Part shown: positions 1 to 62,849 of the stretch, in pieces
Position numbering within the stretch: the first letter of the stretch is position 1
How the letters are laid out: the number at the start of each line of letters is the position of its first letter
Assembly: GCA_947589675.1 (NCBI GenBank)
Contig: CANQCI010000002.1
Span: forward strand, 1-62,849
Direction: 5' to 3'
Length of the DNA: 62,849 nucleotides
Origin: an uncultured Bacilli bacterium
Lineage (GTDB): Bacteria; Bacillota_I; Bacilli_A; RF39; UBA660
Position numbers and translations under genes: made by a program
Notes under the pieces: model-generated
The model's input: only the letters and a program-made list of their open reading frames with translations
What the model was told of the DNA's origin: nothing
Database searches by the model: none

Positions 1-2
1 TT

Positions 3-3000
3 TTGTTTACATTGTTTACACTTTTACTTGTCATAATTGGAGCCACGTATGCGTTCTTTCAAGCTCAAAAAGGAACGGGCGGAAATGCGGATATTGAAGT
101 CGGGGCTGGCACCACGGACTCTTTAACTTTTCATGCCGGAACACCAATCAATATCAAGGCATCAGCCGATGATTTTTATCAAGGAGCAAGTGATAAATCA
201 GGAACGACGACAGCTATGGCGAAATTAGTGCCTAATAATAATACGAACCAAGCTCAAGATAAATATAATGTTTATTTTATCATTGATCAAAATGATTTTA
301 CTTATTCAACCGAAGATAAACAAGTTGAACTTTTATTAAAAGTAAAAAATCCTAATCAAGAAGAAGTTCAAAACATTGAAGGATTAATTTACAAAGAAGA
401 CTTACAAGGTTTTGATATAACAATGCGGCATGGCACTTTTAAAATTACTGTTAATGATGAAATAAGTGCTAATTCTCAAGAGGGTACCGAAGAAACATGG
501 GAGTTTGAAGTCACACTTCGAAACCTCACTACCAATCAGCAAGAAAATACCGGTAAAACTTTTCAAGGTAAAGTTTTAATTACGACAGAAGAAAAAGAAA
601 CTTATGTTATGCCTGAGATAAATAGTATTGTTGAAAGTACTAAAGATTATGAAAGTATAACTGTTAATTTACTGGAAAATGACAAACATACCGAAGCAAT
701 AGATAAATATTATTATGCTATCGAAGAAACAGATGAAGAGCCTGAAACAATAAGACTGATGAGTATTGCTGAAAGGTTAGAACCAAATTATATTGAGTCA
801 GATGAACCTACGCATACATTTCGAGAATTAAATGGGGAGCCTTTAAAAGATAATCAAAGCTATAAAGTTTATGCTTATTCTAAAGATGTACAAGGGATAA
901 TGAGTTCCATAAAAACAGCTGTCGTAAAAACTGATGAATATCAAAAAGTAAAAGTAACAGGCTTTACGGTAACCGAAAGAACTTTAACAAGTATTAAAAT
1001 AAGTGCCACTGCTGAGGCTGGAACTAAGAATGTAAAAGAGTATGCTTTTAAAATTGAAAATCATGATACCTATGGTAACTGGAGTGCATGGCAGGTAAGT
1101 CCTGAGTTTGAATTTACCGGATTAGCCGATACAACAAGCTATAATATTCGGGTTAAAGTAAGGGATGAATTAGATAGAGAATCGGTTGATAGTTTTGATA
1201 AAGAAGAAAGTACCGAAACCTATGTTTATCCAAGTGTTAAAACCTTTACAGTATCAGATATTACATCAAGCATCATAAAAGTAAATGGAACATTTAATAA
1301 TGGCACAGGAACTGTTAGTAAAGTTGAGTATCAGAGAAATGGTGATACTAATTGGTATCAAGGAACTAATGCTAATGGAACTTATTCTTATTCATTTGGA
1401 AGTTTAACCAAGGCAACAGCATATACATTTAAAATACGAGTAACTGATAGTAATAATCGTACTAAAATATTAGAAAATGCTAGTTATAAAGGAACGACTT
1501 TAAACAATTATTTAGTCAAAGCAACTGTATCAGGAGGAACGGCTACACCTACGCAAGCAACAGTCGACCATGGCAAAAGTACAACCTTTACCATAGCAGC
1601 CACGACTGGCTATAATTTAAGTAAGGCAACTGTTACGGGTACCGGTTGTGCTTTAAGTACTGATAAAACCAAATTAACAGTAAGTAATGTGACAGCAGCC
1701 GTAACTTGTGCAGTTACAATACCAAAATTAGAATATAATGTCACCGTAAATGTAACTGGCGGTACGGTTGATAAATCACCAAAGACTGTAAAATATAATG
1801 AAAATGTTACGTTTACCATAACAGCAACCACAGGTTATAACCTAAGTGCAGCAACAGTTAAAGGGACAGGTTGTACGTTGAGTTCTGATAAAAAAACGTT
1901 AACGGCAAGTAATATAAAAGCAGCCACGACCTGTACAGTTACTATACCAAAGTATGAGTATAATGTTACGGTAAAAGTAACTGGAGGTACTGTAGATAAA
2001 TCACCAAAGGTTGTAAAATATAATGAAAATGGAACTTTCATCATAACGGCATCAACAGGCTATAATTTAAGTGCCGCAACAGTAAGTGGAACTAATTGTA
2101 CTTTAAGTACTGATAAAAAAACATTAACAGCAAGTAAAGTTACAGCAGCAAGGACTTGTACAGTAACCATTCCAAAATATGAATATAATGTAACAGTGAC
2201 TGTTACAAATGGTAAAGTAGATAGTTCACCAAAAAAAGTAAAGTATAATGAATCAACAACCTTTACGATAACAGCTAACTCTGGCTATGTTTTATCAACA
2301 GCCACAGTGAGTGGTACCAATTGTACTTTAAGTGCAGATAAAAAAACATTAACAGCTAGTAAGGTTACTGCAGCAAGAACTTGTACAGTAACGATTTATA
2401 AAACCCAAACCTTGAGTTCATATGTTATAAGTAAAGTAGGAACATCTGGAAGTGGAACATTAGCTCAACATACAACAAGTTTAGCTAATAGTGCTAAAGA
2501 TAATAGTTATCGTTATTCGGGAAATAATCCAAATAACTTTGTTTGTTTTGGAAGTGGTAGTGAAAATTATAACAATGGTAAAACAACTACTTGTCCTGAT
2601 ACCAATTTATATCGAATAATTGGTGTATTTAATAATCAAGTCAAATTAATAAAATCGGAATACATAAAAAGTGCCGAATTGGGAATAGCTAGTAATGGAG
2701 GACCGCCAAATTCCAGTTATGATAGTTTAAAAAGAGTCAAGAAAAATGCTAGTAATGGATTTTATTGGAATAGTACAGCTAATAATACATGGAGTAGTAG
2801 TTCACTATATAAAGCTTTAAATAATAGTACTAGTGGATATTTGAAGAATCTAGGAACTTGGGCAAATAAGGTTGCCACAGCTACGTGGCATGCGGGAGGA
2901 TATAGTGCCTATCAAACTACCCCAAGAGCAACGTATAATTATGAAATAAAATCGAGTCCAACTGTGTCGGCTAAAATTGGTTTAATGTACACATCAGATT

Positions 3001-3296
3001 ATGGTTTTGCGAGTGCTTCAAGTAGTTGGGCAACATCGTTATATAGTTATGATAATGATACTAACCGTAAAAATAATTGGCTATTTAATAACGTCATGGA
3101 ATGGACGATATCACGTCAATCTAATAATAGTGCGGATGCATATGTTGTTTATTATAATGGCGGTATATACTATACTTATGGTTATAGCTATGCATGGGCA
3201 GTACGACCAGCTTTCTATTTAAATACTAATGTTAATGTCATTGTTGATACAGCTCGTGATGGTTCGGTTTCTAAGCCTTTTAGAATCCAGCCTTGA
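3..3296 (+). CDS. Family member type C, 5'-truncated by the window edge. SipW-type signal peptide and shared N-module, FN3-like modules, four InlB-B-repeat-like tandem repeats, DUF6273-like C-terminal domain.
   Basis: Frame is open from base 3 to the TGA at 3294-3296. The N-terminus LLLVIIGATYAFFQAQKGTGG..GAGTTDSLTF is nearly identical at nucleotide level to the type D gene around 60570-60660, where a Lys-rich n-region precedes it, so the true start is upstream of the window. The C-terminal motifs NLYRIIGVF, KIGLMYTSDYGFA and AVRPAFYLNTNV match the type A paralogs. Confidence 0.85.
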   Translation: MFTLFTLLLVIIGATYAFFQAQKGTGGNADIEVGAGTTDSLTFHAGTPINIKASADDFYQGASDKSGTTTAMAKLVPNNNTNQAQDKYNVYFIIDQNDFTYSTEDKQVELLLKVKNPNQEEVQNIEGLIYKEDLQGFDITMRHGTFKITVNDEISANSQEGTEETWEFEVTLRNLTTNQQENTGKTFQGKVLITTEEKETYVMPEINSIVESTKDYESITVNLLENDKHTEAIDKYYYAIEETDEEPETIRLMSIAERLEPNYIESDEPTHTFRELNGEPLKDNQSYKVYAYSKDVQGIMSSIKTAVVKTDEYQKVKVTGFTVTERTLTSIKISATAEAGTKNVKEYAFKIENHDTYGNWSAWQVSPEFEFTGLADTTSYNIRVKVRDELDRESVDSFDKEESTETYVYPSVKTFTVSDITSSIIKVNGTFNNGTGTVSKVEYQRNGDTNWYQGTNANGTYSYSFGSLTKATAYTFKIRVTDSNNRTKILENASYKGTTLNNYLVKATVSGGTATPTQATVDHGKSTTFTIAATTGYNLSKATVTGTGCALSTDKTKLTVSNVTAAVTCAVTIPKLEYNVTVNVTGGTVDKSPKTVKYNENVTFTITATTGYNLSAATVKGTGCTLSSDKKTLTASNIKAATTCTVTIPKYEYNVTVKVTGGTVDKSPKVVKYNENGTFIITASTGYNLSAATVSGTNCTLSTDKKTLTASKVTAARTCTVTIPKYEYNVTVTVTNGKVDSSPKKVKYNESTTFTITANSGYVLSTATVSGTNCTLSADKKTLTASKVTAARTCTVTIYKTQTLSSYVISKVGTSGSGTLAQHTTSLANSAKDNSYRYSGNNPNNFVCFGSGSENYNNGKTTTCPDTNLYRIIGVFNNQVKLIKSEYIKSAELGIASNGGPPNSSYDSLKRVKKNASNGFYWNSTANNTWSSSSLYKALNNSTSGYLKNLGTWANKVATATWHAGGYSAYQTTPRATYNYEIKSSPTVSAKIGLMYTSDYGFASASSSWATSLYSYDNDTNRKNNWLFNNVMEWTISRQSNNSADAYVVYYNGGIYYTYGYSYAWAVRPAFYLNTNVNVIVDTARDGSVSKPFRIQP
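1509..2408 (+). repeat. Four in-frame tandem repeats of exactly 225 bp (75 aa) inside the type C gene
   Basis: Repeat starts at 1509, 1734, 1959 and 2184 (YNVTV.VTGG.VDKSPK.VKYNE..TFTITA.TGYNLSAATV.GT.CTLS.DKKTLTAS...AA.TCTVTIPKYE). Each unit has 2 Cys. The pattern resembles the divergent InlB B-repeat / Flg_new-type fold. Confidence 0.85.
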
Positions 3297-3315
3297 AACC
3301 TAAAAAAAATATACG

Positions 3316-3344
3316 AATTATACTTGTAAAAGTATAATTTTTTT
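3316..3344 (+). terminator. Rho-independent terminator after the type C gene
   Basis: Perfect 10-bp stem aattatactt/aagtataatt, 4-nt loop gtaa, followed by a T-run. Confidence 0.75.
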
Positions 3345-3461
3345 GGTAGAATTTTAATTGCTGAAAAGCAAGTAAACATTGATATGGATTAGTACTTCCA
3401 GTGCCGTATGGTGAAGGGCTAAGAAGAAGTATCAAGAAGAAAAACGAAGGAGGGATAATTT

Positions 3462-4373
3462 ATGGCAGTAGTTTCTATGAATTATTTATTAGAAGCTGGA
3501 GTTCATTTTGGACATCAAACTAAAAGATGGAATCCAAAAATGAAAGAGTATATTTATACTTCAAGAGATGATATTTATATTATTGATCTTGAAAAAACTA
3601 AGGAATGTTTAGAGGTAGCGTATGAAGAAATTAAGACTATCGCTGCTAATGGGGGTAAGTTCTTATTCGTGGGGACAAGAAAACAAGCTCAAGAAGTTTG
3701 TATTGAAGAAGCCACTAGAAGTAATTCTTACTATGTAACTGAAAGATGGTTAGGTGGGACACTTACTAATTTTAGAACAATTCGTAAAAGAGTTAAAAGA
3801 CTTGAAGAAATTGAAGAAATGGAAAAAAATGGTAAGTTTGAATTACTACCTAAAAAAGAAGTTATTGGGTTAAAGAAAGAATATGAAAAATTAAATAAAG
3901 TATTATGTGGGATTAGAGAAATGGTTAAATTGCCACAAGCTTTAATTATTGTTGATCCTAAAAAGGAATATAATGCCATTAAAGAAGCTCGTAAGCTAAA
4001 TATTCCGGTATTCGGGGTAGTTGATACGAACTGTGATCCAGATGATGTTGATTTTGTTATTCCTGGTAATGATGATGCTGTTCGTTCTATTAAAGTTATG
4101 CTTGGGGTTTTAAATAATGCTGTTTGTGAAGCTAATAACTTAGAAATGGTTGATTATGTAACTGAAGATGAAAAGACAGAAAGCCCTAAAGAAGAAAAAG
4201 TAGAAGAAGTTAAAGTTGATCCAGAAGTAATGGAAGAAATTGCCGAAATGAAAGAAGTCGATGATTTAGCTGATAAAACTTTACAAGAATTAAAGAACTT
4301 AGCTAAAGATAAAGGTATAAAAGGTTATTCAACTATGAAGAAAAATGAATTAGTTGAAGCATTAAGTAAATAA
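3462..4373 (+). CDS. rpsB: 30S ribosomal protein S2 with an acidic linker and a Rho_N/SAP-like C-terminal extension
   Basis: [19 protein letters not shown] and DTNCDPD S2 signatures. SD aaggaggg lies upstream. 303 aa, which is about 50 aa longer than typical S2. Confidence 0.97.
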
Positions 4374-4386
4374 GGAGGATTTTGAG

Positions 4387-5268
4387 ATGGAAGTTACAGC
4401 AAGTATGGTTAAAGACTTAAGAGAAATGACTGGTGCCGGAATGATGGACTGCAAAAAGGCTTTAGCAGAAACTAATGGTAACATGGAAGAAGCTGTTAAT
4501 TATCTAAGAGAAAAAGGTATTGCTAAAAGTGCTAAAAAAGAAGCAAGAATTGCAGCTGAAGGTTTAGCTAATATCTATATTGATGGTGATAAAGCCGTTA
4601 TCTTAGAAGTTAATAGTGAAACTGATTTTGTTAGTAAAAATGAAGAATTTACTAGTATGATTGATACGATAGGAAAAACTTTACTTAAAAGTGATGCCAA
4701 AACTGTTGAAGAAGCTAAAGCTTTAAAAACACCAGATGATGGGACAGTTGAAGATTTAATTATTAGTAAAACAGCTAAAATAGGTGAAAAATTATCATTA
4801 AGAAGATTTACTATTTTAGAAAAAGATGCTGATGAATGTTTTGGTTCTTACATCCATATGGGTGGTAAGATTGCTGTTTTAACTCTTTTAAAAGGAGCAA
4901 ATAGTGATGTTGCGAAAGAAGTTGCTATGCAATCAGCAGCTATGAAACCTTTATATGTTTTTCCAAGTGAAGTACCAGCTGATGTTTTAGATAATGAAAA
5001 AGCGGTTTTTAAAGAACAAGCTATAAATGAAGGAAAACCAGCAGAAATTGCCGAAAAAATGGTAGAAGGTCGCATTAAGAAATTTTATAAAGAAGTTTGT
5101 TTAGCTGAACAAGAATTTATTAAAGATAGTAATTTATCAGTAGCTAGATATGTGGAAAATAATAAAGGCGAAATTAAAAAGATGATTCGTTATGAAGTTG
5201 GTGAAGGAATGGAAAAAAGAAATGAAAACTTTGCTGAGGAAGTAATGAATCAAGTAAATGGAAAGTAA
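4387..5268 (+). CDS. tsf: Elongation factor Ts
   Basis: VKDLREMTGAGMMDCKKAL UBA-like N-terminus. Canonical position after rpsB. SD aaggagga. Confidence 0.97.
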   Translation: MEVTASMVKDLREMTGAGMMDCKKALAETNGNMEEAVNYLREKGIAKSAKKEARIAAEGLANIYIDGDKAVILEVNSETDFVSKNEEFTSMIDTIGKTLLKSDAKTVEEAKALKTPDDGTVEDLIISKTAKIGEKLSLRRFTILEKDADECFGSYIHMGGKIAVLTLLKGANSDVAKEVAMQSAAMKPLYVFPSEVPADVLDNEKAVFKEQAINEGKPAEIAEKMVEGRIKKFYKEVCLAEQEFIKDSNLSVARYVENNKGEIKKMIRYEVGEGMEKRNENFAEEVMNQVNGK

Positions 5269-5289
5269 TCAGAGATGATTGCTTTTTTT
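5265..5289 (+). terminator. Weak terminator-like hairpin after tsf
   Basis: gtaatc/gattgc stem (one G-U pair) followed by 7 T. Confidence 0.35.
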
Positions 5290-5324
5290 AATTTAAAAAT
5301 GGGATTTAAAATAAAGAAAAAAAA

Positions 5325-5333
5325 TGTTATAAT
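5325..5333 (+). promoter_or_regulatory. Extended -10 promoter element (TGtTATAAT)
   Basis: tgttataat lies 23 nt upstream of the TTG start at 5356. Confidence 0.4.
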
Positions 5334-5355
5334 TACTTTAAAGTGGTGAATCAGT

Positions 5356-5973
5356 TTGGAAAAAGAGAAAATAAAAGTTTTACATAAATCATTTTTTAAG
5401 TCTAAATTACATATGGTAGTTTCTTTAATTATCTTTTGTTTTTTAATATATCTTTTTATAGTGATTGGAACAACTGACTTTTCAAATGATATTCCTGATA
5501 ATGAAAGATTTGCAGCTGATTATTCTTTGGTTGGGAAAGATAATGTATTTAAGTATATAACCGTGGTTGATGCCCACATGATTGCCAGTGGCAAAAAAGG
5601 AATTATTTTTTTTGGTAATAAAGATAACGAATGGTGTCAGTACTATGCTGATATTGTAAATGAAGCCGCTCATGATGTCGGATTAGAAGAAATTAGTTAT
5701 TATGATTTTTTTAATGACCGGAGTCAAAATAATGCTACTTATGAAGATATTTTAAATTTATTAAAAGATTATGTCACATATGATGATGAGGGAAGAGCCG
5801 AGATGTATGCTCCAACACTTTTAGTAGTAAGTGATGATAAAGTTATATTGTATGATGATGAAACAACGTTTATGAAAGGAAATATTAAAGCTAGTGATTA
5901 TTGGAATAGCATTGAAAGATTAAATAAAATTACAGAATTAAGACAAGCTTTTGGTAAGTATTTAGAAAGTTAG
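5356..5973 (+). CDS. Membrane-anchored hypothetical protein, possibly a degenerate thioredoxin-like fold
   Basis: TTG start. One N-terminal TM helix (MVVSLIIFCFLIYLFIVIG). FFGNKDNEWCQYY resembles a thioredoxin WCxxC site with the second Cys lost. Function not supported beyond this. Confidence 0.5.
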   Translation: MEKEKIKVLHKSFFKSKLHMVVSLIIFCFLIYLFIVIGTTDFSNDIPDNERFAADYSLVGKDNVFKYITVVDAHMIASGKKGIIFFGNKDNEWCQYYADIVNEAAHDVGLEEISYYDFFNDRSQNNATYEDILNLLKDYVTYDDEGRAEMYAPTLLVVSDDKVILYDDETTFMKGNIKASDYWNSIERLNKITELRQAFGKYLES

Positions 5974-5981
5974 AGGTATTT

Positions 5982-6767
5982 ATGGAGAGTCGAAAAAATA
6001 TAGTAGGAGCTGTGTTATTAGTGGCTTTACTATTAACATTTGTAATTGGAGGTTTCTTTTTAACTAAATATTTAACTACCGATAATAAGCCAGTAGTTAA
6101 TAATAATTCTATACCAGCAACTAATACAGTTGATTTAAGAATAGATAAAACGAAAGATTATATATATTATGATAATGAAAAAGAAATTATTGAAGAGGAA
6201 GAAATAGTAAGGGAAGATGCGTTTTTAAATTTTAGTTCGCTAAGTAATATAAATGAGGAGTTAAAAAGGGAAGCCGATGCTTTATATAATGAAGTAGTAT
6301 ATCGAAAAGATGTAGAATTACCCTTAACAAATGAACTGGGGGAACCAATTACTTATAACGAAAATGAAGCAGGGATATATAGTATTAAATATCGTAATTA
6401 TGAAAATTATAAATATAATGATTATATTAGTTTAGTAGTTTTAGATTATAGTTATGATATTATTAAAGCATCAATTCCCCTTAGTCTTAAAAGTTATGTT
6501 GTTGATATTAAAACTGGTCAAGTTATAAGTAAAGAAGAATTATTTAGTCAATTTGGAATTGATGAAAATGTTGTTCGAGAAAAAATTAAAACGAGATTAG
6601 AAGGAACCCAAGTTTTAGATGAAGCGGCAGCAGCTGTTATTGATATAGATGGAACTTTAGCGGATTTAAATTATACGGTTTATATTAATAAAAATGGTAA
6701 ATTAGAAGCAGCTTTTATTGTCAAATCGCAAGAAAACAATTATAATGATACTGTGGTATTAAATTAG
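5982..6767 (+). CDS. Membrane-anchored hypothetical protein
   Basis: N-terminal TM helix (IVGAVLLVALLLTFVIGGFFL) followed by a 230-aa extracytoplasmic part. No recognisable motif. Confidence 0.55.
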   Translation: MESRKNIVGAVLLVALLLTFVIGGFFLTKYLTTDNKPVVNNNSIPATNTVDLRIDKTKDYIYYDNEKEIIEEEEIVREDAFLNFSSLSNINEELKREADALYNEVVYRKDVELPLTNELGEPITYNENEAGIYSIKYRNYENYKYNDYISLVVLDYSYDIIKASIPLSLKSYVVDIKTGQVISKEELFSQFGIDENVVREKIKTRLEGTQVLDEAAAAVIDIDGTLADLNYTVYINKNGKLEAAFIVKSQENNYNDTVVLN

Positions 6768-6778
6768 AAGGAGAAATT

Positions 6779-7309
6779 ATGAACGATACTGAGAAAAAAA
6801 TGCAACAAGCAATCGAAAATTTAAAAACAAGATTACAAACTATTAGAGCAGGGCGAGCTAATCCCAGTATGCTAAATGGCATTATGGTAGCTTACTATGG
6901 AAGTCCTACTCCTATTCAAAGCTTAGCTAATATTACAGCACCCGAAGCAAGGCAATTATTTATTAAGCCTTTTGACCGGGGATGTTTAAAAGATATTGAA
7001 AAAGCGATTAATGAAGCTAATTTAGGAATTGCTCCTACCAATAATGGGGAAATGATTATTTTAACTATTCCGGAGTTGACGGAAGACCGTCGGAAAGAAT
7101 ATGTTAAACAAGCTAAAGCAGTCGGGGAAGAAGCTAAAGTAGCTTTAAGAAATATCAGACAAGATGCTAATAATAAAATTAAGAATGAAGAAATGCCTGA
7201 GGATGAAGAAAAATTGCAACTAGAAGAAATTCAAGAATTAATTACGAAATATAATAATTTAGTAGATGAAGAAATAAAATTAAAAGAACAAGAATTAATG
7301 CAAGTTTAA
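6779..7309 (+). CDS. frr: Ribosome recycling factor
   Basis: LQTIRAGRANPSMLNGIMVAYYGSPTPI and PELTEDRRKEYVK motifs. Confidence 0.96.
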   Translation: MNDTEKKMQQAIENLKTRLQTIRAGRANPSMLNGIMVAYYGSPTPIQSLANITAPEARQLFIKPFDRGCLKDIEKAINEANLGIAPTNNGEMIILTIPELTEDRRKEYVKQAKAVGEEAKVALRNIRQDANNKIKNEEMPEDEEKLQLEEIQELITKYNNLVDEEIKLKEQELMQV

Positions 7310-8419
7310 AACAGGTTTATTTTGTTTTTCAAAAGATTGGGTATTACTATTTGTAAGTAAATCATATATAAGCGATGCTTTTTGTTCATATAAATATAGT
7401 TTACTATGTTTATTAATGGTCGTAAAAGAAGCTAGGTTAGGTATCTCTTTAAGGTAATTTTGTCCGTGATGAGTAAAGCCAAGAATACGTATGTATAAAA
7501 GAGGAAGATGACTATCTTCTTTTTTTAAACCAATTAATAAATGAATAAATAACCGATTTAATTTATTATAAGTATATCTTTTAGTTTTAATTAAAGCTAA
7601 ATATTCTTCATAACTTTGGACTTTAGTAATATATTTTTTTAAACGATATTCTAATCCTTCATCGACATCTAAATATTCTTGGAGATTTTCATCGGTTATT
7701 ATTTTTACTTTTAATAATTTAAAAAATAAAGCATAATCTATTTTATGAAGATATTTTAAAGTATCTTTAGGAACATGTTTACTAATGTCTTGGTTATTTT
7801 TGAGTTTTTCTCTGATATTCGTGGCACTAATTATTGCCTCATTACTTGAGGTATCATTATAACTATTAGTCCTTTTAATAGTTTCGTAAGTTATTTGGTA
7901 ATTATTTAGCTTGATAGCTTTAACATAGGAAATGCCTAATAAATCATTGGGTAAAAAATTAAAATCCGGTAGGTTTAGGGCTTTAGCTAAAGCCGTAGGG
8001 TAGTTTTCACCATCTTTTAAAAACTCCTGCACTTTAGCATTATAGGTTGGATGCATTGTTCTATCGGCAATATCACTTAACATTTCAGGATTATTACTTT
8101 CACTTCCAAAGATAATCTTGGTAACGCCAAATTTATTTAAAATACTAAGGGCACAACTCGCAAAAATATCGGCAGCTTGGGTGCCATAGACAAAGGGAAG
8201 TTCTAAAACTAAATCCACCCCATGCTTTAAGGCTAACTCTGTTTTAGCTTGTTTTGCTAAAAGACTAATTTCGCCTCGTTCTAAAAAGTAACCATTTAAA
8301 ACTAATATTAATAAAGAATTAGGATATTTTTCTTTAATCTTATTTATATGATATATATGCCCTTTATGAAAGGGATTATATTCGCCAATTATACCAATTA
8401 CTTCCAAAGTTATCACCAA
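7295..8419 (-). CDS. tmcAL: tRNA(Met) cytidine acetate ligase (YlbM/TmcAL-family nucleotidyltransferase)
   Basis: GIIGEYNPFHKGHIYH, VDLVLELPFVYGTQAADIFA and KTKRYTYNKLNRL align with B. subtilis YlbM by eye. TTG start at 8419 (GTG one codon later). Confidence 0.85.
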   Translation of the reverse strand: MVITLEVIGIIGEYNPFHKGHIYHINKIKEKYPNSLLILVLNGYFLERGEISLLAKQAKTELALKHGVDLVLELPFVYGTQAADIFASCALSILNKFGVTKIIFGSESNNPEMLSDIADRTMHPTYNAKVQEFLKDGENYPTALAKALNLPDFNFLPNDLLGISYVKAIKLNNYQITYETIKRTNSYNDTSSNEAIISATNIREKLKNNQDISKHVPKDTLKYLHKIDYALFFKLLKVKIITDENLQEYLDVDEGLEYRLKKYITKVQSYEEYLALIKTKRYTYNKLNRLFIHLLIGLKKEDSHLPLLYIRILGFTHHGQNYLKEIPNLASFTTINKHSKLYLYEQKASLIYDLLTNSNTQSFEKQNKPVLNLH

Positions 8420-8454
8420 ACATAATATACCTTATCGAAAAATAGTTGTCAATT

Positions 8455-8463
8455 TGGTATAAT
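8455..8463 (+). promoter_or_regulatory. Extended -10 promoter (TGgTATAAT) for miaA
   Basis: tggtataat lies 25 nt upstream of the ATG at 8488. It sits inside the longer ORF-track frame, which argues for the shorter start. Confidence 0.45.
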
Positions 8464-8487
8464 AAAAAAACAAGAAGGAGCGTTTTT

Positions 8488-9366
8488 ATGATTTTAGTTA
8501 TTGTAGGACCAACTGGTGTAGGTAAGACCAGGATGAGTATTGAATTAGCCAAGATATATGATGGAGAAATTGTTAATGCTGATTCGATGCAAGTTTATAA
8601 AAATCTGGATGTGGGAACAGCTAAAGCAACGTTAGAAGAAAGACAAGGAATAGTTCATCATTTATTAGATATTAAAGAAGTAACAGATGATTATACAGTT
8701 TATGATTATCAGCGTGATGCTAGAAGAGTGGTTGATGATATTTTAAAAAGAGGGAAAGTTCCTATTATTGTGGGAGGAACAGGATTATATATTAAGGCTT
8801 TATTATATGATTATCATTTTTTTAAATATCCGAATAAAAATAATTATGATAATTTAAGTAATGAAGAATTAGTAAAAAAAATTAATAGTTATCAAAAAGA
8901 TATAGAGTATGATCAATATAATCGAAGAAGATTAGTAAGTATTTTAAATAAATTAGAACAAGGTTGGGAACCTAAAAAAGAGGAATTAAAATTAATTTAT
9001 GATGATGTTTATTTTATTGGTTTAACAACAGATAGAGAAAAATTATATGATATTATTAATAAAAGATTTGATAAAATGATTAAACCTTTAATTGAAGAAG
9101 TTAAACCCTATTATTTAAAACATATTGAAAGTAAAGCTTTAAAGACGGGAATTGGTTATAAAGAATTAGAAGGGTATTTTAATAAAGAAAAAACTTTAGA
9201 AGAAGTAGTTGAAGAGTGCAAAAAAAATTCTCGTAATTATGCGAAAAGACAATATACTTGGTTTAAAAGGCAAATGCCAGTGGTTTGGTTTAAGGTTGAT
9301 TATGATGATTTTTTGAATACAGTTCGAGATGTAGCGAACTATGTAGAAAAAAATCGAAATATATGA
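8488..9366 (+). CDS. miaA: tRNA dimethylallyltransferase
   Basis: MILVIVGPTGVGKT P-loop directly at the N-terminus. SD aaggag is 7 nt upstream of the ATG at 8488. NADSMQVYK and GGTGLY motifs. Confidence 0.93.
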   Translation: MILVIVGPTGVGKTRMSIELAKIYDGEIVNADSMQVYKNLDVGTAKATLEERQGIVHHLLDIKEVTDDYTVYDYQRDARRVVDDILKRGKVPIIVGGTGLYIKALLYDYHFFKYPNKNNYDNLSNEELVKKINSYQKDIEYDQYNRRRLVSILNKLEQGWEPKKEELKLIYDDVYFIGLTTDREKLYDIINKRFDKMIKPLIEEVKPYYLKHIESKALKTGIGYKELEGYFNKEKTLEEVVEECKKNSRNYAKRQYTWFKRQMPVVWFKVDYDDFLNTVRDVANYVEKNRNI

Positions 9367-9389
9367 TAAAATTTGAACGGTGGTACTAA

Positions 9390-10616
9390 ATGAATAGAAA
9401 GCAAAAGGGTTTTATTTTATTGATGGTAAGTTTATTTGGGATAATAACTTCCTCAGTTTTATTTGTTATTGGGTGTTTTAGTTCTTATTTAATAACAGGT
9501 TTATTACACCGAGTGGTTTTAACTTTTTTGATATTATTAACCATCTTGATGGTTGTGAGTATTGTATTAATTTATAAGGGGCGAAGAAGAAGGTTATTTA
9601 AGAAGTGGCAAATTATTTTACCAATTGTCTTAATTAGTTTATATGGCATAGGTTGTAGTTCTTTTCTATTTATTTTATATGGTCCTTTTACGGGATTTAG
9701 AGAATGGCTTATTACAACGGCGATGCGGACGATGAATCACCAATATTATTGTAAATGGTTTTATAGTGATGATATGATTAATGAAGTTTTAAATAGTAAT
9801 TATATTATTGAAGTATCTGAGGATACTAATCCAGATTTAGTAAATAAAGATAATAATGATGATAAATTATATAAAAATGATTATGAAAAAGCTATTTTAA
9901 AAAGAGATAAAGATGCTTTATATAAAATAATTCATTTTGAAGTTAATGATTGTGATGCTTATTTAGCGGCGATTTATGATGCTAGTTTAGTTAAAGTTGG
10001 GTTATCTCGTTATATTGGGGAAGCCGGGCAATATGCATCAACTATCGCTAAACGTTATAATTCTCCTTTAGCTATTAATGGAGGGGGGTTCGAAGATCCT
10101 GGACATAATAGTCGCGGAGGAAATCCTATCGGAGTAACTATTGCTGATGGAAAAGTAATTACCAATAATCCAATTTATGGAGGAACTTATGGGGTAATTG
10201 GTTTTAATAAGGATGATGTTTTAGTCTTAAGAAAAGGGGCTAGTGCTTATACTTTAGTTAATGAAGGTATTAGAGATGCGGTAACCATGGGACCATTTTT
10301 AATTGTGAATGGCAAAGCTTCCACGATGAAAGGTAATGGGGGCTGGGGTTATGCAGCAAGAACCGCGATTGGGCAAAGAGCCGATGGTATTGTTTTATTC
10401 TTAGTTGTTGATAGTAATGAACTTCGCACTAAGGGAGCATCAATGAAAGATTTAGCTGATATTATGACGAACTATGGAGCAATTAATGCGGCCAATCTTG
10501 ACGGAGGAACTTCTAGTGTTATGGCAGAACAAGGCGAAATTATTAATGATCCAATTGATTCAACTTTATCCCATAAAACAAGGGGAATCCCAACTATCTT
10601 TATGATTAAGGATTAA
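9390..10616 (+). CDS. Phosphodiester glycosidase family (DUF2233/NAGPA-like) membrane protein
   Basis: Four N-terminal TM helices. The C-terminal AINGGGF, TAIGQRADGIVLFLVVD and NLDGGTSS motifs are typical of the family. Confidence 0.75.
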   Translation: MNRKQKGFILLMVSLFGIITSSVLFVIGCFSSYLITGLLHRVVLTFLILLTILMVVSIVLIYKGRRRRLFKKWQIILPIVLISLYGIGCSSFLFILYGPFTGFREWLITTAMRTMNHQYYCKWFYSDDMINEVLNSNYIIEVSEDTNPDLVNKDNNDDKLYKNDYEKAILKRDKDALYKIIHFEVNDCDAYLAAIYDASLVKVGLSRYIGEAGQYASTIAKRYNSPLAINGGGFEDPGHNSRGGNPIGVTIADGKVITNNPIYGGTYGVIGFNKDDVLVLRKGASAYTLVNEGIRDAVTMGPFLIVNGKASTMKGNGGWGYAARTAIGQRADGIVLFLVVDSNELRTKGASMKDLADIMTNYGAINAANLDGGTSSVMAEQGEIINDPIDSTLSHKTRGIPTIFMIKD

Positions 10617-10646
10617 CGAATGATATAGAAGAAAATGAGGGATAAT

Positions 10647-10922
10647 ATGAAATCATTAAATTTAAATGTTCGTGTTGATACTCATGATAAAAAAGAATTT
10701 GAACAATTTGGTAATCGTATAGGTATGAATGCATCTACTGTTGTTAATATGTTTATAAAAGAAGTCTTAAGAAAACAAAAATTACCTTTTGAAATTAGAA
10801 CTGATACGTTTGATGAAATAGTTTATGAGAAATTAGAGGAAGCAGAATTGGAAATGACTAGTAATACTCAAAGATATTCTAAAGAAGAGGTTTTAAAAAG
10901 TATGAATGATATTATAGGATAA
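10647..10922 (+). CDS. RelB/DinJ-family antitoxin, orphan (no cognate toxin ORF)
   Basis: LNVRVDTHDKKEFEQFGNRIGMNASTVVNMFIKEVLRKQKLPFE is a ribbon-helix-helix DinJ pattern. SD gaggg is 5 nt upstream of the ATG at 10647. Confidence 0.8.
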   Translation: MKSLNLNVRVDTHDKKEFEQFGNRIGMNASTVVNMFIKEVLRKQKLPFEIRTDTFDEIVYEKLEEAELEMTSNTQRYSKEEVLKSMNDIIG

Positions 10923-10982
10923 GTATATGGTGATTAGAGTACTATTGCTTATTTTCTTATAAGAAAGTAATACTTGATGGTT

Positions 10983-11006
10983 AAAAGGAACTTTTGGTTC
11001 CTTTTT
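10983..11006 (+). terminator. Rho-independent terminator
   Basis: aaaaggaac/gttcctttt stem, 5-nt loop and a T-run. Confidence 0.75.
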
Positions 11007-11140
11007 ATTAAAAAAACGTCTTAGAATTTAGAAATATATGGAAATTTATGGGGCAACGGCGGCATAATCGGGGAATGAGGTAACTACTCAGGGGTATTGC
11101 ATTTTGCCAATGGATAGTGTATATTACTTATTGAGATGTG

Positions 11141-11172
11141 CCTAGGAAACTTTAGAAGCCCTAGGTCTTTTT
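11141..11172 (+). terminator. Terminator-like hairpin upstream of the pyk promoter
   Basis: cctagg ... cctagg 6-bp stem with a 13-nt loop, then tcttttt. It closes a locally GC-richer non-coding stretch of about 130 nt (11040-11140). Confidence 0.35.
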
Positions 11173-11243
11173 CATTTTTCAGGATTTTTGAATTGCTTCT
11201 AGAAACGTTTGATTTTACTTTGCCACTTGGCTTTTATTTTGTA

Positions 11244-11273
11244 TTTACAAAAGCAAAAAGGGTTTGATATAAT
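11244..11273 (+). promoter_or_regulatory. SigA-type promoter of pyk (TTTACA-18-TGaTATAAT)
   Basis: -35 at 11244-11249 and extended -10 at 11265-11273, 23 nt upstream of the ATG at 11296. Confidence 0.6.
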
Positions 11274-11295
11274 TATGGCTTGGAGGTTAAGAGAT

Positions 11296-12714
11296 ATGTT
11301 AAGAAAAACAAAAATTGTTTGTACTATAGGTCCGGCATCAGAAAGTGAAGAAGTATTAAGAGAAATGATGCTAAATGGGATGAATGTTGCTCGCATTAAT
11401 TTTTCCCATGGGACATGGGATGAACAAAAACCAAAAGTGGATTTAATTAAAAAATTACGGGAAGAATTAAATTTGCCGGTGGCAATATTATTGGATACAA
11501 AAGGTCCAGAAATAAGATTAGGTAAATTTTCAGATAAAATTTTATTAGAAGAAGGAAGTATTTTTACTTTAAAACATGATGATGTTTTAGGAAATAATAA
11601 GGAAGCTAGTATATCTTATAAAGAATTATATCAAGATGTTCATATTGGTTCGACTATTTTATTTGATGATGGTTTAATAAAATTAGAAGTAGTAAAATTA
11701 GAAGATAAAGATATTGTATGTAAGGTTGTAAATAGTGCTTATATTTCTAGTAATAAAAGTGTTAATGTTCCCGATGTTAACCTAAATTTACCAAGTTTAA
11801 CACAAAAAGATTTAGATGATATCAATGGAGCTATTATTAATGATATAGATTATATTGCGGCTTCTTTTGTCCGGCGGCAAAGTGATGTATTAGCAATTAG
11901 AAAAATTTTAGATGACCATGATTCACATATTAAAATAATATCTAAAATTGAAAATAAAGAAGGTATTGATAACTTTGAAGAAATCCTTGCGGTTAGTGAT
12001 GGAATTATGGTCGCTCGCGGTGATTTAGGGGTGGAAATTCCTTATTCTGAGGTACCAATTGTTCAAAAAGAAATAATTAAAAAGACTTATGTTCATGGCA
12101 AATTAGTTATCACGGCAACCCAAATGATGGAATCAATGATTACTAATCCTAATCCCACGAGAGCTGAGGTTAGTGATGTTGCTAATGCAATCTTTGATGG
12201 CACCAGTGCTATTATGTTAAGTGGAGAAACAGCTATGGGTAAATATCCTGTTGAATGTATAAAAAGAATGGCTAAGATTGCTGTTGATGTGGAAAATTCT
12301 ATTGATTATTGGAAACGTTTCCGGCAAAGAGAAATTCCAAAAGATAATTTTGAATTTGTCATCAATCATGCTTTACTTACCCCGGCGGATGATTTAAATG
12401 TTCAAGCGATATTTGCTTATACTAAAACTAGTGATACTCCAAGAATATTAGCAAGTATGCGTCCTAATTGTCCGATTTTTGTTTCAACTAGTAATAAAAA
12501 AGTATTTTATCAATTATCTTTAGTTTGGGGAATAAATATGCGTTTTGTGGAACATGAAACTGAACCTAAAAAAATGATTATGGAAGATATTGCTAAGCGA
12601 GTCGAAAGTAATGATATTAAAAAAGGTGATATTATTTTAATTGCCGGGGGAAAATATATTACTGATGATGAAAGAGAAATGAATAAGAATGTGGGAGGAA
12701 TTTATCAAGTATAG
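11296..12714 (+). CDS. pyk: Pyruvate kinase
   Basis: MLRKTKIVCTIGPAS, MNVARINFSHG and MVARGDLGVEIP motifs. SD ggagg is 8 nt upstream of the ATG at 11296. The longer ORF-track start at 11209 lies upstream of the promoter. Confidence 0.96.
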   Translation: MLRKTKIVCTIGPASESEEVLREMMLNGMNVARINFSHGTWDEQKPKVDLIKKLREELNLPVAILLDTKGPEIRLGKFSDKILLEEGSIFTLKHDDVLGNNKEASISYKELYQDVHIGSTILFDDGLIKLEVVKLEDKDIVCKVVNSAYISSNKSVNVPDVNLNLPSLTQKDLDDINGAIINDIDYIAASFVRRQSDVLAIRKILDDHDSHIKIISKIENKEGIDNFEEILAVSDGIMVARGDLGVEIPYSEVPIVQKEIIKKTYVHGKLVITATQMMESMITNPNPTRAEVSDVANAIFDGTSAIMLSGETAMGKYPVECIKRMAKIAVDVENSIDYWKRFRQREIPKDNFEFVINHALLTPADDLNVQAIFAYTKTSDTPRILASMRPNCPIFVSTSNKKVFYQLSLVWGINMRFVEHETEPKKMIMEDIAKRVESNDIKKGDIILIAGGKYITDDEREMNKNVGGIYQV

Positions 12715-12726
12715 ATTCTTTTAAAG

Positions 12727-12760
12727 AAAAAACAGATTTTTGGTAAAACCTGTTTTTCTT
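12727..12760. terminator. Bidirectional terminator between convergent pyk and the transglutaminase-like gene
   Basis: aaaaacag/ctgttttt outer stem with an inner tttt/aaaa extension. T-runs follow on both strands. Confidence 0.7.
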
Positions 12761-12769
12761 TGGAATAAA

Positions 12770-13720
12770 TTAAGCAAACTCTAAATAATAAATAGGATTA
12801 AAATTATGTTCTTCAATGGCTGTTCCTGTTTTATCAGCTTGATGCATCGCTTTAGTTGTCACTAGAAAATAATTGTGAGTTAAATAATCTTTGCCATCAC
12901 TACTCACGGGATCATCCCAAGTTAAATCTAAGTGAAGCCATTGATTATTGATATAAACTGCATTCCAAATATGACCTGCTGATGAGGAATCATTTAATCT
13001 ATCGGGGGTAGTAGCAATCTTATAATTATTGATGTTTAATCTTGCAAGTACTATTGCCATCAGATCAGTATAGCCATTACATGTAGCTAAGCCTTCATAT
13101 AAAGGTCCATAGGCAATATAGGAATTATGGGCAGTGTTAGTCCCTTGATTTCTTTCGACATCATATTTAGTATTATTAATAATATAATCATGAACAGCTT
13201 TTATTTTATCATAATCACTCATTCCATTTTTAATTGTCTTTGTAAGTAAATCATCAACCCCAAGGTTAATAGCATTAATCTCGCTTCTAGTATAAAGATA
13301 AGTAACTTTTACGGTTACTTGTCCTGAATCTTGCATTAAAGTTTGAACATTAGTAAAACTATTAAAAGGATGAACATAATTATTTAAATGAGTGAGTACT
13401 AACTCATCGCCACTTATTTTTTCCGCATCTACTAAACAACTAGTATATTCAGGAGGGCAATAAAAAGTAAAAGTCTTCCAACCATTATTAATTACACTAT
13501 AATATATATCAAGTAAATCTTGATAAGAATAAGGAATATAGTCTTTAGATAAACCGACATATTTATAACTAATGTTTTTTGTATATTCATTGCTAGGTAA
13601 AATAACTACTTCATTATTTTTACTAAAAAAACTACTTAATTTATCAGTAATAGGATCTAAATAATAAATAACACTTCCTATAATGACTATACATAAAAAC
13701 CCAACAAGAATATCTTTCAT
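12770..13720 (-). CDS. Membrane-anchored transglutaminase-like (Cys-His-Asp core) protein
   Basis: CNGYTDLMAIVLARL ... GHIWNAVYINNQWLHLDLTWDD is the transglutaminase-core pattern. N-terminal TM helix. ATG at 13720 has ggtga upstream. An alternative in-frame TTG at 13768 lies 3 nt after the rpsT stop. Confidence 0.75.
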   Translation of the reverse strand: MKDILVGFLCIVIIGSVIYYLDPITDKLSSFFSKNNEVVILPSNEYTKNISYKYVGLSKDYIPYSYQDLLDIYYSVINNGWKTFTFYCPPEYTSCLVDAEKISGDELVLTHLNNYVHPFNSFTNVQTLMQDSGQVTVKVTYLYTRSEINAINLGVDDLLTKTIKNGMSDYDKIKAVHDYIINNTKYDVERNQGTNTAHNSYIAYGPLYEGLATCNGYTDLMAIVLARLNINNYKIATTPDRLNDSSSAGHIWNAVYINNQWLHLDLTWDDPVSSDGKDYLTHNYFLVTTKAMHQADKTGTAIEEHNFNPIYYLEFA

Positions 13721-13771
13721 GTAATTAATCACCATCCCTATAATATCAAAAAAAAATAAAGTAAACAATTG

Positions 13772-14035
13772 TTACTTCATATTTTTTACTTTTTGTGTCA
13801 ATCTTGATTTTTCACGATTAACTGTATTCTTTTTCATTAAACCTTTACTAACAGCTTTATCCGCAAACTTTTGTACTTCTTTTAATTTAATATTTGCTTC
13901 TTCTTTGTTATTAGCAGCTATAGCTTTATCACAGTTCTTAATTAAGTTTTGAACTCGCATTTTTAGTTCATGATTATTATCAGTTTTTTTCGCAATAACC
14001 TTAACCGCTTTTTTAGAACTTTTAATATTTGGCAT
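13772..14035 (-). CDS. rpsT: 30S ribosomal protein S20
   Basis: MPNIKSSKKAVKV...NREKSRLTQKVK, a typical 87-aa S20. Confidence 0.95.
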   Translation of the reverse strand: MPNIKSSKKAVKVIAKKTDNNHELKMRVQNLIKNCDKAIAANNKEEANIKLKEVQKFADKAVSKGLMKKNTVNREKSRLTQKVKNMK

Positions 14036-14097
14036 AATCTAGCTCCTTTCTCTTAACGTTATTAATTTTAGCAAATATTCCTTAATTTAGCAAGTAT

Positions 14098-14289
14098 TTA
14101 TCGCATTTTGTTTGGGGATTTTTCTTGATTATCCTTGGCATCCTCATTTAACTTTTGAATCCAATACCGGATATTGGGGGCACTAATGCCAAAAAGTCTG
14201 GCTACTTCCGCAGGCTTTTGCCCGTTTTTAACGTGAGAAATAACAATTTTTTTAAATTCATCATCATATTTTTTATAAGCACAACCCAT
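14098..14289 (-). CDS. Small HTH protein resembling IS3-family OrfA (orphan, no OrfB)
   Basis: YDDEFKKIVISHVKNGQKPAEVARLFGISAPNIRYWIQK is an IS3/IS150 OrfA-like HTH. No transposase catalytic ORF or inverted repeats nearby. Confidence 0.5.
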   Translation of the reverse strand: MGCAYKKYDDEFKKIVISHVKNGQKPAEVARLFGISAPNIRYWIQKLNEDAKDNQEKSPNKMR

Positions 14290-14427
14290 ACTACTAACTC
14301 CATTCTAAATAAATTGTATCATGTCTTTATATATGTTTAAAGATTTAATGCTAAATAAATGTAATATTCTTATCTTTTTCGACAAAGTATTTATTTTTTT
14401 TGTTGTAATATAATTTTAGTGATAATT

Positions 14428-15417
14428 ATGAGAAAAAGATTTAAGGGAAGACATCATAAAACAGGAAGTAATATATTTAAATTAATAATACTTATATTAA
14501 TAATTATATTATCTTTTATTATAACTTTTAAATTTTTATTTAATAAATTAAATAAAAGTATAAATTTAAATCAAGAGAAATACTTAAATTATTTAGTAAA
14601 TGATGCTTTTGGTCGTTATAAGTTAGAAGATTTAAAAATTTTATCTAGTACCGATTTTTTACTTAAGTATTCCTTTGGTTTAAATAAAATTAATACTGGT
14701 TTAGTAGAAAAAGAAGTGGAGTTACCTCAAGATAAAATTGAAGTAGTTCCGAGTGAACAAATAGAAGAACCAGTTATTAATACTGATCCAATAATATATA
14801 TTTTTAATTCACATCAAACAGAGGAATATAAAAGTTCTTTTTTAGAAAATTTTAATATTAATAATACGGTTTTATTAGCTTCTTATATTTTAAAAGAATA
14901 TTTAGCCGATTTAAATTTATATTCAATTGTTGAAGAAAATAGTATTGTGGATGTTTTAAATGCTAATGGTTGGAAATATGGTTCTAGTTATAAAGCTAGT
15001 CGAATTTTATTAGAAGAAGCTAGTAAAAATAATCCAAGTCTTAAGTATTTTATTGATCTTCATCGGGATTCAGCTAGTTATGAGAGGACAACCCTCGATA
15101 TTGAGGGGGTTAAGTATGCCAAGGTTTTATTTGTAATTGGACTTAAGAATGAAAACTATGAAAAGAATTTAGCGATGGCAACGGCCATCGATACTAAATT
15201 AAAAGAATATAATCCAAGTATCTCTAGAGGTATTATTAAAAAAGAGGGTAAAGGAGTAAATGGGATTTATAACCAGGATTTTAATGAGAATACCATTTTA
15301 ATAGAAGTCGGGGGACAATATAATAGTATTGAAGAAGTTAATAATACCTTAAAAGTTTTAGCTAATATTATTTATACTTATATAGGAGAAAGAGAAAATG
15401 CCGAGAAAGAAAAATAA
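14428..15417 (+). CDS. spoIIP: Stage II sporulation protein P
   Basis: IYIFNSHQTEEY, IDLHRDS, VLFVIG and ILIEVGGQYNSIEE motifs. N-terminal TM helix. Sits in the rpsT-...-spoIIP-...-lepA neighbourhood as in Bacillus. In-frame GTG at 14419 is an alternative start. Confidence 0.8.
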   Translation: MRKRFKGRHHKTGSNIFKLIILILIIILSFIITFKFLFNKLNKSINLNQEKYLNYLVNDAFGRYKLEDLKILSSTDFLLKYSFGLNKINTGLVEKEVELPQDKIEVVPSEQIEEPVINTDPIIYIFNSHQTEEYKSSFLENFNINNTVLLASYILKEYLADLNLYSIVEENSIVDVLNANGWKYGSSYKASRILLEEASKNNPSLKYFIDLHRDSASYERTTLDIEGVKYAKVLFVIGLKNENYEKNLAMATAIDTKLKEYNPSISRGIIKKEGKGVNGIYNQDFNENTILIEVGGQYNSIEEVNNTLKVLANIIYTYIGERENAEKEK

Positions 15418-15721
15418 TTTATTTGTAAGAATTATTATGGTTTTATTTGTAGTATTTTTGGGGCTTTTTATCGCTGCCAAAAGTGGCTATTATGAAACAC
15501 GTTTAAATAAACAAGTAGTTTTAACTAGTGAAGCTATTAAACAATTTGAAAGTGATGTTCAAAATGGGAAAAAAGTTGATATAAATAATTATATTACCAA
15601 AGATACCAAAGATTATACCAATTCCTTTACAAGGGCAGGGGAAAAGCTTGCCAAAGCTTGTGAAAAACTTTTAACGGGAGGAATAACCAATATTTGGGAA
15701 TTTTTTAAAGTTTTATTTTAG
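15398..15721 (+). CDS. Small membrane protein, YqxA-like by size and position
   Basis: 107 aa with one TM helix. Overlaps the spoIIP 3' end by 20 nt. Occupies the yqxA position of B. subtilis. Sequence similarity was not verified. Confidence 0.5.
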   Translation: MPRKKNNLFVRIIMVLFVVFLGLFIAAKSGYYETRLNKQVVLTSEAIKQFESDVQNGKKVDINNYITKDTKDYTNSFTRAGEKLAKACEKLLTGGITNIWEFFKVLF

Positions 15722-15759
15722 AAAGCTTTTTTTGTTGATGTTAAGAAACCGAAAAAATA

Positions 15760-15788
15760 TTGTAATTACATTTTAATTGGTGTAAAAT
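15760..15788 (+). promoter_or_regulatory. SigA-type promoter (TTGTAA-17-TAAAAT) ahead of the first cluster (A1-B1-B2)
   Basis: -35 at 15760-15765 and -10 at 15783-15788, about 60 nt upstream of the ATG at 15847. Confidence 0.5.
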
Positions 15789-15846
15789 TAATATTGAGAA
15801 TAACATCAAAAATAGTTTGGACTTTTGTTTTGATTGGAGATTTTTT

Positions 15847-17925
15847 ATGAAGAATAAAAAGAGATTTGTAGTTTTAGCTCTCGTGGCATTGCTTATTACC
15901 GTGATTGGTGCCACTTATGCTTACTTTGCTGCTCAAAGAGGGACTGGTGGTAGTGCTAATATCAATGTGGAAGCAGGAACCACCGACTCACTAACATTTA
16001 CGAAAGGAAATCCTATTACCATTGATGCGAATAGTGATAACTTTAAAAGTGGAGCCCCAAACCAATCAGGGGATACCACAGTGTCAGCCCACTTGGTAGC
16101 GAACAATGGTAATTATACGGCACTTGAAACTTATAATGTATATTTAAATTTAATTGATAATCCATTTGTTTATACAAGAGAAAATAGTCCAGAGTTAATA
16201 TTACAAGTAACAGATCCTGAGGGCAATCCTTTAGAAACTTTAGAAGATAAATCAATAAAACATGTCTCAATAACAGGTGTTGATGATGAAGAAGATCCTC
16301 TTGTAGGATTTGATATAACAACAGCCACAGGCTTAATTCCCATTAAATTAAATGAACCAATAGAAGCTAATCCAAGTGAAGATGATGCAACTAATGGTAA
16401 AGCAGATGAAGAATGGCAAATTAAAATAATTTTAATCAATCGTGACTATGACCAACAAGTAAATACAGGAAAAACTTTTAGTGCTCAAGCTGTTATAACT
16501 CATGAGGCATTACCAAATATTAAAGTTGAAACAGCAAATATTACTAATAACAGTATGAAGGTAATAGCAACTATTTCTGATTATGAGGATACGATTGATA
16601 AAGTGGAATTTAAAATTAACGATGAAGTAGATAATGGCTGGCATCAAGCGGATAATGATAGTGAAAATGTTTATAGTTATACATTTAATAATTTAACTCA
16701 AGATAAAAAATATGAAGTAAGTACGAAGATAAGCTTTGCTGATTCAGAAGTATTAAAAGTAATCGATGAAAGTATTACTTCAAAGAAAACATTAGCAGAT
16801 GCCTGTCCAAATGGCGGTAATTTAGCTGATTGTGTGATTGGTTTATATAATAAAAATAGTAATTATGAAGATACCAAATTATATTATCATGATAATAATT
16901 TGGTTGATGGAGCCAATGATTTATCGTATCGGTATACTGGGGGAGATTATACATTAACTAAAACAGCGACTGATGATGGGTATAATTCTATAAATGATTT
17001 GATTAAATTAGATTGTGGTGAAACGGTCAAACCAAATGCTAATGATTATTGTTCATCTGGGGCAAAATATACGTTAAATTATAAAAAAGAATTAGATAAT
17101 TTAATAACATTAAAGCAAACTTTAAGCCAAGCGTTAACAGATGGTTATATTACTGACAATAATGTTAAAAATTTTGTTTGTTTTGGCGGAGAATGCAACA
17201 ACAAAGATAATTTATATCGAATAATTGGTGCTTTTAATGTGAATGGAGAATACCGAGTAAAATTAGTAAAAGCCGATGTAGCAGATAAAAATTTACTTGG
17301 TGATACGGGGAATTATATAAGCCAAGGTTTTAGTTCATCTTATAATACTTACGTAGGAAACCACGATGAATGGTCAAGGTATACTTGGGATAAAAATGGT
17401 CAAAATGTTTGGAGTGAAAGTGAGCTTAATACATATAACTTAAATGATTATTATTTATCTAAGATAGGTACTTGGACAAGTAAAATAGCTGATACTAATT
17501 GGCAAGTAGGAGGTATGAGTACTAACGTAGGTTATGGACAGACTGTTCATGATGCTTACGAAAATGAATTGGGAACGTTAAATGCTTCCCTAACTTATCC
17601 GGCAAAAATAGGTTTGATGTATGTAAGCGATTATTACTATGGTGCTACGCAAGAACTTTGGAGTTTGCCTGGATATATTTCATCTTTAGTAGATTACCGA
17701 AAAGCTGCTTGGGATAACTGGGCATGGATTGGCGTTGATATGTGGTTTATTACTCCAAGTACAAACAATAATGCTAATGCATTTTATTCTCCAACATATG
17801 GTTATGTTTATGCACTTTCAACGACTAGTGCTTATGTTGCAGTACGACCAAGTTTTTACCTAAATAGTAATGTAAATTATATATCAGGGACAGGAACAGA
17901 AAGTGACCCAATTATAATAAATTAA
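15847..17925 (+). CDS. Family paralog A1 (type A): SipW-type signal and N-module, Ig/FN3-like middle module, Cys-rich linker, DUF6273-like C-terminal domain
   Basis: ATG at 15847 with ggaga 6 nt upstream. MKNKKRFVVLALVALLITVIGATYAYFAAQRGTGGSANINVEAGTTDSLTF. The C-terminal motifs NLYRIIGAF, AKIGLMYVSDYYYGA, WFITP, AVRPSFYLNSNV and GTGTESDPIIIN are shared with 9 other genes. Confidence 0.9.
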   Translation: MKNKKRFVVLALVALLITVIGATYAYFAAQRGTGGSANINVEAGTTDSLTFTKGNPITIDANSDNFKSGAPNQSGDTTVSAHLVANNGNYTALETYNVYLNLIDNPFVYTRENSPELILQVTDPEGNPLETLEDKSIKHVSITGVDDEEDPLVGFDITTATGLIPIKLNEPIEANPSEDDATNGKADEEWQIKIILINRDYDQQVNTGKTFSAQAVITHEALPNIKVETANITNNSMKVIATISDYEDTIDKVEFKINDEVDNGWHQADNDSENVYSYTFNNLTQDKKYEVSTKISFADSEVLKVIDESITSKKTLADACPNGGNLADCVIGLYNKNSNYEDTKLYYHDNNLVDGANDLSYRYTGGDYTLTKTATDDGYNSINDLIKLDCGETVKPNANDYCSSGAKYTLNYKKELDNLITLKQTLSQALTDGYITDNNVKNFVCFGGECNNKDNLYRIIGAFNVNGEYRVKLVKADVADKNLLGDTGNYISQGFSSSYNTYVGNHDEWSRYTWDKNGQNVWSESELNTYNLNDYYLSKIGTWTSKIADTNWQVGGMSTNVGYGQTVHDAYENELGTLNASLTYPAKIGLMYVSDYYYGATQELWSLPGYISSLVDYRKAAWDNWAWIGVDMWFITPSTNNNANAFYSPTYGYVYALSTTSAYVAVRPSFYLNSNVNYISGTGTESDPIIIN

Positions 17926-17946
17926 AAAAGGAGATGGTGGTGAAGA

Positions 17947-20790
17947 ATGAAAAATAAAAATAAACTTATGATTTTATCTTTGCTATTACTTTTATTAGTG
18001 GTAATCGGGGCAACCTATGCCTACTTCACCGCCCAAAAGGGAAGTGGAGGTAGTGCCCAAATCGAAGTTGGAGCTGGCACCACTGATTCTTTACAATTCA
18101 CAAATGGCAATAAAATAAATATTGTTGCTACTCAAGATAATTTTCAAAAAGATGGTGACAACCAAAGTGATAGTTCTAGTGTCACAGCCACTCTTACGCC
18201 AAATAACACCACGAATGAAGCTAAGGATATGTATAATGTTTATCTAGTTATTGAAGATAATGAATTTGTTTATACTACTGATACTAAAGAAGCAGAATTA
18301 GTTTTAAAAGTAGTTAATCCAGCAAGCACCGAAGTAACATCCATGAATGCGGTGAAATATATTGATAAGCTTGGTTTTGATATTACTGAGTTAAAGCCAG
18401 GGATATATCCAATTGTTAAAGGTTATGATATTGAAGCAAGTGAAGAACCAAAAGTAGATAATTGGGAAATTACGGTAACTCTAATTAACTTAAATCATGA
18501 TCAAAATGCCAATGCTGGTAAATCATTTACTGGCAAAGTTTATATCACTAAAGATGATTTAAAGGAAAATGATTTAATTAAAGTTAATAGTATAGCATCA
18601 ACGACGACTACTAGTTCTATAAATGTTGATTTAAAGGTTGGAAATGAAATTGGTGAAGTAGATAAGTATTACTTTGCGATTGAAGAAACAACGGAAAAGC
18701 CAGAAGATATTCAAACAGAGAGTGTGTCTAGTGCCTTAGCTAAAGAATATGAAGAAAGTCCAACAGCCACTTATGCATTTACAACCATAGATGGGGAAGC
18801 GTTAAAAGAACAACAAAATTATAAAATCTATGGTTATGGTGTAGACACTAAGGGATTTCGAAGTAATATTTATGAAACAATTGTGACAACTGATGAATAT
18901 CAAATTCCCACGATTGAAACTGTTAGTCATGAAGAAACTGGAAATACTACAACCTTAACTATAACTGGGCATGGTGGAACAAGAGAGATAAATAAATATC
19001 AATATAGTGTAAATGGTGGTGATTGGATAGATAGTGATGCCTCAGGCACAATTGTCATATCTGAACTCGAATATAATAAAAGTTATGAAATAAGAATAAG
19101 AGCTGTCGATGAACAAGAAAGATATTCTAATACTTGGGTTGAAAATATTAAAATAATTAAAATGGGAACAGAAGAATATCCTTATGAAATAAAATACATA
19201 GAAGATTTAGTTAAATTAAGTAACGAAGTTAATGAGGGAACTGCTCATGCTGGTGAATACTTTAAATTAATGAATGACTTAGATTTTAGTGATGAAAGTG
19301 ATTACCAAGATGCCAAAACTTTAGATTATAAAGATATAAATGAAAATGAAATTGATGAGCCTTTAATTGAGGAACTTACAACAGGAAATGGTTTTAAAGG
19401 AATAGGAAATTATAGTAATCGTTTTAAGGGAATCTTTGATGGTAATAATAAAAGTATTAAAAACATTTTTATGGTAAATAATATTGACGCACGAAGATTT
19501 GGCTTCTTTGGTGTTGTCGAAAATGGAGTAGTAAAAAATTTAACTTTGAGTGGTTCGATGAAATCAATTCCTAAAGCCAACTTTGGAGCTTTTGCTGGTG
19601 ATATTTTTAATTCAGTTATTGAAAATTGTCATAATTATGTTAAAATTGAAAAAATTGCCCAAGATTGGTCAACTGGAGGCATAGTTGGAGCCGTATATCT
19701 TGATTCAAAAATAATAAATTGTACCAATCATGTAGATATAGTTGGTGGTTCATATTTAGGTGGAATTATTGGTTGCTTAGCTGGAGCATCTGTGGAAGTT
19801 TTAAATTGTGTAAATTATGGTAATGTTTCTCGAAGTGATGGCCCATCTTTCAGGGGTGTTGGAGGAATAGTTGGTGATATAGAAAGTGGAAACAATGTCA
19901 TAAAGAACTGTGTTAATAAAGGAATTGTTTCTGATAATGATTCAGTAAATGAGCGAGATGTTCGTTTAGGTGGAATTATTGGGACTATTTTGTTAGCTAA
20001 TGATATAACTATAGATAACTGTTCTAACGAAAATGATATAATTAATGAAAATGTTAATCATACTTATAACGTTTACATGGGAGGAATAATCGGTTATTTA
20101 ACTAACTTTGAAAATTTGATTATTACTAATTCCCATAATAATGGTAAACTTACTGATGGTGGCTGGGTCGGTGGCATAATTGGAAATAATAGTTCTCAAG
20201 ATTTAACCAATAGTATAGTAATTGATCGTTGTTTTAATAAAGGTAGTATAAATTCATCATTACAAGGTAATATTATTTCTGCTGGTTTAGTTGGTACAAA
20301 CTTTGGTAGTACAATTAATATTCTTAATAGTTATAACTCTGCTGATATTAAAGGACACAATCTTACCTCAGGATTTTTAGGTTCTCTTGATTATAAAGGC
20401 ACGGCTTTTATAACTAATTCTTATAATACCGGTTCAATAACGGCTAATAATACAACCTCAGGTTTAATTTATGTTCATAATCGAGCTGATTATTTATCAA
20501 ATTTAACTTTAAATAATGTTTATAACCTAGGAGTATTACAATCAACCAATATGGAAGAATTAATAACTATGATTATACCAACACCAACAGTAAATTTTGC
20601 TTATTATGATTCTAGTAAAAAATCTACTTTTGGAATAGGTAAAGAAAAAGATTATTTTTATAGTGAAAATTTTAAAGATGAATTAAATAATAATAAAACT
20701 AATATTACTTTAAATTTAGAAGGTTATTCTCTTTTAAATTGGAAACAAGGTACTGAGGGTTATCCTATATTAGATTATCAAAATGAATAA
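17947..20790 (+). CDS. Family paralog B1 (type B): SipW-type signal and N-module, FN3-like modules, GLUG-motif-like parallel beta-helix
   Basis: MKNKNKLMILSLLLLLLVVIGATYAYFTAQKGSGGSAQIEVGAGTTDSLQF. GTEEYPYEIKYIEDLVKLSNEVNEG..GEYFKLMNDLDF is followed by about 15 degenerate 22-25-aa repeats of the form N.G.I....GGIIG (roughly 19390-20530). Confidence 0.88.
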   Translation: MKNKNKLMILSLLLLLLVVIGATYAYFTAQKGSGGSAQIEVGAGTTDSLQFTNGNKINIVATQDNFQKDGDNQSDSSSVTATLTPNNTTNEAKDMYNVYLVIEDNEFVYTTDTKEAELVLKVVNPASTEVTSMNAVKYIDKLGFDITELKPGIYPIVKGYDIEASEEPKVDNWEITVTLINLNHDQNANAGKSFTGKVYITKDDLKENDLIKVNSIASTTTTSSINVDLKVGNEIGEVDKYYFAIEETTEKPEDIQTESVSSALAKEYEESPTATYAFTTIDGEALKEQQNYKIYGYGVDTKGFRSNIYETIVTTDEYQIPTIETVSHEETGNTTTLTITGHGGTREINKYQYSVNGGDWIDSDASGTIVISELEYNKSYEIRIRAVDEQERYSNTWVENIKIIKMGTEEYPYEIKYIEDLVKLSNEVNEGTAHAGEYFKLMNDLDFSDESDYQDAKTLDYKDINENEIDEPLIEELTTGNGFKGIGNYSNRFKGIFDGNNKSIKNIFMVNNIDARRFGFFGVVENGVVKNLTLSGSMKSIPKANFGAFAGDIFNSVIENCHNYVKIEKIAQDWSTGGIVGAVYLDSKIINCTNHVDIVGGSYLGGIIGCLAGASVEVLNCVNYGNVSRSDGPSFRGVGGIVGDIESGNNVIKNCVNKGIVSDNDSVNERDVRLGGIIGTILLANDITIDNCSNENDIINENVNHTYNVYMGGIIGYLTNFENLIITNSHNNGKLTDGGWVGGIIGNNSSQDLTNSIVIDRCFNKGSINSSLQGNIISAGLVGTNFGSTINILNSYNSADIKGHNLTSGFLGSLDYKGTAFITNSYNTGSITANNTTSGLIYVHNRADYLSNLTLNNVYNLGVLQSTNMEELITMIIPTPTVNFAYYDSSKKSTFGIGKEKDYFYSENFKDELNNNKTNITLNLEGYSLLNWKQGTEGYPILDYQNE

Positions 20791-20808
20791 AGTAAAGGTG
20801 CATGTGTA

Positions 20809-23561
20809 ATGAAACGAAAAGATAATAGAAAAAAATTTATTTTATTAGCAATGGCTGTTTTACTTATTACAGTAATTGGTGCCACCTATGCTTACTTCAC
20901 CGCCCAAAAGGGAAGTGGAGGTAGTGCCAATTTAACTGTTGAATCAGGAACAACTGATTCCTTACAATTCACAAATGGCAATAAAATAAATATTGTTGCT
21001 ACTCAAGATAATTTTCAAAAAGATGGTAAAATCAAAGTGGTAGCTCCAGTGTTACAGCCACTTTAACACCTAATAATACGACGAATGAAGCTAAGGATAT
21101 GTATAATGTTTATTTAGTTATTGAAGATAATGAATTTGTTTATACAACTGACGCTCATGATGCTGAATTAGTTTTAAAAGTAGTTAATCCAGCAAGCACC
21201 GAAGTAACATCCATGAATGCGGTGAAATATGTGGATGATATGGGTTTCGATATTACTGAGTTAAAGCCAGGTATATATCCGATTGTTAAAGGCTATGATA
21301 TTGAAGCTAGTGAAGAACCAAAGATAGATAATTGGGAAATTACGGTAACCTTAATAAACCTAGATAAAGATCAAAATAAGAATGCTGGTAAATCATTTAC
21401 CGGCAAAGTTTACATCACTAAAGATGATTTAAAGGAAAATGATTTAATTAAAGTTAATAGTATTACTTCTACAACGACAACAAATAGTATAAATGTTGAT
21501 TTAAAAATAGGGAATGAAATTGGACAAGTAGATAAATATTATTTTGCGATTGAAGAAACAACCGAAAAGCCAGAAGATATTCAAACGGAAAGTGTGGCTA
21601 GTGCTTTAGCTAAAGAATATACAGCAAGTCCAAAAGCTACTTATGAATTTACAACCATAAATGAAGAACCATTAAAAGCATCTCAAAATTATAAAATCTA
21701 TGGTTATGGTGTAGACACTAAGGGATTCAGAAGTAATATCTATGAAACAATTGTCACAACAGATGAATACCAAATTCCTACGATTGAAAGCATCAGTCAT
21801 GAAGAAACAGAAAATACTACAACCTTAACTATAACAGGCAATGGTGGAACTAGTAACATAAGTAAATATCAATATAGTATTGATAACAATAATTGGGTAG
21901 ATACTAATGATGCAACAGGAACTATAACAATTCCTGACCTTGAGTATAATAAAAGTTATGATATAAGAATAAGAGCTGTCGATGAACAAGGAAGATATTC
22001 CAATATTTGGGTAGAAAATATTAAAATTATAAAATTAGGAACTGAGGAATATCCTTATGAAATAAAAACTATTGATGATTTAGTTAAATTAAGTAACGAA
22101 GTTAATGAGGGAACAACTCATGCTGGAGAATACTTTAAATTAACTAATGATATAGATTTTCAAAATAAAGATAATTATGAAAGTGGGGAAATAGATTCTA
22201 ATTTAACTGAGGGTGAAGGATTTACACCAATTGGTATTTCGCCTAATAGTTTTCATGGAGTTTTAGATGGAAATAATCATATTATTAAAAACATATATAT
22301 TAGTAACAATAGCAATACTTTAGTTGGTTTATTTGGAAAAATAACAAATAGTGAAATAAAAAATTTAACTGTGGAAGGGAATATGTATCAAAACTTTAAC
22401 TCAGATATTGGGGGAATAACAGCGGTTTTAGATAATTCAGTAATTGATAATTGTACCACTAATATTAATATTGTAAATAATGTTACGGGAGCTTCGGCAG
22501 GCGGATTAGTGGGTGCAGTTATAAGCAGTGGTACTATAAAAAATAGTATTAATCGTAGTATTTTAAATACTAGTGCCACCCAAGCTGGAGGCATTGTTGG
22601 GTGTATGGCTAGAACTTCTAGTTCTCTGGAAATTAATAATTGTGTTAATGAGGGAGATATTACTAGTCCTATTAATAATATTATTGGAGGAATTATTGGA
22701 CGGGATACCTCGGAAAAAGCAACTAATTTAATAATTAAAAATTCATATAATACAGGCAATGTTACTGGTAATAGTGGTCGAGTTGGCGGAATTGCTGGGA
22801 ATTTGTATCAAAATGTTTTAATTGAAAACTGTTATAATAATGGAATAATATCTGGAGGTATTCAAGTTGGCGGAATTGTGGCAGTTAGCTCAGATGATGC
22901 TTCAACAATAATTAATAAAAGTTATAATTTAAATAATATATCATCCAATATTTCTCAAGCCCAAATTGGGGGATTAATGGGGCTTACTAGCGGTAATTCT
23001 AAAGCTATAATTTTAAATAGTTATAACCAAGGAAATATTGATACTGTTGATGCAAATGTTCCTGCCGGTTTAGTTGGCTATTTATATAATGGAACTAAGT
23101 CTATAATATTAAATTCTTATAATAAGGGTAATGTTACTAATGCGGCTGGTGAAAAATTTATAAATCCTAGTGTCAGTGGAATTTATACTATTTCAAGTAC
23201 GCATGAAAATACTATTTTAATAAATAATACATATAATTCAGGATTATTAAGTAGTACTAATAAATATGCGATAGGACTTTTTCACAATAATTCTGTGGGC
23301 TCTATTAATAATGCCTATTTTACTGAGGGTATTGTTCCGGATTATCAAAATGTAAATGAAACAAAAGTTGAAGATATTAATATGAAAGATGGAACTTTAT
23401 TAAAATATTTAAATGATAATATAGTTGATTCACAAACTTTAAAATCAGGTGAAACTAATAGCAGTTTGAGTAGTTTTGATAGCTTGCTTGCTGATTATGA
23501 ATTAGAAACTTGGAAACAAGGTAGTGATGGTTATCCAATATTAGATTATCAAAAAGAATAA
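20809..23561 (+). pseudogene. Family paralog B2 (type B) disrupted by a 1-nt deletion, or a sequencing error
   Basis: ORFs 20809-21066 and 21099-23561 are two frames of one gene. Aligned with B1 (gatggtgacaaccaaagtgat) and B3 (aatggagaaaatcaaagtgga), B2 reads gatggtaaaatcaaagtggt, one base short near 21026-21031. Restoring it gives ...DGENQSGSSSVTATLTPNNTTNEAKDMYNVY. Confidence 0.8.
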
Positions 23562-23578
23562 GTAATAATTTTATAAAT

Positions 23579-23616
23579 AAAAACACTATTTAAATAAAGT
23601 AATAGATAGTGTTTTT
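23579..23616 (+). terminator. Rho-independent terminator after B2
   Basis: aaacactat/atagtgttt 9-bp stem with a 16-nt loop and a T-run. Confidence 0.65.
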
Positions 23617-23626
23617 AATTTATATA

Positions 23627-23655
23627 TTGTTTTTCAATTTTTATTAGTGTACTAT
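23627..23655 (+). promoter_or_regulatory. Candidate promoter of B3 (TTGTTT-17-TACTAT)
   Basis: Hexamers at 23627-23632 and 23650-23655, upstream of the ATG at 23688. Confidence 0.35.
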
Positions 23656-23687
23656 TAATAGTAGATTAAAGTAGTTATGGTGATTAT

Positions 23688-26600
23688 ATGAAGAATAAAA
23701 AGTGGTATATCTTGTTAGCTTTGGTGGTATTACTTATCACAATAATTGGAGCTACCTATGCGTATTTTGTAGCCCAAAAAGGGACAGGAGGAAGTGCCCA
23801 AATTGAAGTAGGAGCTGGAACAACTGATTCCCTACAATTTACGAATGGGGAAGAAATAAATATTATTGCGAATCAAGATAATTTTCAAAAAAATGGAGAA
23901 AATCAAAGTGGAAACTCTAGGGTTACGGCAACCCTTACAGCCAATAATACCACTAAAGAAGCTAAGGATATGTATAATGTTTATTTAGTAATTGAAGATA
24001 ATGAATTTGTTTATACTACGGAAGATAGTAAGCCAGAATTGGTTTTAAAAATAATAAATCCGGAAAGTATGGAAGTAACATCCATGAATGCGGTGAAATA
24101 TGTTGATGAAGTTGGTTTTGATATTACGGAATTAAGCCCAGGGATATATCCCATAGTTAAGGGATATGACATTGAAGCAAAGGGAGATGCTAAAGTAGAT
24201 AATTGGGAAATTACCGTAACTTTAATTAATTTAGATCAAGATCAAAACGAAAATGCTGGTAAGTCATTTACCGGTAGAGTTTATATTACTAGAGATGATT
24301 TAAAAGAAAATGATTTAATAAAAATAAATAGTATTGTCTCGACAACCACCGCTAGGACTATTAATGTTGATTTAAAAGTTGGGGAGGAAATAGGACAAGT
24401 AAATAAATATTATTTTGCGATAGAAGAAACTGATGAAACTTTAGAAGATATAAAAGAAGAAAGTGTGGCTAGTGCTTTAGCTAAAGAATATATCGAAAGT
24501 TCTAGCTCTAGTTATGAGTTTACTAAAATTAATGATGAACCTTTAAAAGAAGAACAAAATTATAAAATATATGGATATGGTGTTGATACGAAAGGATTTA
24601 GAAGTAATATTTATGAAACAATTGTTAGAACAGAAGAATATGAAATACCTGTAATTGAAAGAGTTAGTCATGAAGAAAATAATAATAGTACAACTATAAC
24701 GGTAGTTGGTCAAAGTGGGACGGGGAAAATAAGTAAATATCAATATAGTTTAGATGGTGATGTTTGGATAGATAGTGATGATTCAGGGATTATTACTATT
24801 AATGATTTAGAATATAATAAAAGTTATGATCTAAAAATAAGAGTTGTAGATGAAAATGAAAGATATTCTAATACTTGGATAGAAACAATTAAAATTATTA
24901 AATATGGAACAGAAGAATATCCTTATTCAATTAAAACTATAGATGATTTAGTTAAATTAAGTACTGAGGTAAATGGAGGAAATCTTCATATAAATGAATA
25001 TTATAAATTAGAAAATAATCTTGATTTTGCTGCACCTGATAGTTATAAAAATAATGTTGTTGATGATAGTTTAATTACCGGCAATGGTTTTACGCCAATT
25101 GGTAGTGATAATAGTCCTTTTGCAGGGATATTTGATGGTAATAATAAAAAAATAACTAATTTAAATATCAATAATAGTACTAAGCAAATGATAGGCTTAT
25201 TTGGGACGATTAGAAATAGTAAAATATATAATTTAGAAGTAAATGGTAATGTTAATACGAATATTAATAGTAATACCGGTTTAATAGTGGGAAATTTATA
25301 TGATTCAGAAATAAATAATTGCTCTAGCTCAGGAACTATTGTAAGTACTGCGGGTAGCTATTCGACCGGAGGAATAGTGGGTGCTGTTTATGGTAATAAT
25401 AAAATATTAAATAGTCATAATACTGCTAAAGTAACGGGGGGAGCTTGGATTGGAGGTATTGTCGGGGGATTTGGCTCTGGAAATTTATTAATCGAAAATT
25501 CCTATAATAAAGGGGATATTTCTAAAGTTGATGATGTTGAACTTCAAGGTTTAGGTGGTCTACTTGGAGCTGCTATTGTTAGTGATGATACCTATGGTAT
25601 TACCATTAAAAATTCATATAACCAAGGAAAAGTTACCGATACTTTACAATCTGATAGAACTTCGGCAGCTGGAGGTTTAATTGGTAAATCTTATGTTAAT
25701 GTAACTTTAGAAAATACTCATAATACGGGGGATGTAACTTTAGTTCATGATAAATATACAGCCGGTATGCAAAGTAGTTTAGGAGGATTAATAGGTTATA
25801 TCTATAATGCTAATATTACTATTAGAAATTCTTATAATGAAGCGACAATATTAAATGGAGAAGATAATGCTGGTTTAATTGCTTATGCTATTTTGGCTAA
25901 TGTAATGATTGAAAAATCCCATAACTCTGGATTAATTAAAGCTAATAATGTTAATCCAGTGCATTTAAGAATGGGTGGATTAATGGGTTTTAGTAATAAT
26001 AGTGATGTAACAATCCTTGATAGTTATAATGATAATTCTATTATTGGTACTACTGGTCATACTGAGTATTTTATCTCGGGCATAATAGGTGTTCATGACC
26101 ATGGTAAAACTATTAATATTTTTAATACCTATAATTTAGGTAATGTTGAAAGTGGCAAAAATGCGGGTGGTATAACTTATATATATGGTAATTCATATGA
26201 AGGTAAATACACCAATCTTCTCCTAAATAATTGTTATAACTTAGGAAAAATAACTGGGACAGCTTCCTATGCCATTGGTTATCTTAATCCTAATACCGTA
26301 ACCAATATAAATAATACCTATTATGATAATACATATTCTAGTTCTAATGTGGCTAATATTGGTACACCTATGTCTCTTGCAGATATGAAAAAACTAGACT
26401 TTGTTTTAACCTTAAATAATAATCTTAAAAATATAAATTTAAGTAATATAAATCCTAATTATAAATTATCTAACTTTACTTTAAGAAATAATTATGCTCA
26501 ACTTCCTTTGGCAGATGTTCCTGATTTAAGTGGTAATAATAACACTTTATCTAACTATGGTGTCAAAGTTAGTGATGAGGGGATTACAACTAGGGTAGAT

Positions 26601-27143
26601 GATAATCAAGGCTATCTTAACACTAATTTAGTTAATGTTGATTTTTCCCAAGGATTAACTTATATTATTAAACTTAAAGTTAGTGATTTTACTAAAGGAA
26701 TGGCTATCATGGGTAATTGGGAAACTAAAGGGGGAGGACTCTATTATAACAGTGGAAGTAGTTTTTGCTTAGATATGTATGAATTAACCCCTCCTTGGAC
26801 AATTTGTAGTAGTAAAACTTATCAAACTAATACATGGTATACTTTAGTGGGGACTTACATTGATAGTAAATTAAAATTATATGTAATTAATGATGCTAAT
26901 GTTGATACTTATGAATTACCTACCAGTGGGAGTATTAGCCCTGTCATAACGCCAATTACTATCGGTATGGATCCAGATATTGATAGTAATGGTTATTTAA
27001 ATGGACATAATTATGGTACTATCACCGTTAAAGAAGCTTTAATTTTCAAACGAAGTTTAGATGATTTAGAAATAAAAAATAATTATGTTAATTCTCTTAA
27101 TCCACTTGATAAAACTAATTTAGTAGCATGGTATAAATTTTAA
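23688..27143 (+). CDS. Family paralog B3 (type B+): N-module, FN3-like modules, GLUG-like beta-helix, C-terminal LamG/concanavalin-like domain
   Basis: MKNKKWYILLALVVLLITIIGATYAYFVAQKGTGGSAQIEVGAGTTDSLQF. Beta-helix repeats at about 25100-26300. The C-terminal region at about 26520-27140 (..TNTWYTLVGTYIDSKLKLYVIND..) has a LamG-like pattern. Confidence 0.88.
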   Translation: MKNKKWYILLALVVLLITIIGATYAYFVAQKGTGGSAQIEVGAGTTDSLQFTNGEEINIIANQDNFQKNGENQSGNSRVTATLTANNTTKEAKDMYNVYLVIEDNEFVYTTEDSKPELVLKIINPESMEVTSMNAVKYVDEVGFDITELSPGIYPIVKGYDIEAKGDAKVDNWEITVTLINLDQDQNENAGKSFTGRVYITRDDLKENDLIKINSIVSTTTARTINVDLKVGEEIGQVNKYYFAIEETDETLEDIKEESVASALAKEYIESSSSSYEFTKINDEPLKEEQNYKIYGYGVDTKGFRSNIYETIVRTEEYEIPVIERVSHEENNNSTTITVVGQSGTGKISKYQYSLDGDVWIDSDDSGIITINDLEYNKSYDLKIRVVDENERYSNTWIETIKIIKYGTEEYPYSIKTIDDLVKLSTEVNGGNLHINEYYKLENNLDFAAPDSYKNNVVDDSLITGNGFTPIGSDNSPFAGIFDGNNKKITNLNINNSTKQMIGLFGTIRNSKIYNLEVNGNVNTNINSNTGLIVGNLYDSEINNCSSSGTIVSTAGSYSTGGIVGAVYGNNKILNSHNTAKVTGGAWIGGIVGGFGSGNLLIENSYNKGDISKVDDVELQGLGGLLGAAIVSDDTYGITIKNSYNQGKVTDTLQSDRTSAAGGLIGKSYVNVTLENTHNTGDVTLVHDKYTAGMQSSLGGLIGYIYNANITIRNSYNEATILNGEDNAGLIAYAILANVMIEKSHNSGLIKANNVNPVHLRMGGLMGFSNNSDVTILDSYNDNSIIGTTGHTEYFISGIIGVHDHGKTINIFNTYNLGNVESGKNAGGITYIYGNSYEGKYTNLLLNNCYNLGKITGTASYAIGYLNPNTVTNINNTYYDNTYSSSNVANIGTPMSLADMKKLDFVLTLNNNLKNINLSNINPNYKLSNFTLRNNYAQLPLADVPDLSGNNNTLSNYGVKVSDEGITTRVDDNQGYLNTNLVNVDFSQGLTYIIKLKVSDFTKGMAIMGNWETKGGGLYYNSGSSFCLDMYELTPPWTICSSKTYQTNTWYTLVGTYIDSKLKLYVINDANVDTYELPTSGSISPVITPITIGMDPDIDSNGYLNGHNYGTITVKEALIFKRSLDDLEIKNNYVNSLNPLDKTNLVAWYKF

Positions 27144-27191
27144 GTATTAAGACAGGTCCTTGCTTTAAAAATTTACTGCACCCAAAAAAGT

Positions 27192-27212
27192 AAAACTGGA
27201 TAACCCAGTTTT
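27192..27212 (+). terminator. Terminator-like hairpin after B3
   Basis: aaaactgg/ccagtttt 8-bp stem with a 5-nt loop. The U-tract is mostly inside the stem. Confidence 0.5.
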
Positions 27213-27230
27213 AAGATTATCAAAATGAAT

Positions 27231-27262
27231 AGGATTCTTTTAAAAAAAGTTAATCCTTTTTT
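27231..27262. terminator. Probable bidirectional terminator between B3 and the convergent RHH gene
   Basis: aggatt ... aatcct outer stem with an inner ctttt/aaaag extension, followed by ttttt on the + strand. Confidence 0.5.
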
Positions 27263-27323
27263 ATTTCGACAATTTTTTTAAAACTTTTGTTGTAGAATAC
27301 TAACATGAGAAGATAAAAAGAAA

Positions 27324-27497
27324 TTAGTTATTGACTGTTTCTTTATGTTCACTATGTTCTTTTCTATAAGTTTCAATAAATTGAGTTAAGGCATAAACAA
27401 CTAAGTTATTTAAACTTCTTTGTTCTTCCAAAGCAATCATGTCTAATTCCTTTTTTAATTCTTCATTGATTCTTACATAAATAATATCTTTATTCAT
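27324..27497 (-). CDS. Ribbon-helix-helix (CopG/Arc/MetJ-like) DNA-binding protein, divergent from the nine-gene block
   Basis: MNKDIIYVRINEELKKELDMIALEEQRSLNNLVVYALTQFIE fits a beta-strand plus two-helix RHH pattern. ATG at 27497 has gagg upstream. The 14 extra codons of the ORF-track frame have no SD. Confidence 0.7.
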   Translation of the reverse strand: MNKDIIYVRINEELKKELDMIALEEQRSLNNLVVYALTQFIETYRKEHSEHKETVNN

Positions 27498-27548
27498 AAT
27501 CTTCTCGCCTCGATATCTATAATAATTTAAATTAAACAAAAATTATGC

Positions 27549-27578
27549 TTGCAAGGTGCTAGCTTATCGTATTATAAT
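27549..27578 (+). promoter_or_regulatory. SigA-type promoter of the nine-gene type A block (TTGCAA-18-TATAAT)
   Basis: -35 at 27549-27554 and consensus -10 at 27573-27578, about 100 nt upstream of the ATG at 27681. Confidence 0.6.
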
Positions 27579-27611
27579 TAATAATAGGATATGATAATAC
27601 AAGAATTAATA

Positions 27612-27629
27612 TTGGCATAATTTGGCATA
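27612..27629 (+). promoter_or_regulatory. Two direct TTGGCATA repeats spaced 10 bp (candidate operator)
   Basis: TTGGCATA at 27612-27619 and 27622-27629, between the promoter and the first gene of the block, next to the RHH gene. Confidence 0.4.
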
Positions 27630-27680
27630 TTTTAGGGAAATTTTTTAGTTTTGAAATTAAAAATGGGAGTAGTGATTAAA

Positions 27681-29756
27681 ATGAAGAAAAAAGAAAAAAT
27701 TTTAATGTTCTTTACATTAATAGTTCTTTTGGTAGTAGTAATTGGTGCCACTTATGCTTTCTTTGCTGCTCAAAGGGGTACTGGAGGTAATGCTAATATT
27801 AATGTAGAAGCCGGAACGACTGATTCATTAACATTTACGAAAGGAAACCCCATTACCATTGATGCTAATAGTGATAATTTTAAAAGTGGTGAACCTAATC
27901 AGGAAGGGGACACCACCGTGTCAGCTCACTTAGTAGCTAACAATGGCAATTATACAGCAAGTGAAACTTATAATGTTTATTTAAATTTAATAAATAATCC
28001 ATTTGTTTACACAAAAACTGATAATCCCGAGTTAATATTACAAGTAATAGACCCAGAAGGACACCCTTTAGAAGCTTTAGAAGACACATCAATAAAGCAT
28101 GTATCACTTAATGATGTTGATGATGATGAAAATCCATTGGAAGGATTTGATATAACAACAGCCACAGGTTTAATCCCAATTAAGTTAAATGAACCAATAG
28201 AAGCTACTCCAAGTGAAGATGATAGAAATGGTAAAGCTGATGAAGAATGGCAAATAAAAATAATACTTATAAACCATGACTATGATCAACAAGTAAATAC
28301 GGGTAAAACTTTTAATGCTCAAGCTATCATAACAGCTGGAACCTTACCAAATGTTAAAGTTGAAACAGCTAATATAACAAATGATAGTATGAAAGTAATA
28401 GCAACCATTTCTGATTACGAAGATACGATTGATAAGGTCGAATTTAAGATTAATGACGATGTAGATAAAGAATGGCATCAAGCAACAGATAATAATTTAA
28501 ATGTTTATAGTTATACTTTTGATAATTTAACAGAAAATAAAAAATATGAAGTTAGTACCAAGATAAGTTTTGCTGATTCCGAAGTATTAAAGGTAATTGA
28601 AGAAAGCATATCAGCTAAAAAGACTTTAGCTGATGCTTGTCCCAACGGAGGTAACTTAGCTGAGTGTGTTATTAGCTTATATAATAAAAACAGTAACTAT
28701 GAAGATACCAAATTATATTATCATGATAATAATTTAGAAAATGGTGCCAATGATTTATCTTACCGATACACTGGAGGAGATTATGCTTTAACCGATATAG
28801 CTAAAGAAAGTTATAGTTCTATAAATGATTTGATTAAGCTAAGTTGTAATGGAATTGCATCTCCAAATAGTAATGATTATTGTTCAACAGTATCAAAATA
28901 TACATTAAGTTATAATCCTGATTTAGAAAATTTAACAACTTTAAAGCAAACTTTAAAGCAAGCAATAACTGATGGATATATAACTGATAATAATATCAAA
29001 AACTATGTTTGTTTTGGAGGAGAGTGTACCGATAAAGAAAATCTCTACCGGATAATTGGAACATTCAAAGTAGAAGATGAATATCAAATAAAGCTTGTAA
29101 AGGCTGATGAGGTTGATAAAACTTTACTTGGTGAAGATGGGGATTTTGCAAGACAAAATTCGCAAAATGCTTATAATAATTATTTAGGGAAACATTATGA
29201 TCAACCAAGATATGCTTGGAATAAAAATGGTGTGAATACGTGGAGTGAAAGTAAATTAAATACTGAAAATTTAAATACATTTTATCTTGATAAGTTAGGT
29301 GATTGGGCGAATAAAATTGCTGAAACAGCATGGCAAGTGGGAGGTATGTCCCAAAATATTGGATATGAACAAGATGTCCATACGGCTTATGAATATGAAT
29401 TAGGTGATTCAAAGAAAACTTTAACGTATTCAGGTCAAATAGGTTTAATGTATGTTAGTGATTTTTATTATGGTGCACCAAAAGATTATTGGAGTTTGCC
29501 AGGTGGTGATACTGTATCTGGTGAAGATTATCGGCTAGCCGCTTGGGATAATTGGTTATGGCTTGGTGACAATGAATGGTTTATTACCCCAACTGAAAGC
29601 ACTACAGAAGCATTTCGTACTAGTACAGTTGGAAATGTACTTAAGGTTATAGTTACAAGTGATTACTATGCTGCCCGTCCAGCATTTTATCTAAACAGTA
29701 ATGTAAGTTATATAAGGGGAACAGGAACAAGTGATGACCCAATAATAATAAGTTAA
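27681..29756 (+). CDS. Family paralog A2 (type A)
   Basis: MKKKEKILMFFTLIVLLVVVIGATYAFFAAQRGTGGNANINVEAGTTDSLTF. ATG at 27681 follows gggag. The upstream in-frame TTG 27651 and ATG 27663 lack an SD. Conserved type A C-terminus ...AARPAFYLNSNVSYIRGTGTSDDPIIIS. Confidence 0.9.
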   Translation: MKKKEKILMFFTLIVLLVVVIGATYAFFAAQRGTGGNANINVEAGTTDSLTFTKGNPITIDANSDNFKSGEPNQEGDTTVSAHLVANNGNYTASETYNVYLNLINNPFVYTKTDNPELILQVIDPEGHPLEALEDTSIKHVSLNDVDDDENPLEGFDITTATGLIPIKLNEPIEATPSEDDRNGKADEEWQIKIILINHDYDQQVNTGKTFNAQAIITAGTLPNVKVETANITNDSMKVIATISDYEDTIDKVEFKINDDVDKEWHQATDNNLNVYSYTFDNLTENKKYEVSTKISFADSEVLKVIEESISAKKTLADACPNGGNLAECVISLYNKNSNYEDTKLYYHDNNLENGANDLSYRYTGGDYALTDIAKESYSSINDLIKLSCNGIASPNSNDYCSTVSKYTLSYNPDLENLTTLKQTLKQAITDGYITDNNIKNYVCFGGECTDKENLYRIIGTFKVEDEYQIKLVKADEVDKTLLGEDGDFARQNSQNAYNNYLGKHYDQPRYAWNKNGVNTWSESKLNTENLNTFYLDKLGDWANKIAETAWQVGGMSQNIGYEQDVHTAYEYELGDSKKTLTYSGQIGLMYVSDFYYGAPKDYWSLPGGDTVSGEDYRLAAWDNWLWLGDNEWFITPTESTTEAFRTSTVGNVLKVIVTSDYYAARPAFYLNSNVSYIRGTGTSDDPIIIS

Positions 29757-29776
29757 AAATAATAAGGTGGTGAAGA

Positions 29777-31855
29777 ATGAAAAATAAAAATAAAATAATG
29801 ATTTTGGCATTGTTATTACTGTTACTAGTCGTTGTGGGAGCAACTTACGCATTCTTTGCTGCCCAAAGAGGTGCTGGAGGAAGTGCTAATATCAATGTAG
29901 AAGCAGGGACAACTGATTCCCTAACATTCACAAATGGAAGTGCGATAACCATTGATGCGAATAGTGATAACTTTAAAAGCGGCGAACCCAACCAAGAGGG
30001 AAACACTACCGTGTCAGCTCACTTGATAGCTAATAACGGTAATAACACAGCCACCGAAACTTATAATGTTTATTTAAATTTAATTAATAATCCTTTTGTT
30101 TACACGAGGACAGATAGTCCTGAGTTAATATTACAAGTAACAGACCCAGAAGGACACCCTTTAGTAGCTTTAGAGGATACATCAATAAAGCATGTATCGC
30201 TTAATGATGTTGATGAAAATGAAGATCCTCTTGAGGGATTTGATATAACAACAGCCACCGGTTTAATCACAATTAAGTTAAATGAACCAATAGAAGCTAC
30301 TCCAAGTGAAGATGATAGAAATGGTAAAGCTGATGAAGAATGGCAAATAAAAATAATACTTATTAATCATGATTATGACCAACAAGTAAATACGGGTAAA
30401 ACTTTTAATGCTCAGGCTATCATAACAGCTGGAACTTTACCAAATGTTAAAGTGGAAACAGCAGATATTACTAACGATAGTATGAAAGTGGTAGCAACAA
30501 TATCAGATTATGAAGATACGATTGACAATGTAGCATTTAAAATTAATGCTGATGAAGATGCCGATTGGCATAATGCTGATAATGATGATGCGAATGTTTA
30601 TAGTTATACCTTTGATAATTTAACAGCAAATAAAAAATATGAAGTAAGTACCAAGATAGAGCTTAATGATGATGAATTATTAAATGTTATAACTGAGAGT
30701 ACCACAGTTAAAAAGTCCATAGAAGATGCGTGCCCAAGAGGCGGGAAATTAGCTGATTGTGTAATAAGTTTATATAATAAAAACAATACATATGAAGATA
30801 CTAAATTATATTTCCATAATGGAACAATAGAAGAGGGTGACGCTGGTGATTTATCCTATCGCTTTGCAGGTGGTGACTACCAATTAACCCAAAAAGCTAA
30901 AGATGCTAAATATAATACAATTCACGATATAATCAAGTTAAATTGTGATGGCTCTGAGGCACCAAATAGTAATGATTACTGTCCAACTAATCCAATTTAT
31001 ACATTAAATTATAATCAAGATGGAACTAATTACAATACTCTTAAGGCTGTATTATACAAAGCAATAGCTGATGGTTACATAAGTGATAATAATGTTAAAA
31101 ATTTTGTTTGTTTTGGTGATGATTGTGCGGATGTCGAAAATCTATACCGGATAATTGGAGCTTTCAAAGTAGGAGAAGAATATCAAATAAAGTTAGTTAA
31201 AGCAGATGAGGTTGATAAAAATTTATTGGGAACTGATGGTGATTTTGCTAGCCAAGGTTCTCGAGGAGCTTACCATACCTATTTAAGATATCATGATGAT
31301 TATCCACGATATACTTGGAATATAAATGGTCAAGGTGTTTGGAGTGAGAGCTCCTTGAACACCCATAATTTAAACACAACCTATCTAGGAAATTTAGGTG
31401 ATTGGGCAAATTATATAGCTATGACAGAATGGCAAGTTGGAGGCATGACTTATCAAACAGGTCACCAATCAAATGCTCATACAGCCTATGAAAATGAATT
31501 AGGTGCCTCCAAAAACATTCTTACTCACCCCGCCAAAATAGGCATGATGTATGTAAGTGACTATTACTATGGAGCTTCAAAAGCTTGGTGGAGTTTACCT
31601 GGAGATGTTTCAAATTTAGAAGACTATCGAAAAGCCGCGTTAGATAATTGGACGTGGATTGGTGATAATTTTTGGCTAATAACACCAAGCACCAGTGATT
31701 CTGAGCGGGCATTTTGTGTTACATCGAATGGCTATGTTTATACGAATGTCACGACTCGAACTATCTTTGCTGTGAGACCTAGTTTTTATCTTAATTCTAA
31801 TGTGATGTATGTTCGCGGTGAGGGGACAAGCGATAATCCTATAATAATAAATTAA
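29777..31855 (+). CDS. Family paralog A3 (type A)
   Basis: SD aaggtggtga. 20-nt spacer from A2. GATYAFFAAQRGAGGSANINVEAGTTDSLTF. Conserved C-terminal domain. Confidence 0.92.
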   Translation: MKNKNKIMILALLLLLLVVVGATYAFFAAQRGAGGSANINVEAGTTDSLTFTNGSAITIDANSDNFKSGEPNQEGNTTVSAHLIANNGNNTATETYNVYLNLINNPFVYTRTDSPELILQVTDPEGHPLVALEDTSIKHVSLNDVDENEDPLEGFDITTATGLITIKLNEPIEATPSEDDRNGKADEEWQIKIILINHDYDQQVNTGKTFNAQAIITAGTLPNVKVETADITNDSMKVVATISDYEDTIDNVAFKINADEDADWHNADNDDANVYSYTFDNLTANKKYEVSTKIELNDDELLNVITESTTVKKSIEDACPRGGKLADCVISLYNKNNTYEDTKLYFHNGTIEEGDAGDLSYRFAGGDYQLTQKAKDAKYNTIHDIIKLNCDGSEAPNSNDYCPTNPIYTLNYNQDGTNYNTLKAVLYKAIADGYISDNNVKNFVCFGDDCADVENLYRIIGAFKVGEEYQIKLVKADEVDKNLLGTDGDFASQGSRGAYHTYLRYHDDYPRYTWNINGQGVWSESSLNTHNLNTTYLGNLGDWANYIAMTEWQVGGMTYQTGHQSNAHTAYENELGASKNILTHPAKIGMMYVSDYYYGASKAWWSLPGDVSNLEDYRKAALDNWTWIGDNFWLITPSTSDSERAFCVTSNGYVYTNVTTRTIFAVRPSFYLNSNVMYVRGEGTSDNPIIIN

Positions 31856-31871
31856 AAAAACGAGGCTAAAA

Positions 31872-33953
31872 ATGAAAAAAGAAAATAAAAATAAATTAAT
31901 GATATTATCGTTGTTATTACTTTTGTTGGTAGTGGTTGGTGCAACTTATGCCTTCTTTGCCGCCCAAAGGGGAGCTGGTGGAAGTGCCAATATTAATGTT
32001 GAAGCTGGAACTACCGATTCTTTAACATTCACAAATGGTAGCGCTATAACGATTGATGCAAACAGTGATAATTTTAAAAGTGGCGAACCCAACCAAGAGG
32101 GAGACACTACCGTGTCAGCTCATTTAGTAGCAAACAATGGCAATAATACAGCCACCGAAACTTATAATGTTTATTTAAATCTTGTTCAAAATCCATTTGT
32201 ATATACAAGGACAGGTAGTCCTGAGTTAATACTACAAGTAACTGACCCAGATGGTAATCCTTTACAAACTTTGGAGGATACATCAATAAAGCATGTATCA
32301 CTTAATGATGTAGATGATGAAGAAAATCCTTTGGAAGGATTTGATATAACGACAGCTACTGGTTTAATTCAAATCAAAAAAGATCAAATAATAAGTGCAA
32401 CCCCAAGTGATGATGCAACTAATGGTAAAAAAGACCAAGATTGGCAAATTAAAATAATACTTATAAACCATGACTATGACCAACAAGTAAATACAGGAAA
32501 AACCTTTAATGCTCAAGCTATCATAACAGCTGGAACCTTACCAAATGTTAAAGTGGAAACAATGAATATAACTAACGATAGTATGAAAGTAGTGGCAACA
32601 ATATCTGATTATGAAGATACAATTAATAAAGTAGAGTTCCAAATAGATGATGAAGTAGATACTGAATGGCACGAAGCAGTAGATGATGGTAATCAAGTAT
32701 ATAGTCATAAATTTGAAAGTTTAACAAGTAATAAAAAATATAATGTGAAAACGAAAGTAACTTATGAAAATTCAGAAGAATTATTAAATGTTATAACTGA
32801 GAGTACCACAGCAAAAAAGACATTAGCAGATGCTTGTCCTAGAGGTGGCAATTTGGCTGATTGCCTAATAAGTTTATATAATAAAAATAATGCTTATGAA
32901 GATACTAAGTTATATTTCCATAATGGAACAATGGATGGGCAAGATGCTAATGATCAATCATATCGATTTACAGGTGGTGACTACCAATTAACCCAAAAAG
33001 CTAAAGATGCTAAATATAGTACTATCAACGATATAATTAAATTAACTTGTAATGGAACTCTAGCTATTTTAAGTAATGATTATTGTGAAACAAATCCAAT
33101 TTATACATTAAGTTATAATCCTAGTATAGAAAATTTAACAACTTTAAAGCAGACATTAAATCAAACAATAAATGATGGTTATATAAGTGATAATAATATT
33201 AAAAACTTTGTATGCTTTGGTGACGATTGTGCAAATACTGATAATTTATATCGAATAATCGGAGCTTTCAAAGTGGATGATAAATATCAAATAAAACTAG
33301 TAAAAGCTGATGAAGCAGGTAAAGATTTACTAGGCGAAGATGGCGATTTTGCTAAATCCGGTACCGCATACAATACTTATCTTGGCAATCATAGTGAATG
33401 GCCAAGGTACACATGGGATAAAAACAGTAAAAATGTTTGGAGCGAAAGTGCCTTGAATACCTTAAATTTAAACGTTACCTACTTAGGTAAATTAGGTACT
33501 TGGTCTAACATGATTGCCATGACAGAATGGCAAGTTGGTGGTATAACAAGAGAATTAGGGCGTGAACAAGGAGCATATATCGTTTATGAAAATGAACTTG
33601 GTGATTCCAAGATTCCACTTCCACATCAAGCTAAAATTGGCATGATGTATGTTACCGATTATTATTATGGGGCTACAAAAGATAGATGGAATTTACCAGG
33701 ATACGCTGATTCAAAAGAAGATTATCGGTTAGCCGTCTGGGATAACTGGACTTGGATAGGTGATGATTTTTGGTTGATTACGCCAAGAACAGAAATTGAT
33801 TCGTACGCATTCAGTGTTAATACACGTGGACATGTGATTTCGGGTTTGACGACTTATGGTCACCTTGCCGCCCGTCCTGCATTTTATCTTAAATCCAATA
33901 TAAATTATGTAAGCGGAACGGGAACAAGTGAAGATCCAATAATAATAAGTTAA
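31872..33953 (+). CDS. Family paralog A4 (type A)
   Basis: 16-nt spacer (aaaaacgaggctaaaa). Same N- and C-terminal signatures. Confidence 0.92.
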   Translation: MKKENKNKLMILSLLLLLLVVVGATYAFFAAQRGAGGSANINVEAGTTDSLTFTNGSAITIDANSDNFKSGEPNQEGDTTVSAHLVANNGNNTATETYNVYLNLVQNPFVYTRTGSPELILQVTDPDGNPLQTLEDTSIKHVSLNDVDDEENPLEGFDITTATGLIQIKKDQIISATPSDDATNGKKDQDWQIKIILINHDYDQQVNTGKTFNAQAIITAGTLPNVKVETMNITNDSMKVVATISDYEDTINKVEFQIDDEVDTEWHEAVDDGNQVYSHKFESLTSNKKYNVKTKVTYENSEELLNVITESTTAKKTLADACPRGGNLADCLISLYNKNNAYEDTKLYFHNGTMDGQDANDQSYRFTGGDYQLTQKAKDAKYSTINDIIKLTCNGTLAILSNDYCETNPIYTLSYNPSIENLTTLKQTLNQTINDGYISDNNIKNFVCFGDDCANTDNLYRIIGAFKVDDKYQIKLVKADEAGKDLLGEDGDFAKSGTAYNTYLGNHSEWPRYTWDKNSKNVWSESALNTLNLNVTYLGKLGTWSNMIAMTEWQVGGITRELGREQGAYIVYENELGDSKIPLPHQAKIGMMYVTDYYYGATKDRWNLPGYADSKEDYRLAVWDNWTWIGDDFWLITPRTEIDSYAFSVNTRGHVISGLTTYGHLAARPAFYLKSNINYVSGTGTSEDPIIIS

Positions 33954-33973
33954 AAATAATAAGGTGGTGAAGA

Positions 33974-36064
33974 ATGAAAAAGGAAAATAAAAATAAATTA
34001 ATGATATTATCTTTGTTATTACTTTTGTTAGTTGTTGTTGGAGCTACCTATGCATTCTTTGCTGCCCAAAGAGGTGCAGGTGGTAGTGCTAATATTAATG
34101 TGGAAGCTGGAACAACTGACTCTCTAACTTTTACAAACGGAAGTGCGATAACCATTGATGCTAATAGCGATAACTTTAAAAGTGGAGAACCTAACCAAGA
34201 AGGAAACACTACCGTGTCAGCACACTTGGTAGCTAATAACGGTAATAATACAGCTACGGAAACTTATAATGTTTATTTAAATTTAATTAATAATCCATTT
34301 GTTTATACTAGAGCAGGTAGTCCTGAGTTAATATTACAAGTAATTGATCCTGATGGACAACCTTTACAAACTTTAGAAGATACATCAATAAAGCATGTAT
34401 CAATTGCTGGCGTTGATGAAAATGAAGACCCTCTTGAGGGATTTGATATAACCACAGCTACTGGTTTAATTCAGATTAAAAAAGACCAAGTAATAAGTGC
34501 AGAGCCTAGTGAGGATGAAACAAATGGTAAAAAAGACCAAGATTGGCAAATTAAAATCATCCTAATCAATCATGACTATGACCAACAAGTAAATACAGGG
34601 AAAACTTTTAATGCTCAAGCCATCATAACAGCTGGGACATTACCAAATGTTAAAGTGGAAACAATGAATATTACTAATGATAGTATGAAAGTGGTAGCAA
34701 CAATATCTGATTATGAAGATGTAATTGATAAAGTGGAATTTCAAATTGATGATGAAGTAGATACTGAATGGCATCAAGCAGAAGATGATGGTAATCAAGT
34801 ATATAGTCATATATTTTACAGTTTAACAAGTAATAAAAAATATAATGTTAAAACTAAAGTAACTTATGAAACTTCTCAAGAATTATTAAATGTGATAACT
34901 GAGAGCACCACAGTCAAAAAGACTTTAGCAGATGCTTGCCCTAATGGTGGCAATTTAGCAAAGTGTGTAATTAGTTTATATAATAAAAATAGTAATTATG
35001 AAGATACTAAATTATATTATCATGATGTAAGTTTAGATAATGGAGCTAATGATTTATCCTATCGCTTTACTGGTGGTGACTATCAATTAACCCAAAAAGC
35101 TAAAGAGGCTAAATATAATACAATTCACGATATAATCAAGTTAAATTGTAATGGTTCTCAGGCTGCTATAAGTAATGATTACTGTTCAACAAATCCAGTT
35201 TATACATTAAGTTATATTCAAAAAGGAGAAACTTATACAACTTTAAAATCAGTTTTAGTAAAAGCAATATCTGATGGTTACGTAAGTGATAATAATGTTA
35301 AAAATTATGTTTGTTTTGGTGATGATTGTGCGAATGTTGAAAATCTCTATCGGATAATCGGAGCTTTCAAAGTAGGAGAAGAATACCAAATAAAATTAGT
35401 AAAAGCTGATGAAGCGGGTAAAGATTTATTAGGTGAAGGTGGTGATTTTTCTAGTTCTGGTGCCGTGTCAGGTCCATATAATACTTATCTCGGCAATCAT
35501 AATGAATGGCCAAGATACCTATGGAATAATAGTACTAAAACCAGTACTTGGAGTGAAAGTGAGCTAAATAAACAAAATTTAAATACATTTTATTTAGATA
35601 AATTAGGAAATTGGGCTAGCCTGATTGCTGAAACTACATGGCAAGTTGGAGGTATGACTCCCCAATCAGGTAGTGAACAAGGAGTGCATGCAGCCTATGA
35701 AAGCGAACTTGGTGATGCCAAAACATCACTTCCACACCCCGCCAAAATTGGCATGATGTATGTTACTGATTATTATTATGGGGCTATAAAAGACCATTGG
35801 AGTTTACCAGGGTTTCTTACATCAACTGAGGATTATCGTCAAACTGTGTGGGATAATTGGACTTGGATTGGTGATAATGAATGGTTTATAACGCCGATAG
35901 CTGGTGATACTACGTATGCATTTGGTGTGCCTACGTATGGGTATATAACTTTATATGCGATTACAGATGCTAACTTTGCCGCCCGTCCAGCATTTTACTT
36001 AAAAAGTGATGTAAATTATGTAAGCGGAACAGGAACAAGTGATGATCCAATAATAATAAAATAA
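33974..36064 (+). CDS. Family paralog A5 (type A)
   Basis: Junction aaataataaggtggtgaaga is identical to the A2/A3 and A8/A9 junctions. Same signatures. Confidence 0.92.
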   Translation: MKKENKNKLMILSLLLLLLVVVGATYAFFAAQRGAGGSANINVEAGTTDSLTFTNGSAITIDANSDNFKSGEPNQEGNTTVSAHLVANNGNNTATETYNVYLNLINNPFVYTRAGSPELILQVIDPDGQPLQTLEDTSIKHVSIAGVDENEDPLEGFDITTATGLIQIKKDQVISAEPSEDETNGKKDQDWQIKIILINHDYDQQVNTGKTFNAQAIITAGTLPNVKVETMNITNDSMKVVATISDYEDVIDKVEFQIDDEVDTEWHQAEDDGNQVYSHIFYSLTSNKKYNVKTKVTYETSQELLNVITESTTVKKTLADACPNGGNLAKCVISLYNKNSNYEDTKLYYHDVSLDNGANDLSYRFTGGDYQLTQKAKEAKYNTIHDIIKLNCNGSQAAISNDYCSTNPVYTLSYIQKGETYTTLKSVLVKAISDGYVSDNNVKNYVCFGDDCANVENLYRIIGAFKVGEEYQIKLVKADEAGKDLLGEGGDFSSSGAVSGPYNTYLGNHNEWPRYLWNNSTKTSTWSESELNKQNLNTFYLDKLGNWASLIAETTWQVGGMTPQSGSEQGVHAAYESELGDAKTSLPHPAKIGMMYVTDYYYGAIKDHWSLPGFLTSTEDYRQTVWDNWTWIGDNEWFITPIAGDTTYAFGVPTYGYITLYAITDANFAARPAFYLKSDVNYVSGTGTSDDPIIIK

Positions 36065-36081
36065 AAATGTGATGGTGAAAC

Positions 36082-38163
36082 ATGAAAAAAGAAAATAAAA
36101 ATAAATTAGTGATTTTAGCATTGTTATTGCTGTTACTAGTCGTTGTGGGAGCAACGTATGCCTTCTTTGCTGCCCAAAGAGGTGCTGGTGGTAGTGCCAA
36201 CATTAATGTGGAAGCAGGAACAACTGATTCACTAACATTCACAAATGGTAGTGCGATAACCATTGATGCTAATAGCGACAACTTTAAAAGTGGTGAACCT
36301 AACCAAGAAGGAAACACTACCGTGTCAGCCCATTTGGTAGCGAACAACGGTAATAACACAGCCACCGAAACTTATAATGTTTATTTAAATTTAATTAATA
36401 ATCCCTTTGTATATACAAGGGCAGGTAGTCCTGAGTTAATACTACAAGTTACAGACCCAGAGGGTAATCCTTTACAAACTTTGGAGGATACATCCATACA
36501 ATATGTATCACTTAATGATGTTGATGATAACGAAAATCCTCTTGAGGGATTTGATATAACGACAGCCACAGGTTTAATCCCAATTAAGTTAAATGAACCA
36601 ATAGAAGCTACTCCAAGTGAAGATGATAACAATGGTAAAGCTGATGAAGAATGGCAAATAAAAATAATACTTATCAATCATGATTATGATCAACAAGTAA
36701 ATACCGGAAAAACATTTAATGCTCAAGCTATAATAACAGCTGGGACATTACCGAATGTTAAAGTGGAAACAATGAATATAACTAACGATAGTATGAAAGT
36801 GGTAGCAACAATATCTGATTATGAAGATACGATTGACAATGTAGCATTTAAAATTAATGCTGATGAAGATGCCGATTGGCATAATGCTGATAATGATGAT
36901 GCGAATGTTTATAGTTATACCTTTGATAATTTAACAGCAAATAAAAAATATGAAGTAAGTACCAAGATAGAGCTTAATGATGATGAATTATTAAATGTTA
37001 TAACTGAGAGTACCACAGCAAAAAAGACTTTAGCAGATGCGTGTCCCAATGGAGGTAATTTGGCAGAGTGTGTAATTGGCTTATACAATAAAAATAGTAA
37101 CTATGAGGATACCAAATTATATTATCATGATAGTAATTTAGAAGATGGAGCAAATGACTTATCCTATCGCTTTACTGGTGGTGATTACCAATTAACTCAA
37201 AGAGCTAAAGATGCTCAATATAAAACTATCAATGATATAATCAAATTAAATTGTAATGGTTCTGCGTCATCAAATAGTAATGATTATTGTGGAACTAATC
37301 CAGTTTATAAATTAAGTTATAATCAAAATGATGAACCTTATTTAACTTTAAAATCAGTTTTAACTAAAGCAATAGCTGATGGTTACATAAGTGATAATAA
37401 TGTTAAAAATTTTGTTTGTTTTGGTGATGATTGTGCGGATGTCGAAAATTTATACCGGATAATTGGAGCTTTTAAAGTGGGGGAAGAATATCAAATAAAA
37501 TTGGTAAAAGCAGATGAAGCTGGTGAGGATTTATTGGGGAAAGATGGTGATTATGCTAGTTCTGGGACTAGAGCTGCATATAATACCTATTTAGGCAATC
37601 ATAATGAATGGCCAAGGTATACTTGGGATAAAAATGGTAAAAATGTCTGGAGTGATAGTGCCTTGAATACCCAAAATTTAAACATAACCTACCTTGGTAA
37701 ATTAGGTACATGGGCGAACATTATTGCGAGTACCACTTGGCAGGTTGGAGGAATGACCTATCCTTTAGGCTATGAACAAGGAGCATACACAGCTTATGAA
37801 AATGAATTAGGTAGTGCCAAAACTCCACTTACTCATCCAGCAAAAATAGGTTTGATGTATGTTACTGATTATTATTATGGAGCTACAAAAGATTATTGGA
37901 GTTTGCCAGGATTTGTATCAAATTTACAAGATTATCGATTAGCCACATGGGATAATTGGACTTGGATTGGTGATGATTTTTGGTTTATTACTCCCCGAAC
38001 CGACATCTCCACGCACGCATTCCGTGCTAGTGCGAATGGGGCTGTGGCTACGGATTTGACGACTTATGCTAGCCGTGCAGCTCGACCAAGTTTTTATCTC
38101 AACTCTAATGTGATGTATGTAAGTGGAATAGGAACAAGTGAAGATCCAATAATAATAAAATAA
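36082..38163 (+). CDS. Family paralog A6 (type A)
   Basis: Junction aatgtgatggtgaaac is shared with A6/A7. The middle module is 236/237 nt identical to A3. Confidence 0.92.
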   Translation: MKKENKNKLVILALLLLLLVVVGATYAFFAAQRGAGGSANINVEAGTTDSLTFTNGSAITIDANSDNFKSGEPNQEGNTTVSAHLVANNGNNTATETYNVYLNLINNPFVYTRAGSPELILQVTDPEGNPLQTLEDTSIQYVSLNDVDDNENPLEGFDITTATGLIPIKLNEPIEATPSEDDNNGKADEEWQIKIILINHDYDQQVNTGKTFNAQAIITAGTLPNVKVETMNITNDSMKVVATISDYEDTIDNVAFKINADEDADWHNADNDDANVYSYTFDNLTANKKYEVSTKIELNDDELLNVITESTTAKKTLADACPNGGNLAECVIGLYNKNSNYEDTKLYYHDSNLEDGANDLSYRFTGGDYQLTQRAKDAQYKTINDIIKLNCNGSASSNSNDYCGTNPVYKLSYNQNDEPYLTLKSVLTKAIADGYISDNNVKNFVCFGDDCADVENLYRIIGAFKVGEEYQIKLVKADEAGEDLLGKDGDYASSGTRAAYNTYLGNHNEWPRYTWDKNGKNVWSDSALNTQNLNITYLGKLGTWANIIASTTWQVGGMTYPLGYEQGAYTAYENELGSAKTPLTHPAKIGLMYVTDYYYGATKDYWSLPGFVSNLQDYRLATWDNWTWIGDDFWFITPRTDISTHAFRASANGAVATDLTTYASRAARPSFYLNSNVMYVSGIGTSEDPIIIK

Positions 38164-38181
38164 AAAATGTGATGGTGAAAC

Positions 38182-46398: not shown

Positions 46399-48195
46399 AT
46401 GAAAAATAACAGGATTCGTAATTTTTCGATTATTGCTCATATTGATCATGGTAAAAGTACACTGGCTGACCGGATTTTAGAACTAACCGGGGCGGTATCG
46501 AAAAGAGAAATGAAAGATCAATTGCTCGATAGTATGGATTTAGAAAGGGAAAGAGGCATTACAATTAAACTTAATGCCGTAAAATTAAATTATAAGTATA
46601 ATAATGAAGATTATATTATTAATTTAATTGATACCCCTGGTCATGTCGATTTTTCTTATGAAGTATCCCGTAGTCTAGCTGCTTGTGAAGGGGCAATATT
46701 AATTGTGGATGCCGCCCAAGGGATTGAAGCTCAAACACTAGCTAATTTATATTTAGCTCTGGATAATGATTTAAAAATAATTCCGGTCATTAATAAGATT
46801 GATTTACCCAATGCTAATATTCCGAAAGTCAAGGAAGAATTAATAAACGTTTTAGGTTTTAAGGACGAAGAAATTATTTTATGTAGTGCTAAAACTGGTG
46901 AGGGTGTTAAAGAGATAATGGATGCGGTAGTAACAAGAATCCCAGCTCCGAAGATTCAGGAAGATGCTCCAACTAGAGCTTTAATATTTGATTCTTATTA
47001 TGATTCTTATCGCGGGGTTATCTTACTTGTCAAAGTTGTCGATGGAAAAATTTGCGTTGGTGATACCATCAAAATGATGGCTCAAAAAAGTGAATTTGAA
47101 GTAGTTGAGTTGGGGGTAAAAACGCCAAAAGAAGAAAAATATCAAGAACTAGTAAGTGGGGAAGTAGGCTTTATTGCTGCGGCTATCAAAGATATATCGC
47201 ATGTAAGTGTTGGTGATACCATCACTATAAAGGGATGCGTTGCAAGTCGGGCAATCGAAGGTTATAAAGTTATGAAACCGATGGTTTTCTCTGGGATTTT
47301 TCCGACTGAACCCAATAGGTATGAAGAATTAAAAGAAGCTTTAAATAAATTAAAATTAAATGATGCGGCTTTAACGATTGAACCCGAAACTAGTGAAGCT
47401 TTAGGTTTTGGGTTTCGGATTGGCTTTTTGGGTCTACTTCATATGGATGTTATAATGACCCGTTTAGAAAGAGAATTTAATATAGCTATTATTGCGACCA
47501 GTCCGAGTGTAGTTTACCAAGTATATTTAACCGATGGAACCAATATAGCTATTGATTCACCCAATAAAATGCCTGATAAAGTTAAAATAAATTATATTGA
47601 AGAACCTTATATTATGACAAATATTATTACCCCTAGTGAGTATATTGGGCCTATCATGGATTTATGTCAAAATAAAAGAGGTATTTATAAATCAGTTGAG
47701 TATATAGATACGACACGAGTTAATATTCATTATGAAATACCTTTATCAGAAATAGTTTATGATTTTTATGATAAATTAAAAAGTTATACGAAAGGTTATG
47801 CCTCTTTTGATTATGAATTAACTGATTATAAAACTAGTAACTTAGTGAAAATGGATATTTTATTAAATGGGGAAGTTGTTGATGCTTTAAGTGTAATTGT
47901 CCATCAAGATTTTGCTTATGCTAAGGGTCGGAGTATTGTGAAAAAACTAAGGGAATTAATTCCTAGGCAAATGTTTCAAATTCCCATTCAAGCTAGTATT
48001 GGTTCGAAAATTATTGCGAGAGAAAATATTAGTGCAATGAAGAAAAATGTTTTAGCTAAGTGTTATGGTGGCGATGTTTCAAGAAAAAGAAAACTATTAG
48101 AAAAACAAAAAGAAGGCAAGAAAAAAATGAAAATGATTGGCTCAGTCGAAGTGCCAAAAGAAGCCTTTTTAGCCATCTTGAGTGAGGAGGAATAA
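46399..48195 (+). CDS. lepA: Translation elongation factor 4
   Basis: [28 protein letters not shown] and NKIDL GTPase motifs. 598 aa. Confidence 0.97.
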
Positions 48196-48196
48196 A

Positions 48197-49192
48197 ATGA
48201 GTACTGAGGAAATTGTTATGGCGGCAAATCTTTATTTAACTGGTGAGTCTTTTCGGAGTTTAGCTCCTATTTATAAAGTATCCCATGTGACCATCAAAAA
48301 TAACTTTAGTAATAAATTAAAAGACATTGATTATGATTTATGGACACAAGTCATGGAAGCCATTGAAAATAAAAAATTAGAAAAATCTTTAGATAATCCG
48401 GTTGTTCAAAAACGAATTTTAAAAGCTTATCAATTACTTACCGAAAAAGATTTAACAGTGGTCGAAATTGCCAAAGAACTTAATTCAACGGAATTTACGA
48501 TTTACCGGGATTTAAAAAATCGCTTGGAAGCTCTTCATAAAATATCTAGTGATGTGGTTACGAAAGAAATGCTTGAGAAAGTTCAAAAAATCTTAACTAC
48601 TCATAGTGCTAATAACCGGCCAGTTTATTTAAGTTTAGATAAATTATTTAAGAAAAATTCTTCAAAATATACTTTTTTAACTAGGTCAATTTTAGCTTTT
48701 CGGTTAACTTTACCAACAATTAAAGAATTATTTGGATATAATGAAGAATTTATGCAAGCAAAGATTAGTGAATTATGTCAAGATTATAAACATGCTTATG
48801 AATATTTATTTTATTATGAATATCCTAATCAAGAAATAGCGAAAAAGAATTTTTTAGATTATTATCAAAAATTAAATGAAGCCGTAGCTCGTAAAAATAA
48901 AGAAGAGTTAGATCAATTATTACTTTTAATAACTGATAAAGATTTTAAAGAAGTTCGCAAAAGAATTATTGAAAAAAAAGAAAGTAAACCAAGGGATAAC
49001 CAAATCATTTTAGCTTATCAACTTAAATATAGTTATCCATCTTCCCTGATGGCTGAATATTTAGATACATCCCTTAATAATTATGAGTTAAGAATGAATC
49101 ATTTATTTGCTCACAATGATTTAGACCAAGGAAGATATGAAAAGTTAAATGAAGCATGGCTTAAAGGTAATCTAATGGGAGGGCGAAAATAA
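48197..49192 (+). CDS. Hypothetical protein with two SpoIIID-like HTH modules
   Basis: ATG at 48197 lies 1 nt after the lepA stop, with gaggagg upstream. ...SFRSLAPIYKVSHVTIKNNFSNKL... and ...LTVVEIAKELNSTEFTIYRDLKNRL... resemble SpoIIID-type HTHs. The C-terminal 180 aa are unassigned. Confidence 0.55.
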   Translation: MSTEEIVMAANLYLTGESFRSLAPIYKVSHVTIKNNFSNKLKDIDYDLWTQVMEAIENKKLEKSLDNPVVQKRILKAYQLLTEKDLTVVEIAKELNSTEFTIYRDLKNRLEALHKISSDVVTKEMLEKVQKILTTHSANNRPVYLSLDKLFKKNSSKYTFLTRSILAFRLTLPTIKELFGYNEEFMQAKISELCQDYKHAYEYLFYYEYPNQEIAKKNFLDYYQKLNEAVARKNKEELDQLLLLITDKDFKEVRKRIIEKKESKPRDNQIILAYQLKYSYPSSLMAEYLDTSLNNYELRMNHLFAHNDLDQGRYEKLNEAWLKGNLMGGRK

Positions 49193-50280
49193 TGGCTAAG
49201 GCCGTTTATATGCACATTCCTTTTTGTCATAAAATATGTAATTATTGTGATTTTTGTAAATTTATTTATAATGAAAAAATTGCCGATGCTTATCTGGTGG
49301 CTTTAAAAAATGAAATAATTGACCGTTATATGGATGAAGCTATTTCGACTCTTTATATCGGGGGAGGTACTCCCAGTGCTTTAACTTTAAAAGAAATTAG
49401 AGCTCTTTTAGAACTAACGAAATTATTTAAAATGGAAGATAAGTATGAATTTACCTTTGAAATGAATTTAGAAGATATTAATAAAGAATTATTAGTTATT
49501 TTAAAATATTATGGGGTTAATCGCTTAAGTATTGGAATTGAATCATTTCAACCGAAGAATCTAACATTCATGGGTAGACAAGCCGACTTTCAAGATGCCC
49601 TAGCCAAAATTAAGTTATGCCGAGAAATGGGTTTTAATAATATTAATGTCGATTTAATGTATGCTATACCTAAAGAAACCATGAAAGATTTAAAAAAAGA
49701 TTTAGATTTATTTTTAAAACTAGAACCTGATCATATAAGTACTTATAGTTTAATAATTGAAGAAAATACCAAAGCTTTTATTGATAATTATGATACAATT
49801 GATGAAGAATTAGACTATAATATGTATTTATATATATGTAAAAAATTAAATAATGCTCACCATTATGAGTTAAGTAATTTTGCTCTTCCTGGCTACGAGT
49901 CTAAACATAATTTAGTTTATTGGGATAATGAAGAATACTATGGCTTTGGGCTTGGTGCCGCCGGGTATGTTGATGGTGTTAGGTATGAAAATACCAAAAA
50001 TTTAAAAAAGTATTTAGTGGGTGAATATGTAAAAACGAGAGAACTAGTTAATCGAGAAAGTAAAATGAAATATGAAGTAATTTTAGGTTTACGCAAGATT
50101 GAGGGGATTAATAAAAAGAAATTTCAAGATAAATATCATATTGATTTAGAAAATGTCTTTGATTTAAAAAAATTATTTAAAGATAAAGATTTAATTAATA
50201 AAAAAGAATATATTTGTATAAATCCGGACAAACTATATGTAATGAATGAAATATTACTAAAGATAGAAGGATTGATATAA
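49192..50280 (+). CDS. hemW: Radical SAM heme chaperone HemW (HemN-like)
   Basis: YMHIPFCHKICNYCDF CxxxCxxC motif. The start overlaps the upstream stop (TAATG). lepA-hemN neighbourhood. Confidence 0.9.
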   Translation: MAKAVYMHIPFCHKICNYCDFCKFIYNEKIADAYLVALKNEIIDRYMDEAISTLYIGGGTPSALTLKEIRALLELTKLFKMEDKYEFTFEMNLEDINKELLVILKYYGVNRLSIGIESFQPKNLTFMGRQADFQDALAKIKLCREMGFNNINVDLMYAIPKETMKDLKKDLDLFLKLEPDHISTYSLIIEENTKAFIDNYDTIDEELDYNMYLYICKKLNNAHHYELSNFALPGYESKHNLVYWDNEEYYGFGLGAAGYVDGVRYENTKNLKKYLVGEYVKTRELVNRESKMKYEVILGLRKIEGINKKKFQDKYHIDLENVFDLKKLFKDKDLINKKEYICINPDKLYVMNEILLKIEGLI

Positions 50281-50691
50281 GTGTTAGAAAGTTTAAAAAT
50301 ATTAAATGGGCAAATGAGTCCCAAGTTTGATAAATATACCAATGTTTATACCGTTTCAGTGGCAACCGATATTACTAAGTTAGCTTTAGACTTTTCTTCT
50401 TCGAAAGGGTATACAGTCGAAATTCTTGGTAATGAGGATTTACAAGAGGGCGAAAATATCGTTAGTATTGTGTTAGCTAATGGCGAAGAACAAAATACGT
50501 ATATGATTTATGTTAATAAAGAAGAAAGTAAAGAGGCTTTAGGCGTAGCCACCAATTACGGGGAAGCACTTGAAGTAAAAAAGGAAGTACCTAATTATGT
50601 GGCTCCCTTGCTAGGTGGGACATGCTTTTTAATAATTTTACTAACCTTTGTTATTCTTTTTCATAAAAAGAAACAAAAAAAGAAACTATAA
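50281..50691 (+). CDS. Cadherin-like beta-sandwich domain protein with a C-terminal TM anchor
   Basis: GTG immediately after the hemW stop. LESLKILNGQMSPKFDKYTNVYTVSV...NIVSIVLANGEEQNTYMIYVNK has the Cadherin-like (CHU_C/Cadherin_2-type) pattern. C-terminal LLGGTCFLIILLTFVILF followed by a KK tail. Confidence 0.65.
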   Translation: MLESLKILNGQMSPKFDKYTNVYTVSVATDITKLALDFSSSKGYTVEILGNEDLQEGENIVSIVLANGEEQNTYMIYVNKEESKEALGVATNYGEALEVKKEVPNYVAPLLGGTCFLIILLTFVILFHKKKQKKKL

Positions 50692-50849
50692 ACGGACAAT
50701 GGTGAAAGACTAAAGGACAAAATATATAATTTTGAAATACGGTTTACAATTGAAACAAACTAAAAGGCACATACAACATATAAAAAATATCAGAATAAAG
50801 AAAAAAATACAAATAGGAGCTGTCAAAAAGTTAGTGATTAATTTCTTTC

Positions 50850-50879
50850 GAGAGTTTTTTTTGCCAAAGCTCTCTTTTT
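50850..50879 (+). terminator. Rho-independent terminator
   Basis: gagagtttt/aaagctctc stem followed by ttttta, about 160 nt after the stop at 50691. Confidence 0.55.
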
Positions 50880-50984
50880 ATTGTGGCAGAATATAAATAT
50901 AATGTATTAAAATTAGGACTAGAAGCATAATATATAATATATATTAGATTTATATAAAATATAATATATTACACATGTAATAAC

Positions 50985-51013
50985 TTGACATTTTATATAC
51001 ACTATGTTATTAT
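50985..51013 (+). promoter_or_regulatory. SigA-type promoter of relB-yafQ (TTGACA-17-TATTAT)
   Basis: Consensus -35 at 50985-50990 and -10 at 51008-51013. AT-rich palindromic tracts (aatatataatatatatt) lie just upstream. Confidence 0.6.
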
Positions 51014-51036
51014 TTTAACTATGAAAGAGGTGTATT

Positions 51037-51318
51037 ATGAAAAGTTTAACAACGGCTATAAGCGTCCAAATAGATAAACAAGACAAAGAGTTAGCAACTG
51101 GTATTTTAAATAATTTAGGGTTAAATATGAGTACATACATCAATATGGCAATAAAACAATTAATTAATAAAGACGGCGTGCCTTTTGAAGTAGTAAACCC
51201 TAGACCAAGTAAAGAATTACTTGAGGCAATCCAAGAGGGCGAAGATATACTAAACGGAAAAGTAAAAGCAAAAAGTTATACTAATATGTACGAAATGTTA
51301 AAGGATTTAAAGTCTTAA
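51037..51318 (+). CDS. RelB/DinJ-family antitoxin
   Basis: ISVQIDKQDKELATGILNNLGLNMSTYINMAIKQLINKDGVPFEV. The toxin gene follows 1 nt after the stop. Confidence 0.85.
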   Translation: MKSLTTAISVQIDKQDKELATGILNNLGLNMSTYINMAIKQLINKDGVPFEVVNPRPSKELLEAIQEGEDILNGKVKAKSYTNMYEMLKDLKS

Positions 51319-51319
51319 T

Positions 51320-51625
51320 ATGTTTAATTTAGAAAATACCAAGTACCACGTACAGTATACTAGCCGATTTAAAAAAGAATTTAAAAAAATTTTAAAACAA
51401 GGAAAAGACGAAAACTTATTTTTAGAGGTACTTAGCGTTATAGCAAACGGCGAAGAATTAGCCGAAAAGTATAAAAATCATAAACTAATAAATGATAAAA
51501 CTTTTAAAGAGTGTTACGAATGTCATATACAACCCGATTGGCTATTAGTTTATAAAGTACAAAATGATGAATTAGTATTATTGCTTTTTGCAACTGGTAG
51601 TCATAGTGACTTATTTAATAAATAG
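51320..51625 (+). CDS. yafQ: YafQ-family (RelE superfamily) mRNA interferase toxin
   Basis: FKKEFKKILKQGKD...KNHKLINDKTFKECYECHIQPDWLLVYKVQNDELVLLLFATGSHSDLF matches the YafQ pattern ...H.L.G....ECHI.PDWLLIY....L.L.RTGSHSDLF. Confidence 0.85.
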   Translation: MFNLENTKYHVQYTSRFKKEFKKILKQGKDENLFLEVLSVIANGEELAEKYKNHKLINDKTFKECYECHIQPDWLLVYKVQNDELVLLLFATGSHSDLFNK

Positions 51626-51702
51626 AGGATATAGAGAAGAACTACTTAAAAAGTAATTACTCTAAATGGAAGTAAAAATTCAGTGCTTACTAGGACAAAA
51701 AA

Positions 51703-51741
51703 GAAAATCACAATAGTATATATTACTAGGGTGATTTTTTT
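51703..51741 (+). terminator. Long hairpin with a T-run that abuts the next start codon and includes its SD
   Basis: gaaaatcac ... gtgattttt outer stem with an inner tagta/tacta extension, then 7 T directly before the ATG at 51742. The right arm contains gggtga, which is the SD. Confidence 0.55.
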
Positions 51742-52332
51742 ATGGAATTTATAGCTCATCGTGGTTGGTGGGAAAAACATGATGAACAAAATAAAATTCC
51801 CGCATTAAAGAAAGCTCTTATGAGTTCTAAGTACTGTGGGGTTGAAACTGATGTTCGGGTAACTAAAGATAAGGAATTAGTTTTATATCATGACCCTTTA
51901 TTTAAAGGAAAATTAATTAGTTCAGTTTTATATGAAGAATTAAAAAAAGAAAATATTCCCAGGTTAAGAGATTTATTAACTATTAATACTTCCAAAATAA
52001 TTTTATTAGAATTAAAAGATTTTGAAATGGATTTAAAATTATTAATAAAAGAATTAAAGAAATATTCGGTTTCTAATCTTTATATTATGAGTTTTAGTAC
52101 GAAATTAATTACTAATTTAAGACGTCTTACTAATAAGTATAAAGTGGGCGTTTTAAATTATGTTTTAAATAGTACTGATAATTATTCTTTTGATTTTATT
52201 TGTTTATTAAAAGGGACACTTAGTTTACAGGTTTTAGATATTTTTCAAAAACTTAAGATTGAAGTAATAGGTTATGGGGTTAAAAATAGCCATGATTTAA
52301 CTTATAATCTTAAATATATTGTCAACCCCTAA
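51742..52332 (+). CDS. Glycerophosphodiester phosphodiesterase family protein
   Basis: IAHRG...NKIPALKKAL...GVETDVRVTKDKELVLYHD is the GDPD N-terminal signature. Confidence 0.75.
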   Translation: MEFIAHRGWWEKHDEQNKIPALKKALMSSKYCGVETDVRVTKDKELVLYHDPLFKGKLISSVLYEELKKENIPRLRDLLTINTSKIILLELKDFEMDLKLLIKELKKYSVSNLYIMSFSTKLITNLRRLTNKYKVGVLNYVLNSTDNYSFDFICLLKGTLSLQVLDIFQKLKIEVIGYGVKNSHDLTYNLKYIVNP

Positions 52333-52340
52333 GTTTTTAC

Positions 52341-52369
52341 TTGCACCCTTTCTTAAGGTGTGATATATT
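52341..52369 (+). promoter_or_regulatory. Promoter of the ABC operon (TTGCAC-17-TATATT)
   Basis: Hexamers at 52341-52346 and 52364-52369. Confidence 0.5.
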
Positions 52370-52373
52370 TTAA

Positions 52374-52396
52374 TTGTACTAGTACAAATAGTACAA
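52374..52396 (+). promoter_or_regulatory. Perfect 14-bp palindrome TTGTACTAGTACAA plus a third GTACAA half-site (candidate GntR/YtrA operator)
   Basis: 52374-52387 is self-complementary and GTACAA recurs at 52391-52396. The site lies between the -10 and the SD of the ABC ATPase gene. It fits the GntR-family GT-N-AC operator logic. Confidence 0.55.
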
Positions 52397-52406
52397 TGGA
52401 GGAAAT

Positions 52407-53303
52407 ATGATAGAATTTAAAAATGTGACGAAAAGCTTTCGAGGCAAGGGCAATGTCTTAGAAAAATTAAATTGTCAAATCCCCGATAATGCTATCTATG
52501 GTTTAGTTGGTGCCAATGGAGCCGGCAAATCAACGCTTCTTCGACTTTTAGCTAGTGTCTATGAAGCGGATGCGGGGAAAATTATTATTGATGGGCAAAA
52601 TGCTTATGATAATTTAGAAGTTAAAAAAGATATTTGTTTAGTTCCGGATGATTTATATTTTTGTTCGGGCTATAATCTTTATGAATTAGCTCAATTTTAT
52701 AAAGCTCTTTATCCCCAATTTGATTATGAATTTGTGGTTAAAGCCGCACGGAAGTTGAAACTAAAAATGGATGTGAGTATCAGTACTTTTTCGAAGGGCA
52801 TGAAAAGGCAGTGTGCTTTAATCTGTGCTTTAGCAACTAATGCTAAATATTTATTATTTGATGAAACCTTTGATGGGCTTGACCCCGTGGTTCGTAATTT
52901 CTTTAAAAATGTTTTAGCTGAACAATTAACTCGCCAAAGTACAACCATTATTATGACTAGTCATAACTTAAGAGAACTAGAAGATATCTGTGATAACTTA
53001 GGCTTACTTTATAAAGGTTCAATTCTTTTTGAAGGGGATATTGACCAACTTAAAACGCATATGTTTAAAGTCCAAATATCTTTAAAAGAAGACTTTAATA
53101 AAGAAACGTTTAAAGATTTCAATATTCTTTCTTATAAAAAGATTGGTCGGGTAGCAACCCTTATCTTAAATGATGAAGATGGAAGTCGGGAGAAACTCAA
53201 GAAATTAAAACCACTTTTATTAGACTTTTTACCTTTAACATTAGAAGAAATATTTATTTATCAAATGGAGGCTTTAGGATATGAATTTAACGAAATGTTT
53301 TAA
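52407..53303 (+). CDS. ABC transporter ATP-binding protein
   Basis: Walker A GANGAGKST, signature FSKGMKRQ, Walker B LLFDETFDGLD. Confidence 0.93.
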   Translation: MIEFKNVTKSFRGKGNVLEKLNCQIPDNAIYGLVGANGAGKSTLLRLLASVYEADAGKIIIDGQNAYDNLEVKKDICLVPDDLYFCSGYNLYELAQFYKALYPQFDYEFVVKAARKLKLKMDVSISTFSKGMKRQCALICALATNAKYLLFDETFDGLDPVVRNFFKNVLAEQLTRQSTTIIMTSHNLRELEDICDNLGLLYKGSILFEGDIDQLKTHMFKVQISLKEDFNKETFKDFNILSYKKIGRVATLILNDEDGSREKLKKLKPLLLDFLPLTLEEIFIYQMEALGYEFNEMF

Positions 53304-55155
53304 TTATAAATTCTTTAAAGAAAATTTTAAAAAATCTAAAAGTATTTTAATCTTTTCTTTAGGAATAGTACCTTTACTTAATTTTATCTTTTTATTAATA
53401 CTTGCTTTAAATAGCTCGAAAAGTGTGATTATCTTTAGTGAATTAAGTATGATTACGATGCTTGGCTCTTTAGTGGTTCCCACGGTTTTAGCTTTTTCTT
53501 TCTTTACTTTCTTATTTAAACAAAATAGTGTTGACTTTTATATGTCCAAACCAATAAAGAAATCAACCATGTATTTAACTAATATTTTGGGAAGTCTTAT
53601 TTTATTAATTTTATTTATGCTTATTAATTCTTTAGTATTTGGCATAATTAATTTAACGACTAGTTTAGTTATCCCGATAAATATTATAATTGATTATTTT
53701 TGCTACTGGCTTTCCGCTTACTTTTTAATTTTTGCTATCTGGGTTTTAGCGATAACTTTATCAGGGAATGCTTTAACTAGTATAATTATTGTTTTACTTA
53801 TCTTTTTAATGTATCCTTTTCTAGCCATATTTCATGATTTTCTTATTAATGATAGTGATATGCATTACATCTTATATTTTAAATCACAAGAAATAAACTT
53901 AAATCCACGGGAGAATTTCTTCTTTAATAGTATAATTAATTTTGTTACAAATGGAGTTTATAATACGGGCTGTATGGTAAAATCATTCCTTTTAAGTTTG
54001 GCTTACTTAGCCTTGGGTTATCTTGGGTTTACGAAAAGAAAAATGGAAAATAATGAAGGAACATTTAATAATCCTAAAATTTATTACTTAGTTAAGACTT
54101 TAACTTTCTTACCAGTTTGTGCTTTAGGTTATGTTTTTGTTCGGGGGACTGATGCTTCTTATTTTCTTATCGTCATTGTGGTGGCTTTAGCTTACTATAT
54201 TATTTATGATATTATTTTAAGATATAATCAAACAAAACTTCGTTATTCAATTCTAATATGTATTATTAGTTTTGGGTTATTGGAAGGAAGTATTGCTCTT
54301 TTAGATAATGTTATTTATAACAAAGAAATTAAATATACCAATATTGATGCAATATTAGTAGACGTTCGGGTGGATAAAACTGATGATAATATTCAATATT
54401 ATAAAAATGTTTTAATTAATGACCCAAGTTTAATTAAGAAAATTCTTACCAAAACAGTTGATGATTTAAGTAAACCAACTGTCTACTATTTTTCGCCAGT
54501 TGATGTTAAAAGCGAAGGAAAATGGTTTGGTGCTAATTTAATAATTGATAGTTTTGATGAGGAAATTATTGCTTATGCTAAACGGAATAATATGGTTAGT
54601 GTTTTAGAAAGTATTGATTATGATGATATTAAATATATTGATACAACTTATGATTTAAAAATTCCGATTACGGATAATTTAAAACAATTGTTAATAGATA
54701 ATAAGAGTAAGAATTTTGTGAATAATAATGATGATGTTATCAATCTTTGGGTTTATCAAAATCATCGATATGATTTAATCCATTATCAAGTGGCTCGGAG
54801 TAAAGAATTAGAACAATTGATTGCTAATTATGAAAATGAAGATTTTATCAAGCACTTAGATGGTGTTTATATTACTTCCCTTGTTTCTAATCAAGAATAT
54901 GATAATGGTAATTATGATGAAGCTCTAAGTTATGTAGCTCGGAAAAATTTTAAAGCTTTAACTGATTTCTTAAAGAAACACCAAAAAGATAAAGTAGCAG
55001 AAAAATTTATAACTATCTCAAGTTATGAAAGTAAAACTGGGAAAAATCATCAATATATAATATATGATGTTGATAGCTTTAATGAATTATGGCAAGGCTT
55101 CATAGATAGTCTTCAAAATGATAGCGAATATATTAGATTAACCGAAGAAGAATAA
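53281..55155 (+). CDS. ABC-2-like multi-pass membrane protein with a soluble C-terminal domain of about 290 aa
   Basis: Overlaps the ATPase gene by 23 nt. About 8 hydrophobic helices in the first 330 aa. No recognisable motif in the C-terminal part. Confidence 0.65.
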   Translation: MNLTKCFNYKFFKENFKKSKSILIFSLGIVPLLNFIFLLILALNSSKSVIIFSELSMITMLGSLVVPTVLAFSFFTFLFKQNSVDFYMSKPIKKSTMYLTNILGSLILLILFMLINSLVFGIINLTTSLVIPINIIIDYFCYWLSAYFLIFAIWVLAITLSGNALTSIIIVLLIFLMYPFLAIFHDFLINDSDMHYILYFKSQEINLNPRENFFFNSIINFVTNGVYNTGCMVKSFLLSLAYLALGYLGFTKRKMENNEGTFNNPKIYYLVKTLTFLPVCALGYVFVRGTDASYFLIVIVVALAYYIIYDIILRYNQTKLRYSILICIISFGLLEGSIALLDNVIYNKEIKYTNIDAILVDVRVDKTDDNIQYYKNVLINDPSLIKKILTKTVDDLSKPTVYYFSPVDVKSEGKWFGANLIIDSFDEEIIAYAKRNNMVSVLESIDYDDIKYIDTTYDLKIPITDNLKQLLIDNKSKNFVNNNDDVINLWVYQNHRYDLIHYQVARSKELEQLIANYENEDFIKHLDGVYITSLVSNQEYDNGNYDEALSYVARKNFKALTDFLKKHQKDKVAEKFITISSYESKTGKNHQYIIYDVDSFNELWQGFIDSLQNDSEYIRLTEEE

Positions 55156-55511
55156 TGAATATAAATATTGATTATAAATCACGAATATGTATCTATGAGC
55201 AAATCGTTTTAGAAGTCGAAAGATTAATTACTTTAGATATTTTAAAACCTGATGATAAAATCCCATCAATTAGGGAACTAGCTTGTAGTTTAAATATTAA
55301 TCCTAATACGGTTAAAAAAGCTTATGATATTTTAGAAGAAAAAAATCTAATTATTTCGAAATCAACTAAAGGAACATTTATTAATAATGCTCCGCTGGAT
55401 TTAAAAAGTGAAAAAATAAATACTTTATTAACTGATATCCAAAAAAATATCCGAGAATTAGAGAACTTAGGACTTGATAAAAAAGAAATATTAAAAAGAT
55501 TAGCTGATTAA
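55155..55511 (+). CDS. GntR-family (YtrA-subfamily, short) transcriptional regulator
   Basis: IYEQIVLEVERLITLDILKPDDKIPSIRELACSLNINPNTVKKAYDILEEKNLI. 118 aa. The start overlaps the upstream stop (TAATG). Confidence 0.85.
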   Translation: MNINIDYKSRICIYEQIVLEVERLITLDILKPDDKIPSIRELACSLNINPNTVKKAYDILEEKNLIISKSTKGTFINNAPLDLKSEKINTLLTDIQKNIRELENLGLDKKEILKRLAD

Positions 55512-55530
55512 AAACTAATCTTTTTTTTAG

Positions 55531-55559
55531 TTTACAATTATTATTTTGCTCGGTATAAT
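55531..55559 (+). promoter_or_regulatory. SigA-type promoter of rmuC (TTTACA-17-TATAAT)
   Basis: Hexamers at 55531-55536 and 55554-55559. Confidence 0.6.
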
Positions 55560-55595
55560 TAAGTTAATAGTAAATATATAAATAAAGGTGGTTTT

Positions 55596-56696
55596 ATGCT
55601 CGAATATATTATTATTGGTTTACTTATTATTGTGATATTATTGCTAGTTATTTTAGTTTTAAGAAAGAATAATAATCAAGATTTAACTGAAAGAATAGGT
55701 CATTTTGAAGCTAATATTAATAAAGAAATTGGGGATTTTAAGTTTAGTTTTGCGAAAAGCCTCTTAACTGATTTTGATAAACTTAGTGAAAGAATTGAAA
55801 GAAAATTAATGAATATTAATGATTTAGTTAATGAAAGATTAGATAAAAACTTTGAAAAAAGTAATCGGACATTTTTAAATGTCTTAGAAAGATTAACAAA
55901 GATTGATGAAGCCCAAAAGAAGATTGATAGTCTTAGTATGGAGATTGTTTCCTTGCAAAGTGTTTTAACTGATAAGAAAACTCGTGGTACTTTTGGCGAA
56001 GTTAATTTAGAATATATTTTGCATAATGCTTTTGGGGGTAATCGCCAAGGGATATATGAAACGCAACATCGCTTTAGTAATGGTTATATTGTAGATTGCT
56101 TACTTTATGCTCCAGCACCCTTAGGGACAATTGCTATTGATTCCAAGTTTCCTTTAGAAAATTACCAACGTATGACTGATAAAAATCGAAGTAAAGAAGA
56201 AAGAAAAGAAGCTGAAAAGTATTTTGTACAAGATGTAAAAAAACATATTAATGATATTAGTGCTAAGTATATAATTCCTGGGGAAACTGGGGATGAAGCT
56301 ATTATGTTTTTACCCGCGGAAGCTATTTTTGCCGAGATAAATGCTTATTATCCTGAGTTACTAAATTATGCTTATAATAAAAAGGTTTGGATTACGGGCC
56401 CTACTACTTTAATTAGTACGTTATCGATTATTAGTATGATTTTAAAAAATATGGAAAGAGATAAGTATGCCAAAGTTATTCATGAGGAATTAGCGAAGCT
56501 CGGTGTTGAATTTAATCGCTATAAAGAAAGATGGGATAAATTATCCCGAAGTGTTAAGACTGTTAATCAAAGTATTGATGATTTACATATAACTACGGAA
56601 AAAATTCAAAAACGGTTTGCGGCGATTAATAGTGCTGATGTCGGAATATTAGAAAATAAAGATAATTATGAATTAGAAAGGATTAGTGATAATTAA
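55596..56696 (+). CDS. rmuC: DNA recombination protein RmuC
   Basis: N-terminal TM helix, coiled-coil, then TRGTFGEVNLEYIL...VDCLLYAP...IAIDSKFPLENY...MFLPAEAIF, the RmuC nuclease-like core. Confidence 0.88.
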   Translation: MLEYIIIGLLIIVILLLVILVLRKNNNQDLTERIGHFEANINKEIGDFKFSFAKSLLTDFDKLSERIERKLMNINDLVNERLDKNFEKSNRTFLNVLERLTKIDEAQKKIDSLSMEIVSLQSVLTDKKTRGTFGEVNLEYILHNAFGGNRQGIYETQHRFSNGYIVDCLLYAPAPLGTIAIDSKFPLENYQRMTDKNRSKEERKEAEKYFVQDVKKHINDISAKYIIPGETGDEAIMFLPAEAIFAEINAYYPELLNYAYNKKVWITGPTTLISTLSIISMILKNMERDKYAKVIHEELAKLGVEFNRYKERWDKLSRSVKTVNQSIDDLHITTEKIQKRFAAINSADVGILENKDNYELERISDN

Positions 56697-57211
56697 TGAC
56701 AGAAAGTTTAGTTAAGGGATTTGTGGATATCTTTTCGTTTTTAGGAACAACCTTGCTTGGTAGAAATTTAACCATCTTTTTTGTTTCCATGTGTCCTATT
56801 TTAGAATTAAGGGGAGGGATGATTGCCGCTTGCCTACTTCATTTAAAACCATTTACTAGTTTATTAATTTGTATTTTAGGTAATATTATTCCTATTCCTT
56901 TTATTATTTATTTTATTACGCCGGTCTTTAATTGGTTTAAGAAGAAAAAGTTTTTGAAAAAGTTTGCTGATTGGTGTGAGAAACATGCTCATAAAAGTAA
57001 AGGAAAGATTGATGCTTTAAAATACTATGGTTTATTTTTGTTTGTGGCTATTCCTTTGCCCACAACTGGAGCTTGGACAGGTTCACTGATTGCCGCATTA
57101 CTCGGGTTAGATAAGAAAAAATCCATTATTGCGGCAATTTTAGGAGTTATTGTGGCAGGCTTAATTATGATGCTCGTTTCTTATGGTATTTTAGGAGGAA
57201 TGTGTGGATGA
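56696..57211 (+). CDS. Small multidrug export-like membrane protein (COG2426 / Sm_multidrug_ex)
   Basis: Four TM helices, PILELRGGMIAA motif, TAATG overlap with rmuC. Confidence 0.7.
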   Translation: MTESLVKGFVDIFSFLGTTLLGRNLTIFFVSMCPILELRGGMIAACLLHLKPFTSLLICILGNIIPIPFIIYFITPVFNWFKKKKFLKKFADWCEKHAHKSKGKIDALKYYGLFLFVAIPLPTTGAWTGSLIAALLGLDKKKSIIAAILGVIVAGLIMMLVSYGILGGMCG

Positions 57212-57837
57212 AAGTTTATTTAATAAGTAATAATTTAGTCTTAGAAAATATTATTTATAAAACAGATGAATCCTTAGAACAAAAACGAATTAATCGTCCT
57301 CTTTCCATACCGGGGGAAAATTTAGCTTTAAAAGTGAGTAAAGCAATCAAAGTCGGAGCAATTTTTTCCTCAGATTATGCCTCAGCCTTAGGTACAGCTA
57401 AGTATCTATCGATGGCAAATGACTTACCAATTTATATCGACTCTAATTTGCGAGATTCCAAGATTGGGGTTTTAGAAAAAAATAATATTAAGATGTTAAG
57501 ATATATGCAAGAAAGAGATTTTAATTTTCGCTATCCTGAGGGGGAGTCCTTAAATGAAACAAAGCTTCGGATGGTACGAAAAATTAATGATATAATTAAA
57601 AATTATCCAGTTGATTTAGCAATCATTACGCATAAAAGAGCTATTTTAAGTTATTTACTTGATTATACTGAACAAGGATTTAATTTAGATGACCGGTTAA
57701 TTTTATCTTATAATGATACCGTTGTTATGGATGATTGTGATAAAGATATGGATATTATTGAACTAACTTATGATGATGGTAAAATTATCGGAATTAATAC
57801 ATTAGATTGGGAGGCTTTAAATGAAAGTACCAGTTAA
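57208..57837 (+). CDS. Histidine-phosphatase-superfamily-like protein, apparently lacking the N-terminal RHG catalytic motif
   Basis: MKVYLISNNL stands where (V/I)RHGE is expected. The later ...LAIITHKRAILSYLL resembles the C-terminal His motif. Assignment is weak. Confidence 0.4.
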   Translation: MKVYLISNNLVLENIIYKTDESLEQKRINRPLSIPGENLALKVSKAIKVGAIFSSDYASALGTAKYLSMANDLPIYIDSNLRDSKIGVLEKNNIKMLRYMQERDFNFRYPEGESLNETKLRMVRKINDIIKNYPVDLAIITHKRAILSYLLDYTEQGFNLDDRLILSYNDTVVMDDCDKDMDIIELTYDDGKIIGINTLDWEALNESTS

Positions 57838-58381
57838 AATTGGCATTAGTGCCAGACATGTGCATTTAACTAAAGAAACATATGATTTGTTATTTGATAA
57901 AGAATTGACGGTAAAAAATCCCTTAAATCAAGTGGGGCAGTTTGCGGCAAATGAAACCGTAACTTTAAAAAATGAATTTTATGAAATTAAAAATGTGCGG
58001 ATTATTGGTCCTTTGCGTTCTTATGACCAAGTAGAAATTTCGGCTAGTGATGCTCGCTTATTTAAGTTAAATCCCCCAGTTCGGACCAGCGGGGATTTAG
58101 TTGGAGCGGAGAAAATTACAATTGAAACACCAAAAGGACAAGTTCAAGTAGCCGGAGTTATTATTGCTAATCGGCATGTTCATTTTTCACCCCAAGATGC
58201 CAAAAAATTTGGCGTTGTTGATAAAGAGCCTTTGAAGCTTGCCATAAATGGCGAAAAAAGTGGGGAAATTGATGTTGTGGCAAAGGTTAGTAGTGATGGG
58301 TATTTTGAAGTCCATTTAGATACTGATGATGCTAATGCTTTTTTACTAAAAAGTGGCGAAGAAGAAACTTTAATCATTTAG
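57821..58381 (+). CDS. pduL: Phosphate propanoyl/acetyl-transferase PduL
   Basis: IGISARHVHLTKE, GQFAANETVTL, NVRIIGPLRSYDQVEISASDAR, IIANRHVHFSPQDA and EVHLDTDDANA align by eye with Salmonella PduL. Confidence 0.9.
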   Translation: MKVPVKIGISARHVHLTKETYDLLFDKELTVKNPLNQVGQFAANETVTLKNEFYEIKNVRIIGPLRSYDQVEISASDARLFKLNPPVRTSGDLVGAEKITIETPKGQVQVAGVIIANRHVHFSPQDAKKFGVVDKEPLKLAINGEKSGEIDVVAKVSSDGYFEVHLDTDDANAFLLKSGEEETLII

Positions 58382-58415
58382 CCTTTTTTGTTATATAATA
58401 GGGATTGGTGATTTT

Positions 58416-59390
58416 ATGGCTTGGTATATTGGAAACGTCAAAATTGCAAACCAAATTGTGGTGGCTCCAATGGCTGGTATTAGTAATACGACATTTAGAC
58501 GGATTTGTAAATCTTTTGGAGCTGGTTTAGTCGTTGCGGAAATGGTAAGTGATAAAGCGATTGTTTTTGGTAATGTTAAAACTTATGAATTATTAAAAAT
58601 GACCGAACAAGAACGACCTATTTCCCAACAAATATTTGGTAGTGATGTGGCATCATTTGTCAAAGCCGCAAAAATTATTGAAGAAAAAATGCACCCCGAT
58701 ATTATTGATATTAATATGGGTTGCCCAGTTCCTAAGGTGGCTATTAAAAATCAGGCGGGAAGTGCTCTTTTAAAAAATCCTGAAAAGATTCGGGAAATTG
58801 TTTCGGCAGTTGTTCAGGCAGTGCATGTTCCGGTTACAGTAAAAATTCGCAGTGGTTGGGATAGTAATAGCATTAATGCCCCTGAGGTTGCTAAAATTTG
58901 TGAGGAAGCCGGAGCTAAAGCCATAACTATTCATGCTCGTACAAGAATGCAAGGCTACAGTGGTAAAGCTGACTGGCAAATCATTAAAAAAGTCGTTGAA
59001 GCGGTTTCAATTCCTGTGATTGGTAATGGTGATGTTTTATCATGTTATGATGCTAAAAGAATGCTTGATGAAACTGGTTGTGCCGCGGTGATGATTGGTC
59101 GGGGATTACTCGGTAATCCTTGGTTAGTAAAAGATTGTGTTCTTTATTTAGAAAAAGGCATACTACCTGAGGAAGTAACTGTAAAAATGCGGATAGATAT
59201 GATGAAATATCATTTAAATGAACTAGTAAAAGCCAAGACGGAAAAAGTAGCAGTTTTAGAAATGCGAACCCATTTTCTTCATTATTTAAAAGGTATGCCT
59301 CATAATAAAGAAATAAAAAATAAATTATGTTTAGCTAAAAGTCAAAAAGAAATTATCGATATTCTTGATGAGTATCAAAAAAATATATAA
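58416..59390 (+). CDS. dusB: tRNA-dihydrouridine synthase
   Basis: VVAPMAGISNTTFR, DINMGCPVPKV and HARTRMQGYSGKADW motifs. Confidence 0.93.
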   Translation: MAWYIGNVKIANQIVVAPMAGISNTTFRRICKSFGAGLVVAEMVSDKAIVFGNVKTYELLKMTEQERPISQQIFGSDVASFVKAAKIIEEKMHPDIIDINMGCPVPKVAIKNQAGSALLKNPEKIREIVSAVVQAVHVPVTVKIRSGWDSNSINAPEVAKICEEAGAKAITIHARTRMQGYSGKADWQIIKKVVEAVSIPVIGNGDVLSCYDAKRMLDETGCAAVMIGRGLLGNPWLVKDCVLYLEKGILPEEVTVKMRIDMMKYHLNELVKAKTEKVAVLEMRTHFLHYLKGMPHNKEIKNKLCLAKSQKEIIDILDEYQKNI

Positions 59391-59868
59391 AATTACCCTG
59401 ATTGGAAATTGGTTGGTTAGGAAAGTTAGCGTGATTGCTAGCTTTTTTTCATATATTCGACAAATTTGGCTAAAATACGCCAAAAATCGACAATTGTTTT
59501 GCTTGCCTTTTTTAATAAAATGGGTTTATGATAGAAACATTCCCTTAAAAAAGGGAAACGAAAGAGGTGAATATACATATGGCGAAAAAAATGCCCAACT
59601 TAATGACCGACACAGCCTTTAAAAAAATTTTTAATAATCCCGACATGATGGATTATATTGGGGCTATTATGGAAACCATTATCCATGAGAAAGTAAATCT
59701 TCAAGATATTTGTATCAAAAATACGGATATCTTAACCAAGTCATTTACTCCCGAAAGAGGTAAAATCACAGATGCTTACTTTACTTATAATAACTATCAT
59801 ATATTATTAGAAGCTAATAATTCCTATTATAAAGAATTATATAATTTAAAAATAAGATATGAATTTGC
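59389..59868 (+). repeat. Direct repeat copy 1 (vestigial gene 3' end, intergenic region, 5' part of an Rpn/PDDEXK_2 gene)
   Basis: Nearly identical to 62384-62849, apart from 11-nt, 2-nt and 1-nt indels and a few substitutions. The true extent is unknown because copy 2 runs off the window. Confidence 0.9.
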
Positions 59869-60436
59869 TTTATTTAATAATAGTTATAAATCAGGGGAAG
59901 ATAATAATAATGATAATATCTTTATTCTAGTAAATATCAATAATTTTAAAATTGGTAATAAAGGAAGAAGAGAATATTATTATCGAGATGAACAAGAAAT
60001 AATATTAACAGATAAGTTAAAAGTAATTAACATAGGACTTGATGATATCAAAGAAAAATGGGATAATGGAGGTACATTAAGTAGACAAGAACAACTATTT
60101 TTGTTCTTGAAAATAAATCACGAAGATGAAGAATATGTTCAAAAATTAATTGAAGGAGATGAAATATTAATGACGCTATACGAACAAATAAAAAATTTAA
60201 GTGATGATGATGTTTTGGAAGCTTTATTTGATAAAGAGGAAGAAGATGCTTTAGAATTAAAGTATATAAAAAAACATGAACGAGAAGAAGGTATTAGTGA
60301 GGGTAAAAAAGAAAATAAAATTGAAATGATAAAAAATATGCTAAAAGAACATGCTTCTTTAGAATTTATAACTAAAGTATCTAATACTCCAATTGAAGAA
60401 ATAAAAGAAATAGAACGAGGATTAGCTGTGCAATAA
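59579..60436 (+). CDS. PD-(D/E)XK nuclease family transposase-like / Rpn-family recombination-promoting nuclease
   Basis: MAKKMPNLMTDTAFKKIFNNPD...KITDAYFTYNNYHILLEAN is the PDDEXK_2 N-terminal pattern. ATG at 59579 has aaagaggtga upstream. The GTG at 59567 in the ORF track lies inside the SD. Confidence 0.75.
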   Translation: MAKKMPNLMTDTAFKKIFNNPDMMDYIGAIMETIIHEKVNLQDICIKNTDILTKSFTPERGKITDAYFTYNNYHILLEANNSYYKELYNLKIRYEFALFNNSYKSGEDNNNDNIFILVNINNFKIGNKGRREYYYRDEQEIILTDKLKVINIGLDDIKEKWDNGGTLSRQEQLFLFLKINHEDEEYVQKLIEGDEILMTLYEQIKNLSDDDVLEALFDKEEEDALELKYIKKHEREEGISEGKKENKIEMIKNMLKEHASLEFITKVSNTPIEEIKEIERGLAVQ

Positions 60437-60451
60437 AAAGAAAAAAATTAA

Positions 60452-60479
60452 ACTGTCAAGTATGTCAACTAACTGTCAA
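60452..60479 (+). promoter_or_regulatory. Three direct TGTCAA(C/G) repeats at about 10-bp spacing, upstream of the poly-T tract
   Basis: TGTCAA at 60454, 60463 and 60474. ACTGTCAA at 60452 and 60472 are exactly 20 bp apart. Confidence 0.35.
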
Positions 60480-60484
60480 CTTGA

Positions 60485-60502
60485 TTTTTTTTTTTTTTTT
60501 TT
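60485..60502 (+). repeat. Homopolymeric T18 tract inside the putative promoter spacer of the type D gene
   Basis: TTGATT (60481-60486), T-run to 60502, GA, then TAGTAT (60505-60510). About 25 nt upstream of the SD gagggg and the ATG at 60536. Confidence 0.9.
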
Positions 60503-60535
60503 GATAGTATGCCTTAGAATGAGGGGATGTATTTT

Positions 60536-62404
60536 ATGAAAAAATCTAGAAAAGAAAAAGGTTTAATTATGTTTACATTGTTTACACTTTCACTTGTCAT
60601 AATTGGAGCAACCTATGCTTATTTTACCGCTCAAAAAGGAACGGGTGGCAGTGCTAATTTAACGGTGCAAGCTGATACTACTGATAATTTATCTTTTAGT
60701 GCGGAGGATGGCATTACCATAAATGCAACAAGTGATAACTTTAAATCGGGCGGTTCTAATTTAGATGGAGAAACTACGGCAACAGCAACCTTGATAGCTA
60801 ATAATACGACTCATTTAGCCACCGAACATTACAATGTTTATCTAGTAATTGATACAAATGATTTGACTTATACAGAAGAAGAAAATCCTGAGTTATTATT
60901 AACGGTTTATGATGAAAATGATGAAGAAATAAAAACGGGAATAGATGGACTTGAATATAAGGAAAATATTCAAGGAGTAAGTGGTTTTGATATCACTGAT
61001 AAAGAAAATAGTTTTACTTTATCAGATAATAATGAGATTAAAGTGGAAGAAAAAGATGCTGGTCAAAAAGAGGAAACTTGGAAAATAAAAGTAACCTTAA
61101 TAAATTATGAATATGACCAACAAGTAAATACAGGAAAAACATTTCATGCTGGATTAGTAATAACCAAAGATAATTTAGAGTCTTATAAAATAACCAAAGT
61201 AACTGGTGCCACAGTTAAAAGATTATCCAATAGTTTAACCGCAACATTAGAGGTAGAAGAAGGAAATCAACAAGTTGAGGGATATTATTTTGCTAAAGAA
61301 GAAATAGGAGCTGTTACAACTGTTGCCAATGTAGATGAATATACCAGTCATGAATACATAAAAAGTGAAACCAATACTTATACATTTAATGATTTAAAAG
61401 AAAATACCAATTATAAAATATATAGTTATGCCCAAGATATCAATGGTTTTAAAAGTCCAGTTTATGTAACAGATTTAATAGCAACAGAGAAGATCTATAC
61501 TTTTACTTATACCGGAAATGAACAAGAATTTGTGCCTCCTCAAGATGGAATATATAAAATTGAATTATGGGGTGCAAGTGGAGGTGAAAATGCTAATATT
61601 CGTCCTGATAGCGTAGGTAGAGGTGCTTATACTGTAGGTAATATAGAACTTAGTAAAGATGATTCATTATTTGTTTATGTTGGCCAAAGTGATGGAAATA
61701 ATACGGCAAATATTAGTTTTAATGGCGGAGGTAGTGGTGAAACTTCCGGAGGTGGAGCCACAGATGTACGATTAGTAAATGGAAATTGGGATTTATTTGA
61801 TTCCTTAAAGTCAAGAATAATGGTAGCCGCTGGTGGAGGCGGCGGTGCCTATAAAGATGGTATTGGCACAAATGATAATAATCAACGTGGAGATGGCGGT
61901 GGATTGTACGGCTTTGATGCTAAGTGGGAATGTAACTTACTAAATTGTGCTAATAATCCCTTTGATTATAGTGGTTATGGTGCAACACAAATCAAAGGTG
62001 GTAATCCTGGAAATGCCCATAATGATAATGAAACCCCATGCGATGAAAATTATGGTAAATTTGGAATTGGGGGAATGAGTATGGAATATTCCGGTCGCCA
62101 TATATCGTCCGGCGGAGGAGGTGGCTATTATGGCGGTGGTTATGGCTTTCATCCTGGTGGTACGTGGACTGGTGGAGGTGGCGGTTCATCTTTTATCTCA
62201 GGATATGAGGGATGTGATGCTATAACGTCAACATCGACTGAAAATGCTATTGAACATACTCATCAGTCGGTTCATTATAGTGGCAAAAAATTTACTGATG
62301 CCAACATGATTGCTGGCAATTCCCTCATGCCAACCCATGATGGTAAAAATACTATGACAGGAAATTCTGGTGATGGTTATGCCAAAATTACCTTAGTTGG
62401 TTAG
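60536..62404 (+). CDS. Family member type D: SipW-type signal and N-module, FN3-like module, ALK/LTK-like glycine-rich domain
   Basis: MKKSRKEKGLIMFTLFTLSLVIIGATYAYFTAQKGTGGSANLTVQADTTDNLSF. From about 61495, YTFTYTGNEQEFVPPQDGIYKIELWGASGG...GGGATDVRL...VAAGGGGGAY...GGGGGYYGGGYG is the bacterial glycine-rich-domain pattern. ATG at 60536 lies 9 nt after gagggg. Confidence 0.88.
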   Translation: MKKSRKEKGLIMFTLFTLSLVIIGATYAYFTAQKGTGGSANLTVQADTTDNLSFSAEDGITINATSDNFKSGGSNLDGETTATATLIANNTTHLATEHYNVYLVIDTNDLTYTEEENPELLLTVYDENDEEIKTGIDGLEYKENIQGVSGFDITDKENSFTLSDNNEIKVEEKDAGQKEETWKIKVTLINYEYDQQVNTGKTFHAGLVITKDNLESYKITKVTGATVKRLSNSLTATLEVEEGNQQVEGYYFAKEEIGAVTTVANVDEYTSHEYIKSETNTYTFNDLKENTNYKIYSYAQDINGFKSPVYVTDLIATEKIYTFTYTGNEQEFVPPQDGIYKIELWGASGGENANIRPDSVGRGAYTVGNIELSKDDSLFVYVGQSDGNNTANISFNGGGSGETSGGGATDVRLVNGNWDLFDSLKSRIMVAAGGGGGAYKDGIGTNDNNQRGDGGGLYGFDAKWECNLLNCANNPFDYSGYGATQIKGGNPGNAHNDNETPCDENYGKFGIGGMSMEYSGRHISSGGGGGYYGGGYGFHPGGTWTGGGGGSSFISGYEGCDAITSTSTENAIEHTHQSVHYSGKKFTDANMIAGNSLMPTHDGKNTMTGNSGDGYAKITLVG

Positions 62405-62849
62405 ATAAGTTAGCGAGTTTGCTAGCTTTTTTCATGTATTCGACAAATTTGGCTAAAATACGCCAAAAATCGACAATTGTTTTTCTTGCCTTTTTTAATA
62501 AAATGGGTTTATGATAGAAACATTCCTTTAAAAAAGGGAAACGAAAGAGGTGAATACATATGGCGAAAAAAATGCCCAACTTAATGAATGATATAGCCTT
62601 TAAAAAAATTTTTAATAATCCCGACATGATGCATTATATTGGAGCTATCATTGAAACCATTATCCATGAGAAAGTAAATCTTCAAGATATTTGTATCAAA
62701 AATACGGATATCTTAACCAAGTCATTTACTCCCGAAAGAGGTAAAATCACAGATGCTTACTTTACTTATAATAACTATCATATATTATTAGAAGCTAATA
62801 ATTCCTATTATAAAGAATTATATAATTTAAAAATAAGATATGAATTTGC
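62384..62849 (+). repeat. Direct repeat copy 2 (starts in the last 21 nt of the type D gene and runs to the window edge)
   Basis: See copy 1. aaaattacc..gttggttag..aagttagcg..gctagctttttt.. and everything downstream match 59389-59868. Confidence 0.9.
62560..62849 (+). CDS. Second PDDEXK_2 / Rpn-family gene, 3'-truncated by the window edge
   Basis: My own translation gives MAKKMPNLMNDIAFKKIFNNPDMMHYIGAIIETIIHEKVNLQDICIKNTDILTKSFTPERGKITDAYFTYNNYHILLEANNSYYKELYNLKIRYEF. It differs from the 59579 copy at only 4 positions. Not in the ORF track because it has no stop. Confidence 0.8.
   Translation, partial: MAKKMPNLMNDIAFKKIFNNPDMMHYIGAIIETIIHEKVNLQDICIKNTDILTKSFTPERGKITDAYFTYNNYHILLEANNSYYKELYNLKIRYEF

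Follow-up and report, generated by a model that had tools for sequence, protein, structure and literature searches.

An 18-T tract between a probable terminator hairpin and an extended -10-like element upstream of a secreted-protein family gene in an uncultured Bacilli bacterium: a candidate slipped-strand switch

The locus

The DNA analysed here, referred to throughout as the window, is an AT-rich stretch of 62,849 nt (30.6% G+C) from an uncultured Bacilli lineage, its LepA sharing 83% identity with proteins annotated as 'Bacilli bacterium' or 'bacterium'. Close to its 3' end, a 99-nt intergenic region separates a gene of the Rpn family from a member of a secreted-protein family (type D), and within it an A-rich tract, a hairpin, a run of 18 T's and promoter-like elements follow one another with partial overlaps. 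The features of the locus are the following:

59411-60436, plus strand: Rpn-family (PDDEXK_2-like) module, copy 1, comprising a 5' hairpin plus T7 (59430-59449), a promoter-like TTGCCT-18-TATGAT at 59503-59532 and the ORF at 59579-60436
60437-60452, plus strand: A-rich tract AAAGAAAAAAATTAAA, immediately 3' of the stop codon and able, according to fold prediction and inverted repeats, to base-pair with the T run
60455-60485, plus strand: hairpin of 11 pairs (4 G-C, 1 G-U), whose arms are made of three TGTCAA(G/C) repeats and ACTTGA(T)
60481-60486, plus strand: TTGATT, -35-like (4/6 positions); TTGA falls in the hairpin's conserved 3' arm, and the final TT are bases 1-2 of the tract
60485-60502, plus strand: T18 homopolymer, its first part a putative terminator tail and the remainder a candidate promoter spacer
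60502-60510, plus strand: TGaTAGTAT, extended -10-like, with TG at 60502-60503 preceding TAGTAT (60505-60510)
60515-60520, plus strand: TAGAAT, an alternative -10-like hexamer read from the sequence
60521-60526, plus strand: Shine-Dalgarno (SD) sequence GAGGGG, 9 nt ahead of the ATG
60536-62404, plus strand: type D family gene, 622 aa, with an N-terminal signal/module and a C-terminal ALK/LTK-type glycine-rich domain
62407-62432, plus strand: terminator of the type D gene, a 9-bp stem and T6, which also serves copy 2 of the Rpn module as its 5' hairpin
62395-62849, plus strand: Rpn-family module, copy 2, 94-95% identical to copy 1 and cut by the contig end

Three contigs from assemblies of the same or a closely related strain bear on this locus. 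The first, found via the dus neighbour (L005), comes from another sample and matches the window at 100% identity across 7.3 kb; the second (L006) is a contig from the same sample as L005; and the third (L013) belongs to a sister strain found via its 99%-identical LepA, is 97.5% identical to the window and stops before the T18 locus. Each of them breaks in or beside the Rpn repeat, the dus contig within it. In the window, the linkage of dus to the T18 tract and the type D gene likewise passes through this repeat of ~1 kb, where two other assemblies break.

The type D gene and its family

The gene downstream of the tract had been described in an earlier note as a secreted family member. In agreement with this description, its product carries an N-terminal signal-like module (…GATYA(Y/F)F.AQ(K/R)G.GGSA…) that is common to at least 15 paralogs in the window, together with a weak match to the SipW-type signal TIGR04088 (15 bits, under the cutoff of 19). 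The C-terminal half of the protein matches ALK_LTK_GRD with an E value of 9e-48. Protein identity among the D paralogs ranges from 67 to 86%, and the type D protein itself is present on a single contig only. Exact-protein look-ups of this protein and of its nearest homologs, P0002-P0004 and P0125, returned nothing on record, and scans of viral collections gave no match. A scan of a genome collection with the type D protein retrieved four distant relatives only, which sit in Bacilli or Tenericutes MAGs and none of which has an A/T tract of 10 nt or longer. In a distant Bacilli MAG (contig L002), the match to the glycine-rich-domain gene is split across two frames (4975-6258 and 6798-8138), and a G10 run (6835-6844) lies near the 5' end of one ORF fragment; this run is possibly a coding-region slippage tract.

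The family to which the type D gene belongs also occupies a large part of the window outside this locus. At least 13 paralogous secreted-protein genes form a tandem array at 15817-46323, within which nine genes of ~693 aa (27651-46323) are separated by gaps of only 16-22 nt and share near-identical N-termini and the C-terminal motif DPIII(x). One family gene (20809-23561) looks split, its signal/N-terminal module (ATG at 20809) being out of frame with an ORF at 21099-23561 that starts mid-protein, and it is probably a frameshifted pseudogene or the product of a sequencing error. The family gene that comes first in the window, a truncated one, contains repeated protein domains, encoded by a 225-nt unit present in 3.6 tandem copies (1583-2389; 76% matches).

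The T18 tract as an outlier

The 18 consecutive T's reported in the earlier note at 60485-60502 are found at exactly these coordinates and at this length, a count that comes from a short-read metagenome assembly and could be wrong by 1-2 bases. The tract is the sole homopolymer longer than 9 in the 62.8 kb of the window, the next longest A/T run being 9, and extrapolation of the run-length distribution gives ~5e-5 expected runs of 18 or more. In the related loci L005, L006, L012 and L013, homopolymers reach a length of 8 at most. As the earlier note had also proposed, no other family gene in the window is preceded by such a tract, nor by any other long homopolymer or simple repeat. Between the window and the 97.5%-identical strain, homopolymer runs of up to 8 are identical over the 11.9 kb compared; since these runs are unchanged between strains, ordinary runs appear to be stable, and T18 is not accounted for by a general homopolymer drift.

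The hairpin and its tail

The tract begins at the final stem position of the hairpin (60485), that is, directly 3' of the stem. The hairpin starts 19 nt past the stop codon of the Rpn-family gene (TAA, 60434-60436), and its predicted folding energy is -8.1 kcal/mol (z -2.07). All intergenic T runs in the window were checked for a hairpin lying flush upstream, and this survey gave six other terminator-like sites, located 15-55 nt past stop codons and carrying tails of T5-T8, with folding energies between -5.5 and -11.1 kcal/mol. Since its energy and position match those of the six other sites, the hairpin is ordinary and only its tail is abnormal: T18 is 10 T's longer than any other terminator tail in the 62.8 kb. 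The features of an intrinsic terminator are thus present, namely a stable hairpin soon after a stop codon, a T run flush with its 3' side and conservation of the unit in another copy (see below), and the hairpin at 60455-60485 is probably the intrinsic-terminator stem of the upstream Rpn-family gene. Pairing of the A-rich tract with the T tract can additionally give the region a bidirectional-terminator-like shape.

The arms of this hairpin contain the three TGTCAA(C/G) repeats that the earlier note had listed at 60454, 60463 and 60474, and all three are found there. On the plus strand of the window TGTCAA occurs 16 times and TGTCAA(C/G) five times, three of each at this site. The earlier note had further called these repeats phased; their positions stand, and hairpin arms are a likelier explanation for them than a regulator site. 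Two other roles for the element were considered and rejected. As a regulon site common to the family promoters, TGTCAA(C/G) would be expected upstream of other genes, and it is found in no other upstream region of the window. A role as the closing segment of the Rpn module is excluded by another copy of the module (L012), whose homology to the window runs up to the Rpn stop codon and gives way there to another hairpin.

A second copy of the hairpin element is present in L006 (2029-2078), 90% identical over 50 nt (E 3e-11) and the only significant match of the region. This copy is laid out as A8, the same hairpin and T6, with flanks that cannot be aligned to the window, and its TGTCAA cores are conserved except for one T-to-C change in the second repeat. 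The 49 nt between the T6 and the end of the contig, which open with GTACG…, contain no -10 box and no start codon. The T6 of L006 and the T18 of the window belong to paralogous copies, not to alleles, and the same hairpin followed by T6 shows that the tail length after the element differs between copies. The usual form of the hairpin element is, as read from these two copies, a standard terminator, and the tract in the window a terminator tail grown by ~10-12 T's: a hairpin like those of other terminators and a paralogous copy ending in T6 together point to T18 as an expanded terminator tail.

Beyond these loci, a metagenome scan for the hairpin element returned four chance matches in high-GC contigs and nothing else. 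Rfam has no family at the hairpin/tract region and no tRNA was found; sub-threshold matches to mir-1252 and rli61 were set aside, as they merely echo the succession of an A run, a hairpin and a U run.

The candidate promoter of the type D gene

The earlier note had read TTGATT (60481-60486) and TAGTAT (60505-60510) as promoter elements separated by an 18-nt spacer, with an SD sequence and the ATG (60536) shortly downstream. The sequences and positions are all as stated there, the distance from the end of TAGTAT to the ATG being ~26 nt, and the reading as a promoter is plausible. An additional element, which that note lacks, is the TG at 60502-60503 that turns TAGTAT into an extended -10-like sequence. 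The only -10-like hexamers in the 99-nt intergenic region are TAGTAT and TAGAAT. If TAGAAT served as the -10, the -35 zone would fall within the tract and the transcript would start past the SD, which makes this option less likely. As the 99 nt hold no further -10-like hexamer, any promoter that the type D gene has of its own overlaps the tract.

By motif alone, this candidate promoter is weak. TTGATT and TAGTAT agree with the consensus at 8/12 positions, and the pair is missing from the output of a consensus scan. A loose pattern, TTGNNN-N16-18-(TGn)TANNNT, occurs 12 times in the window versus 10 +/- 3.3 times in Markov simulations and is not enriched; four of the 12 matches fall in the intergenic 8% of the sequence, each just upstream of a gene. 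Other intergenic promoter-like sites in the window (3324, 15770, 27548, 50985, 52341 and 59503) are built in the same manner, with TTGxxx, 17-18 nt, often TGn, TAnnnT and a short leader. A terminator that runs into an extended -10 is also found at 3338-3352, where a hairpin and T7 are followed by TGGTAGAAT upstream of the gene at 3462. TTGATT-18-TGaTAGTAT is likely to be the only plausible promoter in the intergenic region, built like the other promoter candidates here. In this arrangement every T of the tract contributes one nt of spacer, for a current length of 18. The optimum spacer is 17 nt, and 18 nt lies within the working range.

A proposed route from terminator tail to promoter spacer

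These observations can be arranged into a mechanism by which the tract would vary the expression of the type D gene. The segment 60437-60502, comprising the A-rich tract, the 11-bp hairpin and the T run, would be the intrinsic terminator of the Rpn-family gene, with a tail expanded from the usual 5-8 T's to 18. The type D promoter would abut this terminator, as promoters do elsewhere in this genome, and because of this arrangement the expanded tail would now make up the entire spacer of a sigma-A-type promoter, TTGATT-n-TGaTAGTAT, in which n is the T count. Transcription would be expected to start at ~60516-60518, giving a leader of ~19 nt that contains GAGGGG. Since 18 identical bases slip at replication, the population should hold cells with T16-T20; type D transcription would proceed from spacers of 17-18 nt and would fall or cease at other lengths, and termination of the Rpn-family gene would be unaffected by tract length.

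As the tract occupies the sole promoter place and its T count equals the spacer length, it is plausible that slippage drives variable expression of the type D gene. Two features of a promoter-spacer homopolymer switch are observed directly, namely an outlier tract and a target gene that belongs to a surface/secreted multigene family. The whole chain, from terminator tail through spacer slippage to variable type D expression, is one that we regard as evenly poised between holding and failing; it predicts that tract length is heterogeneous in the population, that transcription starts at the position given above and that expression varies with the number of T's. Two further points could soften the outcome. 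Owing to the TG of its extended -10, the promoter may hardly depend on the -35, in which case the effect of tract length would be small or graded. Additionally, read-through from the Rpn promoter could add to type D expression.

If the tract switches, it would be a first hint of Mycoplasma-style promoter slippage varying a secreted protein in uncultured small-genome gut Bacilli; to our knowledge, nothing of this sort has been described in this lineage. A real switch would bear on what host and phages encounter at the surface of these very common, unstudied commensals, and would illustrate a cheap origin for such a device, in which a terminator tail abutting the next promoter simply expands. 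Since the mechanism is textbook and entails no new principle, the value of the locus would lie mainly in its being a well-defined and easily testable case.

Alternative explanations

The strongest competitor, somewhat unlikely in our view, is that the tract is a terminator tail only. The extra T's would then be neutral, perhaps the outcome of a recent slippage expansion, and transcription of the type D gene would rely on read-through or on an extended -10 that needs no -35. This possibility was raised in the earlier note as the U-tail of a weak terminator, and most of it stands: the hairpin is placed and energised like the other terminators, and its L006 copy ends in T6 with neither a -10 box nor a start codon in the 49 nt to the contig end. 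The weakness of the promoter relative to the consensus points the same way, as does the TG motif, which could remove the need for a -35. The word "only" is what fits poorly. The tail extends 10-12 T's beyond what termination needs, exceeding every other tail or run in the 62.8 kb by ~10, and the surplus falls exactly at the promoter spacer, where it gives a length of 18, inside a narrow working range. Moreover, neither this sample nor the 11.9 kb of the sister strain has any other long neutral homopolymer.

In a second explanation, which we consider unlikely, the extended -10 alone would be the promoter, and the tract would act as a rheostat by adjusting how far, and in what helical phase, this -10 lies from either an activator site made of the TGTCAA repeats or a UP-like A-rich tract, so that output would be periodic with tract length. 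A precedent exists in the T tract of Helicobacter pylori sabA, for which such a mechanism has been demonstrated (PMC4081817). At the present locus, the three TGTCAA(G/C) repeats are spaced 9 and 11 nt apart, about one helical turn, L006 retains their cores bar the single T-to-C change, and an A-rich tract does lie upstream. Against this reading, the hairpin arms fully account for the same bases, TGTCAA(C/G) is upstream of no other gene in the window, and the L006 element is followed by no -10 box or start codon in the 49 nt before its contig ends.

Least probable, and very improbable in our estimate, is an artefact of assembly or sequencing, with a true tract that is short or a junction that is chimeric in a locus embedded in ~1 kb repeats: homopolymers are prone to error, three other assemblies of the same or a close strain break in or beside the Rpn repeat, as does the contig of the window, which stops inside copy 2, but the flanks are coherent as a unit (stop codon, hairpin, T run, -10, SD and ATG), the hairpin adjoining the tract was assembled independently in L006, and artefactual homopolymers usually lie at contig ends rather than in the interior.

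Comparison with known systems

For the preferred reading, a spacer homopolymer that varies promoter geometry, the closest formal analogue is the vlp system of Mycoplasma hyorhinis, in which one-base changes in a poly(A) spacer alter spacer length and switching has been demonstrated. In both cases a pure A:T homopolymer (~17-20 nt in vlp) fills the spacer between the -35 and the -10 in an AT-rich genome of the Bacilli/Mollicutes type, and the genes concerned belong to a surface-protein multigene family. The two differ in that each vlp gene has its own tract, whereas here one of at least 15 family genes has one; in addition, the tract considered here doubles as the terminator tail of the upstream gene, and its switching is a prediction from the sequence.

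Repeats in promoter spacers also give graded or on/off expression of surface proteins from porA and opc in Neisseria meningitidis and from hifA/B in Haemophilus influenzae. These systems share with the present locus a simple-sequence repeat between the -35 and the -10; unlike it, they use poly-G/C or TA repeats, occur in Gram-negative pathogens and show no overlap with a terminator. In Bordetella pertussis fim2/fim3, a poly-C run lies between an upstream protein-binding site, occupied by the activator BvgA, and the -10, and its length sets the distance between the two. Here too a homopolymer separates upstream repeats from a -10, but whereas the activator of fim2/fim3 is known, no binder is known for the repeats of this locus, which also form the arms of a hairpin.

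In H. pylori sabA, slipped-strand mispairing varies the length of a T tract, which changes RNA polymerase binding and tunes transcription, variants from T1 to T21 having been tested (Aberg et al., 2014; PMC4081817). That tract lies upstream of the -35 and adjoins it, where it aligns UP-like elements and produces a multiphasic output (PMC4081817). The two loci are alike in having an intergenic T tract of similar length beside promoter elements, sabA encoding an adhesin; they differ in the position of the tract, which here lies between the -35-like and the -10-like elements. Finally, the locus resembles Rho-independent terminators of the A-tract/hairpin/T-tract kind in its A-rich run, its hairpin 19 nt past the stop codon, its flush T run and an energy typical of this window. 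It departs from them in its tail of 18 T's, where the six other terminator-like sites of the window have 5-8 and the paralogous element in L006 has T6.

Rpn modules and strain-variable segments

The Rpn-family ORF upstream of the tract has a full-length match to TIGR01784 at 46.7 bits, under the cutoff of 52.1, and a 52%-identical homolog of its product, P0123, passes PF12784 (PDDEXK_2). On these profile matches, the gene at 59579-60436 is a divergent member of the Rpn family (PDDEXK_2-like). The module that contains it is ~1 kb long, opens with the hairpin AAGTTAGCGnGnTTGCTAGC and T6-7 and closes at its own stop codon. Copies follow dus, the type D gene and a type A gene, the last of these in another sample (L012 2048-3036; 93% identical to copy 1). 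Additionally, L006 holds a truncated Rpn copy and an inverted remnant of the Rpn ORF (1618-1759 and 1887-1940).

In the window the order is Rpn, D, Rpn. Cluster data for sister contigs of the same assembly place two Rpn proteins with the D paralog P0003, and P0125 with the D paralog P0002. Right after the dus stop codon, at 59391-59420, lies a remnant of a type D 3' end (AAAATTACC…GTTGGTTAG; compare 62380-62404), which suggests that a D gene was once deleted or recombined away at this site. Speculatively, type D genes and near-identical Rpn modules of ~1 kb form an alternating array that could point to a recombination-based layer of variation. A fuller version of this idea would have two layers, with recombination-promoting Rpn modules driving the exchange, deletion or inversion of D cassettes and T18 switching expression of whichever D copy stands first in the array; we consider this combined scheme quite improbable.

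Another difference between strains lies elsewhere in the window. A segment of ~1 kb at 50686-51696 is present here and absent from the 97.5%-identical L013. It carries genes for a RelB antitoxin (51037-51318; PF04221, E 1e-11) and a YafQ toxin (51320-51625; PF15738, E 2e-27), preceded by a promoter-like site at 50985 (TTGACA-17-TGn-TATTAT), and, judged by its gene content and by the alignment of the two strains, it is a strain-variable toxin-antitoxin insertion.
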